Origin: Babesia bigemina | Taxonomy: Eukaryota | DNA: 64,000 bases | Assembly: GCF_000981445.1 (NCBI RefSeq) | Contig: NW_012237237.1 | Coordinates: 1-64,000, forward strand | Direction of reading: 5' to 3' | Part shown: piece by piece, positions 1 to 64,000 of the stretch | How positions within the stretch are numbered: position 1 is the first letter of the stretch | Layout of the letters: the number at the start of each line of letters is the position of its first letter | Made by a program: the position numbers and the translations under genes | Notes under the pieces: model-generated | The model's database searches: none | The model's input: the letters and a program-made list of their open reading frames with translations, nothing else | Told to the model about the DNA's origin: nothing

Positions 1-2
1 TT

Positions 3-3000
3 TCTAATGTCAGTTCCGAAATTGCGGGGAAAGTGAATCAGCATATGACTGATGATGGCGACAAAGTAAAACTTGATTCCGGAAAGTTTGAGAAATATCT
101 TTCGGGAGTTAACACAACTTCCCTAGGTACTAACAAACCAGCCTTAACCGGCGATTCAGGCGAAGGCACCGTACCTGTGACAATCAAGAAGATTGAAAAC
201 GATGTGACTGGCGATGACAACTATCTGAAAGATGTTGAGAACGAAACGACTGCAGATCCAAACAAATTCAACCAAAACACCTTCTCAACACTGCTAGAGG
301 CAGTCACAAACAATCTCGATGCGTTTTGCAAGAACATTATGAAACTGGCTGACGGCACCAAAGGCGGTGCTCCGAACGGCACTGATGGTATAAAGCAAAA
401 GTTGCATAATCTTTCGGAGTTGTTAGGCGACAAACTTGAAGTTGACGTTAGTAGTCATGAGAAAGTGAAAGGACTTGAAAAAACGTATAACGATCTTCTC
501 ACTTTACTTGGTGTTGATTTGAGGAACATTATTGATGCCACCGAAAAATTCATAAATAAGGATGCTCCTGAATTGCAACAGGATTGCGTAGAAGCAATCC
601 ATAACCACGTAAACGTATATTTTGGTTACACCCAATTGTCCCTCACCACCGCCGCCCGCCGCAACTACGTCTCCTCCGTCAAAGCCCTCCTCACCGCGTT
701 CGCGGACAAGGTCAGCCAGGAGTTGCGGGGGTTGCCGGAGGAGATTGAGAGGGATCTGCGGATCGGGTTCAAGGGGTTGATGAAGACGTTGGAGGATGGT
801 AGTACGTCAGCTAAAATTACTGGGAAACAAAATATTAAGAAACTTAGCGATTTAGTAACTGAGCTGACTGGCGGTAGTGTGAACCATAAGACAGCATTCG
901 AAAATTTCTCTGATAAATTCAAAGACTTTGCTGAACCGCTCTTTTTGTATCTTTCCAAGGAAGCACAAAGAGTTCATAGCGAAAATAACGCTAAGAAAAA
1001 TCCTCGAGGCACAGACCTGCAACATTATTCCGATCACATTTCCAAAATTCATGACGCTTTTAATAGCTTGCTCGATGACCTTCACAAAAAGCATAGGTAC
1101 GATTATAAAGTTCATAATTTGCTTGACAATCTTTCCGATGCCGTAAGGCTCCTCGTCCCGAAAGGTTTCGCTCAGCCGAATAGTCCGGTCATTGACGGTC
1201 TCACATCAGGGGTTACTCACTTTGTCGGTGAGCTGGAGAGGGTCTACATCTCCGCGTATGACAGTCAGAAATGCGGTGAACTTATAAAGGACTACAAACA
1301 GGAAGCTACCTTAAGAGGAGTGTTCGAAAAATATGAGTTGACTGAGGAAGGCAGAGACTGTGCGAAGGTCTGCCTCAGTGTCATCCCTATTGTATACAAT
1401 GAGTTGATGGATCTTAAAAATAAATTTGATGACGACGATAATACATGGAAAACGTACAAGATATATAACTCTCTGCAACCCGATCAAAGCCTTCATAAGC
1501 TTTTCTTCGGCGACAACGGTTACGACGTTGGTCTGAGCCATGATGCAAAGCACGGAGAGCTGAACCACAAGGAGCGATATAATGGCCAATGTATTCTTGA
1601 TGTGCTGAATAGTGAGACGCATAAATTGTTTGAAGATAACAAACAGCCTCTCTCCCCAGCCGCTCCAGGTGTCGGAGATTCGGAGGAACCGGAAGTACAC
1701 TTGGTAGATGAGGGTGCTATCGCTAAGTTGTACAATTACCTGAAGAACTACTTCGTCGTCTGTCACCTCATCGGGCACGCCAAATCTAGGCATCCATGCT
1801 CTGTGTACGAGATGCTTTGCTGGCTTACTGGCCTCCCTCACAACACCGCTTACAAGAAGCTGAAGGAACATATTGGCAGCTTGTTCCTGGTGGCTGACAA
1901 AGACAACCCGTCGAAGAAAATTCCTAAGCCAATTCTTACCTCTCACTCCAGTATCACTGCATCCAATGTATTAACAGCGGTAGAAGAAATTTGTGCAACT
2001 TCGTATGCCGTCCTCACCGCAGTAGTTGGCACAGGTGACGCAGCAACGCATTACGCCTGCGAGCTCCCGAATAATTCCTCACGCTTAATCTATCCCACCA
2101 ACGGCGCCGATTGTCTCGATACGCTGCTGGACATACTCCGTCGCATATTCCCCGTACTCCAATTCCTCCATGCTCAATGTCAATTAAAAACCAAGCATTA
2201 TGGTTGGTACAATTGCGAGTACGGTAGAGATATCAGGCCAACCAAATGGCCATGTAACGAGCATACCAAAGAGTCAACCAAAGAGCCAACCAAATGCCTA
2301 CCCAAATCACCCCTTCAATCGTACCTCAATGACTGTCTTCCCGGACATCTTCCGCACCAGCTTAGTTCCATTGGTTGTAAAGCGGAATGTAATACCTGTC
2401 CCAAGAAGCCAGATGGAAGGCCGTGTTTAACACCAATGGGATTCAGAGGTTTTTCGGGTAGTACAAAAACGGGTAAGAATCTATGTAGCGTGCTAAGCAA
2501 ATTCTTCTCTATTCTCCATGTCAATTCGCTGGTCTGCTTAATTCCTAAACCGCCATCTACTCTGTCTGAACATTTCGGTTTCGCGCTATCATTGGTTGAA
2601 GGCTGGCATACGTGGAGAGACACTGGTTCCATAAATCCACTGCAAGCTGCCATGGAAGATCACATAAGCGCAGTATCCATGGAGCTCGTCAAACGAGGTG
2701 ACGCCACCAACGCGTTGCGGTTGGCGTACGGCAGCAATCAGGCAAATCATTTCAAACACGACAAGGACTCCACTGATTTGTGCAGCCTTTCAATGAAAAT
2801 GATATGTTCCGGCAGAAATGCTAATTGCGCTCCGTACATATCCACACTGTGCACATATCTATATGATTATCTTGCATACAAGAATTGCAACCTCTACCTC
2901 TCCTGGGCCATCTACCTCCCGTGGACATTCTGGGATCTGCTCAACAATCTCTACAATGCCTTCTGCTCGATCAACTGCAAGGACTGGGGATGCCGTGGAT

Positions 3001-3476
3001 GTCTCCGCGGTGATAAGTGTAAGAAGGGGGAGCATGGTGTTATCGAAGATGAAAAGAAACCAAATCCAACTTGTCAGTGCAGATCCATCGTCGACTGCAG
3101 AGGCGTCGCACCAACGCTCTACCAGTATGGTTTCGTCTTTGGGGAAGCGTCGACGTTGAATGACAAGCAATCGCCGAAGAAGTGTTCCGATTTCTGTAGT
3201 CAATTGAAGAATGTTTTAAAATCGAAATATTTCGAGAAGCTGTTTGCTGAATGTGACATGTTCTTGTGGAGAATCCGTGAACCATTCTACTACCTTGTCC
3301 TTACCCTCTGGCTCCTCTCTCTGTTGTACCTCCTCCACATCATGGTCGTCCGCCTCGACCTGCTCCACATCAAATCGCATTTACATAGTCCCTCGAGTCA
3401 TAGGATAGCCGCGCAATCGCTACTTGCTGCTGCACGCGTTAACAAACTGGGGAGGGTGTTTTACCTGCAACCATAA
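3..3476 (+). CDS. ves1: ves1/VESA1-like variant erythrocyte surface antigen, copy 1 (5'-partial; class-1 tail, body type A)
   Basis: Frame is open from the window edge. Cys-rich C-terminal half (RHPCSVYEML, SPLQSYLNDCLPGHLPH, TPMGFRGFSGS, WAIYLPWTFW), TM segment and tail RLDLLHIKSHLHSPSSHRIAAQSLLAAARVNKLGRVFYLQP, recognised as Babesia VESA1-like. Confidence 0.85.
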   Translation, partial: SNVSSEIAGKVNQHMTDDGDKVKLDSGKFEKYLSGVNTTSLGTNKPALTGDSGEGTVPVTIKKIENDVTGDDNYLKDVENETTADPNKFNQNTFSTLLEAVTNNLDAFCKNIMKLADGTKGGAPNGTDGIKQKLHNLSELLGDKLEVDVSSHEKVKGLEKTYNDLLTLLGVDLRNIIDATEKFINKDAPELQQDCVEAIHNHVNVYFGYTQLSLTTAARRNYVSSVKALLTAFADKVSQELRGLPEEIERDLRIGFKGLMKTLEDGSTSAKITGKQNIKKLSDLVTELTGGSVNHKTAFENFSDKFKDFAEPLFLYLSKEAQRVHSENNAKKNPRGTDLQHYSDHISKIHDAFNSLLDDLHKKHRYDYKVHNLLDNLSDAVRLLVPKGFAQPNSPVIDGLTSGVTHFVGELERVYISAYDSQKCGELIKDYKQEATLRGVFEKYELTEEGRDCAKVCLSVIPIVYNELMDLKNKFDDDDNTWKTYKIYNSLQPDQSLHKLFFGDNGYDVGLSHDAKHGELNHKERYNGQCILDVLNSETHKLFEDNKQPLSPAAPGVGDSEEPEVHLVDEGAIAKLYNYLKNYFVVCHLIGHAKSRHPCSVYEMLCWLTGLPHNTAYKKLKEHIGSLFLVADKDNPSKKIPKPILTSHSSITASNVLTAVEEICATSYAVLTAVVGTGDAATHYACELPNNSSRLIYPTNGADCLDTLLDILRRIFPVLQFLHAQCQLKTKHYGWYNCEYGRDIRPTKWPCNEHTKESTKEPTKCLPKSPLQSYLNDCLPGHLPHQLSSIGCKAECNTCPKKPDGRPCLTPMGFRGFSGSTKTGKNLCSVLSKFFSILHVNSLVCLIPKPPSTLSEHFGFALSLVEGWHTWRDTGSINPLQAAMEDHISAVSMELVKRGDATNALRLAYGSNQANHFKHDKDSTDLCSLSMKMICSGRNANCAPYISTLCTYLYDYLAYKNCNLYLSWAIYLPWTFWDLLNNLYNAFCSINCKDWGCRGCLRGDKCKKGEHGVIEDEKKPNPTCQCRSIVDCRGVAPTLYQYGFVFGEASTLNDKQSPKKCSDFCSQLKNVLKSKYFEKLFAECDMFLWRIREPFYYLVLTLWLLSLLYLLHIMVVRLDLLHIKSHLHSPSSHRIAAQSLLAAARVNKLGRVFYLQP

Positions 3477-3600
3477 TCGTACTCACGTGTTTAATGTCTG
3501 CACTCACCTAGCATCACCTACTCACCTATAAAAAAGTAATTGTTGTCTAATGTTTTGGATCACTCATTAATCGTTGTATGTGATTGTGTAGTACATAGCT

Positions 3601-5790
3601 AATGTGGTGACTAACGTGCTGATCTAATTGCTAACCAATGCCATGACCAACGTGGTGACCAATGCCGTAACCTAAGTGCTGACCTAAGGGCTGACCAAGT
3701 TGATGGTCACGGCAGCGATGACATGGTCACGGCAGCGATGACATGGTCACAAGTGGTGATTATTATCCACTCTACATCGCCCCTTATCCACTCTTCATCG
3801 CTCCTTTATCCACCCTACATCGCTCCTCTATCCGCTCTACATCGCTCCTTTACCCACTCTACATCGCCCCTTTACCCACTCTACATCGCCCCTTTATCCA
3901 CCTTACATCGCCCCTTAACCCACTCTACATCGCTCCTTTATCCACTCTACATCGCTCCTTATCCACTCTACATCGCCCCTTTATCCACCCAATATCGCCC
4001 CTTTATCCACCCAATATCGCCCCTTTATCCACTCTACATCGCCCCTTTACCCACTCTACATCACCCCTTTAACCCACTCTACATCGCCCCTTAACCCACT
4101 CTACATCGCCCCTTAACCCACTCTACATCGCCCCTTTACCCACCCTACATCGCTTCCTAACGCACTCTACATCGCTCCTTAACCCACTCCATATCGCCCC
4201 CTAACCCACTCTACATCGCTACCTAACCCACTCTACATAGCTCCCTAATCCACTCTACATCGCTCCTTTAACCACTCTACATCGCCCCTTAACCCACTCC
4301 ACATCGCCCCTTTGTCCACTCTACATCGCCCCTTAAAGCACTCTACATCGCCCCTTTACCCACTCTACATCGCTCCTTAACCCACTCTACATCGCTCTTT
4401 ACCCACTCTACATCGCTCCACCTTACATCGCCCCTTTATCCACTCTGCATCGCCCCTTAACCCACTCTACATCGCCCCTTAACCCACTCTACATCGCCCC
4501 TTAACCCACTCTACATCGCCCCTTAACCCACACCACACCGCTCCCTAACCCACTCTACATCGCTCCCTAACCCACTCTACATCGCCCCTTAACCCACTCT
4601 ACATCGCTCCTTAATCCACTCCACATCCCTCCCTTACCCACTCTACATCGCTCCCTAACCCACTCCACATCGCTCCCTAACCCACTCTACATCGCTCCCT
4701 AACCCACTCTACATCGCTCCCTAATCAACTCTACATCGCCCCTTTACCCACTCCACATCGCTCCCTAACCTACTCTTCATCGCCCCTTTATCGACTCCAC
4801 ATCGCTCCTCTATCCACTCTACATCGCCCCTTTATCCACTCTACATCGCCCCTTTATCCACTCTACATCGCTCCTTAACCCACTCCACATCGCCCCTTAA
4901 CCCACCTTACATCGCCCCTTTATCCACTCCACATCGCCCCTTTACCCACTCTACATCGCCCCTTTACCCACTCCACATCGCCCCTTTATCCACTCTACAT
5001 CGCTCCCTAACCCACTCTACATCGCCCCTTAACCCACTCTACATCGCTTCCTAACCCACTCCACATCGCTCCCTAACCCACTCTACATCGCTCCCTAACC
5101 CACCTTACATCGCTCCCTAATCCACTCTACATCGCTCCTTTATCCACTCTACATCGCTCCCTAACCCACTCCACATCGCCCCTTACCCACTCTACATCGC
5201 TCCCTAACCCACTCTACATCGCTCCCTAACCCACCCTACATCGCTCCTCTATCCACTCGACATCGCCCCTTAACCCACTCTACATCGCCCCTCAACCCAC
5301 TCTACATCGCCCCTTAACCCACTCTACATCGTTCCTTTATCCACTCCACATCGCTCCCTTACCCACTCTACATCGCCCCTTTATCCACTCTACATCGCCC
5401 CTTTATCCACTCTACATCGCCCCTTTACCCACTCCACATCGCTCCCTAACCCACTCCACATCGCCCCTTTACCCACTCCACATCGCCCCTTTACCCACTC
5501 CACATCGCCCCTTAACTCACTCTACATCGCTCCCTAACCCACTCTACATCGCCCCTTTACCCACTCTACATCGCTCCTTTATCCACTCCACATCGCCCCT
5601 TTATCCACTCTTCATCGCTCCTTAACCCACCTTTAATCGCCCCTTTACCCACTCTAGATCGCCCCTTTACCCACTCTACATCGCCCCTTTACCCATTCTA
5701 CATCGCTCCCTAATCCACTCTACATCGCTTTCTAAGCCACTCCACATCGCCCCTTTATCCACTCTACATCGCCCCTTATCCACTCTACAT
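3601..5790. repeat. Composite spacer 1: 12-mer (GTGCTGACCAAT-like, ~3601-3698), 20-mer (GACATGGTCACGGCAGCGAT, ~3703-3750), 22-mer (CCACTCTACATCGCYCCTWWAY, ~3767-5790)
   Basis: Tandem repeats read directly from the sequence. Confidence 0.95.
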
Positions 5791-5942
5791 CCCTCGAATC
5801 ACCTCGCCATAATGCCGCTATGACCTCCATTAGCCATAGCAATAACTTGTGCCTTGTCACCCTTCCCTTCCCCTCTTCCACCTCTTGCCACTGCCCTGAC
5901 CATGTGCCGCCTAGGGAGCTTGGCAAGAAATTTGACTAAATT

Positions 5943-8900
5943 TTGAACCCTAAAATTACCTCTAATAACAACCCTACTAACATCCTTAATAACCTCTGCA
6001 CCGGCCTCGAAACCTTCCTCGGCTTCAACTCTGAGACCAAAGGCTACGACGGCTCTGGGATTGTGTACTCCGACTTGGACAGGCTGTGTGACGGGGTGAT
6101 GGGATTTTTGTATGGTGTGCTTGGTGCGGTGAAAAACGAAAATGAAGTGACAACTTATGATAAATACATCACTCCAGATGAGAAAAAGCTTCAAAATGTA
6201 CTTAACACCTTAAATAAACAAGTTGGCTCCGGGCGTGATGGGCTTGCGGTGTCTGTCGCGGAGGTGAAGAGGTGGTTGGAGGGGTATGATAATCAAATCA
6301 GATGGTTGACGTATAATGTTGCAAATGATATATTATCGCTTCAATACGATATAGCAGGTAAGTATATTAATGACATTCATGCTACGCAGGAACTGGGAGA
6401 GCAGCTGAAGCAGTGGATTGGGGTTCTACAGGACATTGCTCACCGTATAGATTATACACTCACCGAACATGCTAATTTGTTAGACATTGTATTGAGTCGC
6501 AGTGTGATACGTGAAATAGATGTAGTTTACAAATCTGTACAGATGCTGAAGACTAGTGCTGAGGAGAAAGCTTTCGCCGCTCAGGTATTGAGAGTGGATG
6601 CTGAATTGGTGAGACTCAGAGTCGGTGTTCAAACATCAATTGACGGAAAATGTAATGAGCTTAAGGATACGTTGCAAAATGGTTTTACAGAGATTAATAC
6701 GAAACTTCTCAAATTGCGACGGGACAAAACGCACCAAATTGAACGTATCACGGAGTCTCTGAAGGCGGCAAGAGAATTGCTTGGTGAGCAAGGAGATAAC
6801 TTCAATAACAATTATAAAAGCGTTATTAGTGCACATTTCGAGACTGTAAAGAAAGCTGTCGAGTCTGTTCACGAAGATATAGTCACGAAAAAAAAAGCAC
6901 TTGCGAGGTACGTAGAGGAGGTGGAGATGTATTTTTGGTATGTTGAGGAATTGGTTGGCGATGGAAAGCAAAATAGTGGTATAGTGGGAACAAATTGGGG
7001 TGAACTCAAAAATACGATAACAGGGCTTGTCGATAAGCTGACAAATGGAAGAAATCCTCGAACTCCTGGGAATTTAGATGCAATTGTAAAAGGAGTGCAG
7101 GAGTATACTGCGAAGTTCACCGAAAAGAATTTGGGGATGAACTTGGAGGGGTGGATGTTGGACATATACTCAGCCGAATCCGTGAGTGAGCATATAACTG
7201 CATATGCTGGTTATCTAAATGCTCATAAGGTTCAATCAGGCATAACGAATTATCTTAAAAGTATTACGAATGCGATTGCCATAAAAACCAAATCTAACGA
7301 AACAGCTGAAGATCATCTAAAGCATATCAATACATTTTTTGCCCAACTCGCCGAAAAAGTGAGCCCACGTCATGCGGGCGAGATGGCCATGGCGATAGAT
7401 GGACAATTGAAGGCGCAACGTAATCATGGCATTAGCGCTGATAAATCTTTGCTTGAACCTGCGGTTAAGAATGTCTTGCAGTTCCTGCTTTCTGTAGTGA
7501 AGCGACTCAGAGACGAACTTCAAGGGTTTACCAGCGACAAGACTGGTATAAGTAAATACAACCTTGGGAAGAATGTTCAAGATGCATTAAAAACAATCGA
7601 GTCTATAAGAGTGCAATTTGATGACAGAAATGATGATAAACTAACTCACAGTTTACCAGACTACGGCGCCAATATTGACAAAGCTTTGGGAACGGTGAAA
7701 GAGAAAATAGGTAAACTCGATAAAATGTTAGCACAGCATGGAGGTGCTCTAAAATCGAAGGTCAACGAAATTTCGAGCGACATTCTTTCCAAAATTCGTG
7801 GCATTAAAAACTCACAGCAGGAAGGTGGCGTAATTGAAACGGAAAAACATAAGGCTGAATGCCTGATGGATGGGTTACGGTATGAGGTCGAAAACAAAAT
7901 TATCCTCTGTTATGAAGTAGTAAAAAATGCAGGTGACGCACTGTCGGATCACATAGAAGATCTACGAAAATCAGTCGAAAGCGCCTACAATAAATCATTA
8001 AAACATCTCTCGGCCGTAAAAAGTTTCCTCATCCAAAAGGTTCAAAGATCCTACTCCCAAGTTACGTCCGAAGTAAGAAAATTGTTTGCGGATCAAAGGA
8101 TGGCAGAATTGGAAGCCCTGCACAAATGCGTAGAAACGCAGCTAACGGCGGTGAAGGAGATTATTGATGTCGATTCTAGAAGCGGAATTAAATGTCTTCT
8201 AAAGGTTATGAATGACAAATCTACATTGGAGTCTTGGGGAGAATCATTGCCTCAGCCGGCACCTACGGGGGAAGCGTACCGTAAGACGTTAGCACAAACT
8301 GCGAAACAATTTAAAAAATACGTTGACAATATACAGGTTAACATCCAGTATCAACTTGTATGCCCCGGTAATCCCATTGACGAAATGTCTAAATTATCCG
8401 ATATTGAAAAAGATTTTGATAAATTGTTTTATTACCTAAAAGATGATGAAACGACGAAACATGCTCGAAAATACCTCTATGACACTAAGTTCTCCTCCCT
8501 CCTCACCACCCTCTCCACCTCCCTCTCTGCTCTCCACCCCTCCGCCTTCGCCAACCCCCGCCACCCGGAGCTGCTCGATGCGGTCAAACAGGGGCTGCAG
8601 GGGTTTGTGGGCGAGATGGAGCGGGTGTATGTGAACAGGTATGATGGAGGGGATAAAATTAAAAGATGGACGCATAAAGAAACTGGAGATGTAGAATTAA
8701 CGGCTGATGGCCGAAATGGCGCAAAAGTATTTGTTAGCATACTAACGATACTGTATGAGAGTGTTATGAATTTGGGAGAAGAGTGTAAGTCCGCTGAATT
8801 CCAAGCAATATATACGTCAAAGGAGAATAATAAAAACGTACTTGGTGATTTCCTTAGTGGTTGCGGCTACACGGTCTCCAAGTCCTATAATTCCCACGAA

Positions 8901-10937
8901 GGGCATTTGAGGAATGAGCAAGATTGTTCGGGTACGTTCATATATAGAACGCTGCTGAACAAAGAAGTAAATGGTTCGCAGAATGTTGAACACGTTAAAA
9001 CATGGAAGCAAGAGATGAAGAAAGAGAATAAGTTCACTCATCCTCGTGATGCTGACGACACCAAGATAACTCTCCTCGACATGCTTGATTATCTTTTCGA
9101 GAAGCTGGAGAAATACAACGACGTATGCCATCTGTCAACTTTAACTGCAACACGACAACCGTGTTCCGTCTACGAAATGTTGGTCTGGCTCTCCGGTCTC
9201 CCGCATAGTCCCGTGCATAAACCTAAGCTAGACCTAACCGTCCTCCAAGTGATAGCAGACATCAATAAACATGAGAACGATGCTGCTGACAATGAGGGCG
9301 ATATGGAAATTACAGTCGAAATGGGTGACTCCCCCAGCGTTTCATTGGCCACGCCCAAAGATACTACCGTAGCTGCCTATCCAGAAAACGTGCTGTATGC
9401 TGATATACGAGAAGCCATAACGCACGTATGCGCTACTGCCTACGATGTATTAATCACAATTGCCGGTCACGGCGACGCATATACAACGTATTCGGGTGAC
9501 TACTCCAACAACTCCATGAGGTTCTACTACCCTGCCTCGGGAGAAGACTGCCTCGATATGCTACTGGACATCCTTCGACGGCTGCTGCCAACATTACAAT
9601 TTTTGAAAACCCAGTGCGAAAATAGTACCAGTAACAACGGTTGGCGCAGCTGCAAGTACGGCAAAGAGATCAAGACGGCCAAATGGCCCTGTACCGAGCA
9701 CTCAAGCGACGACTCAAACACCGACCCAAATTGCCAACCAACGTCGCCCCTTCAGTCCTACTTGAATGACTGCTTACCGGGCAATATTCCGCATCTGCTT
9801 ACTTCTATTGGCTGCAAAGCAAAGTGTGACAGTTGTCCCACTGTTAAACGTGGAATGCCTTGTCTAACTCCCCTAGGCTTCAGGGGATTCTCCGGTTATA
9901 CGAAGACGGGTAGAGACTTGTGTCACATACTCACCAAATTCCTTGGTAATGAGCACGTTGGAGGCCTATTCTGTTTACTGCCCAAGCCGCCCAAGACGTT
10001 GCCGGAGCATTTCCAATTCGCCTTGTCGCTGGTTAAGGGATGGGTTAGTACTGCTAACATAACAAAGCACGTTAAAAATAAATTCAGTTTCCAGACACGT
10101 TTCCAATCCAGCTTCGAGACATCCATCGAGAAGCTATCAGTTGAGCTATGTAAGTCCCCTTCCGTTTTAACCAATGCATTGGCAAGCGCATACGGTTCGG
10201 AGTCCGGTGTGCATCTATCATGTCAGGATAATCACATTGTGAATCTTACAAGTCACGAAATATGTATCAACGACAGCAAGGATGTGAGATGCGCTCCTTA
10301 TCTCACCGCTCTATGCAAAGATACATATCATTATCTTGTTCACAATCACACCGACCTCTACGTGTCCTGGTCCGTGTATCTTCCCTGGGATTTCTGGAAT
10401 TGCCTAAACAATTTTTACAAAGACTTATGCGACATCTTCTGTCAGGACTGGGGTTGTCAAAAATGCCTCCGCGGTGACATTTGTAAAAAGGGATCACACG
10501 CCTCCGTTGATGAGAAAAGTGGAATTCCTCATTGCCGCTGCCAATCTATAGTCAGCTGTAAAGGCGTATCACCTACGTTATACAGATATGGATTTGCGTT
10601 TGCTGATGCGTCTAGCCTGACTAAATCGAAATTTGAGAAAAAATGTTCAGATTTCTGCAAACATCTGTATGATATCCTTCATTCACAGTATTTCAAAAAC
10701 GTGTTCAAAATCTGCGACGAATTCATTTTCACCATCAGACAACCTTTCATCTGGCTCAACGTCGCCTTCTGGCTCCTCTCCTTCCTCTACCTCCTCCACA
10801 TCATGGTCATCCGCCTCGACCTGCTCCACATCAAATCGCATCTGCATAGTCCCTCATCACATCGTATTGCTGCGCAATCACTACTTGCTGCTGGACGTGT
10901 TAACAAGCTTAACAGGGTGTTTTACCTGCAACCATAA
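5943..10937 (+). CDS. ves1: ves1-like copy 2 (class-1 tail, body type A); leader from ATG 5820 interrupted by TAA 5937-5939, possible silent cassette
   Basis: 1664-codon ORF with NLCTGLETFLGF...YSDLDRLCDGVMGFL near the N-terminus, Cys-rich domain, TM and NRVFYLQP tail. Confidence 0.85.
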   Translation: MNPKITSNNNPTNILNNLCTGLETFLGFNSETKGYDGSGIVYSDLDRLCDGVMGFLYGVLGAVKNENEVTTYDKYITPDEKKLQNVLNTLNKQVGSGRDGLAVSVAEVKRWLEGYDNQIRWLTYNVANDILSLQYDIAGKYINDIHATQELGEQLKQWIGVLQDIAHRIDYTLTEHANLLDIVLSRSVIREIDVVYKSVQMLKTSAEEKAFAAQVLRVDAELVRLRVGVQTSIDGKCNELKDTLQNGFTEINTKLLKLRRDKTHQIERITESLKAARELLGEQGDNFNNNYKSVISAHFETVKKAVESVHEDIVTKKKALARYVEEVEMYFWYVEELVGDGKQNSGIVGTNWGELKNTITGLVDKLTNGRNPRTPGNLDAIVKGVQEYTAKFTEKNLGMNLEGWMLDIYSAESVSEHITAYAGYLNAHKVQSGITNYLKSITNAIAIKTKSNETAEDHLKHINTFFAQLAEKVSPRHAGEMAMAIDGQLKAQRNHGISADKSLLEPAVKNVLQFLLSVVKRLRDELQGFTSDKTGISKYNLGKNVQDALKTIESIRVQFDDRNDDKLTHSLPDYGANIDKALGTVKEKIGKLDKMLAQHGGALKSKVNEISSDILSKIRGIKNSQQEGGVIETEKHKAECLMDGLRYEVENKIILCYEVVKNAGDALSDHIEDLRKSVESAYNKSLKHLSAVKSFLIQKVQRSYSQVTSEVRKLFADQRMAELEALHKCVETQLTAVKEIIDVDSRSGIKCLLKVMNDKSTLESWGESLPQPAPTGEAYRKTLAQTAKQFKKYVDNIQVNIQYQLVCPGNPIDEMSKLSDIEKDFDKLFYYLKDDETTKHARKYLYDTKFSSLLTTLSTSLSALHPSAFANPRHPELLDAVKQGLQGFVGEMERVYVNRYDGGDKIKRWTHKETGDVELTADGRNGAKVFVSILTILYESVMNLGEECKSAEFQAIYTSKENNKNVLGDFLSGCGYTVSKSYNSHEGHLRNEQDCSGTFIYRTLLNKEVNGSQNVEHVKTWKQEMKKENKFTHPRDADDTKITLLDMLDYLFEKLEKYNDVCHLSTLTATRQPCSVYEMLVWLSGLPHSPVHKPKLDLTVLQVIADINKHENDAADNEGDMEITVEMGDSPSVSLATPKDTTVAAYPENVLYADIREAITHVCATAYDVLITIAGHGDAYTTYSGDYSNNSMRFYYPASGEDCLDMLLDILRRLLPTLQFLKTQCENSTSNNGWRSCKYGKEIKTAKWPCTEHSSDDSNTDPNCQPTSPLQSYLNDCLPGNIPHLLTSIGCKAKCDSCPTVKRGMPCLTPLGFRGFSGYTKTGRDLCHILTKFLGNEHVGGLFCLLPKPPKTLPEHFQFALSLVKGWVSTANITKHVKNKFSFQTRFQSSFETSIEKLSVELCKSPSVLTNALASAYGSESGVHLSCQDNHIVNLTSHEICINDSKDVRCAPYLTALCKDTYHYLVHNHTDLYVSWSVYLPWDFWNCLNNFYKDLCDIFCQDWGCQKCLRGDICKKGSHASVDEKSGIPHCRCQSIVSCKGVSPTLYRYGFAFADASSLTKSKFEKKCSDFCKHLYDILHSQYFKNVFKICDEFIFTIRQPFIWLNVAFWLLSFLYLLHIMVIRLDLLHIKSHLHSPSSHRIAAQSLLAAGRVNKLNRVFYLQP

Positions 10938-11061
10938 TCGTACTCACGTGTTCACCATCTACACTCACCTAGCATATCACCTACTCACCTAACTTATGAA
11001 TTGTGCTTTAATCTGTTGTATCACTCATTAATCGTTGTATGTGATTGTGTAATAGTTAACT

Positions 11062-12465
11062 AAAGTGCTGACCAATGTGTTGACCAAAGTGCTGACCAAC
11101 GTGGTGACCAAGGTGCTGACCAATGTGCTGACCAAGGTGGTGACCAATGTGCTGACCAATGTGCTGACCAAGGTGGTGACCAAAGTGCTGACCAACGTGG
11201 TGACCAATGTGCTGACCAAGGTGCTGACCAACGTGGTGACCAATGTGCTGACCAATGCCATGACCAAAGTGGTGACCAATTCCATGACCAAGGTGGTGAC
11301 CAAGGTGGTGACCAATGTGCTGACCAATGCCATGACCAAAGTGCTGACCAAGGTGGTGACCAATGTGCTGACCAATGCCATGACCAAAGTGCTGACCAAG
11401 TTAGTGGTCACGGCAGCGTTGACATGGTGACGGCAGCGATGACATGGTGACGGCAGCGATGACATGGTGACGGCAGCGATGATATGGTCACGGCAGCGAT
11501 GACATGGTGACGGCAGCGATGATATGGTCACGGCAGCGATGACATGGTCACGGCAGCGATGACATGGTCACGGCAGCGACGACATGGTCACGGCAGCGAC
11601 GACATGGTCACGGCAGCGATGACATGGTCACGGCAGCGATGACATGGTCACGGCAGCGATGACATGGTCACGGCAGCGATGACATGGTCACAAGTGGTGA
11701 TTATTACCCACTCTACATCGCTCCCTAATCCACTCCACACCGCTCCTTTATCCACTCTACATCGCCCCTTTACCCACTCCACATCGCTCCCTAATCCACT
11801 CTACATCGCCCCTTAACCCACTCTACATCGCTCCTAATCCACTCTACATCGCTCCCTAATCCACTCCACACCGCTCCTTTATCCACTCTACATCGCTCCC
11901 TAATCCACTCCACATCGCTCCCTAATCCACTCTACATCGCCCCTTAACCCACTCTACATCGCTCCCTAACCCACTCCACATCGCCCCTTTATCCACTCTA
12001 CATCGCCCCTTAACCCACTCCACATCGCCCCTTTATCCACTCTACATCGCTCCCTAATCCACTCTACATCGCCCCTTAACCCACTCTACATCGCTCCTCT
12101 ATCCACTCCACATCGCCCCTTTATCCACTCTACATCGCTCCCTAACCCACTCCACATCGCTCCTTGATCCACTCTACATCGCCCCTTGATCCACTCTACA
12201 TCGCCCCTTTATCCACTCTACATCGCCCCTTTACCCACTCCACATCGCCCCTTTGTCCACTCTACATCGCTCCCTAATCCACTCCACATCGCCCCTTTAT
12301 CCACTCTACATCGCTCCCTAATCCACTCCACATCGCCCCTTTATCCACTCTACATCGCCCCTTTATACACTCTACATCGCTCCCTAACCCACTCTACATC
12401 GCTCCTCTATCCACTCCACATCGCCCCTTACCCACTCTACATCGCCCCTTAACCCACTCCACATC
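11062..12465. repeat. Composite spacer 2: 12-mer (~11062-11400), 20-mer (~11405-11690), 22-mer (~11707-12465)
   Basis: Tandem repeats, same order as spacer 1. Confidence 0.95.
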
Positions 12466-12769
12466 CCTTGAATCACCTCGCCATATTACCGCTATGACCT
12501 CTATAAGCCATCCTAATAACTTGTGCTTTGTCATCCTTCACTTCCCCTCTTCCACCTCCTGCCACTGCCCTGACCATGTGCCGCCTAGGGAGCTTGACAA
12601 TAAATTTGACAAAATTTAAAACTCTAAAAATACCTTAAATAACAACCCTACTAACATCCTTAATAACCTTTGCACCGGCCTCGAGACTTTCCTCGGCTTC
12701 AACTCTGCTTCCAAAGGCTACACTGGCCAGGGGATTGTTTACTCTGACCTGGACAGGCTGTGTGACGGG

Positions 12770-15700
12770 GTGATGGGATTTTTGAGTGGTGTTCTTGATG
12801 CAGTGAAAGATGATGATGCAGTTAAAACGTATGATAAAGATACCACAAAAAACATTAATACAGTTATTAAGACTTTGAATGATAATATTGGCTCCGGGCG
12901 TACTGGGCTTGCGGCGTCTGTCGGCGCGGTGAAGGGGTGGTTGGAGGGGTATGGGAGGGAGGTGAAAGAAAAAATAAAACATGTAACTGCGCCTTTGAGA
13001 AATATGCAAGAGTTTGTTATAATAGATATTGAGACTAAAATCTTAGAGATGGAGCATAAGGATTATGAAGAGAATATAGGTAAGTTGTCTACTTGGGCTC
13101 ATGATCTTTCAGGTTTGACCGAGAAAACTCAAGACTCACTAAATGCACTTAGCAATATTGATAAACATTTCAATAATGTCTTATATCAACACGTAAATTC
13201 AATTCATCAAGCAGCTCACAGTTTCAGGGAGAACGGAATTTCGGATGTGAATAATCTCAAAGCTGTTTGTAGTAATGTGAGTGTGCAATTGAGAAATGTG
13301 ACAGCAGCCGTAATATCATATGCGGATTGTGAAGGTGAAAAGTGCATTACCGATTTGAAGGAGGTATTTACGAGACAAATTAAGACGCCAATCGAAAATA
13401 TAAAGATTCGGCTGAACAACCTTAATGTTCAGTTGGATGATTGGATCATGAAGGCGCAGTTGGTTGTGAATTCGACAATTTCGCAGTGTACGGGTATCAT
13501 CAAAATCGTTCAAAACAATGACCATGGGCGCATAAAATCTGCAGAACGGAATAACGTTGAAAAGGCGGCGACGGAACTGAAACAAAAGGCTGATAAGCTT
13601 CGCATTTTGGTAATTGAAGCAAAAAGTGAAGTTCAAAGGCTTGTTAAATCGGCAATAATTGCTGTAAACACAATGAATGAAGCCCTTAAGCGAAATGTGC
13701 AAAGTTTGAAGGATGAAATAACGAAAAAAGTACAAGGTATTAAAAATAAAATTGGTGAGCTTGGCAACCAGTATGCCGAAGCCTCCGACCGCAATTCCAT
13801 TAAAGGTATTTTTGAGTATATTAATAAACAAGTTGTAAGTATTAAGAGTGGGGTAGGTTATAAGGGGAACGAGAACAGTGGTATATATAAGCATTGGACG
13901 GATCTCAAACCCGAAATTGACCAACTGATCAGAGATCTTGCTGGTACAGATCAAGACGATGATGACGATCGAAATGGTTATCTTCATGATATTGACGAAG
14001 GGGTCGGCAGATATGCCTTGCAGTTCAAAATGCAATTTGAAAAGGCGATTAAAACAATTGTGACAGCAATGATGGAAGGAGGAGAGGAAGAAAACAAAAT
14101 TAGAGGTTTCATAATAAATGCTAGTGGTGGAGCGGGATCAACTGAAAAAATTAGAGCAGTGAAAACCGCAATGACAAATCAGATTCTAAAACTTTCCGGC
14201 GCTGCAAATATACCTAACGCTGAACCTGACGATGCTAAAAAAACCCTCGAAAGCATCGTAACTTATCTCAATGATTACGCCGAACAAATTCAAATGAAAC
14301 TCAATATATTATCTGCATTCATTTTGTCGGTTGAAAAAGATGACGCGTTAACTACATTAAATCACAAAGTAAGTCTAACGACGGGAGACAAAAATCTGCA
14401 ATCTGCTGTGAGAAACGTACTAGCTACAGTGAAAAAAATTATAGAAGGCGCTAAAGATGACGTTTCGCAGTTCATAAAAGATTCAAGTATCGGCAAGCTC
14501 AACCAGGCTATAGAGAAGGTCGAAAATATGCGAAAGACGTTTAAATATGAAGGCGTCACTGCAGCGCTCTCAGACGTGCTCCTATTTATTGAAAAGTTGC
14601 ATGACAGCCTCAGTACGACAACTGGCAAAGTCAGCAGCAAACTAAAATCTGGTACTCACTACGCCGCCGAAGTTGATGAAGCCATCGATCAGGTGACGAC
14701 GAGACTTGAGCAGCAGATACCTAGCGAGGGTAATAAAGTTGACTTAAGCAAGGAAAATGCTTTGGGGGATTACACACTTCACGTTGATCAAAAATACAGG
14801 AGTCTTCAAGCCCTTGAAGTCGGTACAGTAGTAAGCTACGAAGCTGGCGCTCTTCCAGGCAAGATTATGGATATTCAAGGGCAGGTGAACGGGGACGACG
14901 TTTTGGGAAAAGTATCTGATGAAAACGATACAACAAATATTCCCAGTATGGGACATGATAAAGTATACCGAAACACTTTCGACTTATTACTTCAACAGAT
15001 TGAAAGCAATATGCAAACCTTCTGCGAAGCCGTCGAAGGATTGGTTAAGACCGATGCCGGTACGGTGAAAGATGTGATTCCAAATAAAAGTAGAGGCGTG
15101 CAAAATTTGTTAGAAGATTTGCAAACAATGATCCATTCTGACACGCTGTATGGTACCCAGATACATCTTAGAGAAATGTACAAGGAAATTAATACCAATA
15201 TCATTGGCGACGCCCGCAGCTATAACAGTGACACAGTGCCCTCAAATCTAACACAGATAATGGTTTTTGCAAATATGTTCAACAGTACTGCCATTCCAAA
15301 TAGAATCAATGAATGCATTTCCGACATCACCGCCAAAGTCAAATACGAAGTCACCGAAAAAATCAAGACCCTTAAAAAATCGGCCCTCTCGCAGTTTGTA
15401 ACCCGTAAAACTGCCGAGTTAGAGGAGCTGAAAAAGTTCGTTCACTACCAGAAAAATATCATCAGTAAGACTATTTTCACAAATCAGACAACCGGCCTCA
15501 AGGGTCTGATGAACACTATTGGCAGCAACCTTCAGTCGTACATTGATCCACTGAGATATCCAAGCGTGAAAGATTTGTCAAAACATCTTGATTTCTATTT
15601 CAATCCCCTCTTTACCCACATCTCCACCGAAGCCTCCCCCTCCTCCCAACTGGTCGCCGGCCTCCAAGCCCGCACCTACGACCTCCTCACCCACCTCCAC

Positions 15701-18115
15701 GACAACAATCGCACCTTCACCTTCGACTCCGGTTTCCGCTCCCGCCTCCACTCGCTAACCTCCGCCCTGTCCACGTTCGACCCCGCTGCCTTCGCGAACC
15801 CGCACCACCCGCAACTCCTGGATGCGCTGAAGGCAGGGATGCGAGGGCTGGTAGGGGAGATGGAAAAGGCGTATGTTAATAGGTATGATGGGCATCCTAA
15901 GATGGAGTGGGAGAAAGATGTACCTACTAAAGAATTAACCGCCGACGCTAAGCGCTGCGCTAAGGTGTTATTGACCTGCCTGCCGATGTGGTTGGAGGAC
16001 CTCGGGGAGTTGAAGAGGAGGTGTGAACATAGTTGGAGCAAGAAAGCTATACATCTTAAGGATGAAATTGATATAGAAAACCCCCTTGGTGAGTTTCTCA
16101 AGCAGTGCGGTTACCGTGTTCCTAGCAGTCAGAAGTCGCATCAGGACGGGGAGCTGCAGTGCAGACATACGTTCACTGGCAAACATATCGATGGAATTCT
16201 CGGTAAGATCATACAAATGTCGAATCTAGAACACGTTCCGCAGTGTAGATCACGGGAGAAAGAATGGAACTTTAATATCATGGATTTCATAGCATGCCTC
16301 TACAGTCACCTCGACGAGTATAACGAAGTATGTCATCTATCAACGTTATTCTCCAAAAGGCATCCGTGCAGTATATACGAAATACTCTGCTGGTTTTCAG
16401 GGCTCCCTCATAGTACCGTATATTCAGCGTTACCTGGCGGCATCACCAAGCTGCTTGATAAACCTAAGAATCAACCGATAGATAGCGGTGACTCGGGACT
16501 TGAGATCGAATTCGTCAACCAGAAAGAGTTCTATCTGGACGCATACCCAACCAGGTTCACCTATGAGAACATCGAAGCGGTGCTAACGCTAATTTGTTCC
16601 AAATCATACGACGTGTTGGCTAGAATCGCCGGCACAGGTGATGAGCACACCAGGTACGCCTGCGAATACGCCAACAATTCCCTCAAGCTGCATTACCCTA
16701 AGACGGCGGACGATTGCCTGTCAATGTTACTTGACATGTTACGTAGATTGCTCTCCGTGTTCCGATTCCTCGAATCCAAGTGTAGTTATTCGGCCGTGGA
16801 GTTCGGTTGGGCGGACTGCCAGTACGGTAAAAATGTGCCTACGACCAAATCGCATTGTAACGACAGATCAACGGATGAAGCAACGTGCCAGGCAGAGTGT
16901 AAACCAAAGCGCCAGTCAAAGTGCCAACCAAATTGCCAGCCAACTTCTCCATTGATGAGTTACCTAAATGACTGTTTGCCGGGTCACTTGCCTCATCAAC
17001 TCACGAATGTCGGCTGCAAACCTGAATGCAAAACGTGCCCCGGTAATAAGCCTGGAATGCCCTGCTTAACCCCCATTGGATTCAGAGGCTTCTCAGGGTC
17101 AATTAAAACGGGTGCACAATTATGTAGCATTATTAAAAAGATATTAGGCAACGGTATGATTGCGTGTCTATTCACCCTCGCACCCAGGCCTCCAACTAAC
17201 TTGCCGGAGCACTTCCAGTTTGCAGTGTCACTTGCCAAGGGACTTAGTGCTTCAAAGCAGAGTAAGGTTGACGGCATTAAAACATTGGCAGACACCATCG
17301 CAGATTCGATTACCGATCGCTCCATCAAGCTTTATGAAGATACTGCTGAACTCGTCGATCCTATTTGTGAAGCTTATGGTAATAAAGGGATAGAGCATCG
17401 CAAGCAGAAGCCTGATGCAAAACGTAACCTATCGTGCATTTCACTAACCAGTGCGTGTATCAATGAGGAGCATTGCGTTCCTTACCTATCCCCCCTAAGC
17501 TGCGACACTTATCATTACCTTGTCAACAAGCAATCGAACTCGTACCTGTCATGGGCAGTTTACTTGCCGTGGACATTCCATAAATATCTTGCAAGTCTAC
17601 TCGACGCGTTTAAGGCTATAAGATGTGAAGACTGGGGATGCAGTAACTGCTTGCATACCGATATATGCAAGGGAGAGAGTCATGGTATGCTTAATCCAGC
17701 GGAGAAAGGAACGGGTTGCCAATGTACTTCCGTTGTACATTGCAACGGCGTATCTCCAACGTTATACCAATATGGGTTCACATTCAGGGATGCGCAGAAT
17801 TTGATATCGTTAAAAAGAAACTGCTTCAATATGCGAAGTCACCTGTACAATGTTGTTAATTCCGACTATTTCACTGAACTATTTAAGCAATGCGACATGT
17901 TACTGTGGAGAATCCGTGAACCCTTCTCCTACCTTGTCCTCACCCTCTGGCTCCTTTCCCTCCTCTACCTGCTCCACATCATGGTCATCCGCCTAGACCT
18001 GCTCCACATCAAATCGCATTTGCATAGTCCCTCATCGCATCGCATCGCTGCTCAATCACTACTCGCCGCAGCACGTGTTAACAAACTTAACAGGGTGTTT
18101 TACCTGCAACCATAA
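12770..18115 (+). CDS. ves1: ves1-like copy 3 (class-1 tail, body type A); leader from ATG 12494 interrupted by TAA 12617-12619
   Basis: 1781-codon ORF; frame is open from 12620 through the NLCTGLETFLGF motif; conserved C-terminus. Confidence 0.85.
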   Translation: MMGFLSGVLDAVKDDDAVKTYDKDTTKNINTVIKTLNDNIGSGRTGLAASVGAVKGWLEGYGREVKEKIKHVTAPLRNMQEFVIIDIETKILEMEHKDYEENIGKLSTWAHDLSGLTEKTQDSLNALSNIDKHFNNVLYQHVNSIHQAAHSFRENGISDVNNLKAVCSNVSVQLRNVTAAVISYADCEGEKCITDLKEVFTRQIKTPIENIKIRLNNLNVQLDDWIMKAQLVVNSTISQCTGIIKIVQNNDHGRIKSAERNNVEKAATELKQKADKLRILVIEAKSEVQRLVKSAIIAVNTMNEALKRNVQSLKDEITKKVQGIKNKIGELGNQYAEASDRNSIKGIFEYINKQVVSIKSGVGYKGNENSGIYKHWTDLKPEIDQLIRDLAGTDQDDDDDRNGYLHDIDEGVGRYALQFKMQFEKAIKTIVTAMMEGGEEENKIRGFIINASGGAGSTEKIRAVKTAMTNQILKLSGAANIPNAEPDDAKKTLESIVTYLNDYAEQIQMKLNILSAFILSVEKDDALTTLNHKVSLTTGDKNLQSAVRNVLATVKKIIEGAKDDVSQFIKDSSIGKLNQAIEKVENMRKTFKYEGVTAALSDVLLFIEKLHDSLSTTTGKVSSKLKSGTHYAAEVDEAIDQVTTRLEQQIPSEGNKVDLSKENALGDYTLHVDQKYRSLQALEVGTVVSYEAGALPGKIMDIQGQVNGDDVLGKVSDENDTTNIPSMGHDKVYRNTFDLLLQQIESNMQTFCEAVEGLVKTDAGTVKDVIPNKSRGVQNLLEDLQTMIHSDTLYGTQIHLREMYKEINTNIIGDARSYNSDTVPSNLTQIMVFANMFNSTAIPNRINECISDITAKVKYEVTEKIKTLKKSALSQFVTRKTAELEELKKFVHYQKNIISKTIFTNQTTGLKGLMNTIGSNLQSYIDPLRYPSVKDLSKHLDFYFNPLFTHISTEASPSSQLVAGLQARTYDLLTHLHDNNRTFTFDSGFRSRLHSLTSALSTFDPAAFANPHHPQLLDALKAGMRGLVGEMEKAYVNRYDGHPKMEWEKDVPTKELTADAKRCAKVLLTCLPMWLEDLGELKRRCEHSWSKKAIHLKDEIDIENPLGEFLKQCGYRVPSSQKSHQDGELQCRHTFTGKHIDGILGKIIQMSNLEHVPQCRSREKEWNFNIMDFIACLYSHLDEYNEVCHLSTLFSKRHPCSIYEILCWFSGLPHSTVYSALPGGITKLLDKPKNQPIDSGDSGLEIEFVNQKEFYLDAYPTRFTYENIEAVLTLICSKSYDVLARIAGTGDEHTRYACEYANNSLKLHYPKTADDCLSMLLDMLRRLLSVFRFLESKCSYSAVEFGWADCQYGKNVPTTKSHCNDRSTDEATCQAECKPKRQSKCQPNCQPTSPLMSYLNDCLPGHLPHQLTNVGCKPECKTCPGNKPGMPCLTPIGFRGFSGSIKTGAQLCSIIKKILGNGMIACLFTLAPRPPTNLPEHFQFAVSLAKGLSASKQSKVDGIKTLADTIADSITDRSIKLYEDTAELVDPICEAYGNKGIEHRKQKPDAKRNLSCISLTSACINEEHCVPYLSPLSCDTYHYLVNKQSNSYLSWAVYLPWTFHKYLASLLDAFKAIRCEDWGCSNCLHTDICKGESHGMLNPAEKGTGCQCTSVVHCNGVSPTLYQYGFTFRDAQNLISLKRNCFNMRSHLYNVVNSDYFTELFKQCDMLLWRIREPFSYLVLTLWLLSLLYLLHIMVIRLDLLHIKSHLHSPSSHRIAAQSLLAAARVNKLNRVFYLQP

Positions 18116-18237
18116 TCGTACTCACGTGTTTACTATGTACACTCACCTAGCATCACCTACTCACCTAACTTATGAAATGTTGCTTAATGTTTTGTATCAC
18201 TCATTAGTCGTTGTACGTGATTGTGTAATAGTTAACT

Positions 18238-20204
18238 AAAGTGCTGACCAAGATGCTGCCCAAAGTGTTAACCAATGTGCTGACCAAAGTGCTGACCTAT
18301 GTGCTGACCTATGTGCTGACCAGAGTAATGACCAACGTGTTGACCAATGCCATGACCAAAGTGGTGACCAATGTGCTGACCAAAGTGCTGACCAAGGTGC
18401 TGACCAAAGTGGTGACCAATGTGCTGACCAACGTGGTGACCAATGTGGTGACCAAGATGCTGACCAATGCCACGACCTATGTGCTGACCAAAGTGGTGAC
18501 CAATGCCATGACCAACGTGCTGACCAAGGTGTTGACCAAAGTGGTGACCAAGGCCACGACCAAAGTGCTGACCTAGTTGATGGTTACGGCAGCGATGACA
18601 TGGTTACGGCAGCGATGACATGGTTACGGCAGCGATGACATGGTCACGGCAGCGATGGCATGGTCACGGCAGCGATGACATGGACACAGCAGCGATGAGA
18701 TGGTCACGGCAGCGATCACATGGTCACGGCAGCAATGACATGGTTACGGCAGCGGTGACAGTGGTGACCAAAGTGGTGATTATCATCCACTCTACATCGC
18801 TCCCTAACCCACTCTACATCGCTCCTCTATCCACTCTACATCGCCCCTTTAACCACTCTACATCGCCCCTTTACCCACTCTACATCGCCCCTTAACCCAC
18901 TCCACATCGCCCCTTAACCCACTCCACATCGCTCCTCTATCCACTCTACATCGCCCCTTTAACCACTCTACATCGCCCCTTTACCCACTCTACATCGCTC
19001 CCTAACTCACTCCACATCGCTCCCTAACCCACTCTACATCGCTCCCTAACCCACTCTACATCGCCCCTTTACCCACTCTACATCGCCCCTTAATCCACTC
19101 CACATCGCCCCTTTACCCACTCTACATCGCCCCTTTATCCACTCTACATCGCCCCTTAACCCACTCTACATCGCCCCTTAACCCACTTTACATCGCTCCT
19201 TAACCCACTCCACATCGCTCCTTGACCCACACTACATCGCCCCTTTATCCACTCCACATCGCTCCCTAACCCACTCTACATCGCTCCCTTACCCACTCTA
19301 CATCGCTGCTTAACCCACTCTACATCGCTCCCTAACCCACTCTACATCGCCCCTTAACCCACTCTACATCGCCCCTTTATCCACTCTACATCGCCCCTTT
19401 ACCCACTCTACATCGCTCCTTAACCCACTCTACATCGCTCCCTAACCCACTCTACATCGCTCCTTTACCCACTCTACATCGCCCCTTAACCCACTCTGCA
19501 TCGCCCCTTTATCCACTCTACATCGCTCCCTAACCCACTCTACATCGCCCCTTTACCCACTCTACATCGCCCCTTAACCCACTCTACATCGCTCCCTTAT
19601 CCACTCCTCATCGCTCCCTAACCCACTCCACATCGCTCCCTAACCCACTCTACATCGCTCCCTAACCCACTCTACATCGCCCCTTAACCCACTCTACATC
19701 GCTCCCTTATCCACTCCACATCGCCCCTGAACCCACTCTACATCGCCCCTTTATCCACTCCACATCGCCCCTTATCCACTCTACATCGCCCCTTTACCCA
19801 CTCTACATCGCCCCTTTACCCACTCTACATCGCTCCCTAAACCACTCTACATCGCTCCCTAACCCACTCCACATCGCCCCTTAACCCACCCTACATCGCC
19901 CCTTATCCACTCCACATCGCTCCTCTATCCACTCTACATCGCTCCCTTATCCACTCTACATCGCTCCTTTATCCACTCCACATCGCTCCTCTATCCACTC
20001 TACATCGCTCCCTTATCCACTCTACATCGCTCCTTTATCCACTCTACATCGCTCCCTAACCCACCTTACATCGCTCCCTAACCCACTCTACATCGCCCCT
20101 TAACCCACTCTACATCGCTCCCTAACCCACTGTACATCGCCCCTGAACCCACTCTACATCGCCCCTTTATCCACTCTACATCGCTCCCTAACCCACTCTA
20201 CATC
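18238..20204. repeat. Composite spacer 3: 12-mer (~18238-18573), 20-mer (~18581-18760), 22-mer (~18787-20204)
   Basis: Tandem repeats. Confidence 0.95.
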
Positions 20205-20508
20205 CCTTGAATCATTTCGTCATATTACCGCTATGACCTCTATTAACCATTATAAAAACTTGTGCCTCGTCACCCTTCACTTCCCCTCTTCCACCTCTTG
20301 CCACTGCCCTGACCATGTGCCGCCTAGGGAGCTTGACAAGAAATTTGACAAAATTTAAAACCTCAAAAACACCTAAAATGACACCCCTAATAACATCCTT
20401 ACTAACCTCTGCACTGGCCTCGAAACCTTCCTCGGCTTCAACTCTGCTTCCAAAGGCTACGATGGCACTGGGATTGTCTACTCTGACCTAGATAGGCTGT
20501 GTGACGGG

Positions 20509-23500
20509 GTGATGGGATTTTTGTTTAGTATAATCACTGACGTAAATAAGAACGAAAACCTTAAGAAATACAATGATAATTTAAATGGCATCCTTGAAAA
20601 AATTAAACTCGCTAAATATAATAGAAACAATTTTGATAGTAGTATTCGCGAAGTCAGTCAGGGGATTAAGGCGTGGGTGAGGGGGGTGGAGGAGAGGAAT
20701 GAAAGTATAACAAAGCCATTAGCAAACCTTGAAAAAACTTTACATGGTCATGCGTCGGTCGAAATGGATGACAATCCCATAACAGATCAGTTGTCTACTT
20801 GGCAGGGCTTCTCCAGCATATACCTTCAAGAGGTTGAAAAATCTGAAATAGCTCTAGATGAAATAGACGATGAGTTAAGGAACGAAATAGCGCCCAAAAT
20901 AGAATTAATAAAACAAGTTGTCGATAATTTTTGGAATTCGGTCAATGATCTTGGCGTCTATGATTCCGTTAAGAAGTTAAAAGTTAAGTTCGGTGCAATT
21001 CCTAAGATTGTCAATATGGAAATTGGAACACAAATACAAGAGGTAAATAATACATTAAATGACAAGTTCGAGAAAATGTTCCGCGATATTCACAATCTCA
21101 CGCAAAATAAGAAATCGCACATTAATTCGATTCGTAAAGCTGTACAATCAGCCAAGCAGTTGGCTGATACGTTAGTTGATGACTCGACAAATGTATTTGA
21201 TAAGAAGTACAAGGCGAACATATCGGACAGATTTAATGAGATTAAGGCAAAAATCGAAAAGTTTTGTAAAGTAAATGGTGACGGGCAGCCGACGCTGTTC
21301 AGTGAGTTTTACAAAGTCAGGACCAAGGTAGAGGGGTTAGAAACAGATGTACGCCATGGATTGGGCGAATTGAAACAAGAGATAAATGGGCTTACGAAAG
21401 ATATGAATGATAGCAATCTTATTGTTAAAGAGGCGTTGCAACAGCTTGAGACGGACAGAGAACCATTGTACAGGCTAACTTTTAACGGTGCGAATTCGAT
21501 AGTGACTCTGACGAAAGGCCTCGAAGGTAAGTTTCAGAAGGTGATCCAACAGGATCTAAAAAGTTCGATTAGTGAAGTTGACAATGCAATCAGAAAGCTC
21601 GGCGCAACTTTCGGTGTAGGTGTTGGCGGCGATAAAAAACTTAGAAGCATTTTGGAACATCTTAGAACTCAAATTGGGACGATAAAGGGTTCAGACTACG
21701 AAGACAAAGGATGTTCCGCCATTGTCGCTAGAGTAAAATCTTATGCCGCAAAGTTTACGAAATCGAAATTTGGGGAAAAGGTTTTGGATGGTTGGATTGG
21801 CGACATTCTTAAAGAGGATAGTGTGGTAAAAACAAGGATTGAAGAATATATCAAGGATAACAACGGAACGAACAATCGTGGTATGAACGGCGTTGGTACG
21901 AATCGTTTCACAAACCCGCTTATCAAAGCCGATGAATTGCATAATCCGCTTAAAACTGAAATAAAGACAGTGCTTAATTCTGAGGTAATTCAGAAGGCTA
22001 CTGAAAATTTCAATGATGCGCAAGATAGTGTTGAGAAAAATCTTAATGGACTCCATGGCGTTTGCACGGCATTTGCCACGGAGCTCGGTAAGGTAATTGA
22101 CGGGAAAGATGCAGAGATCGCTAGACAAGTTGATAACCAAGTCAGAGATAATAGCAAAGGGGTAACTGAGCAATCTGACCTCAAAACTGCAGTAAAATAC
22201 ATTCTTCAGAGACTTGTTAGTAGGGCCAATAAATTTGCCTCCGATATTGGGAATTTGATCAAAGAATGCGAATTCTCCAACGTGGATGCACCATCCAACA
22301 CAGCGGTAGATCTTTACAAAAAGCTATACGACGCCATGAACGCGGGGGTAGATGGTAAGCTCAGCGAAATGAGGAGTAAGATAAGAGACCTTGACAACAT
22401 TTTTACTAAAGGCGTTAAAAACGAACTTCAGACTGAGACAAATAATATTGAACGTGTTCTCAACAACTTCAACTCTAATGTCAAAGAGCGTATCAAGGAT
22501 GCTGCTGAAAAGGCTATTGAACAGGCAGTTGGAAAGTTCGGATCGAATGGTATAATGAACCTGGAGCAATTGATGGGACAGTTCCATCAATCTGAGCGGG
22601 CCCTCCAATCCTCTGTTAAGCAAATTGAGAATCAACTGAACATACTAAAAACGTTCCCCAGTGCTGTAGACAGCAAGCGAAAAAACGCTGAAGAAATTAT
22701 GAAGACCTTAAAAACTGAAGTGCGAGAAATTTCAGCTAAAATTGAAGCCATCGACCCAATCCTGATCAAGGCAGAAAACGTTCTTGGTACGGCAATCCAA
22801 ACTCTAGAAAGATCATTAGAGGATACACGAAAGTACACTACATTAGTACTTCCGCTACTGCAACAAAATCTGCAACAGCATGTGACTAACTCATTCAATG
22901 AAATGGAAGAATACGTACAGGAGATGTTCAACGCACAGAGAAAAGCTGAATTCCAATCTTTGAAAAAGTCTGTTGATATCCAAATTCCTCAAATAAAAAG
23001 CATTATCCAATCCGACATGGAAAAAGGTCTGAAAGGACTCATGAAAAATCTGAAAGGGCCGTTTGCTCAACTGCTCAATTCTGGTGCCCATCTCAGCTCC
23101 TATACTAAAAGGGTTAAAGAGTTTTTTGCAAATTTGCTGGAAGATTTGACGCGGCAGTCTGATGTGGTTAAATACCACTCCCCTCTTCTCACCCCCCTCT
23201 CTTCCGCCCTCTCCGCCCTCCTGTCCGCAATGCACGACCAACGCCACTTCTCCGCCGACGTCTCCCTGCGCCTCGCCGAACTCCAAGCCGCGCTCACCAC
23301 CCTCACCCCTACCGCATTCGCCGAGGCCTCCCCGCTGCTCAACGTCGTCAAGCGCGGCGTCCGGGCGTTCCACGGGGAGCTCGCGAAGCAGTACGTGAGC
23401 AGGTACTCGGGGAAACAAATTACTTGGGTGAAGGACGTTGGTAAACCTCCGAAATCTGAGCCAACTGAAGAAGCGTTAAAATGTGGTAAAGTATTTTTTA

Positions 23501-25680
23501 GTTGCTTACAAAGACTATTCGACGGTTTGCATGAGCTTTGGCAAAACTGTGCGAATAAAGCTGCCTGGGAGCACAAAACAATTTCGCTAACGGAAACTGC
23601 GCAACACGGTAATACAATCACCAATCCACTCGGAAGCTTTTTCAAGCGCAGCGGTTACACTGTCTGCTCAGGCCCGAACAAGCATAACGGTGAGCTGCGG
23701 AACACTGTGGAGTGCAGGGGCGGGCATATTCACCAGAAGTTGGATGCAAGCATAAGGGGCATTGATAGTAAAACGTACAAGCTTGTCACCAAGGAAGACG
23801 AAGAGAAAGAAGATAAGGACAGCATACAAAATCATGGACTCCTCAAGAAGCTGTTCGACCACCTCCACGATTACTACACCGTTCGTCATTTGCCTCATTT
23901 CGCCGCGAGGAAATATCCGTGCTCCGTATTTGACATGCTCAAGTGGCTGTGCGGCCTCACTTCCAGTACCGTCTACAACGACCTAACACTCAACGGCTTC
24001 GATGTGCTGTTTGAGAAAGACGAAAAAGAGACGGAGGCTGTAACTGATTTCGTTGTTGTGGAAGCCAAGCCCCCCTCTCTGTCGGCATACCCGTATGACA
24101 TCACTTCTCGTATATTAAGCGGTGAACTGGCAGAGGTTTGCCACTACTCGCAGGACGTGCTCACCTGTCTGCTTGGCAATGGTCACGCCGATGGCATCTA
24201 CGCTTGTGAGTTCAATACCAACTACGACGGGTTCATGTATCCCGGTAATATGGACACGTTATTGTGTATGTTGCGTGAGATTGTAAACCGCGTGTACCTT
24301 CAGCTGCACTTCCTATTCCAACAGTGTCAGTACGGCACTTCGCTGAGCGGTTGGCTGGAATGTGAGTACGGTAGAGACGTCGGCGGCTCGTCATGGCAGT
24401 GCAATACCAACCAATGTGCTGACCAAAAGTGCAAGCAAATAGCTGACCAAAAGAGGAACCAAAACTGTAAGTTACACCCTAAGTGCGGAGTAAAATCGCC
24501 ATTGCAATCCTTCCTTGAAGACGGTCTCCAGGGCTTCTTGCCGCATCAAATCAAATATGAAAAAGGCAAACTGGAGTGCAACGTTAAGTCTCATGCCGGC
24601 ATACAGTGTATCACGCCGATGGGCTTTGCCGACATCAGTCACGTTGCTTCCCTTACGCAAACAGGGCACCGCATCGCGGATGTGCTTGCTGGCTTCTGCG
24701 GCAATCAGATGTCTCCTCTGGCTAAGATGTGCAGTCTACTGAATTGCGCTATTCTCAGTGCGCCGAAAACACTGGGTGAGATGTTCGCATTTTATTACGG
24801 GTTCCTTGATGGGTACTATGATGGAAATACGAAACGCATGAAACATCGGGAACTGCCTTATGCGGAAGCTGTAAAAGATGCCAATTTCAAAAACGACAAC
24901 AACAGATTGGACATTACGTCGATGTTCAAGAGCTCTTCTCATGAATCCGTTCCTGCGTCTACCCATACCAACGGTGACCTGTTCTCCCTTGTTGGCTGCA
25001 ATCCGAAGCAGAATCCAATCTTCCCCTGTGGACCGTATTTGCAATCTTTATCATTATCTATTCATTGCATGTTTTCTGAAAATCACGCTGATAAATATTT
25101 GTCGTGGATTGTTTACCTGACTGAGACATTTTATGACCTGCTTAAGAAATTGTTTGAAGATTGCAAGAAGCATTGCGGTGGTGATAGGCCAAAATGCCGC
25201 GTTGCTAAGTGTGCTTCAACATGTAGCGTAACAACGAAAACCGCCACGCCTAGTCACGCTGACTCATGTGACAGCATCGCCAATTGCAAGGCTACGCTTC
25301 CTACTTTGTGCAGATATGGTTTCACGATTGGCAACCTATCCAAACTGAGCGGCATGGATGTTACATCACGAAAACGCACGTGCAACGATTTTTGCAAAAT
25401 ATTAGGAAACGCCGTTATGGAAGGAAATACACTTCATACGTTGGCTCACAAAATTATTCCAGAATTCCTTTTCAAAATTCGGGAACCTTTTATATGGCTC
25501 AACGTCGCCCTTTGGTCATTATCTCTCTTCTACCTCTTCTGCGTAATGGTTGGCAGGCTGGATGTGCTGCACATCAAATCACACTTACGATCACCGTCAT
25601 CGCACAGGATAACGGCGCAGTCATTGTTGGCTGCAGCGCAAGTCGGAAGGCTTGCCAAGATATCGTATCTACAACCGTAA
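20509..25680 (+). CDS. ves1: ves1-like copy 4 (class-2 tail, body type B); leader from ATG 20233 has TAA at 20356 and 20374
   Basis: 1723-codon ORF; KSPLQSFLEDGL and LSWIVYLTETFYDLL motifs; tail GRLDVLHIKSHLRSPSSHRITAQSLLAAAQVGRLAKISYLQP. Confidence 0.85.
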   Translation: MMGFLFSIITDVNKNENLKKYNDNLNGILEKIKLAKYNRNNFDSSIREVSQGIKAWVRGVEERNESITKPLANLEKTLHGHASVEMDDNPITDQLSTWQGFSSIYLQEVEKSEIALDEIDDELRNEIAPKIELIKQVVDNFWNSVNDLGVYDSVKKLKVKFGAIPKIVNMEIGTQIQEVNNTLNDKFEKMFRDIHNLTQNKKSHINSIRKAVQSAKQLADTLVDDSTNVFDKKYKANISDRFNEIKAKIEKFCKVNGDGQPTLFSEFYKVRTKVEGLETDVRHGLGELKQEINGLTKDMNDSNLIVKEALQQLETDREPLYRLTFNGANSIVTLTKGLEGKFQKVIQQDLKSSISEVDNAIRKLGATFGVGVGGDKKLRSILEHLRTQIGTIKGSDYEDKGCSAIVARVKSYAAKFTKSKFGEKVLDGWIGDILKEDSVVKTRIEEYIKDNNGTNNRGMNGVGTNRFTNPLIKADELHNPLKTEIKTVLNSEVIQKATENFNDAQDSVEKNLNGLHGVCTAFATELGKVIDGKDAEIARQVDNQVRDNSKGVTEQSDLKTAVKYILQRLVSRANKFASDIGNLIKECEFSNVDAPSNTAVDLYKKLYDAMNAGVDGKLSEMRSKIRDLDNIFTKGVKNELQTETNNIERVLNNFNSNVKERIKDAAEKAIEQAVGKFGSNGIMNLEQLMGQFHQSERALQSSVKQIENQLNILKTFPSAVDSKRKNAEEIMKTLKTEVREISAKIEAIDPILIKAENVLGTAIQTLERSLEDTRKYTTLVLPLLQQNLQQHVTNSFNEMEEYVQEMFNAQRKAEFQSLKKSVDIQIPQIKSIIQSDMEKGLKGLMKNLKGPFAQLLNSGAHLSSYTKRVKEFFANLLEDLTRQSDVVKYHSPLLTPLSSALSALLSAMHDQRHFSADVSLRLAELQAALTTLTPTAFAEASPLLNVVKRGVRAFHGELAKQYVSRYSGKQITWVKDVGKPPKSEPTEEALKCGKVFFSCLQRLFDGLHELWQNCANKAAWEHKTISLTETAQHGNTITNPLGSFFKRSGYTVCSGPNKHNGELRNTVECRGGHIHQKLDASIRGIDSKTYKLVTKEDEEKEDKDSIQNHGLLKKLFDHLHDYYTVRHLPHFAARKYPCSVFDMLKWLCGLTSSTVYNDLTLNGFDVLFEKDEKETEAVTDFVVVEAKPPSLSAYPYDITSRILSGELAEVCHYSQDVLTCLLGNGHADGIYACEFNTNYDGFMYPGNMDTLLCMLREIVNRVYLQLHFLFQQCQYGTSLSGWLECEYGRDVGGSSWQCNTNQCADQKCKQIADQKRNQNCKLHPKCGVKSPLQSFLEDGLQGFLPHQIKYEKGKLECNVKSHAGIQCITPMGFADISHVASLTQTGHRIADVLAGFCGNQMSPLAKMCSLLNCAILSAPKTLGEMFAFYYGFLDGYYDGNTKRMKHRELPYAEAVKDANFKNDNNRLDITSMFKSSSHESVPASTHTNGDLFSLVGCNPKQNPIFPCGPYLQSLSLSIHCMFSENHADKYLSWIVYLTETFYDLLKKLFEDCKKHCGGDRPKCRVAKCASTCSVTTKTATPSHADSCDSIANCKATLPTLCRYGFTIGNLSKLSGMDVTSRKRTCNDFCKILGNAVMEGNTLHTLAHKIIPEFLFKIREPFIWLNVALWSLSLFYLFCVMVGRLDVLHIKSHLRSPSSHRITAQSLLAAAQVGRLAKISYLQP

Positions 25681-25827
25681 TTGTATTCACGTCTGTAATT
25701 ACTACACTCACTTACCATAGCTCACCTACTCACCTAACCGACAAACGTAGTCTAATGTCTCGAATTGCTCTAGCGGCAACCTGTGAACTAAATAGCGTAG
25801 AGATTAAGTGATGAGTGAACGACAATG

Positions 25828-25985
25828 CAACGTGTTGACCTAGCAGCCAGGCTAAGTGCTAAGCTAGCAACCAAGCAAAGTGGTAAGCAAGCAACCAGGC
25901 AAAGTGGTAAGCAAGCAACCAGGCAAAGTGGTAAGCTAGCAACCAGGCAACGTGCTAAGCTGGCACACAGGCAAAGTGCTGAGCT
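25828..25985. repeat. 24-bp tandem repeat (AAAGTGSTAAGCTAGCAACCAGGC-like)
   Basis: About 6 degenerate units; same repeat at 37975, 57522 and 61827. Confidence 0.9.
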
Positions 25986-26514
25986 GGCGGATGAACCGTA
26001 ATTTGGTGGGTGTTGTAGCACGTTGATTGCCCGGTGCTTTGAGTTGTGCGTTGACTGTGAGAGGTGTCCGCGTTGCCCATTGAGTCAGTGTCACGTGAGG
26101 CTGGGTGATTGGTCGCTAACGTAGGCGGCCGTGAGGGCCGCGGCGGGTGACCTAAGTCGTCTGTTGCGAGTCACTGGCAGGGTGGCGTAATCGGCGTTGG
26201 CCTCGTTAAGTAGCATTTATAAGCGGCAATGTAGCGATTGTTAATATAACATTTAGGCACGTAGCCGACACGCTCCGCCAGCATGGCGCCGATACCGCGG
26301 CTCGTAGCACGGTGCTGCTGCACTGTGGGAGTTGAGCGCACGGGGTTCGCTGCGATTTTAATGGCGTTGCGAATAGTGAATAATTTAAAGTGACAGTTGG
26401 TGCTGATCACATGCGTCGCGTCAGGGCATCTGTGGTATCCCGGGCAGCGTGGGTGTCGGTGGCCTGGGCTGGGGGGACACAGGGGTGAGGGTTAAGTAAG
26501 TCATGTTGCAGTGG
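25984..26514 (+). promoter_or_regulatory. Conserved ~530 bp non-coding block, putative promoter/5' region of the small Cys-rich TM gene
   Basis: Highly similar copies precede all four small genes; indels between copies break any shared reading frame. Confidence 0.5.
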
Positions 26515-26929
26515 GTGAGTGCGTTGCTAGGTGATTGATATGCTAGCAGGCTGAGGGGACTGGGAGCGGCAGTGGTAGTGTTGCAGTTGGTGAGTGCTGC
26601 TTAGGTGATTGACATGTTCGCAGGTTGAGGGGACTGGAAGCGGCAGTGGTACGTGTTGTAGTAGGTGAGTGCTGCTTGAGTGATTGATAAGTTTGCAGGT
26701 TGAGGGGACTGGGAGCGGCAGTGGTACGTGTTGCAGTTGGTGAGTGCGTTGCTTGAGTGATTGATATGTTTGCAGGGTGAGGGGACTGGGAGCGGCAGTA
26801 GTATGTGTTGCAGTTGGTGAGTGCGTTGCTTGAGTGATTGATATGTTTGCAGGGTGAGGGGACTGGGAGCGGCAGTGGTACGTGTTGCAGTTGGTGAGTG
26901 CGTTGCTCAAGTGATTGACATGTCTGCAG
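26515..26929 (+). repeat. ~75-bp repeat made of six putative 34-36 nt GT-AG introns and 40-41 nt mini-exons
   Basis: GTGAGT...TGATTGAY...GCAG at 26515-26549, 26590-26623, 26665-26698, 26740-26775, 26817-26852 and 26894-26929. Confidence 0.75.
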
Positions 26930-26952
26930 GTTGAGGGGAGTGGGAGGGGAAG

Positions 26953-27528
26953 ATGGGAGGGAAGACGTACTTGCCAGGTGATGCGTGTACTAGGTGTAGT
27001 AATGGATGTCGAAGATATGAAGTATGTAATTGTTGTCCCTGGTGTTGTGTGGAATGTACTAAAGATTTCAACAGTTGCTATGAATGTCTTCCAATTGTGT
27101 GGAAGCGCACTAATGGCCGGGAGCCTTACGATTGCAAACCTTCGCCATGTAGCGTCAAATGTAAAGGCAAGGAGAAGACATGTCAATGTGAGTGTAACAG
27201 TTGTAAAAAGAAACGTGAAAGTGAACAACGTACTGTCTCCTTCCAGTCTCTCACCCTTCAACAGCAATCCGCTGCTTCCCCTGACACTCAGGATCACGCC
27301 GTCACTCAAGATCGTGGCTCCCATACCGAAGCTCAAACCCAAAATCACTATTCTCCAGAATCTTCTACAGGTCCTTCCATTTCCCCCTCCGCCATCACCG
27401 CCGTCATCGTTGCCATCATCGTCGCCATCATCCTGCTGGACCTGTGCATCTTCCGCTTCCCGGTGGGCCGCAACATCCGCGATTTCCTCGTACGCAAGAT
27501 ACCCTTCTGCATCGCGTTCCACAGCTAA
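26953..27528 (+). CDS. Small Cys-rich single-TM membrane protein, copy a (191 aa, tail type A)
   Basis: ATG after GGGAAG; Cys-rich N-terminus (CxxCxxxC...CxCCxxCCxxC), S/T/Q/P linker, TM AITAVIVAIIVAIILL, tail DLCIFRFPVGRNIRDFLVRKIPFCIAFHS; paralogs in the window. Confidence 0.8.
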   Translation: MGGKTYLPGDACTRCSNGCRRYEVCNCCPWCCVECTKDFNSCYECLPIVWKRTNGREPYDCKPSPCSVKCKGKEKTCQCECNSCKKKRESEQRTVSFQSLTLQQQSAASPDTQDHAVTQDRGSHTEAQTQNHYSPESSTGPSISPSAITAVIVAIIVAIILLDLCIFRFPVGRNIRDFLVRKIPFCIAFHS

Positions 27529-27613
27529 ACTCCGCAATTTGTTAGCGCCAACATCGTAATCCAAATCCCACTGAGCACCTAACTGCCAACTGACATCTAA
27601 TGTCTAGACAGTA

Positions 27614-27811
27614 TTGATTGCGTTGATGAACAATCACATGGGCAACGAGGTGACTACTTCCCTCACCCCTTACATCATCGTCCCCGTCGCCCTCGTCATC
27701 GTCGTCGCCATCATCCTGCTCGACCTGTGCATCTTCCGATTCCCGGTGGGCCGCAACATCCGCGATTTCCTCGTACGCAAGATACCCTTCTGCATCGCGT
27801 TCTACAGCTGA
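27614..27811 (+). pseudogene. Orphan TM + tail-A cassette (micro-ORF or fragment)
   Basis: PYIIVPVALVIVVAIILLDLCIFRFPVGRNIRDFLVRKIPFCIAFYS with no Cys domain. Confidence 0.65.
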
Positions 27812-27898
27812 ACTATGCAATTTGGTAGCGCAAACATCGTAATCCATATCCCACCGATCACCTAACTGGCAACTACATCTAATGTTATACACAAAGTA

Positions 27899-28048
27899 AT
27901 GATTGCGTTGGTTACCAATGCCATAAGCAGCAAGGTTACTATGATTCCCGTCCCTTACATTATCGTCCCCGTCATCCTCGTCATCTGCGTCATGAGCTAC
28001 TTCCGCATCCGGCCCTTCCACAAGGTGCGGTATCTACTGCGCAGCTAA
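27899..28048 (+). pseudogene. Orphan TM + tail-B cassette (49-aa micro-ORF or fragment)
   Basis: Hand translation: MIALVTNAISSKVTMIPVPYIIVPVILVICVMSYFRIRPFHKVRYLLRS*. Confidence 0.65.
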
Positions 28049-28096
28049 TGACCACAACCCAACTGCCAACTGACATCTAATATTCTAGACACAGTA

Positions 28097-28303
28097 ATGA
28101 TTGCATTGATGAAAAATCACATGAGCAGTGATGTGACTATAACACTTTCCCCCCCTCCCTACTTCGCCATCGCCGCCGTCATCGTTGCCATCATCGTCGC
28201 CATCATCCTGCTCGACCTGTGCATCTTCCGCTTCCCGGTGGGCCGCAACATCCGCGATTTCCTCGTACGCAAGATACCGTTCTGCATCGCGTTCTACAGC
28301 TGA
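28097..28303 (+). pseudogene. Orphan TM + tail-A cassette (68-aa micro-ORF or fragment)
   Basis: ORF track; same TM/tail as the 26953 gene. Confidence 0.65.
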
Positions 28304-28404
28304 GCTTAGCAATTTGTTAGCGCATAAGTCGTAATCCACATCCCACTGATCACCTAATTGGCAACTGACATCTAATGTTCTAGACAGAGTAATGATTGCG
28401 TTGA

Positions 28405-29343
28405 TGACCAATGCCATGACCAACGTGGTGACCAATATGCTGACCAACGTGTTGACCAATGTGCTGACCAAAGTGTTGATCAACGTGTTGACAAATGTGC
28501 TGACCAATGCCATGACCAATGCCATGACCAAGTTAGTGGTCACGGCAGCGATGACATGGTCACGGCAGCGATGACATGGTGACGGCAGCGGTGACATGGT
28601 TACGGCAGCGATGACATGGTCACGGCAGCGATGACATGGTCACAGCAGCGATGACATGGTGACCAGAGTAGTGATTATCATCCACTCTTCATCGCTCCTT
28701 AACCCACTCCACATCGCTCCTTTACCCACTCTTCATCGCTCCCTAATCCACTCTACATCGCTCCCTTCTCCACTCTACATCGCCCCTTTACCCACTCCAC
28801 ATCGCTCCCTAACCCACTCTACATCGCCCCTTTATCCACTCTACATCGCTCCCTTATCCACTCTACATCGCCCCTTTATCCACTCTACATCGCCCCTTAA
28901 CCCACGCCACATCGCCCCTTAACCCACGCCACATCGCTCTTTTATCCACTCCACATCGCCACTTAACCCACTCTACATCGCCCCTTAATCCACTCCACAT
29001 CGCTCCCTAACCCACTCCACATCGCTCCTTTATCCACTCTAATCGCTCTCTAACCCACTCCACATCGCTCCTTTATCCACTCTACATCGCCCCTTTATCC
29101 ACTCCACATCGCCCCTTTACCCACTCTACATCGCCCCTTAACCCACTCCACATCGCTCCCTAACCCACTCTACATCGCCCCTTTATCCACTCTACATCGC
29201 CCCTTTATCCACTCCACATCGCCCCTTTATCCACTCCACATCGCCCTTTACCTACTCTACATCGCCCCTTTATCCACTCTACATCGCTCCCTAACCCACT
29301 CCACATCGCCCCTCATCCACTCTACATCGCCCCTTTATCCACT
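28405..29343. repeat. Composite spacer (12-/20-/22-mer) not followed by a ves gene
   Basis: The 22-mer array ends abruptly at 29343 and joins a 24-mer fragment plus the conserved block. Confidence 0.9.
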
Positions 29344-29354
29344 GGCGAAGTGCT

Positions 29355-30277
29355 AAGCTGGCGGATGAACCGTAATTTGGTTGTTGCGTTGAGTTGTGCG
29401 TTGACTGTGAGAGGCGTCCGCGTTGCCCATTGAGTGAGTGTCACGTGAGGCTGGGTGATTGGTCGCTACGTAGCGGGCCGTGAGGGCCGCGGCGGGTGAC
29501 CAAAGTCGTGTGTTGCGAGTCACTGGCAGGGTGGCGTAATTGGCGTTGGCCCGGTTAAGTAGCATTTATAGGCGGCGATGTAGCGATCGTTAATGTCACA
29601 TTTAGGCACGTAGCCAACACGCTCCGCCAGTATGGCGTCTATATTGCGGCTCGTAGCACGGTGCGGCTGCACTGTGGGAGTTGAGCGCACGGGGTTCGCT
29701 GCAATTTTCATGGCGTTGCGAATAGTGAATAATTTAGAGTGACAGTTGGTGCTGATCACATGCGCCGCGTTAGGCGGAGGTGTGGTATCCCGGGCAGCGT
29801 GGGTGTCGGTGGCCTGGGCTGGGGGATACAGGGGTGAGGGTTAAGTAAGTCATGTTGTAGTTGGTGAGTGCGTTGCTAGGTGATTGATAGTTTGCAGGCT
29901 GAGGGGAGTGGGAGCGGCAGTGGTAGTGTTGCAGTTGGTGAGTGCTGCTTAGGTGATTGACATGTTCGCAGGTTGAGGGGACTGGAAGCGGCAGTGGTAC
30001 GTGTTGTAGTAGGTGAGTGCTGCTTGAGTGATTGATAAGTTTGCAGGTTGAGGGGACTGGGAGCGGCAGTGGTACGTGTTGCAGTTGGTGAGTGCGTTGC
30101 TTGAGTGATTGATATGTTTGCAGGGTGAGGGGACTGGGAGCGGCAGTAGTATGTGTTGCAGTTGGTGAGTGCGTTGCTTGAGTGATTGATATGTTTGCAG
30201 GGTGAGGGGACTGGGAGCGGCAGTGGTACGTGTTGCAGTTGGTGAGTGCGTTGCTCAAGTGATTGACATGTCTGCAG
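29355..30277 (+). promoter_or_regulatory. Conserved block (~29355-29863) plus six-unit mini-intron array (29864-30277)
   Basis: Paralogous to 25984-26929. Confidence 0.55.
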
Positions 30278-30300
30278 GTTGAGGGGAGTGGGAGGGGAAG

Positions 30301-30876
30301 ATGGGAGGGAAGACGTACTTGCCAGGTGATGCGTGTACTAGGTGTAGTAATGGATGTCGAAGATATGAAGTATGTAATTGTTGTCCCTGGTGTTGTGTGG
30401 AATGTACTAAAGATTTCAACAGTTGCTATGAATGTCTTCCAATTGTGTGGAAGCGCACTAATGGCCGGGAGCCTTACGATTGCAAACCTTCGCCATGTAG
30501 CGTCAAATGTAAAGGCAAGGAGAAGACATGTCAATGTGAGTGTAACAGTTGTAAAAAGAAACGTGAAAGTGAACAACGTACTGTCTCCTTCCAGTCTCTC
30601 ACCCTTCAACAGCAATCCGCTGCTTCCCCTGACACTCAGGATCACGCCGTCACTCAAGATCGTGGCTCCCATACCGAAGCTCAAACCCAAAATCACTATT
30701 CTCCAGAATCTTCTACAGGTCCTTCCATTTCCCCCTCCGCCATCACCGCCGTCATCGTTGCCATCATCGTCGCCATCATCCTGCTGGACCTGTGCATCTT
30801 CCGCTTCCCGGTGGGCCGCAACATCCGCGATTTCCTCGTACGCAAGATACCCTTCTGCATCGCGTTCCACAGCTAA
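30301..30876 (+). CDS. Small Cys-rich single-TM protein, copy b (identical to copy a)
   Basis: Identical 191-aa translation. Confidence 0.8.
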   Translation: MGGKTYLPGDACTRCSNGCRRYEVCNCCPWCCVECTKDFNSCYECLPIVWKRTNGREPYDCKPSPCSVKCKGKEKTCQCECNSCKKKRESEQRTVSFQSLTLQQQSAASPDTQDHAVTQDRGSHTEAQTQNHYSPESSTGPSISPSAITAVIVAIIVAIILLDLCIFRFPVGRNIRDFLVRKIPFCIAFHS

Positions 30877-30974
30877 ACTCCGCAATTTGTTAGCGCCAAC
30901 ATCGTAATCCAAATCCCACTGAGCACCTAACTGCCAACTGACATCTAATGTCTAGACAGTATTGATTGCGTTGA

Positions 30975-32513
30975 TGACCAATGCCATGACCAACGTGGTG
31001 ACCAATATGCTGACCAACGTGTTGACCAATGTGCTGACCAAAGTGTTGATCAACGTGTTGACAAATGTGCTGACCAATGCCATGACCAATGCCATGACCA
31101 AGTTAGTGGTCACGGCAGCGATGACATGGTCACGGCAGCGATGACATGGTGACGGCAGCGGTGACATGGTTACGGCAGCGATGACATGGTCACGGCAGCG
31201 ATGACATGGTCACAGCAGCGATGACATGGTGACCAGAGTAGTGATTATCATCCACTCTTCATCGCTCCTTAACCCACTCCACATCGCTCCTTTACCCACT
31301 CTTCATCGCTCCCTAATCCACTCTACATCGCTCCCTTCTCCACTCTACATCGCCCCTTTACCCACTCCACATCGCTCCCTAACCCACTCTACATCGCCCC
31401 TTTATCCACTCTACATCGCTCCCTTATCCACTCTACATCGCCCCTTTATCCACTCTACATCGCCCCTTAACCCACGCCACATCGCCCCTTAACCCACGCC
31501 ACATCGCTCTTTTATCCACTCCACATCGCCACTTAACCCACTCTACATCGCCCCTTAATCCACTCCACATCGCTCCCTAACCCACTCCACATCGCTCCTT
31601 TATCCACTCTAATCGCTCTCTAACCCACTCCACATCGCTCCTTTATCCACTCTACATCGCCCCTTTATCCACTCCACATCGCCCCTTTACCCACTCTACA
31701 TCGCCCCTTAACCCACTCCACATCGCTCCCTAACCCACTCTACATCGCCCCTTTATCCACTCTACATCGCCCCTTTATCCACTCCACATCGCCCCTTTAT
31801 CCACTCCACATCGCCCTTTACCTACTCTACATCGCCCCTTTATCCACTCTACATCGCTCCCTAACCCACTCCACATCGCCCCTCATCCACTCTACATCGC
31901 CCCTTTATCCACTCCACATCGCTCCCTTATCCACTCTACATCGCCCCTTTACCCACTCTACATCGCCCCTTTATCCACTCTACATCGCTCCTTTATCCAC
32001 TCTACATCGCCCCTTTATCCACTCTACATCGCTCCTTTATCCACTCTACATCGCCCCTTTATCCACTCCACATCGCCCCTTTATCCACTCCACATCGCCC
32101 CTTTATCCACTCTACATCGCCCCTTTATCCACTCTACATCGCTCCCTTATCCACTCTACATCGCCCCTTAACCCACTCTACATCGCTCCCTTATCCACTC
32201 TACATCGCCCCTTAACCCACTCTACATCGCTCCCTAACCCACTCTACATCGCCCCTTAACCCACCTTACATCGCCCCTTTATCCACTCTACATCGCTCCC
32301 TAACCCACTCTACATCGCCCCTTTATCCACTCTACATCGCCCCTTAACCCACTCTACATCGCCCCTTATCCACTCTACACCGCACCTTAACCCACTCTAC
32401 ATCGCTCCTCTACCCACTCTACATCGCCCCTTAACTCACTCTACATCGCCCCTTTATCCACTCTACATCGCTCCCTAACCCACTCCGCATCGCTCCATAA
32501 CCCACTCCACATC
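30975..32513. repeat. Composite spacer: 12-mer, 20-mer, 22-mer (~31252-32513)
   Basis: Tandem repeats. Confidence 0.95.
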
Positions 32514-32541
32514 CCTCGAATTACCTCGCCATGATACCCCT

Positions 32542-35500
32542 ATGACCTCTATTAACCAGCACAATAACTTGTCCCTTGTCACCCTTCACTTCCCCTCTTC
32601 CACCTCTTGCCACTGCCCTGACCATGTGCCGCCTAGGGAGCTTGACAAGAAATTTGGTAAAATTGTGAACCTAAAAAACACCTTAAATAACAACCCTAAT
32701 AACATCCTTACTAACCTCTGCTCCGGCCTCGAGAAATTCCTCGGCTTCGACTCTGCTTCCAAAGGCTACACTGGCCAGGGGATTGTTTACTCTGACCTGG
32801 ACAGGCTGTGTGACGGGGTGATGGGATTTTTGAGTGGTGTGCTTAAGGATGTCAGCGAGAAACAGCCTTACAGTGTGGGTAAAACAATGCTAAAAAATCT
32901 TGTAAGTAATGAAATTAACAAACATCTTTGCTCAGGGCACGATGGCTTTAAAAGGCTTTTCGAAAAGTTGCCCAAGGAAATCGAGAAGTACAACAGAGAA
33001 GTGAGAGAGTCCAATGAGAAAGTTAGTACGCCAATTAAGAAACTACAAGAAGAGATCAAAGAGCTCGAAAAACAGGTAAGTGATATATTAAATGATAATG
33101 CTGTTTCAGCTGATTTTGATGTCATCGGCAATGCAGTCTCCCAGGCCATGCCCTTGGTGCAGAAGTCTCTTGATCAAGGTGCTGCCCTTGACAATAGCTT
33201 GAAGAACGTAAATTTCGACATCATTGACTTAAATGCTAATTTGAGTGCTAGAGTTATTAGTGCATTGAAATCTGTGAGGCATGAGAATAGGCGCCTCGAC
33301 GACCAGTCTAAAAAAGCGCTGGACGATATGATGAACATGAATGCCAAAATAACTGATGTTCTAGCAAATCTTAGAATCAACATAAACGAAAAAATTGAAA
33401 AAGACGTCAGATATCTGGTTGATGCGCTAATATTCAGAGTTACGGATATCAAAACAAAACTTGAAGAGATTAATCACAAGTTAGAAGGGTACATATATGA
33501 GTTAGGGAAGTTGCTTGCTGAGGCCGAAGAAGTTATAAGTGCGATGGAAGGAACTTTGAATGTTATGTATAATCATGTTAACTGGAATGGTGAGGGTGAA
33601 AAGCCGCAAAAATGGAAAGATGTCGAAGATACAACGAAGGAAATTGATACTTGTTTGGTGAAAAAAGTTGAAGAGTTAGTAACATGGAAGCAGGCGGCAG
33701 ACAACATTGTGCAAAAGGCGACGTTGAAGTGCTCGGACATACGTTTAAGAGTCGATGAAAGTAGTAACCCTAAAATATTTCAGACGGCCACGGATTTAAA
33801 AAACAAAGCTGAAAAACTCCTCACGGCTTACAAAGATGCAAGGGCAGGAGTGGGACGGCTGGTTGAAGCAGCGAAAAAAAATATTACCACATTGGAAGAT
33901 AATTTGAAGACGGATCTGAAGACTTTGAAAGATCAGATTATAGATGTTATCAGTACTTATTTTGATAAGTTTTATAGAGGAGCTGTGAAAGCTGATCTTA
34001 GCCTGATTGCTGCAGAGCTGAATTCATCAGCACCTAAGCTTCAAACGTGGCTTAGTGGGTACGCGAAGTATAATGGCAGTCCTAAGGACTCCGTATACCT
34101 AGCTTTAAAAGCATTTCAAAAAAATTCACGTGGTAGCAGAATGAAGTACGACGAATCTGCGTATGGCGCTATCCAAAAAGACCTTAACGAAAGCGTTGGA
34201 AAGAAATGGCCGGATGATGCGTCATCGGTGTCATCAGATCCAGGAGATGTACATACGCAACCATCTCAAGCTACCAAAGTCCAACTCACGAATCTGCAAA
34301 AGTATGCATCTGACAAAACGGCAGTCGAACGGGCTTACACAACAGTAGCTGAGCACACGCTACGACACTTTGAGGCATACGTCTCGAAGCAGAATGCCGA
34401 CAAAGATGTAGGTGCTGTGAGGGATCAATTCATGTCAATTGTACAGGAGCTATATGAGATCACAAAACTGGTTACTAACAATGGTGGTCCTGGATCGAAA
34501 CCAGATGGCGTCACGAACTACCTAGTAGAATTAGTGAAAATGCTCGAAGCTAAAGAATGTACATTGGAGTGTAATATAGATGACAGTATTAAGAATGAAG
34601 TCCGTGGTTTGGAGCTTTTAAAAAATGAAATTAGTGCACTGCGAACTCAAATTTCGGTTGTGGACGCAAAAGTTAATGATCTTTGCGAAGCTGTTAAAGT
34701 GCCCGGATATTACGCAAAGGAGCATTTGAAAACCCTAAAAGAAATGATGTATAATGATGTTGTAACTATTAAAGGTGAAACCCAAAGGGGTATTAACGAA
34801 GTGAAGAACTCCTTAAGAACTTTGCGTAAGAAGCTAGGTACAGCCATACAAAATGTACACGAATTCATTACCAGGGATGCCAAACATTCTGGCGAACAGA
34901 CCATTATCCATCTTATATCCTATGTTAACGAAAACATCGACATCGCCACCTCCACCCTCACCACCGCCGCCCGCCGCAACTACGTCTCCTCCGTCAAGGC
35001 CCTCCTCACCGCGTTCGCGGACAAGGTCAGCCAGGAGTTGGCGGGGTTGCCGGAGGAGATTGACAGGGATTTGACCATTGGTTTCAAGGGGTTGATGAAG
35101 ACGTTGGAGGGTACAAAGTACACTGCAGAATTATCAAATACTGCTACATTTAACGATTCAAATAGGTCTGAATTGTTTGACAAAATTAGTGAGCTTGCCA
35201 AGTCCTTGACGTCACCACTGAATGGCACGCAGCATCTTGAAAAATTCAAAGATTTATCCACCAATTTCCACACTTATTTCACTAATATTCATACATATAT
35301 CAATAATCAAATTACTCCTGAAAATAAAACTCAGTCTCCTACCGAAGACCCCAACGTCGCCAAACTCACCGACGTCAAATCCAAATTCACCGATTTACTC
35401 GATCACCTCAAAATCAACACTAATCAACGCCGAACATATATATTTGACAATACTTACACTAATCTCCTGTCCACCCTCTCCTCCTCCCTCCACCTCCTCC

Positions 35501-37827
35501 ACCCCTCCCACTTCGCCAACCCCCGGCACCCGGAGCTGCTCGATGCGGTCAGAGCGGGGCTGCAGGGGTTTGTCAAGGAGATGGAGCGGGTGTATGTGAA
35601 CAAATACGAGGGGTCAGAAAACACGTTATTAGTATATGCACATACCGGAAATGTTACGGAAGATGGAAAAAATTGCGCTAAGATTTTAATGACTATCCTG
35701 GAGATGGTGAAGTACGATTTGGCCAATTTACTATCTGGATGTGATCAGTATAAAACTTCGAAAATCACATTGAAAGAGGACAACAGATTTGGCCGGTGGT
35801 TTAGAAGCCGTGGCTTCACAGTGTCGATCACTGATAAGCAAGATGGTGAGTTGAGGAATAGTGACCAGTGCACTGGTAATAGAATTAAAGATTTTCTGGT
35901 TGGAGATTCAAGGGACAGACATATTTTCAGCAACGCGGACATAAAAACAGATAATGGCTCACTTAGTAACCTTGTCGGCCAGGTAGCCACATATTGCAGA
36001 GTGACGCACCTCCGCTACATCGAGAAACCCAAAGCACCATCTAACATCTATCAAATGCTGCAGTGGTTGAGCGGATTGTTATGTGATCCAATGTTAACCA
36101 AGGTTTCTTCCTACATGAAGGAGCTCTTTGATAAACCTGAAGCGTACAAGGATCACGCAGATTATTCGAAAATTCCATCGACGGATTTGAAACTATCTGC
36201 CACCAGAGAAATCGCTTATGACAACTTACCGCAAACTCTTCATCAGGTCTGCAACTTCTCTCAGAAGACGCTGGTTGCCATCCTCGGACGCGGTCACGCA
36301 GGTGGCCGGTACGCCTGTGATTTCTATACCAACGTAGATAATCTATTGTATCCTAGTCGCAGTAGTGAATGCTTTGATATGTTAGTTGATATGTTGAATA
36401 GAGTCCATCACCAACTGCGTTTCCTATACAGCCAGTGTCAGAACGGTCCCGATAGAAGCGGTTGGAAAGACTGTTGGTACGGCAAGGACATCGGTGGCTC
36501 AGCGTGGAACTGCAACAGCAAGCAGTGCCCCAAGCAAATCAATGGTCAAGAGTGCAACCAAATGGTCAACCAAACAGCTGACCAAACGTGTAACCAACAT
36601 CCCAATTGTGGGCTCAAATCTCCGTTGCAATCTTTCTTGGAAGATGGTTTGCCAGGTTTCCTCCCTCATAAGTTTGACAAGCCTGGCTGCAACCTCACAT
36701 GTACCGTCTCTAAACACAGAGGTATCCCATGTAAAACGCCCATGGGCTTTAGTGATCTAGGCATCACGGCGTCACGTGCGGAGAAAGGCTCGGAACTCTG
36801 GAAACTTCTTTATCAGTTTTGTGGGTTGAATGACAAACCTCTAAGTACGCTGTGTGCTCAGCTTAACTGCCTCCTCCGACAGCCACCGCAGACGCTTGGC
36901 GATATGTTCAGTTTCTTCCAAGGTTACTTGTCAAACTGGAACGGCGGCGGTAGAAAGCATAAACAAGAGGCATTTGAAAATGCTGTTAAAAAGGCCAACT
37001 TCAATAATGCTGAAACAATGTTGGACGTCACTTCCATACAGCAGTCCAGTAAGCATGACAGTCATACTGCCGGCGAAAAGAAGCAGCTTAACGGTGATAT
37101 ATTCAGCCTGGTGGAATGCAAATCTCAGACATCAATGCCAAACGTCCCCTGTGGTGCGTATTTGCAATCGATCAGTTACGATGTCCGAGTGGTGTATTCT
37201 AAGGAATGTGCCAGCCAGTATTTGTCGTGGGTTGTTTACATATCGGAGACGTTCTGGGACTTACTCAAACAGTTGTATGAACAGTGTTGCCGTAACTGCA
37301 ATAAAGCAGGGACACGATGTCATGATAGAAGCTGTGTCAAAGATTGTCAAGTGAATACATATTACGGGTCTCCGAATGCCAAGTACATCGACAATATCAA
37401 GCATGAGCATGAATGTAATTCCATTGTCACCTGCCGCAACACCCACGCAGCTATATACGCTGCAGGTTTCACGTTCGGCAGCCCATATGAACTAAGCGGT
37501 GCAAAAGATAAGAAAACGAAACGTACGTGCCAGGATTTCTGCAAAGCATTGGAATCAATATGCTCGGACAAATCTGTTCTCGCAAGACTTGTCCATGAAT
37601 ATATTCCTAAATTCCTGTGGGAAATCAGGGAGAAGTTCTTCTACACCACCGTCGCGCTCTGGTCACTATCGCTCTTCTACCTCATCTGCGTCATGGTTGG
37701 CAGACTGGATGTGCTCCACATACGCTCACACCTGAGGATACCGTCGTCGCACAAGATAACGGCGCAGTCATTGTTGGCTGCTGCGCAAGTCGGAAGGCTT
37801 GCCAAGATATCGTATCTACAACCGTAA
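32542..37827 (+). CDS. ves1: ves1-like copy 5 (class-2 tail, body type B); leader intact and in frame
   Basis: 1761-aa ORF from ATG; MTS...CHCPDHVPPRELDKKF leader, conserved motifs and AKISYLQP tail. Confidence 0.88.
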   Translation: MTSINQHNNLSLVTLHFPSSTSCHCPDHVPPRELDKKFGKIVNLKNTLNNNPNNILTNLCSGLEKFLGFDSASKGYTGQGIVYSDLDRLCDGVMGFLSGVLKDVSEKQPYSVGKTMLKNLVSNEINKHLCSGHDGFKRLFEKLPKEIEKYNREVRESNEKVSTPIKKLQEEIKELEKQVSDILNDNAVSADFDVIGNAVSQAMPLVQKSLDQGAALDNSLKNVNFDIIDLNANLSARVISALKSVRHENRRLDDQSKKALDDMMNMNAKITDVLANLRININEKIEKDVRYLVDALIFRVTDIKTKLEEINHKLEGYIYELGKLLAEAEEVISAMEGTLNVMYNHVNWNGEGEKPQKWKDVEDTTKEIDTCLVKKVEELVTWKQAADNIVQKATLKCSDIRLRVDESSNPKIFQTATDLKNKAEKLLTAYKDARAGVGRLVEAAKKNITTLEDNLKTDLKTLKDQIIDVISTYFDKFYRGAVKADLSLIAAELNSSAPKLQTWLSGYAKYNGSPKDSVYLALKAFQKNSRGSRMKYDESAYGAIQKDLNESVGKKWPDDASSVSSDPGDVHTQPSQATKVQLTNLQKYASDKTAVERAYTTVAEHTLRHFEAYVSKQNADKDVGAVRDQFMSIVQELYEITKLVTNNGGPGSKPDGVTNYLVELVKMLEAKECTLECNIDDSIKNEVRGLELLKNEISALRTQISVVDAKVNDLCEAVKVPGYYAKEHLKTLKEMMYNDVVTIKGETQRGINEVKNSLRTLRKKLGTAIQNVHEFITRDAKHSGEQTIIHLISYVNENIDIATSTLTTAARRNYVSSVKALLTAFADKVSQELAGLPEEIDRDLTIGFKGLMKTLEGTKYTAELSNTATFNDSNRSELFDKISELAKSLTSPLNGTQHLEKFKDLSTNFHTYFTNIHTYINNQITPENKTQSPTEDPNVAKLTDVKSKFTDLLDHLKINTNQRRTYIFDNTYTNLLSTLSSSLHLLHPSHFANPRHPELLDAVRAGLQGFVKEMERVYVNKYEGSENTLLVYAHTGNVTEDGKNCAKILMTILEMVKYDLANLLSGCDQYKTSKITLKEDNRFGRWFRSRGFTVSITDKQDGELRNSDQCTGNRIKDFLVGDSRDRHIFSNADIKTDNGSLSNLVGQVATYCRVTHLRYIEKPKAPSNIYQMLQWLSGLLCDPMLTKVSSYMKELFDKPEAYKDHADYSKIPSTDLKLSATREIAYDNLPQTLHQVCNFSQKTLVAILGRGHAGGRYACDFYTNVDNLLYPSRSSECFDMLVDMLNRVHHQLRFLYSQCQNGPDRSGWKDCWYGKDIGGSAWNCNSKQCPKQINGQECNQMVNQTADQTCNQHPNCGLKSPLQSFLEDGLPGFLPHKFDKPGCNLTCTVSKHRGIPCKTPMGFSDLGITASRAEKGSELWKLLYQFCGLNDKPLSTLCAQLNCLLRQPPQTLGDMFSFFQGYLSNWNGGGRKHKQEAFENAVKKANFNNAETMLDVTSIQQSSKHDSHTAGEKKQLNGDIFSLVECKSQTSMPNVPCGAYLQSISYDVRVVYSKECASQYLSWVVYISETFWDLLKQLYEQCCRNCNKAGTRCHDRSCVKDCQVNTYYGSPNAKYIDNIKHEHECNSIVTCRNTHAAIYAAGFTFGSPYELSGAKDKKTKRTCQDFCKALESICSDKSVLARLVHEYIPKFLWEIREKFFYTTVALWSLSLFYLICVMVGRLDVLHIRSHLRIPSSHKITAQSLLAAAQVGRLAKISYLQP

Positions 37828-37974
37828 TTGTACTCACGTCTGTAATTACTACACTCACTTACCATAGCTCACCTACTCACCTAAAAACCAAACGTAGTCT
37901 AATGTTTCGAATTACTCTAGCGGCAACCTGTGAACTAGATAGCACCTAGATTAAGTTATGAGTGAACGACCAAG

Positions 37975-38398
37975 CAAAGTGCTAACCTAGCACCCAGGCA
38001 AAGTGTTAAGCTGGCACTCAGGCAACGTGTTAACCTAGCAACCAGGCAAAGTGGTAAGCAAGCACCCAGGCAACGTGGTAACCCAGCAACCAGGCAAAGT
38101 GTTGACCTAGCAACCAGGCAACGTGGTAACCTAGCAACCAGGCAACGTGCTAAGCTAGCAACCAAGCTAAGTGCTAAGCTAGCACCCAGGTAGAGAGCTA
38201 AACTAGCAACCAGGCAAAGTGGTAACCTAGCACCCAGGCAAAGTGGTAAGCTAGCATCCAGGCAAAGTGCTAAGCTAGCACCCAGGCAAAGTGCTAAGCT
38301 GGCACAAAGGCAAAGTGTTGACTAGGTAACCAGGCAACGTGCTAACCTAGCACGCAGGCAACGTGTTAACCTAGCAACCAGGCAAAGTGATAAGCTGG
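37975..38398. repeat. 24-bp tandem repeat array
   Basis: About 17 units of AAAGTGCTAAGCTAGCAACCAGGC-like sequence. Confidence 0.92.
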
Positions 38399-39734
38399 TG
38401 GATGAACCGTAATTTGGTGGGTGTTGTAGCACGTTGATTGTTTGGTGCGTTGAGCTGTGCGTTGACAGTGAGCGGTGTCTGCGTTACCCATTGAGTGAGT
38501 GTCACGTGAGGCTGGGTGATTGGTCGCTAACGTAGGCGGTCGTGAGGGCCGCGGCGGGTGACTTAAGTCGTGTGTTGCGAGTCACTGGCAGGGTGGCGTA
38601 ATCGGCGTTGGCCTCGTTAAGTAGCATTTAGAGGCAGCAATGTAGCGATCGTTAATATCACATTTAGGCACGTAGCCGACACGCTCCGCCAGCATGGCGC
38701 CGATACCGCGGCTCGTAGCACGGTGCTGCTGCACTGTGGGAGTTGAGCGCACGGGTCGCTGCGATTTTCATAGCGTTGCGAATATTCAATAATTTAGAGT
38801 GACAGTTGGTGCCGATCACATGCGTCGCGTCAGGCACAGCTGTGGTATCCCGGGCAGCGTGGGTGTCGGTGGCCTGGGCTGGGGGGATACAGTGGTGAGG
38901 GTTAAGTAAGCCATGTTGCAGTTGGTGAGTGCTGCTTAGGTGATTGATATGTCTGCAGGCTGAGGGGAGTGGGAGCGGCAGTGGTACGTGTTGCAGTTGG
39001 TGAGTGCGTTGCTAGGTGATTGATGTTCGCAGGTTGAGGGGATGAGTGAGTGTCACGTGAGGCTGGGTGATTGGTCGCTAACGTAGGCGGTCGTGAGGGC
39101 CGCGGCGGGTGACTTAAGTCGTGTGTTGCGAGTCACTGGCAGGGTGGCGTAATCGGCGTTGGCCTCGTTAAGTAGCATTTAGAGGCAGCAATGTAGCGAT
39201 CGTTAATATCACATTTAGGCACGTAGCCGACACGCTCCGCCAGCATGGCGCCGATACCGCGGCTCGTAGCACGGTGCTGCTGCACTGTGGGAGTTGAGCG
39301 CACGGGTCGCTGCGATTTTCATAGCGTTGCGAATATTCAATAATTTAGAGTGACAGTTGGTGCCGATCACATGCGTCGCGTCAGGCACAGCTGTGGTATC
39401 CCGGGCAGCGTGGGTGTCGGTGGCCTGGGCTGGGGGGATACAGTGGTGAGGGTTAAGTAAGCCATGTTGCAGTTGGTGAGTGCTGCTTAGGTGATTGATA
39501 TGTCTGCAGGCTGAGGGGAGTGGGAGCGGCAGTGGTACGTGTTGCAGTTGGTGAGTGCGTTGCTAGGTGATTGATGTTCGCAGGTTGAGGGGACTGGAAG
39601 CGGCAGTGGTAGTGTTGCAGTTGGTGAGTGCGTTGCTAGGTGATTGATATGCTTGCAGGCTGAGGGGACTGGGAGCGGCAGCGGTAGTGTTGCAGTTGGT
39701 GAGTGCGTTGCTTGAGTGATTGATATGTTCGCAG
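38395..39734 (+). promoter_or_regulatory. Conserved block with internal 551-bp tandem duplication (38492-39042 / 39043-39593) and mini-intron units
   Basis: Direct comparison of the two halves; four GT-AG units between ~39476 and 39734 precede the ATG. Confidence 0.55.
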
Positions 39735-39757
39735 GTTGAGGGGACTGGGAGGGGAAG

Positions 39758-40192
39758 ATGGCGCAGTGTTGGAAGTGCCACAATGGATGCACTCGGCGTG
39801 ACTGTTATTGCTGCCCAGAGTGTTGCAAAGGATGTAAACCGGTGTGTCTGCAATGTGCCGAGTTTGTCCACCCGCGCCGAAGTGGAGGAGAATGCCATGA
39901 TTCGGGATGTAAAAACTGTAATGACGGCTGTATGTGTAACTGTTGTCAACGTAAACGCCTCTCCTCCTCCCATTCCCAAACTACTGTCAGTTCACAGGGC
40001 GGCGTCTCTTCCCCCGGATCCCCCTCTCCCCCCCGTGTAGAGCAGCAAACCGGTCGACAGTCTACCACCGCTTCTAACCACGCCCCTTACATCATCGCCG
40101 CTGTCGTCGCCCTCGTCATCGTCGTCATCTGCGCCATGATATACTTCCGCATCCGGCCGTTCCACAGGGTGCGGTATCTACTGCGCAGCTGA
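39758..40192 (+). CDS. Small Cys-rich single-TM protein, copy c (144 aa, tail type B)
   Basis: MAQCWKCHNGCTRRDCYCCPECCKGC..., S/P linker, TM PYIIAAVVALVIVVICAMI, tail YFRIRPFHRVRYLLRS. Confidence 0.8.
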   Translation: MAQCWKCHNGCTRRDCYCCPECCKGCKPVCLQCAEFVHPRRSGGECHDSGCKNCNDGCMCNCCQRKRLSSSHSQTTVSSQGGVSSPGSPSPPRVEQQTGRQSTTASNHAPYIIAAVVALVIVVICAMIYFRIRPFHRVRYLLRS

Positions 40193-40288
40193 TCACAATA
40201 ACCCGATGGGCAACTGACATCTAATGTTATAGACAGAGTAATGATTACGTTTATTATCAAGCATATGAGCAGTGAGGTGACCTACCGC

Positions 40289-43200
40289 CTGACCAAAGTG
40301 CTGACCAACGTGCTGACCAAGGTGCTGACCAACGTGTTGACCAATGTGCTGACCAAACAGCTGACCAAGCACCTGACCAAGTTGATGGTTACGGCAGCTA
40401 TGACATGGTCACGGCAGCGGTGACATGGTCACGGCAGCGATGACAGTTGATGGTCACGGCAGCGATGACAGGTAACGGCAGCGATGACATGGTCACGGCA
40501 GCGATGACATGGTCACGGCAGCGATGACAGTGGTGACCAGAGTGGTGATTATTATCCACTCTACATCGCCCCTTATCCACTCTACATCGCTCCTTTATCC
40601 ACTCTGCATCGTCCCTTTATCCACTCTACATCGCCCCTTAACCCACTCTACATCGCTCCTTTATCCACTCTACATCGCTCCCTAATCCACTTTTCATCGC
40701 CCCTTAACCCACTCTACATCGCCCCTTTATCCACTCTGCATCGTCCCTTTATCCACTCTACATCGCCCCTTAACCCACTCTACATCGCTCCCTTATCCAC
40801 TCCACATCGCCCCTTTATCCACTCTACATCGCCCCTTAACCCACTCTACACCGCTCCTTACTCCACTCTACATCGCCCCTTAACCCACTCCACATCGCCA
40901 CTTAACCCACTCTACATCGCCCCTTAACCCAAACTACATCGCCCTTTTACCCACTCCACATCGCCCTTTTATCCACTCTACATCGCCCCTTAACCCACTC
41001 TACATCGCCCCTTAATCTACTCTACATCGCTCCCTAACGCACTCCACATCGCTCCTCTATCCACTCTACATCGCTCCCTTATCCACTCTACATCGCTCCT
41101 TATCCACTCCACATCGCCCTTTAACCTCCTCTAATCGCTCCTTTATCCACTCTACATCGCCCCTTTATCCACTCCACATCGCCCCTTTACCCACTCTCCC
41201 TAACCCACTCCACATCGCTCCCTAACCCACTCTACATCGCCCCTTGATCCACTCTACATCGCTCCCTAACCCACTCTACATCGCCCCTTAACCCACTCTA
41301 CATCGCTCCTTTACTCACCTTACATCGCTCCCTAACCCACTCTACATCGCTCCTTTACCCACTTACATCGCCCCTTACTCCACTCTACATCGCTCCTTAT
41401 CCACTCTACATCGCTCCCTTATCCACTCTACATCGCTCCCTAACCCACTCCTCATCGCCCCTTTATGCACTCTACATCGCTCCCTAACCCACTCCACATC
41501 GCCCCTTTATCCACTTTACATCGCTCACTAACCCACTCCACATCGCTCCTTTATCCACTCTACATCGCTCCCTAACCCACTCTACATCGCTCCCTTATCC
41601 ACTCTACATCGCCCCTTTATCCACTCTTCATCGCCCCTTTATCCACTCTACATCGCCCCTTAACCCACTCTACATCGCCCCTTTACCCACTCTACATCGC
41701 CCCTTTATCCACTCTACATCGCCCCTTTATCCACTCTACATCGCCCCTTAGCCCACTCCACATCGCTCCCTAATGCACTCTACATCGCTCCCTAACCCAC
41801 TCTACATCGCTCCTTTATCCACTCCACATCGCCCCTTTACCCACTCTACATCGCTCCTTCACCTCCTCTAATCGCCCCTTTATCCACTCTACATCGCCCC
41901 TTGATCCACTCTACATCGCTCCCTAACCCACTCTACATCGCCCCTTAACCCACTCTACATCGCTCCTTTACTCACCTTACATCGCTCCCTAACCCACTCT
42001 ACATCGCTCCTTTACCCACTTACATCGCCCCTTACTCCACTCTACATCGCTCCTTATCCACTCTACATCGCTCCCTTATCCACTCTACATCGCTCCCTAA
42101 CCCACTCCTCATCGCCCCTTTATGCACTCCACATCGCTCCCTAACCCACTCTACATCGCCCCTTATCCACTCTACATCGCTCCCTTATCCACTCTACATC
42201 GCTCCCTAACCCACTCCTCATCGCCCCTTTATGCACTCTACATCGCCCCTTATCCACTTCACATCGCTCCCTAACCCACTCTACATCGCCCCTTTATCCA
42301 CTCCACATCGCTCCCTAACCCACTCCACATCGCCCCTTTATCCACTCTACATCGCCCCTTTATCCACTCTACATCGCTCCTTTACCCACTCTACATCGCT
42401 CCTTTATCCACTCTACATCGCCCCTTTATCCACTCTACATCGCCCCTTTATCCACTCTACATCGCCCCTTGATCCACTCTACATCGCTCTCTGATCCACT
42501 CTACATCGCCCCTTTACCCACTCTACATCGCTTCCTAACCCACTCTACATCGCCCCTTTACCCACTCTAAATCGCCCCTTTATCCACTCTACATCGCTCC
42601 CTAATCCACTCTACATCGCCCCTTAACCCACTCTACATCGCTCCCTTATCCACTCTACATCGCCCCTTTACCCACCTTACATCGCCCCTTTACCCACTCT
42701 ACATCGCCCCTTTATCCACTCCACATCGCCACTTTATCCACCCTACATCGCCCCTTTATCCACTCTACATCGCTCCCTTATCCACTCTACATCGCCCCTT
42801 TAGCCACTCTACATCGCTCCTTTATCCACTCTACATCGCTCCTTTATCCACTCTACATCGCCCCTTTATCCACTCTACATCGCTCCCTAACCCACTCTAC
42901 ATCGCTCCCTAACCCACTCTACATCGCCCCTTAACCCGCCCTACATCGCTCCCTAACCCACTCTACATCGCTCCTCTATCCACTCTACATCGCTCCTTAA
43001 CTTCCTCTAATCGCTCTCTTATCCACTCTACATCGCCCCTTATCCACTCTACATCGCCCCTTTATCCACTCCTCATCGCCCCTTTATCCACCTACATCGC
43101 CCCTTAACCCACTCTACATCGCCCCTTAACCCACTCTACATCGCCCCTTTATCCACTCTACATCGCTCCCTAACCCACTCTACATCGCCCCTTTATCCAC

Positions 43201-43849
43201 TCTACATCGCTCCCTAATCCACTCTACATCGCTCCCTAACCCACTCCACATCGCTCCTTAACCCACTCCACATCGCCCCTTTACCCACTCTACATCGCCC
43301 CTTAACCCACTCTACATCGCCCCTTTATCCACTCCACATCGCTCCCTAATCCACTCTACATCGCTCCCTAACCCACTCCACATCGCTCCTTAACCCACTC
43401 CACATCGCCCCTTTACCCACTCTACATCGCCCCTTAACCCACTCTACATCGCTCCCTAATCCACTCTACATCGCCCCTTTATCCACTCTACATCGCCCCT
43501 TACTCCACTCTACATCGCCCCTTACTCCACTCTACATCGCTCCTTTATCCACTCTACATCGCTCCTTAACCCACTCTACATCGCCCCTTTATCCACTCTA
43601 CATCGCTCCTTTACCCACTCTACATCGCCCCTTAACCCACTCCACATCGCTCCCTAACCCACTCTACATCGCTCCTTAACCCACTCTACATCGCCCCTTT
43701 ACCCACTCTATATCGCCCCTTAACCCACTCTATATCGCCCCTTAACCCACTCTACATCGCCCCTTTACCCACTCTACATCGCTCCTTAACCCACTCCACA
43801 TCGCCCCTTATCCACTCTACATCGCTCCTTAACCCACTCTACATCGCCC
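40289..43849. repeat. Composite spacer: 12-mer, 20-mer and the longest 22-mer array (~40556-43849)
   Basis: Tandem repeats. Confidence 0.95.
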
Positions 43850-44039
43850 TAATTACCTCGCCATAATACCGCTATGACCTCCATTGACCATTCTAATTAC
43901 TTGTGCCTTGTCACCCTTCACTTCCCTCCTTCCACCTCTTGCCACTGCCCTGACCATGTTCACCCTATCTCCAAATCTCTCGAATCACCTCGCCATAATA
44001 CCGCTATGACCTCTTTAGACCACAATAATAACTTGTGCT

Positions 44040-47000
44040 ATGTCGCCCTTAACTTCCCTTCTGACTGAGTCCATCGACTGGTTGATCCAGGTTAGGTATG
44101 GGAATGGTGAAGGTGACAATGGTCTTACCAAGTTGTCTCAAGCTTTGAAAAAGTTGATTGAGGAGGCTATTAGTAACGCTACTAACTCCCTTGAAACCGA
44201 AAAATCTAAGCTTTCTTGCCCCTTCAAATACTCTGATAAGGAGACTAATTGTCAGTACTACGAGAAGCAGATTAGTGATTCTAAAAAACGTCAAAAACCT
44301 GGAGACTCCAATGAAAATAACGCTAAAAATTACAATGTAGATTTCCTTGAAAAATGTCTCGAAGATTGTAAAAAACAGCACGGCAAATATCCTGAGAACC
44401 CTGCCATGAAGGACATCCAGTCCAAGTTGGAGCAGGTTAAAAAGCTTGAAGAGAGTCTTACTGGATTGACTGAAAATGACAATTGCAAAAATCTTTTAAC
44501 AAATCTTTGCACCGGCCTCGAAAAATTCCTCGGCTTCAACTCTGAGTCCAAAGGCTACGACGGTACTGGGATTGTGTACTCTGACCTGGATAGGCTGTGT
44601 GACGGGGTGATGGCGTTTTTGAGTGGTGTGCTCAGTAACATCAAAGACCATTTAGGGCAGCATAAAGATACTTTAAATGATGCAATAAGCATACTTAACA
44701 CCAATAAACACGGCGGTAAAAAAGGTTTTAATGCTGCGATTGGAAGTGTGGTCGCAGGGGTGGGGAGGTATAATGCTAATGTAAAGTCTTCTAATGAAGC
44801 AGTGATTGAGCCGCTTAAAAAACTTCTCGACTACACCAAGAAAAATGGAGGTGAGTTGATTGCTAGCATTAATAAGATTCAGGTTGACAAACATGATCTG
44901 GATCCACAACTGGCCGACGCCGCTAGGTCCTTCGGCGACCGGCTGAAGGAGGCCACAGAGAGGAGCAAGAGGTGCGCGGAATTTCTGGACCCCAAGGCAA
45001 ATAACAACACTAAGATGAAAAAAAACATTTATGACCTTAATGATAAGTTGCGTGACAAAGTGTTGCATGTTCGTAAGCTTGTTGAGTACGAGAGCCAGCG
45101 GCTGGCCAGCGTGCACAAGCGGAAAGACGCTGAGTTGAAGGAGACGACGGAGAAGATTAGGACAAGTTTTCGCAATCTCAAGAGCTGCATAAACAAGCAG
45201 GTGGGTGACGATATAGATAAGCTTGTTAAGGGTTTGAAATTGAGGGTGCAGAAAATTTTAGACAAACTCAAGCAGATTAGCAGCGACTTGGAAAAATATA
45301 TCAACGAATTGGCGCAATGGATTACCAAAGTGGAAAGTTTTATTGGTGTAGAAATGCAGAAAGACATGAATACAATAATGGGAGAGATGGACGAAAAGGA
45401 TTCGTATAAGAAACCGTATGAAATCAATCAGGCAGCCGGCCATATCAATACAGAAGCCGGAGTGCTCCACGGTGCCGGGCAGAATGCTATTAACGCTGTG
45501 CAGGAGAAAGTGAAGGAGGCGCTTACGCAGGTGAAAGAAATGGATAGCGAGCTGAAAAAGGATTTGTATAAGGTGAGGGAAGCGATAGATGGGCAATTAG
45601 GAAAAATTAAAGATGCGATTGGATATCTCTACAATAAGGTCACTCGAACACCGGGGCCAGTGGATGAGAATAAGACTATTGAGGAAATCATGAAACACAT
45701 AAAAAAAGAAGTTGATTTCATTAAGAAGATGGTTGGGAGTGAAATGGAGGCGAATAAAAATGATTCTGGAAGTGTGGACAATAATTGGGATGCGCTTAAA
45801 AAGAAGGTTATGGATCGCCTTGGTGAGATATATGATCAGACTGGAGGTGATGGAAAGTTAAATCATCTTGGTAATATTGTTAAAGGTGTTACGACGTATA
45901 CCGCATCGTTTGGAGAAGGAGAAAGGGGATTTAAAAAAATAATTGCTGAGTGGTTGGAGGAGATACTTGGGACGGAACCCGTAAAAGGATGGATCGAAAA
46001 ATATGCAGATGACAATAAGAGTAAAGGTCATTTTAATGGCCATTTCAAAACCCAGGGCGTTTGGAAATTGCGTGCCGAAGTTACTAGGATGATTAAAGCA
46101 AAAATTAAAGAATCAATTGAGACGATCAGTTACACCGTTAAACCAGGCACCAAGACTACTGTTCACGACAATTTGTCAGACATTCGAACGTGCCTCACAG
46201 AGTTCTCTAGCGCTGTTGTACGTATAGATAAATCAATAATACAAGAAATTGAGAATTATGTCAGACTTGATAATAACTTCGTAGCGTGGGCCGATCAGGG
46301 AAGTATACATCAGAAATATCATCTCGATTTTGCAGTTCGTGCCACACTTTCAACTCTCGCGTCTATTGCCAAGCAACTATATGAGCAACTGGAAAATTTC
46401 ACCGATGACGGCAAAATCACTCTGGGCACTAGACTCAAGGCAGCCATGACTAGTGCCACCCAAATCGGAGGAGAGATTAAAACTGACGGCAAAACTCTAG
46501 GTGCCAAAATTCAAAAAGCGCTCGACAGCGCGAAAAGCACAATTAAGAAGCTTCATGAAAATTTTGACCAGGTGTTCGAAAGCAGCTCGGACGGCGGGCC
46601 GGATTTCGCCCAAGCCGTGGACACCGCGATCACGGGGGTGACTGAAGAGCTTGGTAAGCAACTACCGACGACTCTTGGTGAAAGTAAAGTTAACATTCAG
46701 ACAACCGATGAAGCTGTTTTCCAACAATATAAAAAACAAATTGACCAAGAAACCCTAGCAACATACGACCTGAATCCAGAAAACTTAAAAGGCGCCCTAC
46801 CACAGAAGATCACGGACATCAAAACGCAGGTGCAAAATGAATTGTCCGGAATTGACGGTGCTAAAGAGGCGATAGTTCACTACGCCGATGTGATAACCGA
46901 TAGGTTCCAAAAACTGTGCGCGGCAGTCAACAAGGCTTGCGAAAGCCTCAATTCGCATCTGCAGTTTTTAAAAAATACGTATTTCGAGGAGTCTAAGCGT

Positions 47001-49952
47001 GATTACAAGGATGCCCGAAACAGCATAAAACGAATCAAACATCAGCTCATCACGCTGAAAGATGAAAATCTGAAGAACGCCATAACAGAGGCCACCTACT
47101 TCCTCACCAGCGCCGATCCAACAGCCCAGGCCACAATCACGTCAATCAGAGGCGTAGTAAGCTCCAACGTCGAAGAAGCCCAGAACACTCTCATCACTCA
47201 AGTCAACAAGAACTACGTCACGTCAGTGAAAGAGATCCTGACAGAGTTCGCCGTCGCGGTTGAGAATCAGTTGGACAATCTTCCACACGCCATTAATAAC
47301 GATCTGACTACGGGTCACAAGGGCTTTATGATGAACATGGAAACTAAATTTATCACGACAGTGAAACCAATGGGAAGCATTCCGGACGAGCCATCCTCTG
47401 AAGCAGAGTCCCCGCTGAGGAAGGGGACAAATATATTAAAAACCGCATTCAGGAGCTTCCTCGACGCGTTAAAAACGCAATCGGGTTTCCCTTCCGACTT
47501 CCAAAAAATTAAGGCTTCGGATGCGGCTCTGACCAATCTGCTTACTACACTCGCTGCTTCACGACACTTCGATGACAAATTCAGTACCAATCTTGACGCC
47601 CTTGATAATGCAGTCACTGCCTTCAAGCCCTCTACCTACGGCGCAGCCAAGTGCCCCTTGCTCCTCAATGCCCTGAAGAAGGGCATGTCATCCCTAATCG
47701 AGGAACTTCAAAAATCGTACATATCAACATACTCGCAGATGACTATTGATTGGCAAACCGCCACAGCTGAGGAGCAAGACAAGTACGCGAAAATATGCTG
47801 CACCATTGCGCCCATCTTATTAACCAGGCTAAAGGAGCTCAAAACAGAGCTTGAGAAGAAAGACCAAAAATGGAAAGATTATAACATGTATAATTCCGCG
47901 CGGCCGACCAAGAGCCTTTGTCATTTATTCTTCCGAGATAACGGGTATGATGTCGGCGGTTCCCCTGAGAGCCCACATGGCGAGCTGAATCATAGGGACG
48001 ACTGCAAGGGTGGCCGTATTCTCAGTCATCTCACGGTCGGTGAACATAGGTTGTTCGTTGCTAACCAGCCATCCGACGACTTATCCACCGTAGTTGGCAA
48101 AGATGGATTTACAGTGGAAGTCGTCGACAACAGCGGCTTGATGGACAATCTTAATTCGTATCTACAATTGTACTTCGAGACGTGCCACCTCACGATTAGG
48201 CCTAAGCCACGGCATCCATGCAGCGTTTACGAGATGTCAATCTGGTTGTGCGGTCTTCAATTTAATCCAGTTTTCCAGCCACTCTTGGATCACATTAGAA
48301 CGCTATTCCTTGTACCCGAGAAGAACGACCCGTCGATTAAAAACGTAAAACCGATTGAAGCGTCGCCTTCGGATATTACTGATGCTGAGACGGTGGACGC
48401 AGTAGAACGTGTTTGCTCCGACGCATATGCTGTCATCATTACCATCCTCGGACACGGCCACGGTGAAGGTGTATACGCCTGCGACTACTCTTCAAACGCG
48501 TTCAATTTATACTACCCGTCCGTTCCATCGCAATGTCTAGATATGCTTGCTGACATATTATACCGTATTCAGTCCCAGCTGTATTTCTTGTTCGTTCAGT
48601 GCTCACGCACTTACAGAGCCGTCTCATGGCGCGACTGCTGGTACGGGCAGGGCGTAGGCGGATCCGGTTGGAATTGTAACACCAAGCAGTGCCCTAACCA
48701 AAACTGTCCCCAACTGGCTGACCAAAACGCTGGCCAACATACTGAGTGCGGCCTTAAGTCACCGCTTCAATCCTTCTTAGAGGATGGCCTTCCCGGGTTC
48801 ATGCCGCACCCACTCACGAAGGTTGGCTGTGGCGTACAGTGTTCCGTGAACCATCATAAAGGTATTCCCTGTAAGACGCCGATGGGATTCGCAGGCATTA
48901 GCACCGTGGCCTCAGTCAGTCACACGGGCGCTTATCTCGAGGAGGTGCTTAGCGATTTCTGTGGCCACCCGGATAGTCCACTTAATAAGCTTTGTGGCTA
49001 CTTCACGTGTATGTTTCCTAGGCCGCCTCAAGCACTTGGTGATATGTTTGCATTCTATTACAACTTCCTTGATGGGTGGTATGATGACAAGGGCATGGAA
49101 GGTCAGAAGCACAGGAAGAACGCATTTGATGAGGCTGTCAATAAGGCCTACTTCGAGCAGCCTTACGAGGAACTGAACGTCTATTCGATATTCGCGGATA
49201 GTGCCACGCGGATGCATGATAAGGGTTATTTATCGTGTATCGTCGGTTGCGCTAATGGATCGGCGATGACTTGCGGTAGATATATCAAACCCGTTAGCCA
49301 CTTCATGTGGGTTGTATTTTCCGCCAAAAATGCAGCGCTATATTTGTCATGGATCGTTTACCTCACTGAAACGTTCTACGACTTATTAAAGAAATTGTAT
49401 GACGATTGTTGCAACAACTGCAATAAACCGGGAACCAGATGTCATGGTAAAGTATGCGCTGCAGCGTGTGAAGTGAAGGCGACGTACACATCAGATGATG
49501 CGTCTAAAGCACTAACCGGTAAACAGCACGTTGATAACTGCAAATCTATCGCTAGATGTCCTTTCGCTCGACCGACATTGTACACGCACGGATTCACATT
49601 GAGAAGCATGTCTAACATGAGCGGCATCAACGGTAATCAAACGAAACGTACTTGCCAAGATCTATGTGAAACATTGAAAAAGCTTCTAGATGCAGACAAT
49701 GTCCTTTTCACACTTGTGTACAAAACTATCCCCGAATTTTTCTTCAAAATTCGGGAACCCTTCATCTGGCTCAATGTCGCACTTTGGTCCGCCTCATTCC
49801 TCTATCTCGTCTATGTGATGGTTGGCAGACTGGATCTACTGCACATCAAATCACACTTACGATCACCGTCATCGCACAGGATAACGGCGCAGTCATTGTT
49901 GGCTGCAGCGCAAGTCGGAAGGCTTGCCAAGATATCGTATCTACAGCCTTAA
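44040..49952 (+). CDS. ves1: ves1-like copy 6 (class-2 tail, body type B) retaining an extended N-terminal domain (ESIDWLIQV...)
   Basis: 1970-codon ORF; ESIDWLIQV..GL..L..ALKKLI resembles the VESA1 N-terminus; the true start is uncertain because the upstream leader is out of frame. Confidence 0.87.
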   Translation: MSPLTSLLTESIDWLIQVRYGNGEGDNGLTKLSQALKKLIEEAISNATNSLETEKSKLSCPFKYSDKETNCQYYEKQISDSKKRQKPGDSNENNAKNYNVDFLEKCLEDCKKQHGKYPENPAMKDIQSKLEQVKKLEESLTGLTENDNCKNLLTNLCTGLEKFLGFNSESKGYDGTGIVYSDLDRLCDGVMAFLSGVLSNIKDHLGQHKDTLNDAISILNTNKHGGKKGFNAAIGSVVAGVGRYNANVKSSNEAVIEPLKKLLDYTKKNGGELIASINKIQVDKHDLDPQLADAARSFGDRLKEATERSKRCAEFLDPKANNNTKMKKNIYDLNDKLRDKVLHVRKLVEYESQRLASVHKRKDAELKETTEKIRTSFRNLKSCINKQVGDDIDKLVKGLKLRVQKILDKLKQISSDLEKYINELAQWITKVESFIGVEMQKDMNTIMGEMDEKDSYKKPYEINQAAGHINTEAGVLHGAGQNAINAVQEKVKEALTQVKEMDSELKKDLYKVREAIDGQLGKIKDAIGYLYNKVTRTPGPVDENKTIEEIMKHIKKEVDFIKKMVGSEMEANKNDSGSVDNNWDALKKKVMDRLGEIYDQTGGDGKLNHLGNIVKGVTTYTASFGEGERGFKKIIAEWLEEILGTEPVKGWIEKYADDNKSKGHFNGHFKTQGVWKLRAEVTRMIKAKIKESIETISYTVKPGTKTTVHDNLSDIRTCLTEFSSAVVRIDKSIIQEIENYVRLDNNFVAWADQGSIHQKYHLDFAVRATLSTLASIAKQLYEQLENFTDDGKITLGTRLKAAMTSATQIGGEIKTDGKTLGAKIQKALDSAKSTIKKLHENFDQVFESSSDGGPDFAQAVDTAITGVTEELGKQLPTTLGESKVNIQTTDEAVFQQYKKQIDQETLATYDLNPENLKGALPQKITDIKTQVQNELSGIDGAKEAIVHYADVITDRFQKLCAAVNKACESLNSHLQFLKNTYFEESKRDYKDARNSIKRIKHQLITLKDENLKNAITEATYFLTSADPTAQATITSIRGVVSSNVEEAQNTLITQVNKNYVTSVKEILTEFAVAVENQLDNLPHAINNDLTTGHKGFMMNMETKFITTVKPMGSIPDEPSSEAESPLRKGTNILKTAFRSFLDALKTQSGFPSDFQKIKASDAALTNLLTTLAASRHFDDKFSTNLDALDNAVTAFKPSTYGAAKCPLLLNALKKGMSSLIEELQKSYISTYSQMTIDWQTATAEEQDKYAKICCTIAPILLTRLKELKTELEKKDQKWKDYNMYNSARPTKSLCHLFFRDNGYDVGGSPESPHGELNHRDDCKGGRILSHLTVGEHRLFVANQPSDDLSTVVGKDGFTVEVVDNSGLMDNLNSYLQLYFETCHLTIRPKPRHPCSVYEMSIWLCGLQFNPVFQPLLDHIRTLFLVPEKNDPSIKNVKPIEASPSDITDAETVDAVERVCSDAYAVIITILGHGHGEGVYACDYSSNAFNLYYPSVPSQCLDMLADILYRIQSQLYFLFVQCSRTYRAVSWRDCWYGQGVGGSGWNCNTKQCPNQNCPQLADQNAGQHTECGLKSPLQSFLEDGLPGFMPHPLTKVGCGVQCSVNHHKGIPCKTPMGFAGISTVASVSHTGAYLEEVLSDFCGHPDSPLNKLCGYFTCMFPRPPQALGDMFAFYYNFLDGWYDDKGMEGQKHRKNAFDEAVNKAYFEQPYEELNVYSIFADSATRMHDKGYLSCIVGCANGSAMTCGRYIKPVSHFMWVVFSAKNAALYLSWIVYLTETFYDLLKKLYDDCCNNCNKPGTRCHGKVCAAACEVKATYTSDDASKALTGKQHVDNCKSIARCPFARPTLYTHGFTLRSMSNMSGINGNQTKRTCQDLCETLKKLLDADNVLFTLVYKTIPEFFFKIREPFIWLNVALWSASFLYLVYVMVGRLDLLHIKSHLRSPSSHRITAQSLLAAAQVGRLAKISYLQP

Positions 49953-50100
49953 TCGTATTCACATTTGCAATTCACAGTAACTCACGTAACATCTCACCTA
50001 CTCACCTTACCGACAAACGTAGTCTAATGTCTCGAATTACTCTAGCGGAAACCTGTGAACTTGATAACGTTTAGATTAGGTGATGACTAAAAGACCAAGC

Positions 50101-51775
50101 AACGTGCTGACCAATGCCATGACCAACGTGCTGACCAATGCCATGACCAACGTGCTGACCAAAGCCATGACCAAAGTGCTGACCAATGCCATGACCAACG
50201 TGCTGACCAAGGTGCTGACCAATGCCATGACCAACGTGGTGACCAAGTTAGTAGTTACGGCAGCGATGACAGTGGTGACCAGAGTGGTGATTATTATCCA
50301 CTCTACATCGCTCCCTTATCGACTCTACATCGCCCCTTACCCACTCTACATCGCTCCTTTACCCACTCTACATCGCCCCTTTATCCACTCTACATCGCCC
50401 CTTTTCCCACTCTACATCGCTCCTTTATCCACTCTACATCGCCCCTAACCCACTCTACATCGCCCCTTTATCCACTCCACATCGCTCCTTTACCCACTCT
50501 ACATCGCTCCCTAACCTACCTTACATCGCTACCTAATCCACTCCACATCGCCCCTTTACCCACTCTACATCGCCCTTTTATCCACTCTACATCGCCCCTT
50601 TACCCACTCCACATCGCCCCTTTATCCACTCTACATCGCTCCCTAACCCACTCTACGTCGCCCCTTAACCCACTCTACATCGCTCCCTAACCCACTCTAC
50701 ATCGCCCCTTATCCACTCTACATCGCTCCTTAACCCACTCTACATCGCCCCTTTATCCACTCTACATCGCTCCTTTATCCACCCTTCATCGCTCCCTAAC
50801 CCACTCTACATCGCCCCTTAACCCACTCTACATCGCTCCTTAACCCACTCTACATCGCTCCTTTATCCACTCTACATCGCCCCTTTATCCACTCTACATC
50901 GCCCCTTAACCCACTCTACATCGCTCCCTAACCCACCTTACATCGCCCCTTAACCCACTCCTCATCGCTCCCTAACCCACTCCACATCGCCCCTTTATCC
51001 ACTCTACATCGCTCCCTAACCCACTCTACATCGCTCCCTAACCCACTCTACATCGCTCCCTTACCCACTCCACATCGCTCCCTAACCCACTCTACATCGC
51101 TCCTTTATCCACTCTACATCGCCCCTTTAACCACCTTACATCGCCCCTTATCCACTCTACATCGCTGCTATATCCACTCTACATCGCCCCTTAACCCACT
51201 CTACATCCCCCCTTATCCACTCTACATCGCTCCTTAACCCACTCTACATCGCCCCTTTATCCACTCTACATCGCTCCTTTATCCACCCTTCATCGCTCCC
51301 TAACCCACTCTACATCGCCCCTTTACCCACTCTACATCGCTCCTTAACCCACTCTACATCGCTCCCTAATCCACTCTACATCGCTCCTTTATCCACTCTC
51401 CATCGCTCCCTTAACCACTCTACATCGCCCCTTTACCCACCCTACATCGCCCCTTAACCTCCTCTACATCGCTCCCTAACCCACTCTCCATCGCCCCTTA
51501 ACCCACCCTTCATCGCTCCCTAACCCACTCTACATCGCTCCTTTACCCACTCTACATCGCTCCCTAACCCACTCCACATCGCTCCCTAACCCACTCTACA
51601 TCGCTCCCTAACCCACTCTACATCGCCCCTTAACCCACTCTACATCGCCCCTTTACCCACTCTACATCGCCCCTTATCCACTCCACATCGCTCCCTAATC
51701 CACTCTACATCGCCCCTTACCCACTCTACATCGCTCCCTAACCCACTCTACATCGCCCCTTTATCCACTCCACAT
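50101..51775. repeat. Composite spacer: 12-mer (~50101-50247), single 20-mer, 22-mer (~50298-51775)
   Basis: Tandem repeats. Confidence 0.95.
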
Positions 51776-52080
51776 ACCTTGAATCACCTCGGCATATAAC
51801 CGCTATGACCTCTATTAACCTTAGCAATAACTTGTGCCTTGTCACCCTTCACTTCCCCTCTTCCACCTCTTGCCACTGCCCTGACCATGTGCCGCCTAGG
51901 GAGCTTGACATGAAATTTGACAAAATTTAAAACCTTAAAAATGCCTAAAAAAACAACCCTACTAACATCCTTACTAACCTCTGCTCTGGCCTCGAGACCT
52001 TCCTCGGCTTCAACAAAGACTCCAAAGGCTACGACGGCCAGGGGATTGTCTACTCCGACCTTGACAGGCTGTGTGACGGG

Positions 52081-55000
52081 GTGATGGGATTTTTGAGTGG
52101 TGTTCTCAGTAACATCCAAGGCCATTTAGGGCAGCATAAAAACACTTTAGATAGTGCAATTGAGAGTCTTGAGCAAAATAAACACGGCGGTAAAAACGGT
52201 TTTAATGCTGCGATTGGAATGGTGGTCGAAGGGGTGCGGGGGTATAATGAGAGTGTTAGAAAAAGTATTTTGAATGTAAGGAAACAAATAAAAAATTTCG
52301 AAAGAGACATTAACACGCTAAAAATAAAGATGAATGACATAAATGAAAATATCGATATACGTTTTCATTCAGAAGCCGAGAAGGCAGAAAAGTCCGTCAG
52401 AAATGCGTCGTCAAATTGTCAACAGTATGCTGCGACGTTTAATGAGACTTTCAATCTGAAGACGAAAACAGAGATGAAAAATTATATTAATGATTTGAAT
52501 CATCCGCTGTCACTCAAAGTAATAAAAGCTGTAGGCTTCGTCAAAGATGAAAGTGAGAGATTCAAGAAGTTGTCAGATAAGGAAAGCAGAGACTTTGATA
52601 CTATGAAGTCTAGGATCGAGAGTGTCTGTACGGATCATGGAAAGAAGGTTAATGCGCATATATGTAATGAAGTGACTGAACTTGTCACGAAATTGCGGAT
52701 GTTGGTTAGGGCAATTTTGGATGAGCTGAAAAAAATTGAAAAAAGCTTGTTCGAGTATGTGCAGGATTTGAGTAAATGGATTGAGCAGGCAAACACTGCC
52801 GTGGAAGCGGCGTTAAAAAAAGTTGAAAAAATTATATATGAAGTAGATGACAAATCTGTATTCAACAAAGTTAAGCCTATTAAGGACGCTGCCCAAGAGC
52901 TGTACGACCGAGCATTCGAGTTATTCGATGCTGGGAACAAGGCCAACAAAGCAGCTGACGAGCACGTAAAAGCAGCGCTTGGGAAGGTGAAAGAGATGGA
53001 CGAGGCGCTAAAAGGGGATTTGTGGAAGGTGAAGGATGCTGTTGATGCGGCAATGAAGAAGTTTGTCACGGCGTATCTCAAAGAGGTTCAACTGCGAGTT
53101 GGAGTTATTAAGGGGCACATTGGAGATAAAGCGAAAGGTAAAGAAAGCGGGAACAAAAATAGCATTGATTACAATTGGGATGAGTTGAAAAAACAAATCA
53201 ATAAACTCGTTCAAAGCCTAACAAATAAGGTTGCAAGTCGAAAAGCCGGTCACCTTCATGACATTGAAAAGAAAATAAAAGAATATGAGGAAGAGTTCAG
53301 CGGACAGGTGGCATTTAACAATGTGATAGGTAGGTGGGTTGATAAGATACTGGAGCATAATATTCTGGTAAGGGAGTGTATGGAAGGATACGTTTTTGCC
53401 AATAACAAGAGCCATCTTCAGCATAAATATAAACAGGAAGCAAATGGAATATACCGTCAACTTAATGAGGTCATTAGAGATAATATTAAGAAGCATTTAC
53501 CAATCGGTCTCATTGAAAAAGCCGTCACCGCTTCCGTTGCGGCCTCTACATCAGCAAGGCGCGGTACAGAAATTGAACGGTCGGTGGAAGCTGTTCAGCG
53601 AGTTTGTTACAAATTCGCCGAGGGGCTTGAAGTACAATTATCGTCTGAAAAGATTGATGAACTATCCTCTAGTATGGTTGATGAGATCGAAAAAATTGTG
53701 TTGAATCCCGGAGCATCCTCTATCACTGCCAAATCTCATCTCAAGTTCGCAGTACAAATTACCTTGCATTCATTGTGTATTACCGCTAGACAGGTGTGCG
53801 ACAATTTGTACCAATTCACCGTATCCCTTTGCAACATAGGCGGTAACGTGCAGCAAGCGATGAATAATGCCATGTCAATCGGAAAGCAGTTTGCAGACAA
53901 AGACAGAGAAAGCCTGAGTGATGAAGATGCAGGCCCTAAAATTACTGCAGCATTGAATAAGGTGAAGCAGGATATTTCTGGACTGGAAAGTGATCTCGTA
54001 GAGGCTGTTGCCCCTACCGGTGGCGAACCCTTCGATCCTGACTCACACAGTTCCGGCGACATTCTTAAAACAAATGTTGATGCAACCGTTGCAGGCATAC
54101 TAAGTAAGAAGATCGGCAATACTCAACGTCAAGCAGGTGGCGAAAATAAAGTGGTTGTCGATAAGAAGATATTTCACGGTTATAATATACACGTCAATCA
54201 AGATGCAATTGATAAGGTAGCCGCCGGGCAGCTTACCGGCACTACCGATGAAGGCTCCCTCCCCCAGGCGATCGGTGCGATTAAGACAGAAGTAGAGAAA
54301 GCTTTGTCCTCAATTGGAGACATAAATGGCAAGGTCCAAACACAGTTCAATACATTAACATCAAATTTTCAAAACCTTTGTGAAGCTGTCATGAAAGCGG
54401 CGAGAGATGATAAGGATAACGCTAAGACAAACTTGGAGAAGTTGAAAAATACGTACTTTAAGCATTACGACAGTAAGAAGAAGGATGCAGAAGATAGCAT
54501 AAAGAAAATCAAGTATGACCTCGACACGTTGTTATCAGGTTCAGTGTATCGAGCCGTTAATTTGGGTGACAAATTCTTAAAAACTGAAGCAGATAAATTG
54601 CGCGACGAAACCACCGAAAAACTTAAACAGCAAATCGACGACGAAGTAGCGAAAGCGAAAAAGGAGCTCACAACACGAGCCCGGATAGATTACGTTTCCA
54701 CTATGAAGATGCTACTCTTGCAATATGAGGACAGGGTCGCTAAGGAACTCACTGGCATTCCGCAGGAAATTAGCGACGACCTGATTACGGGCTTCAAGGG
54801 TTTCATGGGAACGTTTGCCGGCGAAAATGGCAGAACAGTTTCCGATGTCAATATAGAGAAGCTTAAAAGTGTTGCAACAACTATGTCCTCGACTAAATAC
54901 GATCCCAAGCAATTCACAGATTTGGCCAAGCAGTTCCAGTCATTCTGGCATCCACTCAACACGTACCTCAAAAAAGAGATCAAACGAGCCCACGCAGCGA

Positions 55001-57363
55001 ATAACGAGAAAACCAATCCCGAGCCCACCGACGTAGAAAAATTGTACACTTCCAAGATTGATTCCGTTACTAACGAACTAAACATTCTGCTAAACCATCT
55101 TCGTGAACATAATAGGTACGACAATAAGATGCCTGAGATGCTCGACATCCTCTCCACGGAGGTCGATGGTCTCCACCCTGAGTCATTTTCTGAGCCGAGC
55201 ACTCCGCTGCTTGACGGTATAAGTAAGGGGCTGGGTAAGTTTGCGGCTGAGCTTAGTAAGACATATTTAAACGCGTACGACGGAGCTTCGGATGGCATGG
55301 TATTGGTCGACGCAAGAAATGATAAAGTGACCGATGATGGCAACAAGTGCGCTAAAGTGTGCCTGTCGCTGCTCTCCATCCTGTATTCCGAGTTCAAGAC
55401 TTTACTGAAGTACTGCGTTGCAAGGTGTAAAAGCGATCAAATAAACATAAACACAGAGCTCGGAAAATATTTCGCCACTCAAGGCTACAAGGTTACCGAG
55501 GACGAGAAGAAGCACGGTGAGCTGCAGGACAGTAAAGGCATGACAGGATTATTCATCTGCAAACGTATGTTCGGGAAAGATGAACAACACGTTTACAATA
55601 TTGACAAATCTAAGCAGAACGCACTGGATAAGCTTCACGACTGCCTCCAAACATATTACCAAGTCAGCCACGTCGCCACCTTCTCTGCGAGGAAACGTCC
55701 ATGTAACATATTCGAGATGCTTTGCTGGGTGTCCGGGCTACCGTGCAATAACGTGTATGCTGACTTGTTAGACGTCGCTCTAAGTGACCTATTTGTGGAT
55801 CCAAAGAAGGAGACAACACTTGAAGACATCACCGTGTCGGATGTCACCTCCGAACCCCTCGCAGCGTACCCACTGTCGATCGCATATGACGACACACGCA
55901 GGGCGGTGAAACGCCTGTGTTCCAGATCCCACGATATTCTCACAACAATCGCTGGATCCGGGGACGCGCACTCCATGTACGCCGTCGACTACTCCACCAA
56001 TTCGCTGAACTTTCACTACCCATCCAAGGGCGAAGATTGCCTCCAGATGCTATTGGACATTCTTCGCAGACTACTACCCTCGCTTAAATTTTTGCATACT
56101 CAATGCGGCCTAAGCTCTGCATACCACGGCTGGTCCGGCTGTCAGTACGGCAGAGGAGTCAAACACTCCAATTGGCAATGCGGTGAACACCCCGCCAACG
56201 AGTCAACCGATTGCCTACCTAGATCACCGCTGATGTCGTATCTTCGCGACAGCCTACCCGGGTGCCTGCCTCACCAGTTGGTTTCAGCGGGGTGTAAGTC
56301 CGAGTGTAAAACGTGTCCCAAAAGCCTACCCGGTGCGCCATGTATAACACCACTTGGCTTTAGGGGTTTCTCGGGAAGCACGAAGACAGGTAAGGACATA
56401 TGTACCGTGCTGACCAAATTCTTCGACAATTCGAATATTAACGCGCTCTTCGGTCTGCTGCCCAAGCCGCCATCTACATTGCCCGAACACTTCCAATTTG
56501 CGTTGACGTTAAGTAGTATGTTAGATAATGCTAACGCCGCTAGTGATGTCAGCTTAGCTTTTGTAACGAAAACGAAAGCGCTGTCCATCGATCTATACAA
56601 AGAGACAAGCAAACTCACAGGTGCGCTGCAGAATGCATATCGCAACCAAGCAGGCCACACCAGCTCAGACCATTCCAAATCTACGGAGGCTGACTTGTCG
56701 AGCCTGTCGAAAGATTCGTGCAATCTACCTCATGAGAGGGATATTCACTGCGCTCCCTACCTCTGCTCCACATCTTCAGATGCGTACACGTACCTCGCCA
56801 AAAAGCACGCTGATCTTTACCTCTCATGGGCTGTATATCTACCGTGGACATTCTACAGTTACCTGAAATCATTGCTCGATGCGTTCCAGCAGATTGATTG
56901 TGGAGGCTCCGGTTGTACGAAATGTTCGTGCAAGCCGGGTAAGCATGGTGTCGAATACAGCTGCAAGTGCAAGGCACTGATAAGCTGTCGTGGAGTGATG
57001 ACTACGTTCTACCAGTACGGGTTCACTTTTGGCGACGCAAAAACGCTGTATGGAACTAACAGGAAATTCTGCCTTAGTTTCAGTACACAGCTGAGTAATC
57101 TGCTGAAATCGCAACACTTCACCAAATTATTTGAAGAATGTGACAACTTCATTTGGACAATCAGAGAACCGTTCACCTATCTAGTCCTCGCGCTCTGGTC
57201 ACTCTCCCTTTTCTACCTCGTTTGCGTAATGGTTGGCAGACTGGATGTGCTCCATATCAAATCGCACTTACGATCACCATCATCGCACAAGATTACTGCT
57301 CAATCATTGTTGGCGGCGGCGCAAGTCGGAAGGCTTGCCAAGATATCGTACCTGCAGCCGTGA
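52081..57363 (+). CDS. ves1: ves1-like copy 7 (chimera: body type A, class-2 tail); leader from ATG 51805 has TAA at 51928 and 51946
   Basis: 1760-codon ORF; TPLGFRGFSGSTKTG and WAVYLPWTF motifs with an AKISYLQP tail. Confidence 0.85.
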   Translation: MMGFLSGVLSNIQGHLGQHKNTLDSAIESLEQNKHGGKNGFNAAIGMVVEGVRGYNESVRKSILNVRKQIKNFERDINTLKIKMNDINENIDIRFHSEAEKAEKSVRNASSNCQQYAATFNETFNLKTKTEMKNYINDLNHPLSLKVIKAVGFVKDESERFKKLSDKESRDFDTMKSRIESVCTDHGKKVNAHICNEVTELVTKLRMLVRAILDELKKIEKSLFEYVQDLSKWIEQANTAVEAALKKVEKIIYEVDDKSVFNKVKPIKDAAQELYDRAFELFDAGNKANKAADEHVKAALGKVKEMDEALKGDLWKVKDAVDAAMKKFVTAYLKEVQLRVGVIKGHIGDKAKGKESGNKNSIDYNWDELKKQINKLVQSLTNKVASRKAGHLHDIEKKIKEYEEEFSGQVAFNNVIGRWVDKILEHNILVRECMEGYVFANNKSHLQHKYKQEANGIYRQLNEVIRDNIKKHLPIGLIEKAVTASVAASTSARRGTEIERSVEAVQRVCYKFAEGLEVQLSSEKIDELSSSMVDEIEKIVLNPGASSITAKSHLKFAVQITLHSLCITARQVCDNLYQFTVSLCNIGGNVQQAMNNAMSIGKQFADKDRESLSDEDAGPKITAALNKVKQDISGLESDLVEAVAPTGGEPFDPDSHSSGDILKTNVDATVAGILSKKIGNTQRQAGGENKVVVDKKIFHGYNIHVNQDAIDKVAAGQLTGTTDEGSLPQAIGAIKTEVEKALSSIGDINGKVQTQFNTLTSNFQNLCEAVMKAARDDKDNAKTNLEKLKNTYFKHYDSKKKDAEDSIKKIKYDLDTLLSGSVYRAVNLGDKFLKTEADKLRDETTEKLKQQIDDEVAKAKKELTTRARIDYVSTMKMLLLQYEDRVAKELTGIPQEISDDLITGFKGFMGTFAGENGRTVSDVNIEKLKSVATTMSSTKYDPKQFTDLAKQFQSFWHPLNTYLKKEIKRAHAANNEKTNPEPTDVEKLYTSKIDSVTNELNILLNHLREHNRYDNKMPEMLDILSTEVDGLHPESFSEPSTPLLDGISKGLGKFAAELSKTYLNAYDGASDGMVLVDARNDKVTDDGNKCAKVCLSLLSILYSEFKTLLKYCVARCKSDQININTELGKYFATQGYKVTEDEKKHGELQDSKGMTGLFICKRMFGKDEQHVYNIDKSKQNALDKLHDCLQTYYQVSHVATFSARKRPCNIFEMLCWVSGLPCNNVYADLLDVALSDLFVDPKKETTLEDITVSDVTSEPLAAYPLSIAYDDTRRAVKRLCSRSHDILTTIAGSGDAHSMYAVDYSTNSLNFHYPSKGEDCLQMLLDILRRLLPSLKFLHTQCGLSSAYHGWSGCQYGRGVKHSNWQCGEHPANESTDCLPRSPLMSYLRDSLPGCLPHQLVSAGCKSECKTCPKSLPGAPCITPLGFRGFSGSTKTGKDICTVLTKFFDNSNINALFGLLPKPPSTLPEHFQFALTLSSMLDNANAASDVSLAFVTKTKALSIDLYKETSKLTGALQNAYRNQAGHTSSDHSKSTEADLSSLSKDSCNLPHERDIHCAPYLCSTSSDAYTYLAKKHADLYLSWAVYLPWTFYSYLKSLLDAFQQIDCGGSGCTKCSCKPGKHGVEYSCKCKALISCRGVMTTFYQYGFTFGDAKTLYGTNRKFCLSFSTQLSNLLKSQHFTKLFEECDNFIWTIREPFTYLVLALWSLSLFYLVCVMVGRLDVLHIKSHLRSPSSHKITAQSLLAAAQVGRLAKISYLQP

Positions 57364-57521
57364 TCGTACTCACGTCTGTAATTCACATCAACTCACGTAA
57401 CTACTCACTTAGAGAATCACCTACTCACCTAAAAAACAAACGTAGTCTAATGTCTCGAATTACTCTAGCGGCAACCTGTGAACTAAATAGCACCTAATGA
57501 GGTGATGAGTGGACGACAGAG

Positions 57522-57872
57522 CAACGTGTCAACCTAGCACACAGGCAACGTGCTAAGCTGGCAACCAGGCAAAGTGGTAACCTAGCAACCAGGCAAAGTG
57601 CTAAGCTGGCACCCAGGCAAAGTGGTGACCTAGCAACCAGGCAAAGTGTTGACCTAGCACACAGGCAAAGTGCTAAGCTAGCACCCAGGCAAAGTGCTAA
57701 GCTTGCAACCAGGCAAAGTGCTAAGCTAGCAACCAGGCAAAGTGGTGAGCTAGCACCCAGGCAAAGTGCTAAGCTAGCACACAGGCTAAGTGCTAAGCTA
57801 GCACGCAGGCAACGTGCTAACTTAACAACCAGGCAAAGTGCTAAGGTAGCAACCAGGCAAAGTGCTAAGCTG
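57522..57872. repeat. 24-bp tandem repeat array
   Basis: About 14 units. Confidence 0.92.
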
Positions 57873-58810
57873 GCGGATGAAACGTAATTTGGTAGGTGTT
57901 GTAGCACGTTGATTGCCTGGTGCGTTGAGTTGTGCGTTGACTGTGAGAGGTGTCCGCGTTGCCCATTGAGTCAGTGTCACGTGAGGCTGGGTGATTGGTT
58001 GCTGACGTAGGCGGTCGTGAGGGCCGCGGCGGGTGGCCTAAGTCGTGTGTTGCGAGTCGCTGGCAGGGTGGCGTAATCTGCGTTGGTCTCGTTAAGCAGC
58101 ATTTATAGGCGTCAATGTAGCGATTGTTAATATCACATTTAGGCACGTAGCCGACACGCTCCGCCAGTATGGCGCCGATACCGCGGCTCGTAGCACGGTG
58201 CTGCTGCACTGTGGGAGTTGAGCGCACGGGTCGCTGCAATTTTAATGGCGGTGCGAATAATGAATAATTTATAGTGACAGTTGGTGCTAGTCACATGCGC
58301 CGCGTCAGGGCATCTGTGGTATCCCGGGCAGCTTGGGTGTCGGTGGCCTGGGCTGGTGGCATACAGGGGTGAGGGTTATGTAAGTCATGTCGCAGTTGGT
58401 GAGTGCTTGCGTAGGTGATTGATATGCTTGCAGCTTGAGGGGAGTGGGCGTGGCAGTGGTAGTGTTGCAGTTGGTGAGTGCGTTGCTAGGTGATTGACAT
58501 GTCTGCAGGTTGAGGGGACTGGGCGCGGCAGTGGTACGTGTTGCAGTTGGTGAGTGCGTTGCTTAGGTGATTGATATGTTCGCAGGTTGAGGGGAGTGGG
58601 AGCGGCAGTGGTAGTGTTGCAGTTGGTGAGTGCGTTGCTAGGTGATTGATATACTTGCAGGTTGAGGGGAGTGGGAGCGGCAGTGGTACGTGTTGCAGTT
58701 GGTGAGTGCGTTGCTAGGTGATTGACATGCTTGCAGGTTGAGGGGACTGGGAGCGGCAGTGGTAGTGTTGCAGTTGGTGAGTGCTGCTTAGGTGATTGAT
58801 ATGTTTGCAG
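57870..58810 (+). promoter_or_regulatory. Conserved block (~57870-58398) plus six-unit mini-intron array (58399-58810)
   Basis: Paralogous to 25984-26929. Confidence 0.55.
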
Positions 58811-58839
58811 GCTGAGGGGACTGGGAGGGAAGCGGGAAG

Positions 58840-59301
58840 ATGGGCTATACTCCATTGTGTAAGTGTACAAAACGATGTACAGAGCATGAGTGTCTTTGTT
58901 GTCATTTGTGTTGTGCAGGATGTAGGAGTCCAAGTTGTCTTCGATGTCTCAATCTGTCTACTCGGCTAAGGAGTGGATTCTGGGACTGCAAACCTCAGAG
59001 ATGTAATGAATGTGACACCAAATTGTGTCCATGTGACTGTTGTGAGAAAAAAAAATTGGAAGAACGTCGACAGCTTCGCTCTTCTTCCTCCCTCGCAGTC
59101 CAATCGCCTAGTGTCTCCTCTTCTACCACCGTACAGCGTTCCACCGGTGAACCCAGTGCTGTTCATACCACCGCTCCATCCAATTCCTCCCCCGTCCCTT
59201 ACATCATCGCCGCCGTCGCCCTCCTCATCGTCGTCGTCTGCGTCATGGTCTACTTCCGCATCCGGCCGTTCCACAGGGTGCGGTATCTACTGCGCAGCTG
59301 A
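58840..59301 (+). CDS. Small Cys-rich single-TM protein, copy d (153 aa, tail type B)
   Basis: CKCTKRCTEHECLCCHLCCAGC..., DCKP..C motif shared with copy a, S/T linker, TM, YFRIRPFHRVRYLLRS tail. Confidence 0.8.
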   Translation: MGYTPLCKCTKRCTEHECLCCHLCCAGCRSPSCLRCLNLSTRLRSGFWDCKPQRCNECDTKLCPCDCCEKKKLEERRQLRSSSSLAVQSPSVSSSTTVQRSTGEPSAVHTTAPSNSSPVPYIIAAVALLIVVVCVMVYFRIRPFHRVRYLLRS

Positions 59302-59404
59302 TCACAATAACCTAACTGGCAACTGACATCTAATGTGCTAGACAGAGTAATGGTTGTACTGATGCTAAATAAAATTAGCAGTGAGGTGACCACTCCCTCC
59401 CTAC

Positions 59405-59521
59405 TCCGTCATCGTCGCCATCATCCTGCTCGACCTGTGCATCTTCCGCTTCCCGGTGGGCCGCAACATCCGCGATTTCCTCGTACGCAAGATTCCCTTC
59501 TGCATCGCGTTCTACAGCTGA
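59405..59521 (+). pseudogene. Orphan partial TM + tail-A cassette, out of frame with its upstream ATG
   Basis: VIVAIILLDLCIFRFPVGRNIRDFLVRKIPFCIAFYS-TGA. Confidence 0.65.
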
Positions 59522-59664
59522 ACTATGCAATTTAGTAGCGCATAAATCGTTCGTCCATATTCCACTGCTCACCTAACTGGCAACTGACATCTAATGTTCT
59601 AGACAGTAATGATTGCGTTGATGGCCAATTACATGAGCAGTGAGGTGACTACTTCACTCTCCCT

Positions 59665-59807
59665 ACTCGGCCATCGCCGCCGTCATCGTTGGCATCATCG
59701 TCGCCATCATCCTGCTCGACCTGTGCATCTTCCGCTTTCCGGTGGGCCGCAACATCCGCGATTTCCTCGTACGCAAGATACCCTTCTGCATCGCGTTCTA
59801 CAGCTAA
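59665..59807 (+). pseudogene. Orphan TM + tail-A cassette, out of frame with its upstream ATG
   Basis: AIAAVIVGIIVAIILLDLCIFRFP...AFYS-TAA. Confidence 0.65.
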
Positions 59808-59908
59808 ACTCAGCAATATGTTGGCGCTAACATTCTTAATCGAAATCCCACAGATCACCTGACTGGCGACTGACATCTAATGTTCTAGACAGAGTAGCAA
59901 TTGCGTTG

Positions 59909-60061
59909 ATGATCAATGACATGAGCAGTGAGGTGACTACTCCCTCCTCCCCCGCCCCTTACATCATCGCTCCTATGCTCATCATCATCGTCGTCATCTG
60001 CGTCATGGTCTACTTCCGCATCCGGCCGTTACACAGGGTGCGGTATCTACTGCGCAGCTAA
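59909..60061 (+). pseudogene. Orphan TM + tail-B cassette (50-aa micro-ORF or fragment)
   Basis: Hand translation: MINDMSSEVTTPSSPAPYIIAPMLIIIVVICVMVYFRIRPLHRVRYLLRS*. Confidence 0.65.
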
Positions 60062-60171
60062 TCACGTTAACCTTATCGGCAACTGACATCTAATGTTGTA
60101 GACAGAGTAATGAATGCGTTGATGATAAATCGCCTGACCAAGTTAATGGTTACAGCAGCGATTATAACTTA

Positions 60172-60345
60172 GCCCTCTGGCTCCTCTCTCTCCTGTACCT
60201 CCTCCACATCATGGTCATCCGCCTAGACCTCCTCCACATCAAATCGCATTTAAATAGTCCATCGAGTCACAGGATAGCTGCTCAATCACTACTCGCTGCC
60301 GCACGTGTTAACAAGCTTAACAGGGTGTTTTATCTGCAACCATAA
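60172..60345 (+). pseudogene. Orphan ves class-1 3' end (partial TM + cytoplasmic tail) with its normal 3' flank
   Basis: ALWLLSLLYLLHIMVIRLDLLHIKSHLNSPSSHRIAAQSLLAAARVNKLNRVFYLQP*. Confidence 0.85.
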
Positions 60346-60469
60346 TCGTACTCACGTGTCTACTATCTACACTCACCTAGCATATCACCTACTCACCTAA
60401 CTTATGAATTGTGCTTTAATCTGTTGTATCACTCATTAATCGTTGTATGTGATTGTGTAGTAGTTAACT

Positions 60470-61423
60470 AAAGTGGTGACCAAAGTGATGACCAAAGTGA
60501 TGACCAATGCCATGACCAAAGTGATGACCAAAGTGCTGACCAACGTGGTGACCAATGTGCTGACCAAAGTGGTGACCAAGCAGCTGATAAAGTAATGGTC
60601 ACGGCAGCGATGACATGGTCACAACAGCGATGACATGGTTACGGCAGCGATGACATGGACACGGTAGCGATGACATGGTCACGGCAGCGATGACATAGAC
60701 ACGGCAGCGATGACATAGACACGGCAGCGATGACATGGTCACGGCAGCGATGACATGGACACAAGTGGTGATTATTATCCACTCTACATCGCTCCCTTAC
60801 CCACTCTACATCGCCCCTTTATCCACCTTACATCGCTCCCTTATCCACTCTACATCGCTCCCTAACCCACTCTACATCGCCCCTTTACCCACTTTTCATC
60901 GCTGCTTTGTCCACTCTACATCGCTCCTTCATCCACTCTACATCGCTCCCTAACCCACTCTACACCGCCCCTTAACCCACTCTACATCGCCCCTTTATCC
61001 ACTCTACATCGCTCCCTAACCCACTCTACATCGCCCCTTTACCCACTTTTCATCGCTGCTTTGTCCACTCTACATCGCTCCTTCATCCACTCTACATCGC
61101 TCCCTAACCCACTCTACACCGCCCCTTAACCCACTCTACATCGCCCCTTATCCACTCTACATCGCCCTTAATCCACTCTACATCGCCCCTTAACCCACTC
61201 TACATCGCTCCCTTACCCACTCTACATCGCTCCCTAATCCACTCCACATCGCCCCTTTGTCCACTCCACATCGCCCCTTTACCCACTCTACATCGCCCCT
61301 TATCCACTCTACATCGCTCCCTAACCCACCTTACATCGCCCCTTTATCCACTCTACATCGCTCCTTATCCACTCTACATCGCTCCTTCACCTCCTCTAAT
61401 CGCTCCCTTATCCACTCTACATC
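60470..61423. repeat. Composite spacer: 12-mer, 20-mer, 22-mer
   Basis: Tandem repeats. Confidence 0.95.
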
Positions 61424-61451
61424 CCTCGAATTACCTTGCCATAATACCGAT

Positions 61452-61835
61452 ATGACCTCTTTAGACCACAATAATAACTTGTCACTTGTCCCCCTTCACC
61501 TCCCTCCTTCCACCTCTTGCCACTGCCCTGACCATGTGCCGCCTAGTGAGCTTGACAAGAAATTTGACAAAATTTTGAACCTTAAAATTACCTCAAATAA
61601 CAACCCTACTAACATCCTTACTAACCTCTGTACTGGCCTCGAAACTTTCCTCGGCTTCAACTCTGACTCCAAAGGCTACGATGGCACTGGGATAGTGTAC
61701 TCTGACCTTGACAGGCTGTGTGACGGGGTGATGGGATTTTTGTATGGTGTGCTTGGTGCGGTGAAAGATGATGAAGCGGTTAAAACGTACTATAATACCG
61801 ATAAAATGATTACTGTACTTGATATAAAGTGCTAA
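61452..61835 (+). pseudogene. Truncated ves 5' fragment, duplicate of the start of copy 8
   Basis: Appears identical to 62800-63175, then runs into 24-mer repeats at 61827 and stops. Confidence 0.85.
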
Positions 61836-62771
61836 CCTAGCACCCAGGCAACGTGCTAACCTAGCACACAGGCAAAGTGCTAAGCTGGCACCTGACCAAG
61901 TTGATGGTCACGGCAGCGATGACATGGTCACGGCAGCGATGACATGGTCACGGCAGCGATGACATGGACTCAGCAGCGATGACATGGTTACGGCAGCGAT
62001 GACATGGTCACGGCAGCGATGACATGGTTACGGCAGCGATGACATGGTCACGGCAGCGATGTCATGGTCACGGCAGCGATGTCATGGTCACGGCAGCGGG
62101 ACATGGTCACGGCAGCGATGACATGGACACGGCAGCGATGACATGGACTCAGCAGCGATGACATGGACACGGCAGCGATGACATGGACTCAGCAGCGATG
62201 ACATGGTTACGGCAGCGATGACATGGTCACGGCAGCGATGACATGGTTACGGCAGCGATGACATGGTCACGGCAGCGATGACATGGTTAAGGCAGCGATG
62301 ATACGGTCACGGCAGCGGTGACATGGACACGGCAGCGATGACATGGACACGGCAGCGATGACAGTTGATGGTTACGGCAGCGATGACATGGTCACAGCAG
62401 CGATGACAGTTGATGGTTACGGCAGCGATGACATGGTCACGGCGGCGATGACATGGTCACGGCAGCGATGACATGGTGACCAAAGTGGTGATTATAACCC
62501 ACTCTACATCGCCCCTTAACCCACTCTACATCGCTCCCTAACCCACTCTACATCGCCCCTTTATCCACTCTACATCGCCCCTTTATCCACCCTTCATCGC
62601 CCCTTTGTCCACTCCACATCGCCCCTTTACCCACTCTACATCGCCCCTTATCCACTCTACATCGCTCCCTAACCCACCTTACATCGCCCCTTTATCCACT
62701 CTACATCGCTCCTTATCCACTCTACATCGCTCCTTCACCTCCTCTAATCGCTCCCTTATCCACTCTACATC
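61827..62771. repeat. Hybrid spacer: 24-mer (~61827-61890), long 20-mer array (~61905-62477), 22-mer (~62498-62771)
   Basis: Tandem repeats. Confidence 0.92.
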
Positions 62772-62799
62772 CCTCGAATTACCTTGCCATAATACCGAT

Positions 62800-64000
62800 A
62801 TGACCTCTTTAGACCACAATAATAACTTGTCACTTGTCCCCCTTCACCTCCCTCCTTCCACCTCTTGCCACTGCCCTGACCATGTGCCGCCTAGTGAGCT
62901 TGACAAGAAATTTGACAAAATTTTGAACCTTAAAATTACCTCAAATAACAACCCTACTAACATCCTTACTAACCTCTGTACTGGCCTCGAAACTTTCCTC
63001 GGCTTCAACTCTGACTCCAAAGGCTACGATGGCACTGGGATAGTGTACTCTGACCTTGACAGGCTGTGTGACGGGGTGATGGGATTTTTGTATGGTGTGC
63101 TTGGTGCGGTGAAAGATGATGAAGCGGTTAAAACGTACTATAATACCGATAAAATGATTACTGTACTTGATATAATTAAGAAAAAAATGCATAACGGTCC
63201 TAGCGAATTTGTTAACGCCGTAGATTACGTGCGTGGCGTGTTAAGTGATTATCACATTGAACTTAATGAAAGAACTAATAAAATTAATAATTCACTTAGC
63301 GAACTCACTAAAAAAATTGAAACAAATAAAAACACTGTAGACTCTAAGAAATCTAAGCCACTTGTCGACCAGTTGTCTAACTGGACTACGACAGTGGATG
63401 GTTTATCAATAGACATTAATAATATCATGACCCTAATTAACAACTTAGATCCTGATCTTAGCGATAAGCTGCGTAGTGAGATAAATCTTGTAGCAGGGGC
63501 AGTTACTACGATGGCGGAGTCGACTAAGGACGGGAGGTTTCAGACCCATATGGCGTATGTGGACAAGGCGATGGAGGAGGAAGAAAACCGTATGAGAGAG
63601 AAAGTAGAAGAGCAAAGTAAAAGAACACAAAAAACCTTAGGAGATCAGTTTACCAACGTTTTTAATGACGTTGGCACGTTGAGACAAAAAAAGAAAGAGC
63701 GCTTTGATATCATTAATGAGATGATTAAGAAGGCAAGAGAATTCATGGACAACTACGACAAAACTTACATGAATGTAATTGATGAAAAATTCAGGGCCAT
63801 AGAAGTGTCATTAAATGACGTTAATAAAAGCCATCAGGTTGGTGGCAGCAATTTAAGTTCCAGGCTAAAAAACGACGTTAATGCAATTAGGGGCGCTTTG
63901 TTACAAATTGGTGACGAGATGGAAAAGCAAGTTACGGGGCTGGAGAACTGGATTGGCAGCGTTACAAAGCTAATTGATCACGCAAAGAAGCATCAAATTG
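62800..64000 (+). CDS. ves1: ves1-like copy 8 (3'-partial, leader intact; absent from the ORF track because no stop is reached)
   Basis: Hand translation from ATG 62800: MTSLDHNNNLSLVPLHLPPSTSCHCPDHVPPSELDKKF...NLCTGLETFLGF...DLDRLCDGVMGFLYG..., open to the window end. Confidence 0.85.
   Translation, partial: MTSLDHNNNLSLVPLHLPPSTSCHCPDHVPPSELDKKFDKILNLKITSNNNPTNILTNLCTGLETFLGFNSDSKGYDGTGIVYSDLDRLCDGVMGFLYGVLGAVKDDEAVKTYYNTDKMITVLDIIKKKMHNGPSEFVNAVDYVRGVLSDYHIELNERTNKINNSLSELTKKIETNKNTVDSKKSKPLVDQLSNWTTTVDGLSIDINNIMTLINNLDPDLSDKLRSEINLVAGAVTTMAESTKDGRFQTHMAYVDKAMEEEENRMREKVEEQSKRTQKTLGDQFTNVFNDVGTLRQKKKERFDIINEMIKKAREFMDNYDKTYMNVIDEKFRAIEVSLNDVNKSHQVGGSNLSSRLKNDVNAIRGALLQIGDEMEKQVTGLENWIGSVTKLIDHAKKHQI

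What the first reader, a model, noticed from the sequence alone, without database searches (positions are those of the whole stretch)
26515..26952. A minisatellite whose unit is an intron plus a mini-exon, stacked upstream of each small Cys-rich gene
Seen: the ~75-bp repeat before all four small genes (26515-26929, 29864-30277, ~39476-39734, 58399-58810) parses as a GTGAGT donor, a TGATTGAY branch-like motif and a GCAG acceptor, giving 34-36 nt introns. These are separated by 40-41 nt G-rich exons. Donor and acceptor are kept in every unit while internal bases drift. The gene ATG lies 23-29 nt after the last acceptor. Exon lengths are not multiples of 3, and most ATGs in the array lie inside the introns. 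Known: piroplasm introns are very short, in this size range. Inference: a copy-number-variable array of 5'UTR introns in which incomplete splicing leaves upstream ATGs, which could tune translation or gate expression. I do not recognise this arrangement as described.
Basis: partly seen in the sequence, partly recalled or inferred. Interest (0 to 1): 0.85.

Follow-up and report, generated by a model that had tools for sequence, protein, structure and literature searches.

The report
Stacked tiny introns before Babesia genes
In the cattle parasite Babesia bigemina, a family of small cysteine-rich predicted membrane proteins is preceded by a tandem repeat of 4-6 units, each likely a 35-base intron plus a 40-base non-coding exon, which would mean the message leader must be spliced several times to shed tiny upstream reading frames; splicing itself is untested.

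Summary
Observation confirmed. 24 units (6, 6, 4 plus 2 in a partial duplicate, 6) read GTGAGT..TGATTGA..GCAG (33-36 nt), with 40-41 nt spacers. All homologues are B. bigemina hypothetical proteins (59 models); 34 of 59 carry array-derived peptides, so the array is widespread in the family. Variation avoids the donor, branch-like and acceptor blocks and concentrates between them; 2% of shuffles give such a parse. A public ab initio model uses all six acceptors of one array. The array is non-coding: an in-frame TGA lies 6-8 codons before the main ATG in 4 of 4 copies. All 18 intronic ATGs would open four-codon uORFs if retained. Splicing and the transcription start are untested. None of 38 family models appears in a published cross-strain expression table, which is ambiguous. 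Intron-plus-exon tandem repeats are known (TOUCH3, SmPoMuc, human UTR repeats); a family-wide 5' UTR array in a piroplasm was not found in print. Best reading: 5' UTR introns multiplied by tandem duplication (0.6). Regulated tuning is speculative (0.2).

The parts
26515..26952 (+). Array 1: six predicted introns (26515-26549, 26590-26623, 26665-26698, 26740-26775, 26817-26852, 26894-26929), five 40-41 nt spacers and a 23-nt last exon with an in-frame TGA
   Evidence: a public model uses all six acceptors
26953..27528 (+). Cys-rich ORF, 191 aa, 18 Cys in the first 95 residues, no N-terminal hydrophobic stretch, one predicted transmembrane segment near the C-terminus
25985..26514 (+). Conserved upstream region of about 530 bp (about 93% identical between loci), candidate promoter and first exon; extra donor-like sites at -30 and -19 of the first donor
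29864..30300 (+). Array 2: six units, identical to array 1 from unit 2 onward, joined to a different upstream region
30301..30876 (+). Second copy of the 191-aa ORF
38925..39042 (+). Two-unit array remnant in an exact 551-bp tandem duplication whose junction lies in the spacer after unit 2
39476..39757 (+). Array 3: four predicted introns (34, 33, 35, 36 nt) and a 23-nt last exon
39758..40192 (+). Cys-rich ORF, 144 aa, one predicted transmembrane segment
58399..58839 (+). Array 4: six predicted introns (34-36 nt) and a 29-nt last exon
58840..59301 (+). Cys-rich ORF, 153 aa, one predicted transmembrane segment

Best explanation
The repeat is likely a chain of short spliceosomal introns in the 5' untranslated leader of a B. 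bigemina-specific family of small Cys-rich, predicted single-pass membrane proteins, likely multiplied by tandem duplication of one intron-plus-exon module. Shown by sequence: every unit has donor, branch-like and acceptor blocks in order; the array cannot extend the reading frame; intronic ATGs read ATG-NNN-GCA-GGN-TGA across the acceptor. Inferred: a transcript starting upstream is spliced 4-6 times to a G-rich leader segment of 144-231 nt; a retained intron would insert a four-codon upstream ORF and lower initiation at the main ATG, which is the selection that would keep the signals intact; copy number likely changes by unequal exchange between paralogues rather than being set for a purpose.
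For: Signals invariant in 16 of 16 distinct introns, with variation packed into the two blocks between them; per-site diversity 0.150 in introns versus 0.076 in spacers. Branch-like A lies 11 nt from the intron end in 15 of 17 units examined, while donor-to-branch varies 22-24. Full parse in 2.2% of shuffles and in 0 of 5 other arrays. The parse is on the gene's sense strand only. Public model P0001 chains onto array 1 at 263 of 263 residues using all six acceptors and three of the GTGAGT donors. In-frame TGA in the last exon in 4 of 4 copies; 15 of 59 public models begin directly at the Cys domain. Array peptides in 34 of 59 models versus 0 of 103 control pieces. A start just upstream of the array would give a spliced leader near the B. 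bovis median 5' UTR of 152 nt (PMC4148916, passages).
Against: No junction read and no transcription start were seen. The public models are ab initio consensus calls (PMC4066756) and disagree with each other on donors and frame. 0 of 38 family models searched are among 3,721 genes of a blood-stage and kinete table, though that was another strain mapped to the reference with a 1-CPM filter. Clusters of 2-4 GTGAGT also lie on the minus strand after 8 of 8 large-gene 3' ends, so the hexamer may have a non-splicing role here. Units are related by descent and indel alignment is ambiguous, so the P values are optimistic; GT+AG invariance alone is not significant (P=0.18). Arrays 1 and 2 keep an exonic ATG (19-codon uORF) after full splicing, and 6-8 further ATGs lie in the 560 nt upstream. 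3 of 16 distinct introns have an extra AG between branch and acceptor.
Confidence: 0.6

Rival explanations
1. The array is a DNA-level element (protein-binding sites for silencing or activation, or a G-rich exchange point between paralogues) and is not spliced; the conserved blocks are binding motifs that happen to resemble splice signals.
For: GTGAGT clusters on the minus strand after 8 of 8 large-gene ends. Both local rearrangement junctions fall inside arrays: arrays 1 and 2 differ at 43 places up to 26560 and at none from 26561 to 27625, and the 551-bp duplication breaks in a spacer. G4Hunter-type score >=1.2 in 14-20% of array windows versus 1.1% window-wide (my implementation of a recalled algorithm). 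G4 motifs near var genes are reported (PMC2736202, PMC5093961; search listing only).
Against: It does not explain why three blocks match donor, branch-like and acceptor motifs in order, on the sense strand, with fixed branch-to-AG spacing. A canonical four-run G3 motif is present in only 1 of 3 arrays. Both junctions could be assembly artefacts. This role is not exclusive of splicing.
Confidence: 0.2
2. The units were introns, but transcription now starts within or after the array, or the family is mostly silent, so the array is a relic homogenised by gene conversion.
For: 0 of 38 models in the published expression table. The array starts 282-441 nt from the ATG, beyond the 152-nt median UTR of B. 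bovis.
Against: Gene conversion alone should not spare signal columns while non-signal intron columns vary. The ORFs are intact, with conserved Cys spacing and divergent residues between. An initiator-like TCACATT sits 266-268 nt upstream of the first donor in 4 of 5 leaders, two of which are duplicates.
Confidence: 0.13
3. The spacers are coding mini-exons that give a variable Gly/Ser-rich N-terminal extension, as many public models have it.
For: 24 of 59 public models hold three or more array-derived 5-mers.
Against: Spacers of 40-41 nt shift the frame; a TGA in frame with the main ATG lies downstream of the last acceptor in 4 of 4 copies; P0001 reaches the C-terminal frame only by translating the Cys domain's start out of frame and cutting a seventh intron through it.
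Confidence: 0.05

Closest known systems
Multiplication of a pre-existing intron by internal tandem duplication (Arabidopsis TOUCH3; Gao and Lynch 2009, as summarised in PMC4974935, passages)
   Same: A whole intron with flanking exon is duplicated head to tail, so intron number rises with repeat number.
   Different: Here 4-6 copies, units of only 73-77 nt, non-coding, and widespread in a gene family of about 60 models; splicing not shown.
SmPoMuc polymorphic mucins of Schistosoma mansoni (PMC2576457, passages)
   Same: Parasite multigene family whose 5' region is a variable-number tandem repeat of exon plus intron, homogenised across paralogues.
   Different: SmPoMuc units are about 1 kb with a coding 27-bp exon; here the exon is 40-41 nt and non-coding, and the intron interior varies more than the exon.
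Variable internal tandem repeats at exon-intron boundaries in human segmental-duplication genes (PMC2812944, passages)
   Same: Repeat-number variation changes intron structure among paralogues; 8 of 27 intron modifications lie in UTRs.
   Different: There the repeats mainly create novel introns from cryptic sites; here each unit holds a complete intron.
B. bovis ves1-beta (2-11 introns) and smORF genes (PMC2034396, passages); B. bigemina ves2 (PMC4066756, section 22 part 1)
   Same: Variable intron number in a Babesia variant-gene family; small genes interspersed among large variant-antigen-like genes.
   Different: [quoted passage not shown]
Alternative 5' UTR splicing that adds or removes upstream AUGs in mammals (PMC3488318, passages)
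   Same: Alternative leader segments rich in uAUGs and short uORFs, proposed to regulate translation.
   Different: Not built from a tandem array of near-identical introns.

Membership tests
U2-type spliceosomal introns | GT donor consensus, branch-site adenosine and YAG acceptor in order | tested here: met
   24 of 24 units; the branch assignment rests on a recalled general consensus, not on Babesia data
U2-type spliceosomal introns | Signals conserved while the interior varies | tested here: met
   units not independent
U2-type spliceosomal introns | Removed from the RNA | not testable with these tools
   No run shown to hold the organism was available
5' UTR introns | Lie upstream of the start codon and outside the reading frame | tested here: met
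   In-frame TGA between last acceptor and ATG in 4 of 4 copies
5' UTR introns | Lie downstream of the transcription start | tested here: inconclusive
   Only an initiator-like motif at -266 to -268 in 4 of 5 leaders; the 7-mer is weak evidence
Intron multiplication by tandem duplication | Repeat unit equals one whole intron plus flanking exon, with copy number differing among paralogues | tested here: met
   Period 75-77; 6, 4 and 6 units at three independent loci
SmPoMuc-type coding exon repeats | In-frame coding exon, length a multiple of three | tested here: not met
   Exons 40-41 nt, stops in frame
smORF / VESA2 | Signal peptide and no membrane anchor | tested here: not met
   Hydropathy maximum 0.08-0.98 in the first 40 residues, 3.0-3.2 near the C-terminus; no signal-peptide predictor was run
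smORF / VESA2 | Sequence homology to smORF or to the ves1 N-terminus | tested here: not met
   All 41 profile hits among 1.84 billion representatives are B. bigemina hypothetical models of this family

The most novel reading that the evidence does not exclude
A copy-number rheostat made of introns: each unit is an independent splicing checkpoint that leaves a four-codon uORF if missed, so protein output scales with splicing efficiency to the power of the unit number. Recombination inside the array swaps promoters onto coding cassettes and changes the unit number. This would gate a so far unnamed, B. bigemina-specific family of about 60 variant Cys-rich membrane proteins by stage or by copy.
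Probability: 0.2. Interest if true: 0.8.

Novelty: new variant of a known kind. Interest (0 to 1): 0.52.

Why it matters
If spliced, this is a natural, family-wide series of 5' UTR introns differing only in copy number, which makes intron multiplication and the effect of leader introns and uORFs on expression directly measurable in a piroplasm, where UTRs are not annotated (PMC9531838, passages). It also shows that many public models of the family are likely wrong at the 5' end (34 of 59 translate array sequence), which has hidden a Cys-rich, hypervariable, species-specific membrane-protein family lying among the large variant-antigen-like genes.

Tried and rejected
No whole genome is held for the window, so native B. 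bigemina introns could not be used as a reference. Sequencing runs: no RNA holder listed; 8 of the 24 listed runs were laid, on 26000-27600 and 57900-59400, and gave 0 reads, which is no test. An exact-pattern scan of metagenome contigs found 0 matches. Pfam: no family at its cut-off for 3 small and 6 large proteins. The AlphaFold model is weak (pLDDT 65, pTM 0.38); Foldseek against PDB gave no match at E<=0.001; the ESM Atlas gave no usable hit. Six locus tags were absent from the supplements of PMC5660447 and PMC9531838; the cluster table of PMC5660447 holds no 'BBBOND' ids, so that blank says nothing; its GFF3 was unreadable. Chaining P0001 onto array 2 failed, because the upstream sequence differs. 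Searches of earlier scan findings by place, by sequence and by Babesia words returned nothing. Coding mini-exons were rejected. A loose GT..AG parse was rejected as evidence (48% of shuffles).

Full report
Context. The window holds seven large ORFs of 1143-1970 aa on the + strand, separated by ordered tandem arrays, and four small Cys-rich ORFs. The small proteins hit only Babesia bigemina hypothetical proteins: 36 and 5 hits, and 41 hits of a profile among 1.84 billion representatives, whose 17 new members are all named B. bigemina. In all 59 public models were collected, on the four largest contigs and on small ones. That the large ORFs are ves1-like is recalled from their C-terminus; Pfam did not name them.

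Observation. The repeat is there as described: 24 units in arrays of 6, 6, 2, 4 and 6, each GTGAGTGC..GTGATTGA..GCAG of 33-36 nt followed by 40-41 nt of G-rich spacer. 24 of the 26 plus-strand TGATTGA of the window lie in these units. Arrays 1 and 2 are identical from 26561 onward and the two-unit array is part of an exact 551-bp duplication, so there are three independent loci.

Is the parse more than chance? A loose GTRAG..YAG parse is not (48% of 20,000 dinucleotide shuffles of one unit). Donor, branch-like TRAY and first YAG together occurred in 2.2%, and with G|GT and AG|G flanks in 0.15%; five other arrays of the window gave none. These patterns were written after the fact. The pattern of variation is more telling. 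Among 16 distinct introns (of 22 in the four arrays) and 14 distinct spacers (of 18), the signal blocks never vary, 15 of 24 other intron columns do, and 11 of 41 spacer columns do (Fisher P=0.008; nine donor and acceptor columns all invariant P=0.019; GT and AG alone P=0.18). The branch-like A lies 11 nt from the end in 15 of 17 units examined while the donor-to-branch distance varies from 22 to 24. Units share descent and the indels align ambiguously, so these values are optimistic.

Public annotation. Model P0001 chains onto array 1 with 263 of 263 residues matched. It uses all six acceptors, three GTGAGT donors, two GTACGT donors and one GTGAGG donor, plus a seventh intron through the Cys domain. 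The annotation is a consensus of ab initio finders trained on B. bovis, improved by hand (PMC4066756, passages). So the acceptors look like Babesia acceptors to a trained model, but this is not RNA evidence. Array-derived 5-mers occur in 34 of 59 models (three or more in 24 of 59), against 0 of 103 control pieces: the array is widespread in the family.

Coding or not. The last exon has a TGA in frame with the main ATG, 6-8 codons upstream, in 4 of 4 copies. 15 of 59 models begin directly at the Cys domain and the alignment places their start together. The array is therefore non-coding, and the public N-terminal extensions are likely artefacts. 18 of 20 ATGs in the four arrays are intronic, and each would give a four-codon ORF ending at the TGA just past the acceptor if its intron were retained. 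Against a tidy gate: four units lack the ATG, arrays 1 and 2 keep an exonic ATG (19-codon uORF) after full splicing, and 6-8 more ATGs lie in the 560 nt upstream, one at -12 that only the -19 or -30 donor would remove.

Transcription. Untested; the run searches are listed under Tried and rejected. The B. bovis median 5' UTR is 152 nt and its initiator is TYAYWWW (PMC4148916, passages). The spliced array part is 144-231 nt and the unspliced part 282-441 nt; TCACATT lies 266-268 nt before the first donor in 4 of 5 leaders. In a published table of 3,721 genes detected in blood stages and kinetes, 0 of 38 family models searched (of 59) were present, while a control gene was found (PMC9806345, supplement 1; three apparent hits were digits inside numbers). 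That study mapped another strain to the reference and kept genes with at least 1 CPM in all three samples of a group, so hypervariable multicopy genes may drop out. The result fits silence, clonal expression or mapping loss.

The protein. 144-191 aa, 18 Cys in the first 95 residues with conserved spacing and divergent residues between, a low-complexity linker, one hydrophobic segment and a short conserved tail of two types; no N-terminal hydrophobic stretch. No Pfam family, fold match or Atlas hit. It is not smORF or VESA2, which are predicted to be secreted (PMC2034396, passages; PMC4066756, section 22 part 1). A variant membrane protein is the likely role (inference).

Rivals. A DNA-level role has some support: GTGAGT clusters on the minus strand after 8 of 8 large-gene ends, G-rich windows in the spacers, and two rearrangement junctions inside arrays, which may be assembly artefacts. 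It does not explain the order and spacing of the three blocks. A relic array and coding mini-exons are less likely.

Comparison with what is known. Multiplication of an existing intron by tandem duplication is described (PMC4974935, passages), as are exon-plus-intron repeats in a parasite gene family (SmPoMuc, PMC2576457, passages), variable repeats that alter introns in human UTRs (PMC2812944, passages) and uAUG-rich alternative 5' UTRs (PMC3488318, passages). Unchecked notes of this scan list similar arrays in fungi and protists; one led me to the TOUCH3 case. I found no description of this array or this protein family in full-text searches on Babesia or on repeats and introns, nor in passages of PMC5660447, PMC9531838, PMC6381282 and PMC7126163. 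The library lacks most subscription papers, and the supplements of PMC4066756 (proteomics, ves lists) were not seen and may bear on expression.

Verdict. A real feature, likely a family-wide array of 5' UTR introns (0.6); a new variant of a known kind. The regulatory reading is possible but has no direct support (0.2). Existing public RNA-seq could settle the splicing question. Interest 0.52.

Noticed in passing
window 27608-28303 and 59390-60061: After two of the small genes lie three further copies each of the C-terminal transmembrane cassette (two types, ending ...PFCIAFYS or ...RVRYLLRS). Each follows a conserved spacer with CTGAC and a TAG/CAG pair; 4 of 6 have their own ATG (49-68 aa). 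They could be alternative last exons, micro-genes or silent donors.
   Followed up: partly
window, after 3476, 10937, 18115, 25680, 37827, 49952, 57363, 60345 (minus strand): Clusters of 2-4 GTGAGT on the minus strand right after the stop of 8 of 8 large-gene 3' ends, followed by a YAG overlapping the stop region: a possible spliced antisense RNA or a DNA-binding motif.
   Followed up: partly
window 38495-38535 and equivalents near -430 to -390 of each first donor: An upstream intron-like stretch, GTGAG..GCTAAC.GTAG (30-41 nt), in the conserved leader; if real, transcription starts more than 430 nt upstream of the array.
   Followed up: no
window 5820-6099, 12495-12773, 20235-20512, 51805-52084: Four large ves1-like ORFs (family name recalled, not from a call) have in-frame stops in the conserved N-terminal part, whereas the copies at 32542 and 61452 are open there; possibly silent copies.
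   Followed up: no
window, e.g. 11065-12465, 18238-20204, 40278-43849: The large genes are preceded by an ordered set of 12-bp, 20-bp and 22-bp tandem arrays (up to 3.3 kb, strongly C-skewed), and three of the four small-gene leaders by a 24-bp array.
   Followed up: no
window 25975-29340 versus 29346-31900; 38492-39593: Two recent-looking duplications with junctions inside the arrays; real recombination or misassembly.
   Followed up: partly
window 61452-61835 and 62800-64000; 60150-60345: A truncated 5' piece of a large gene repeated before the next copy, and an isolated 3' end of a large gene.
   Followed up: no
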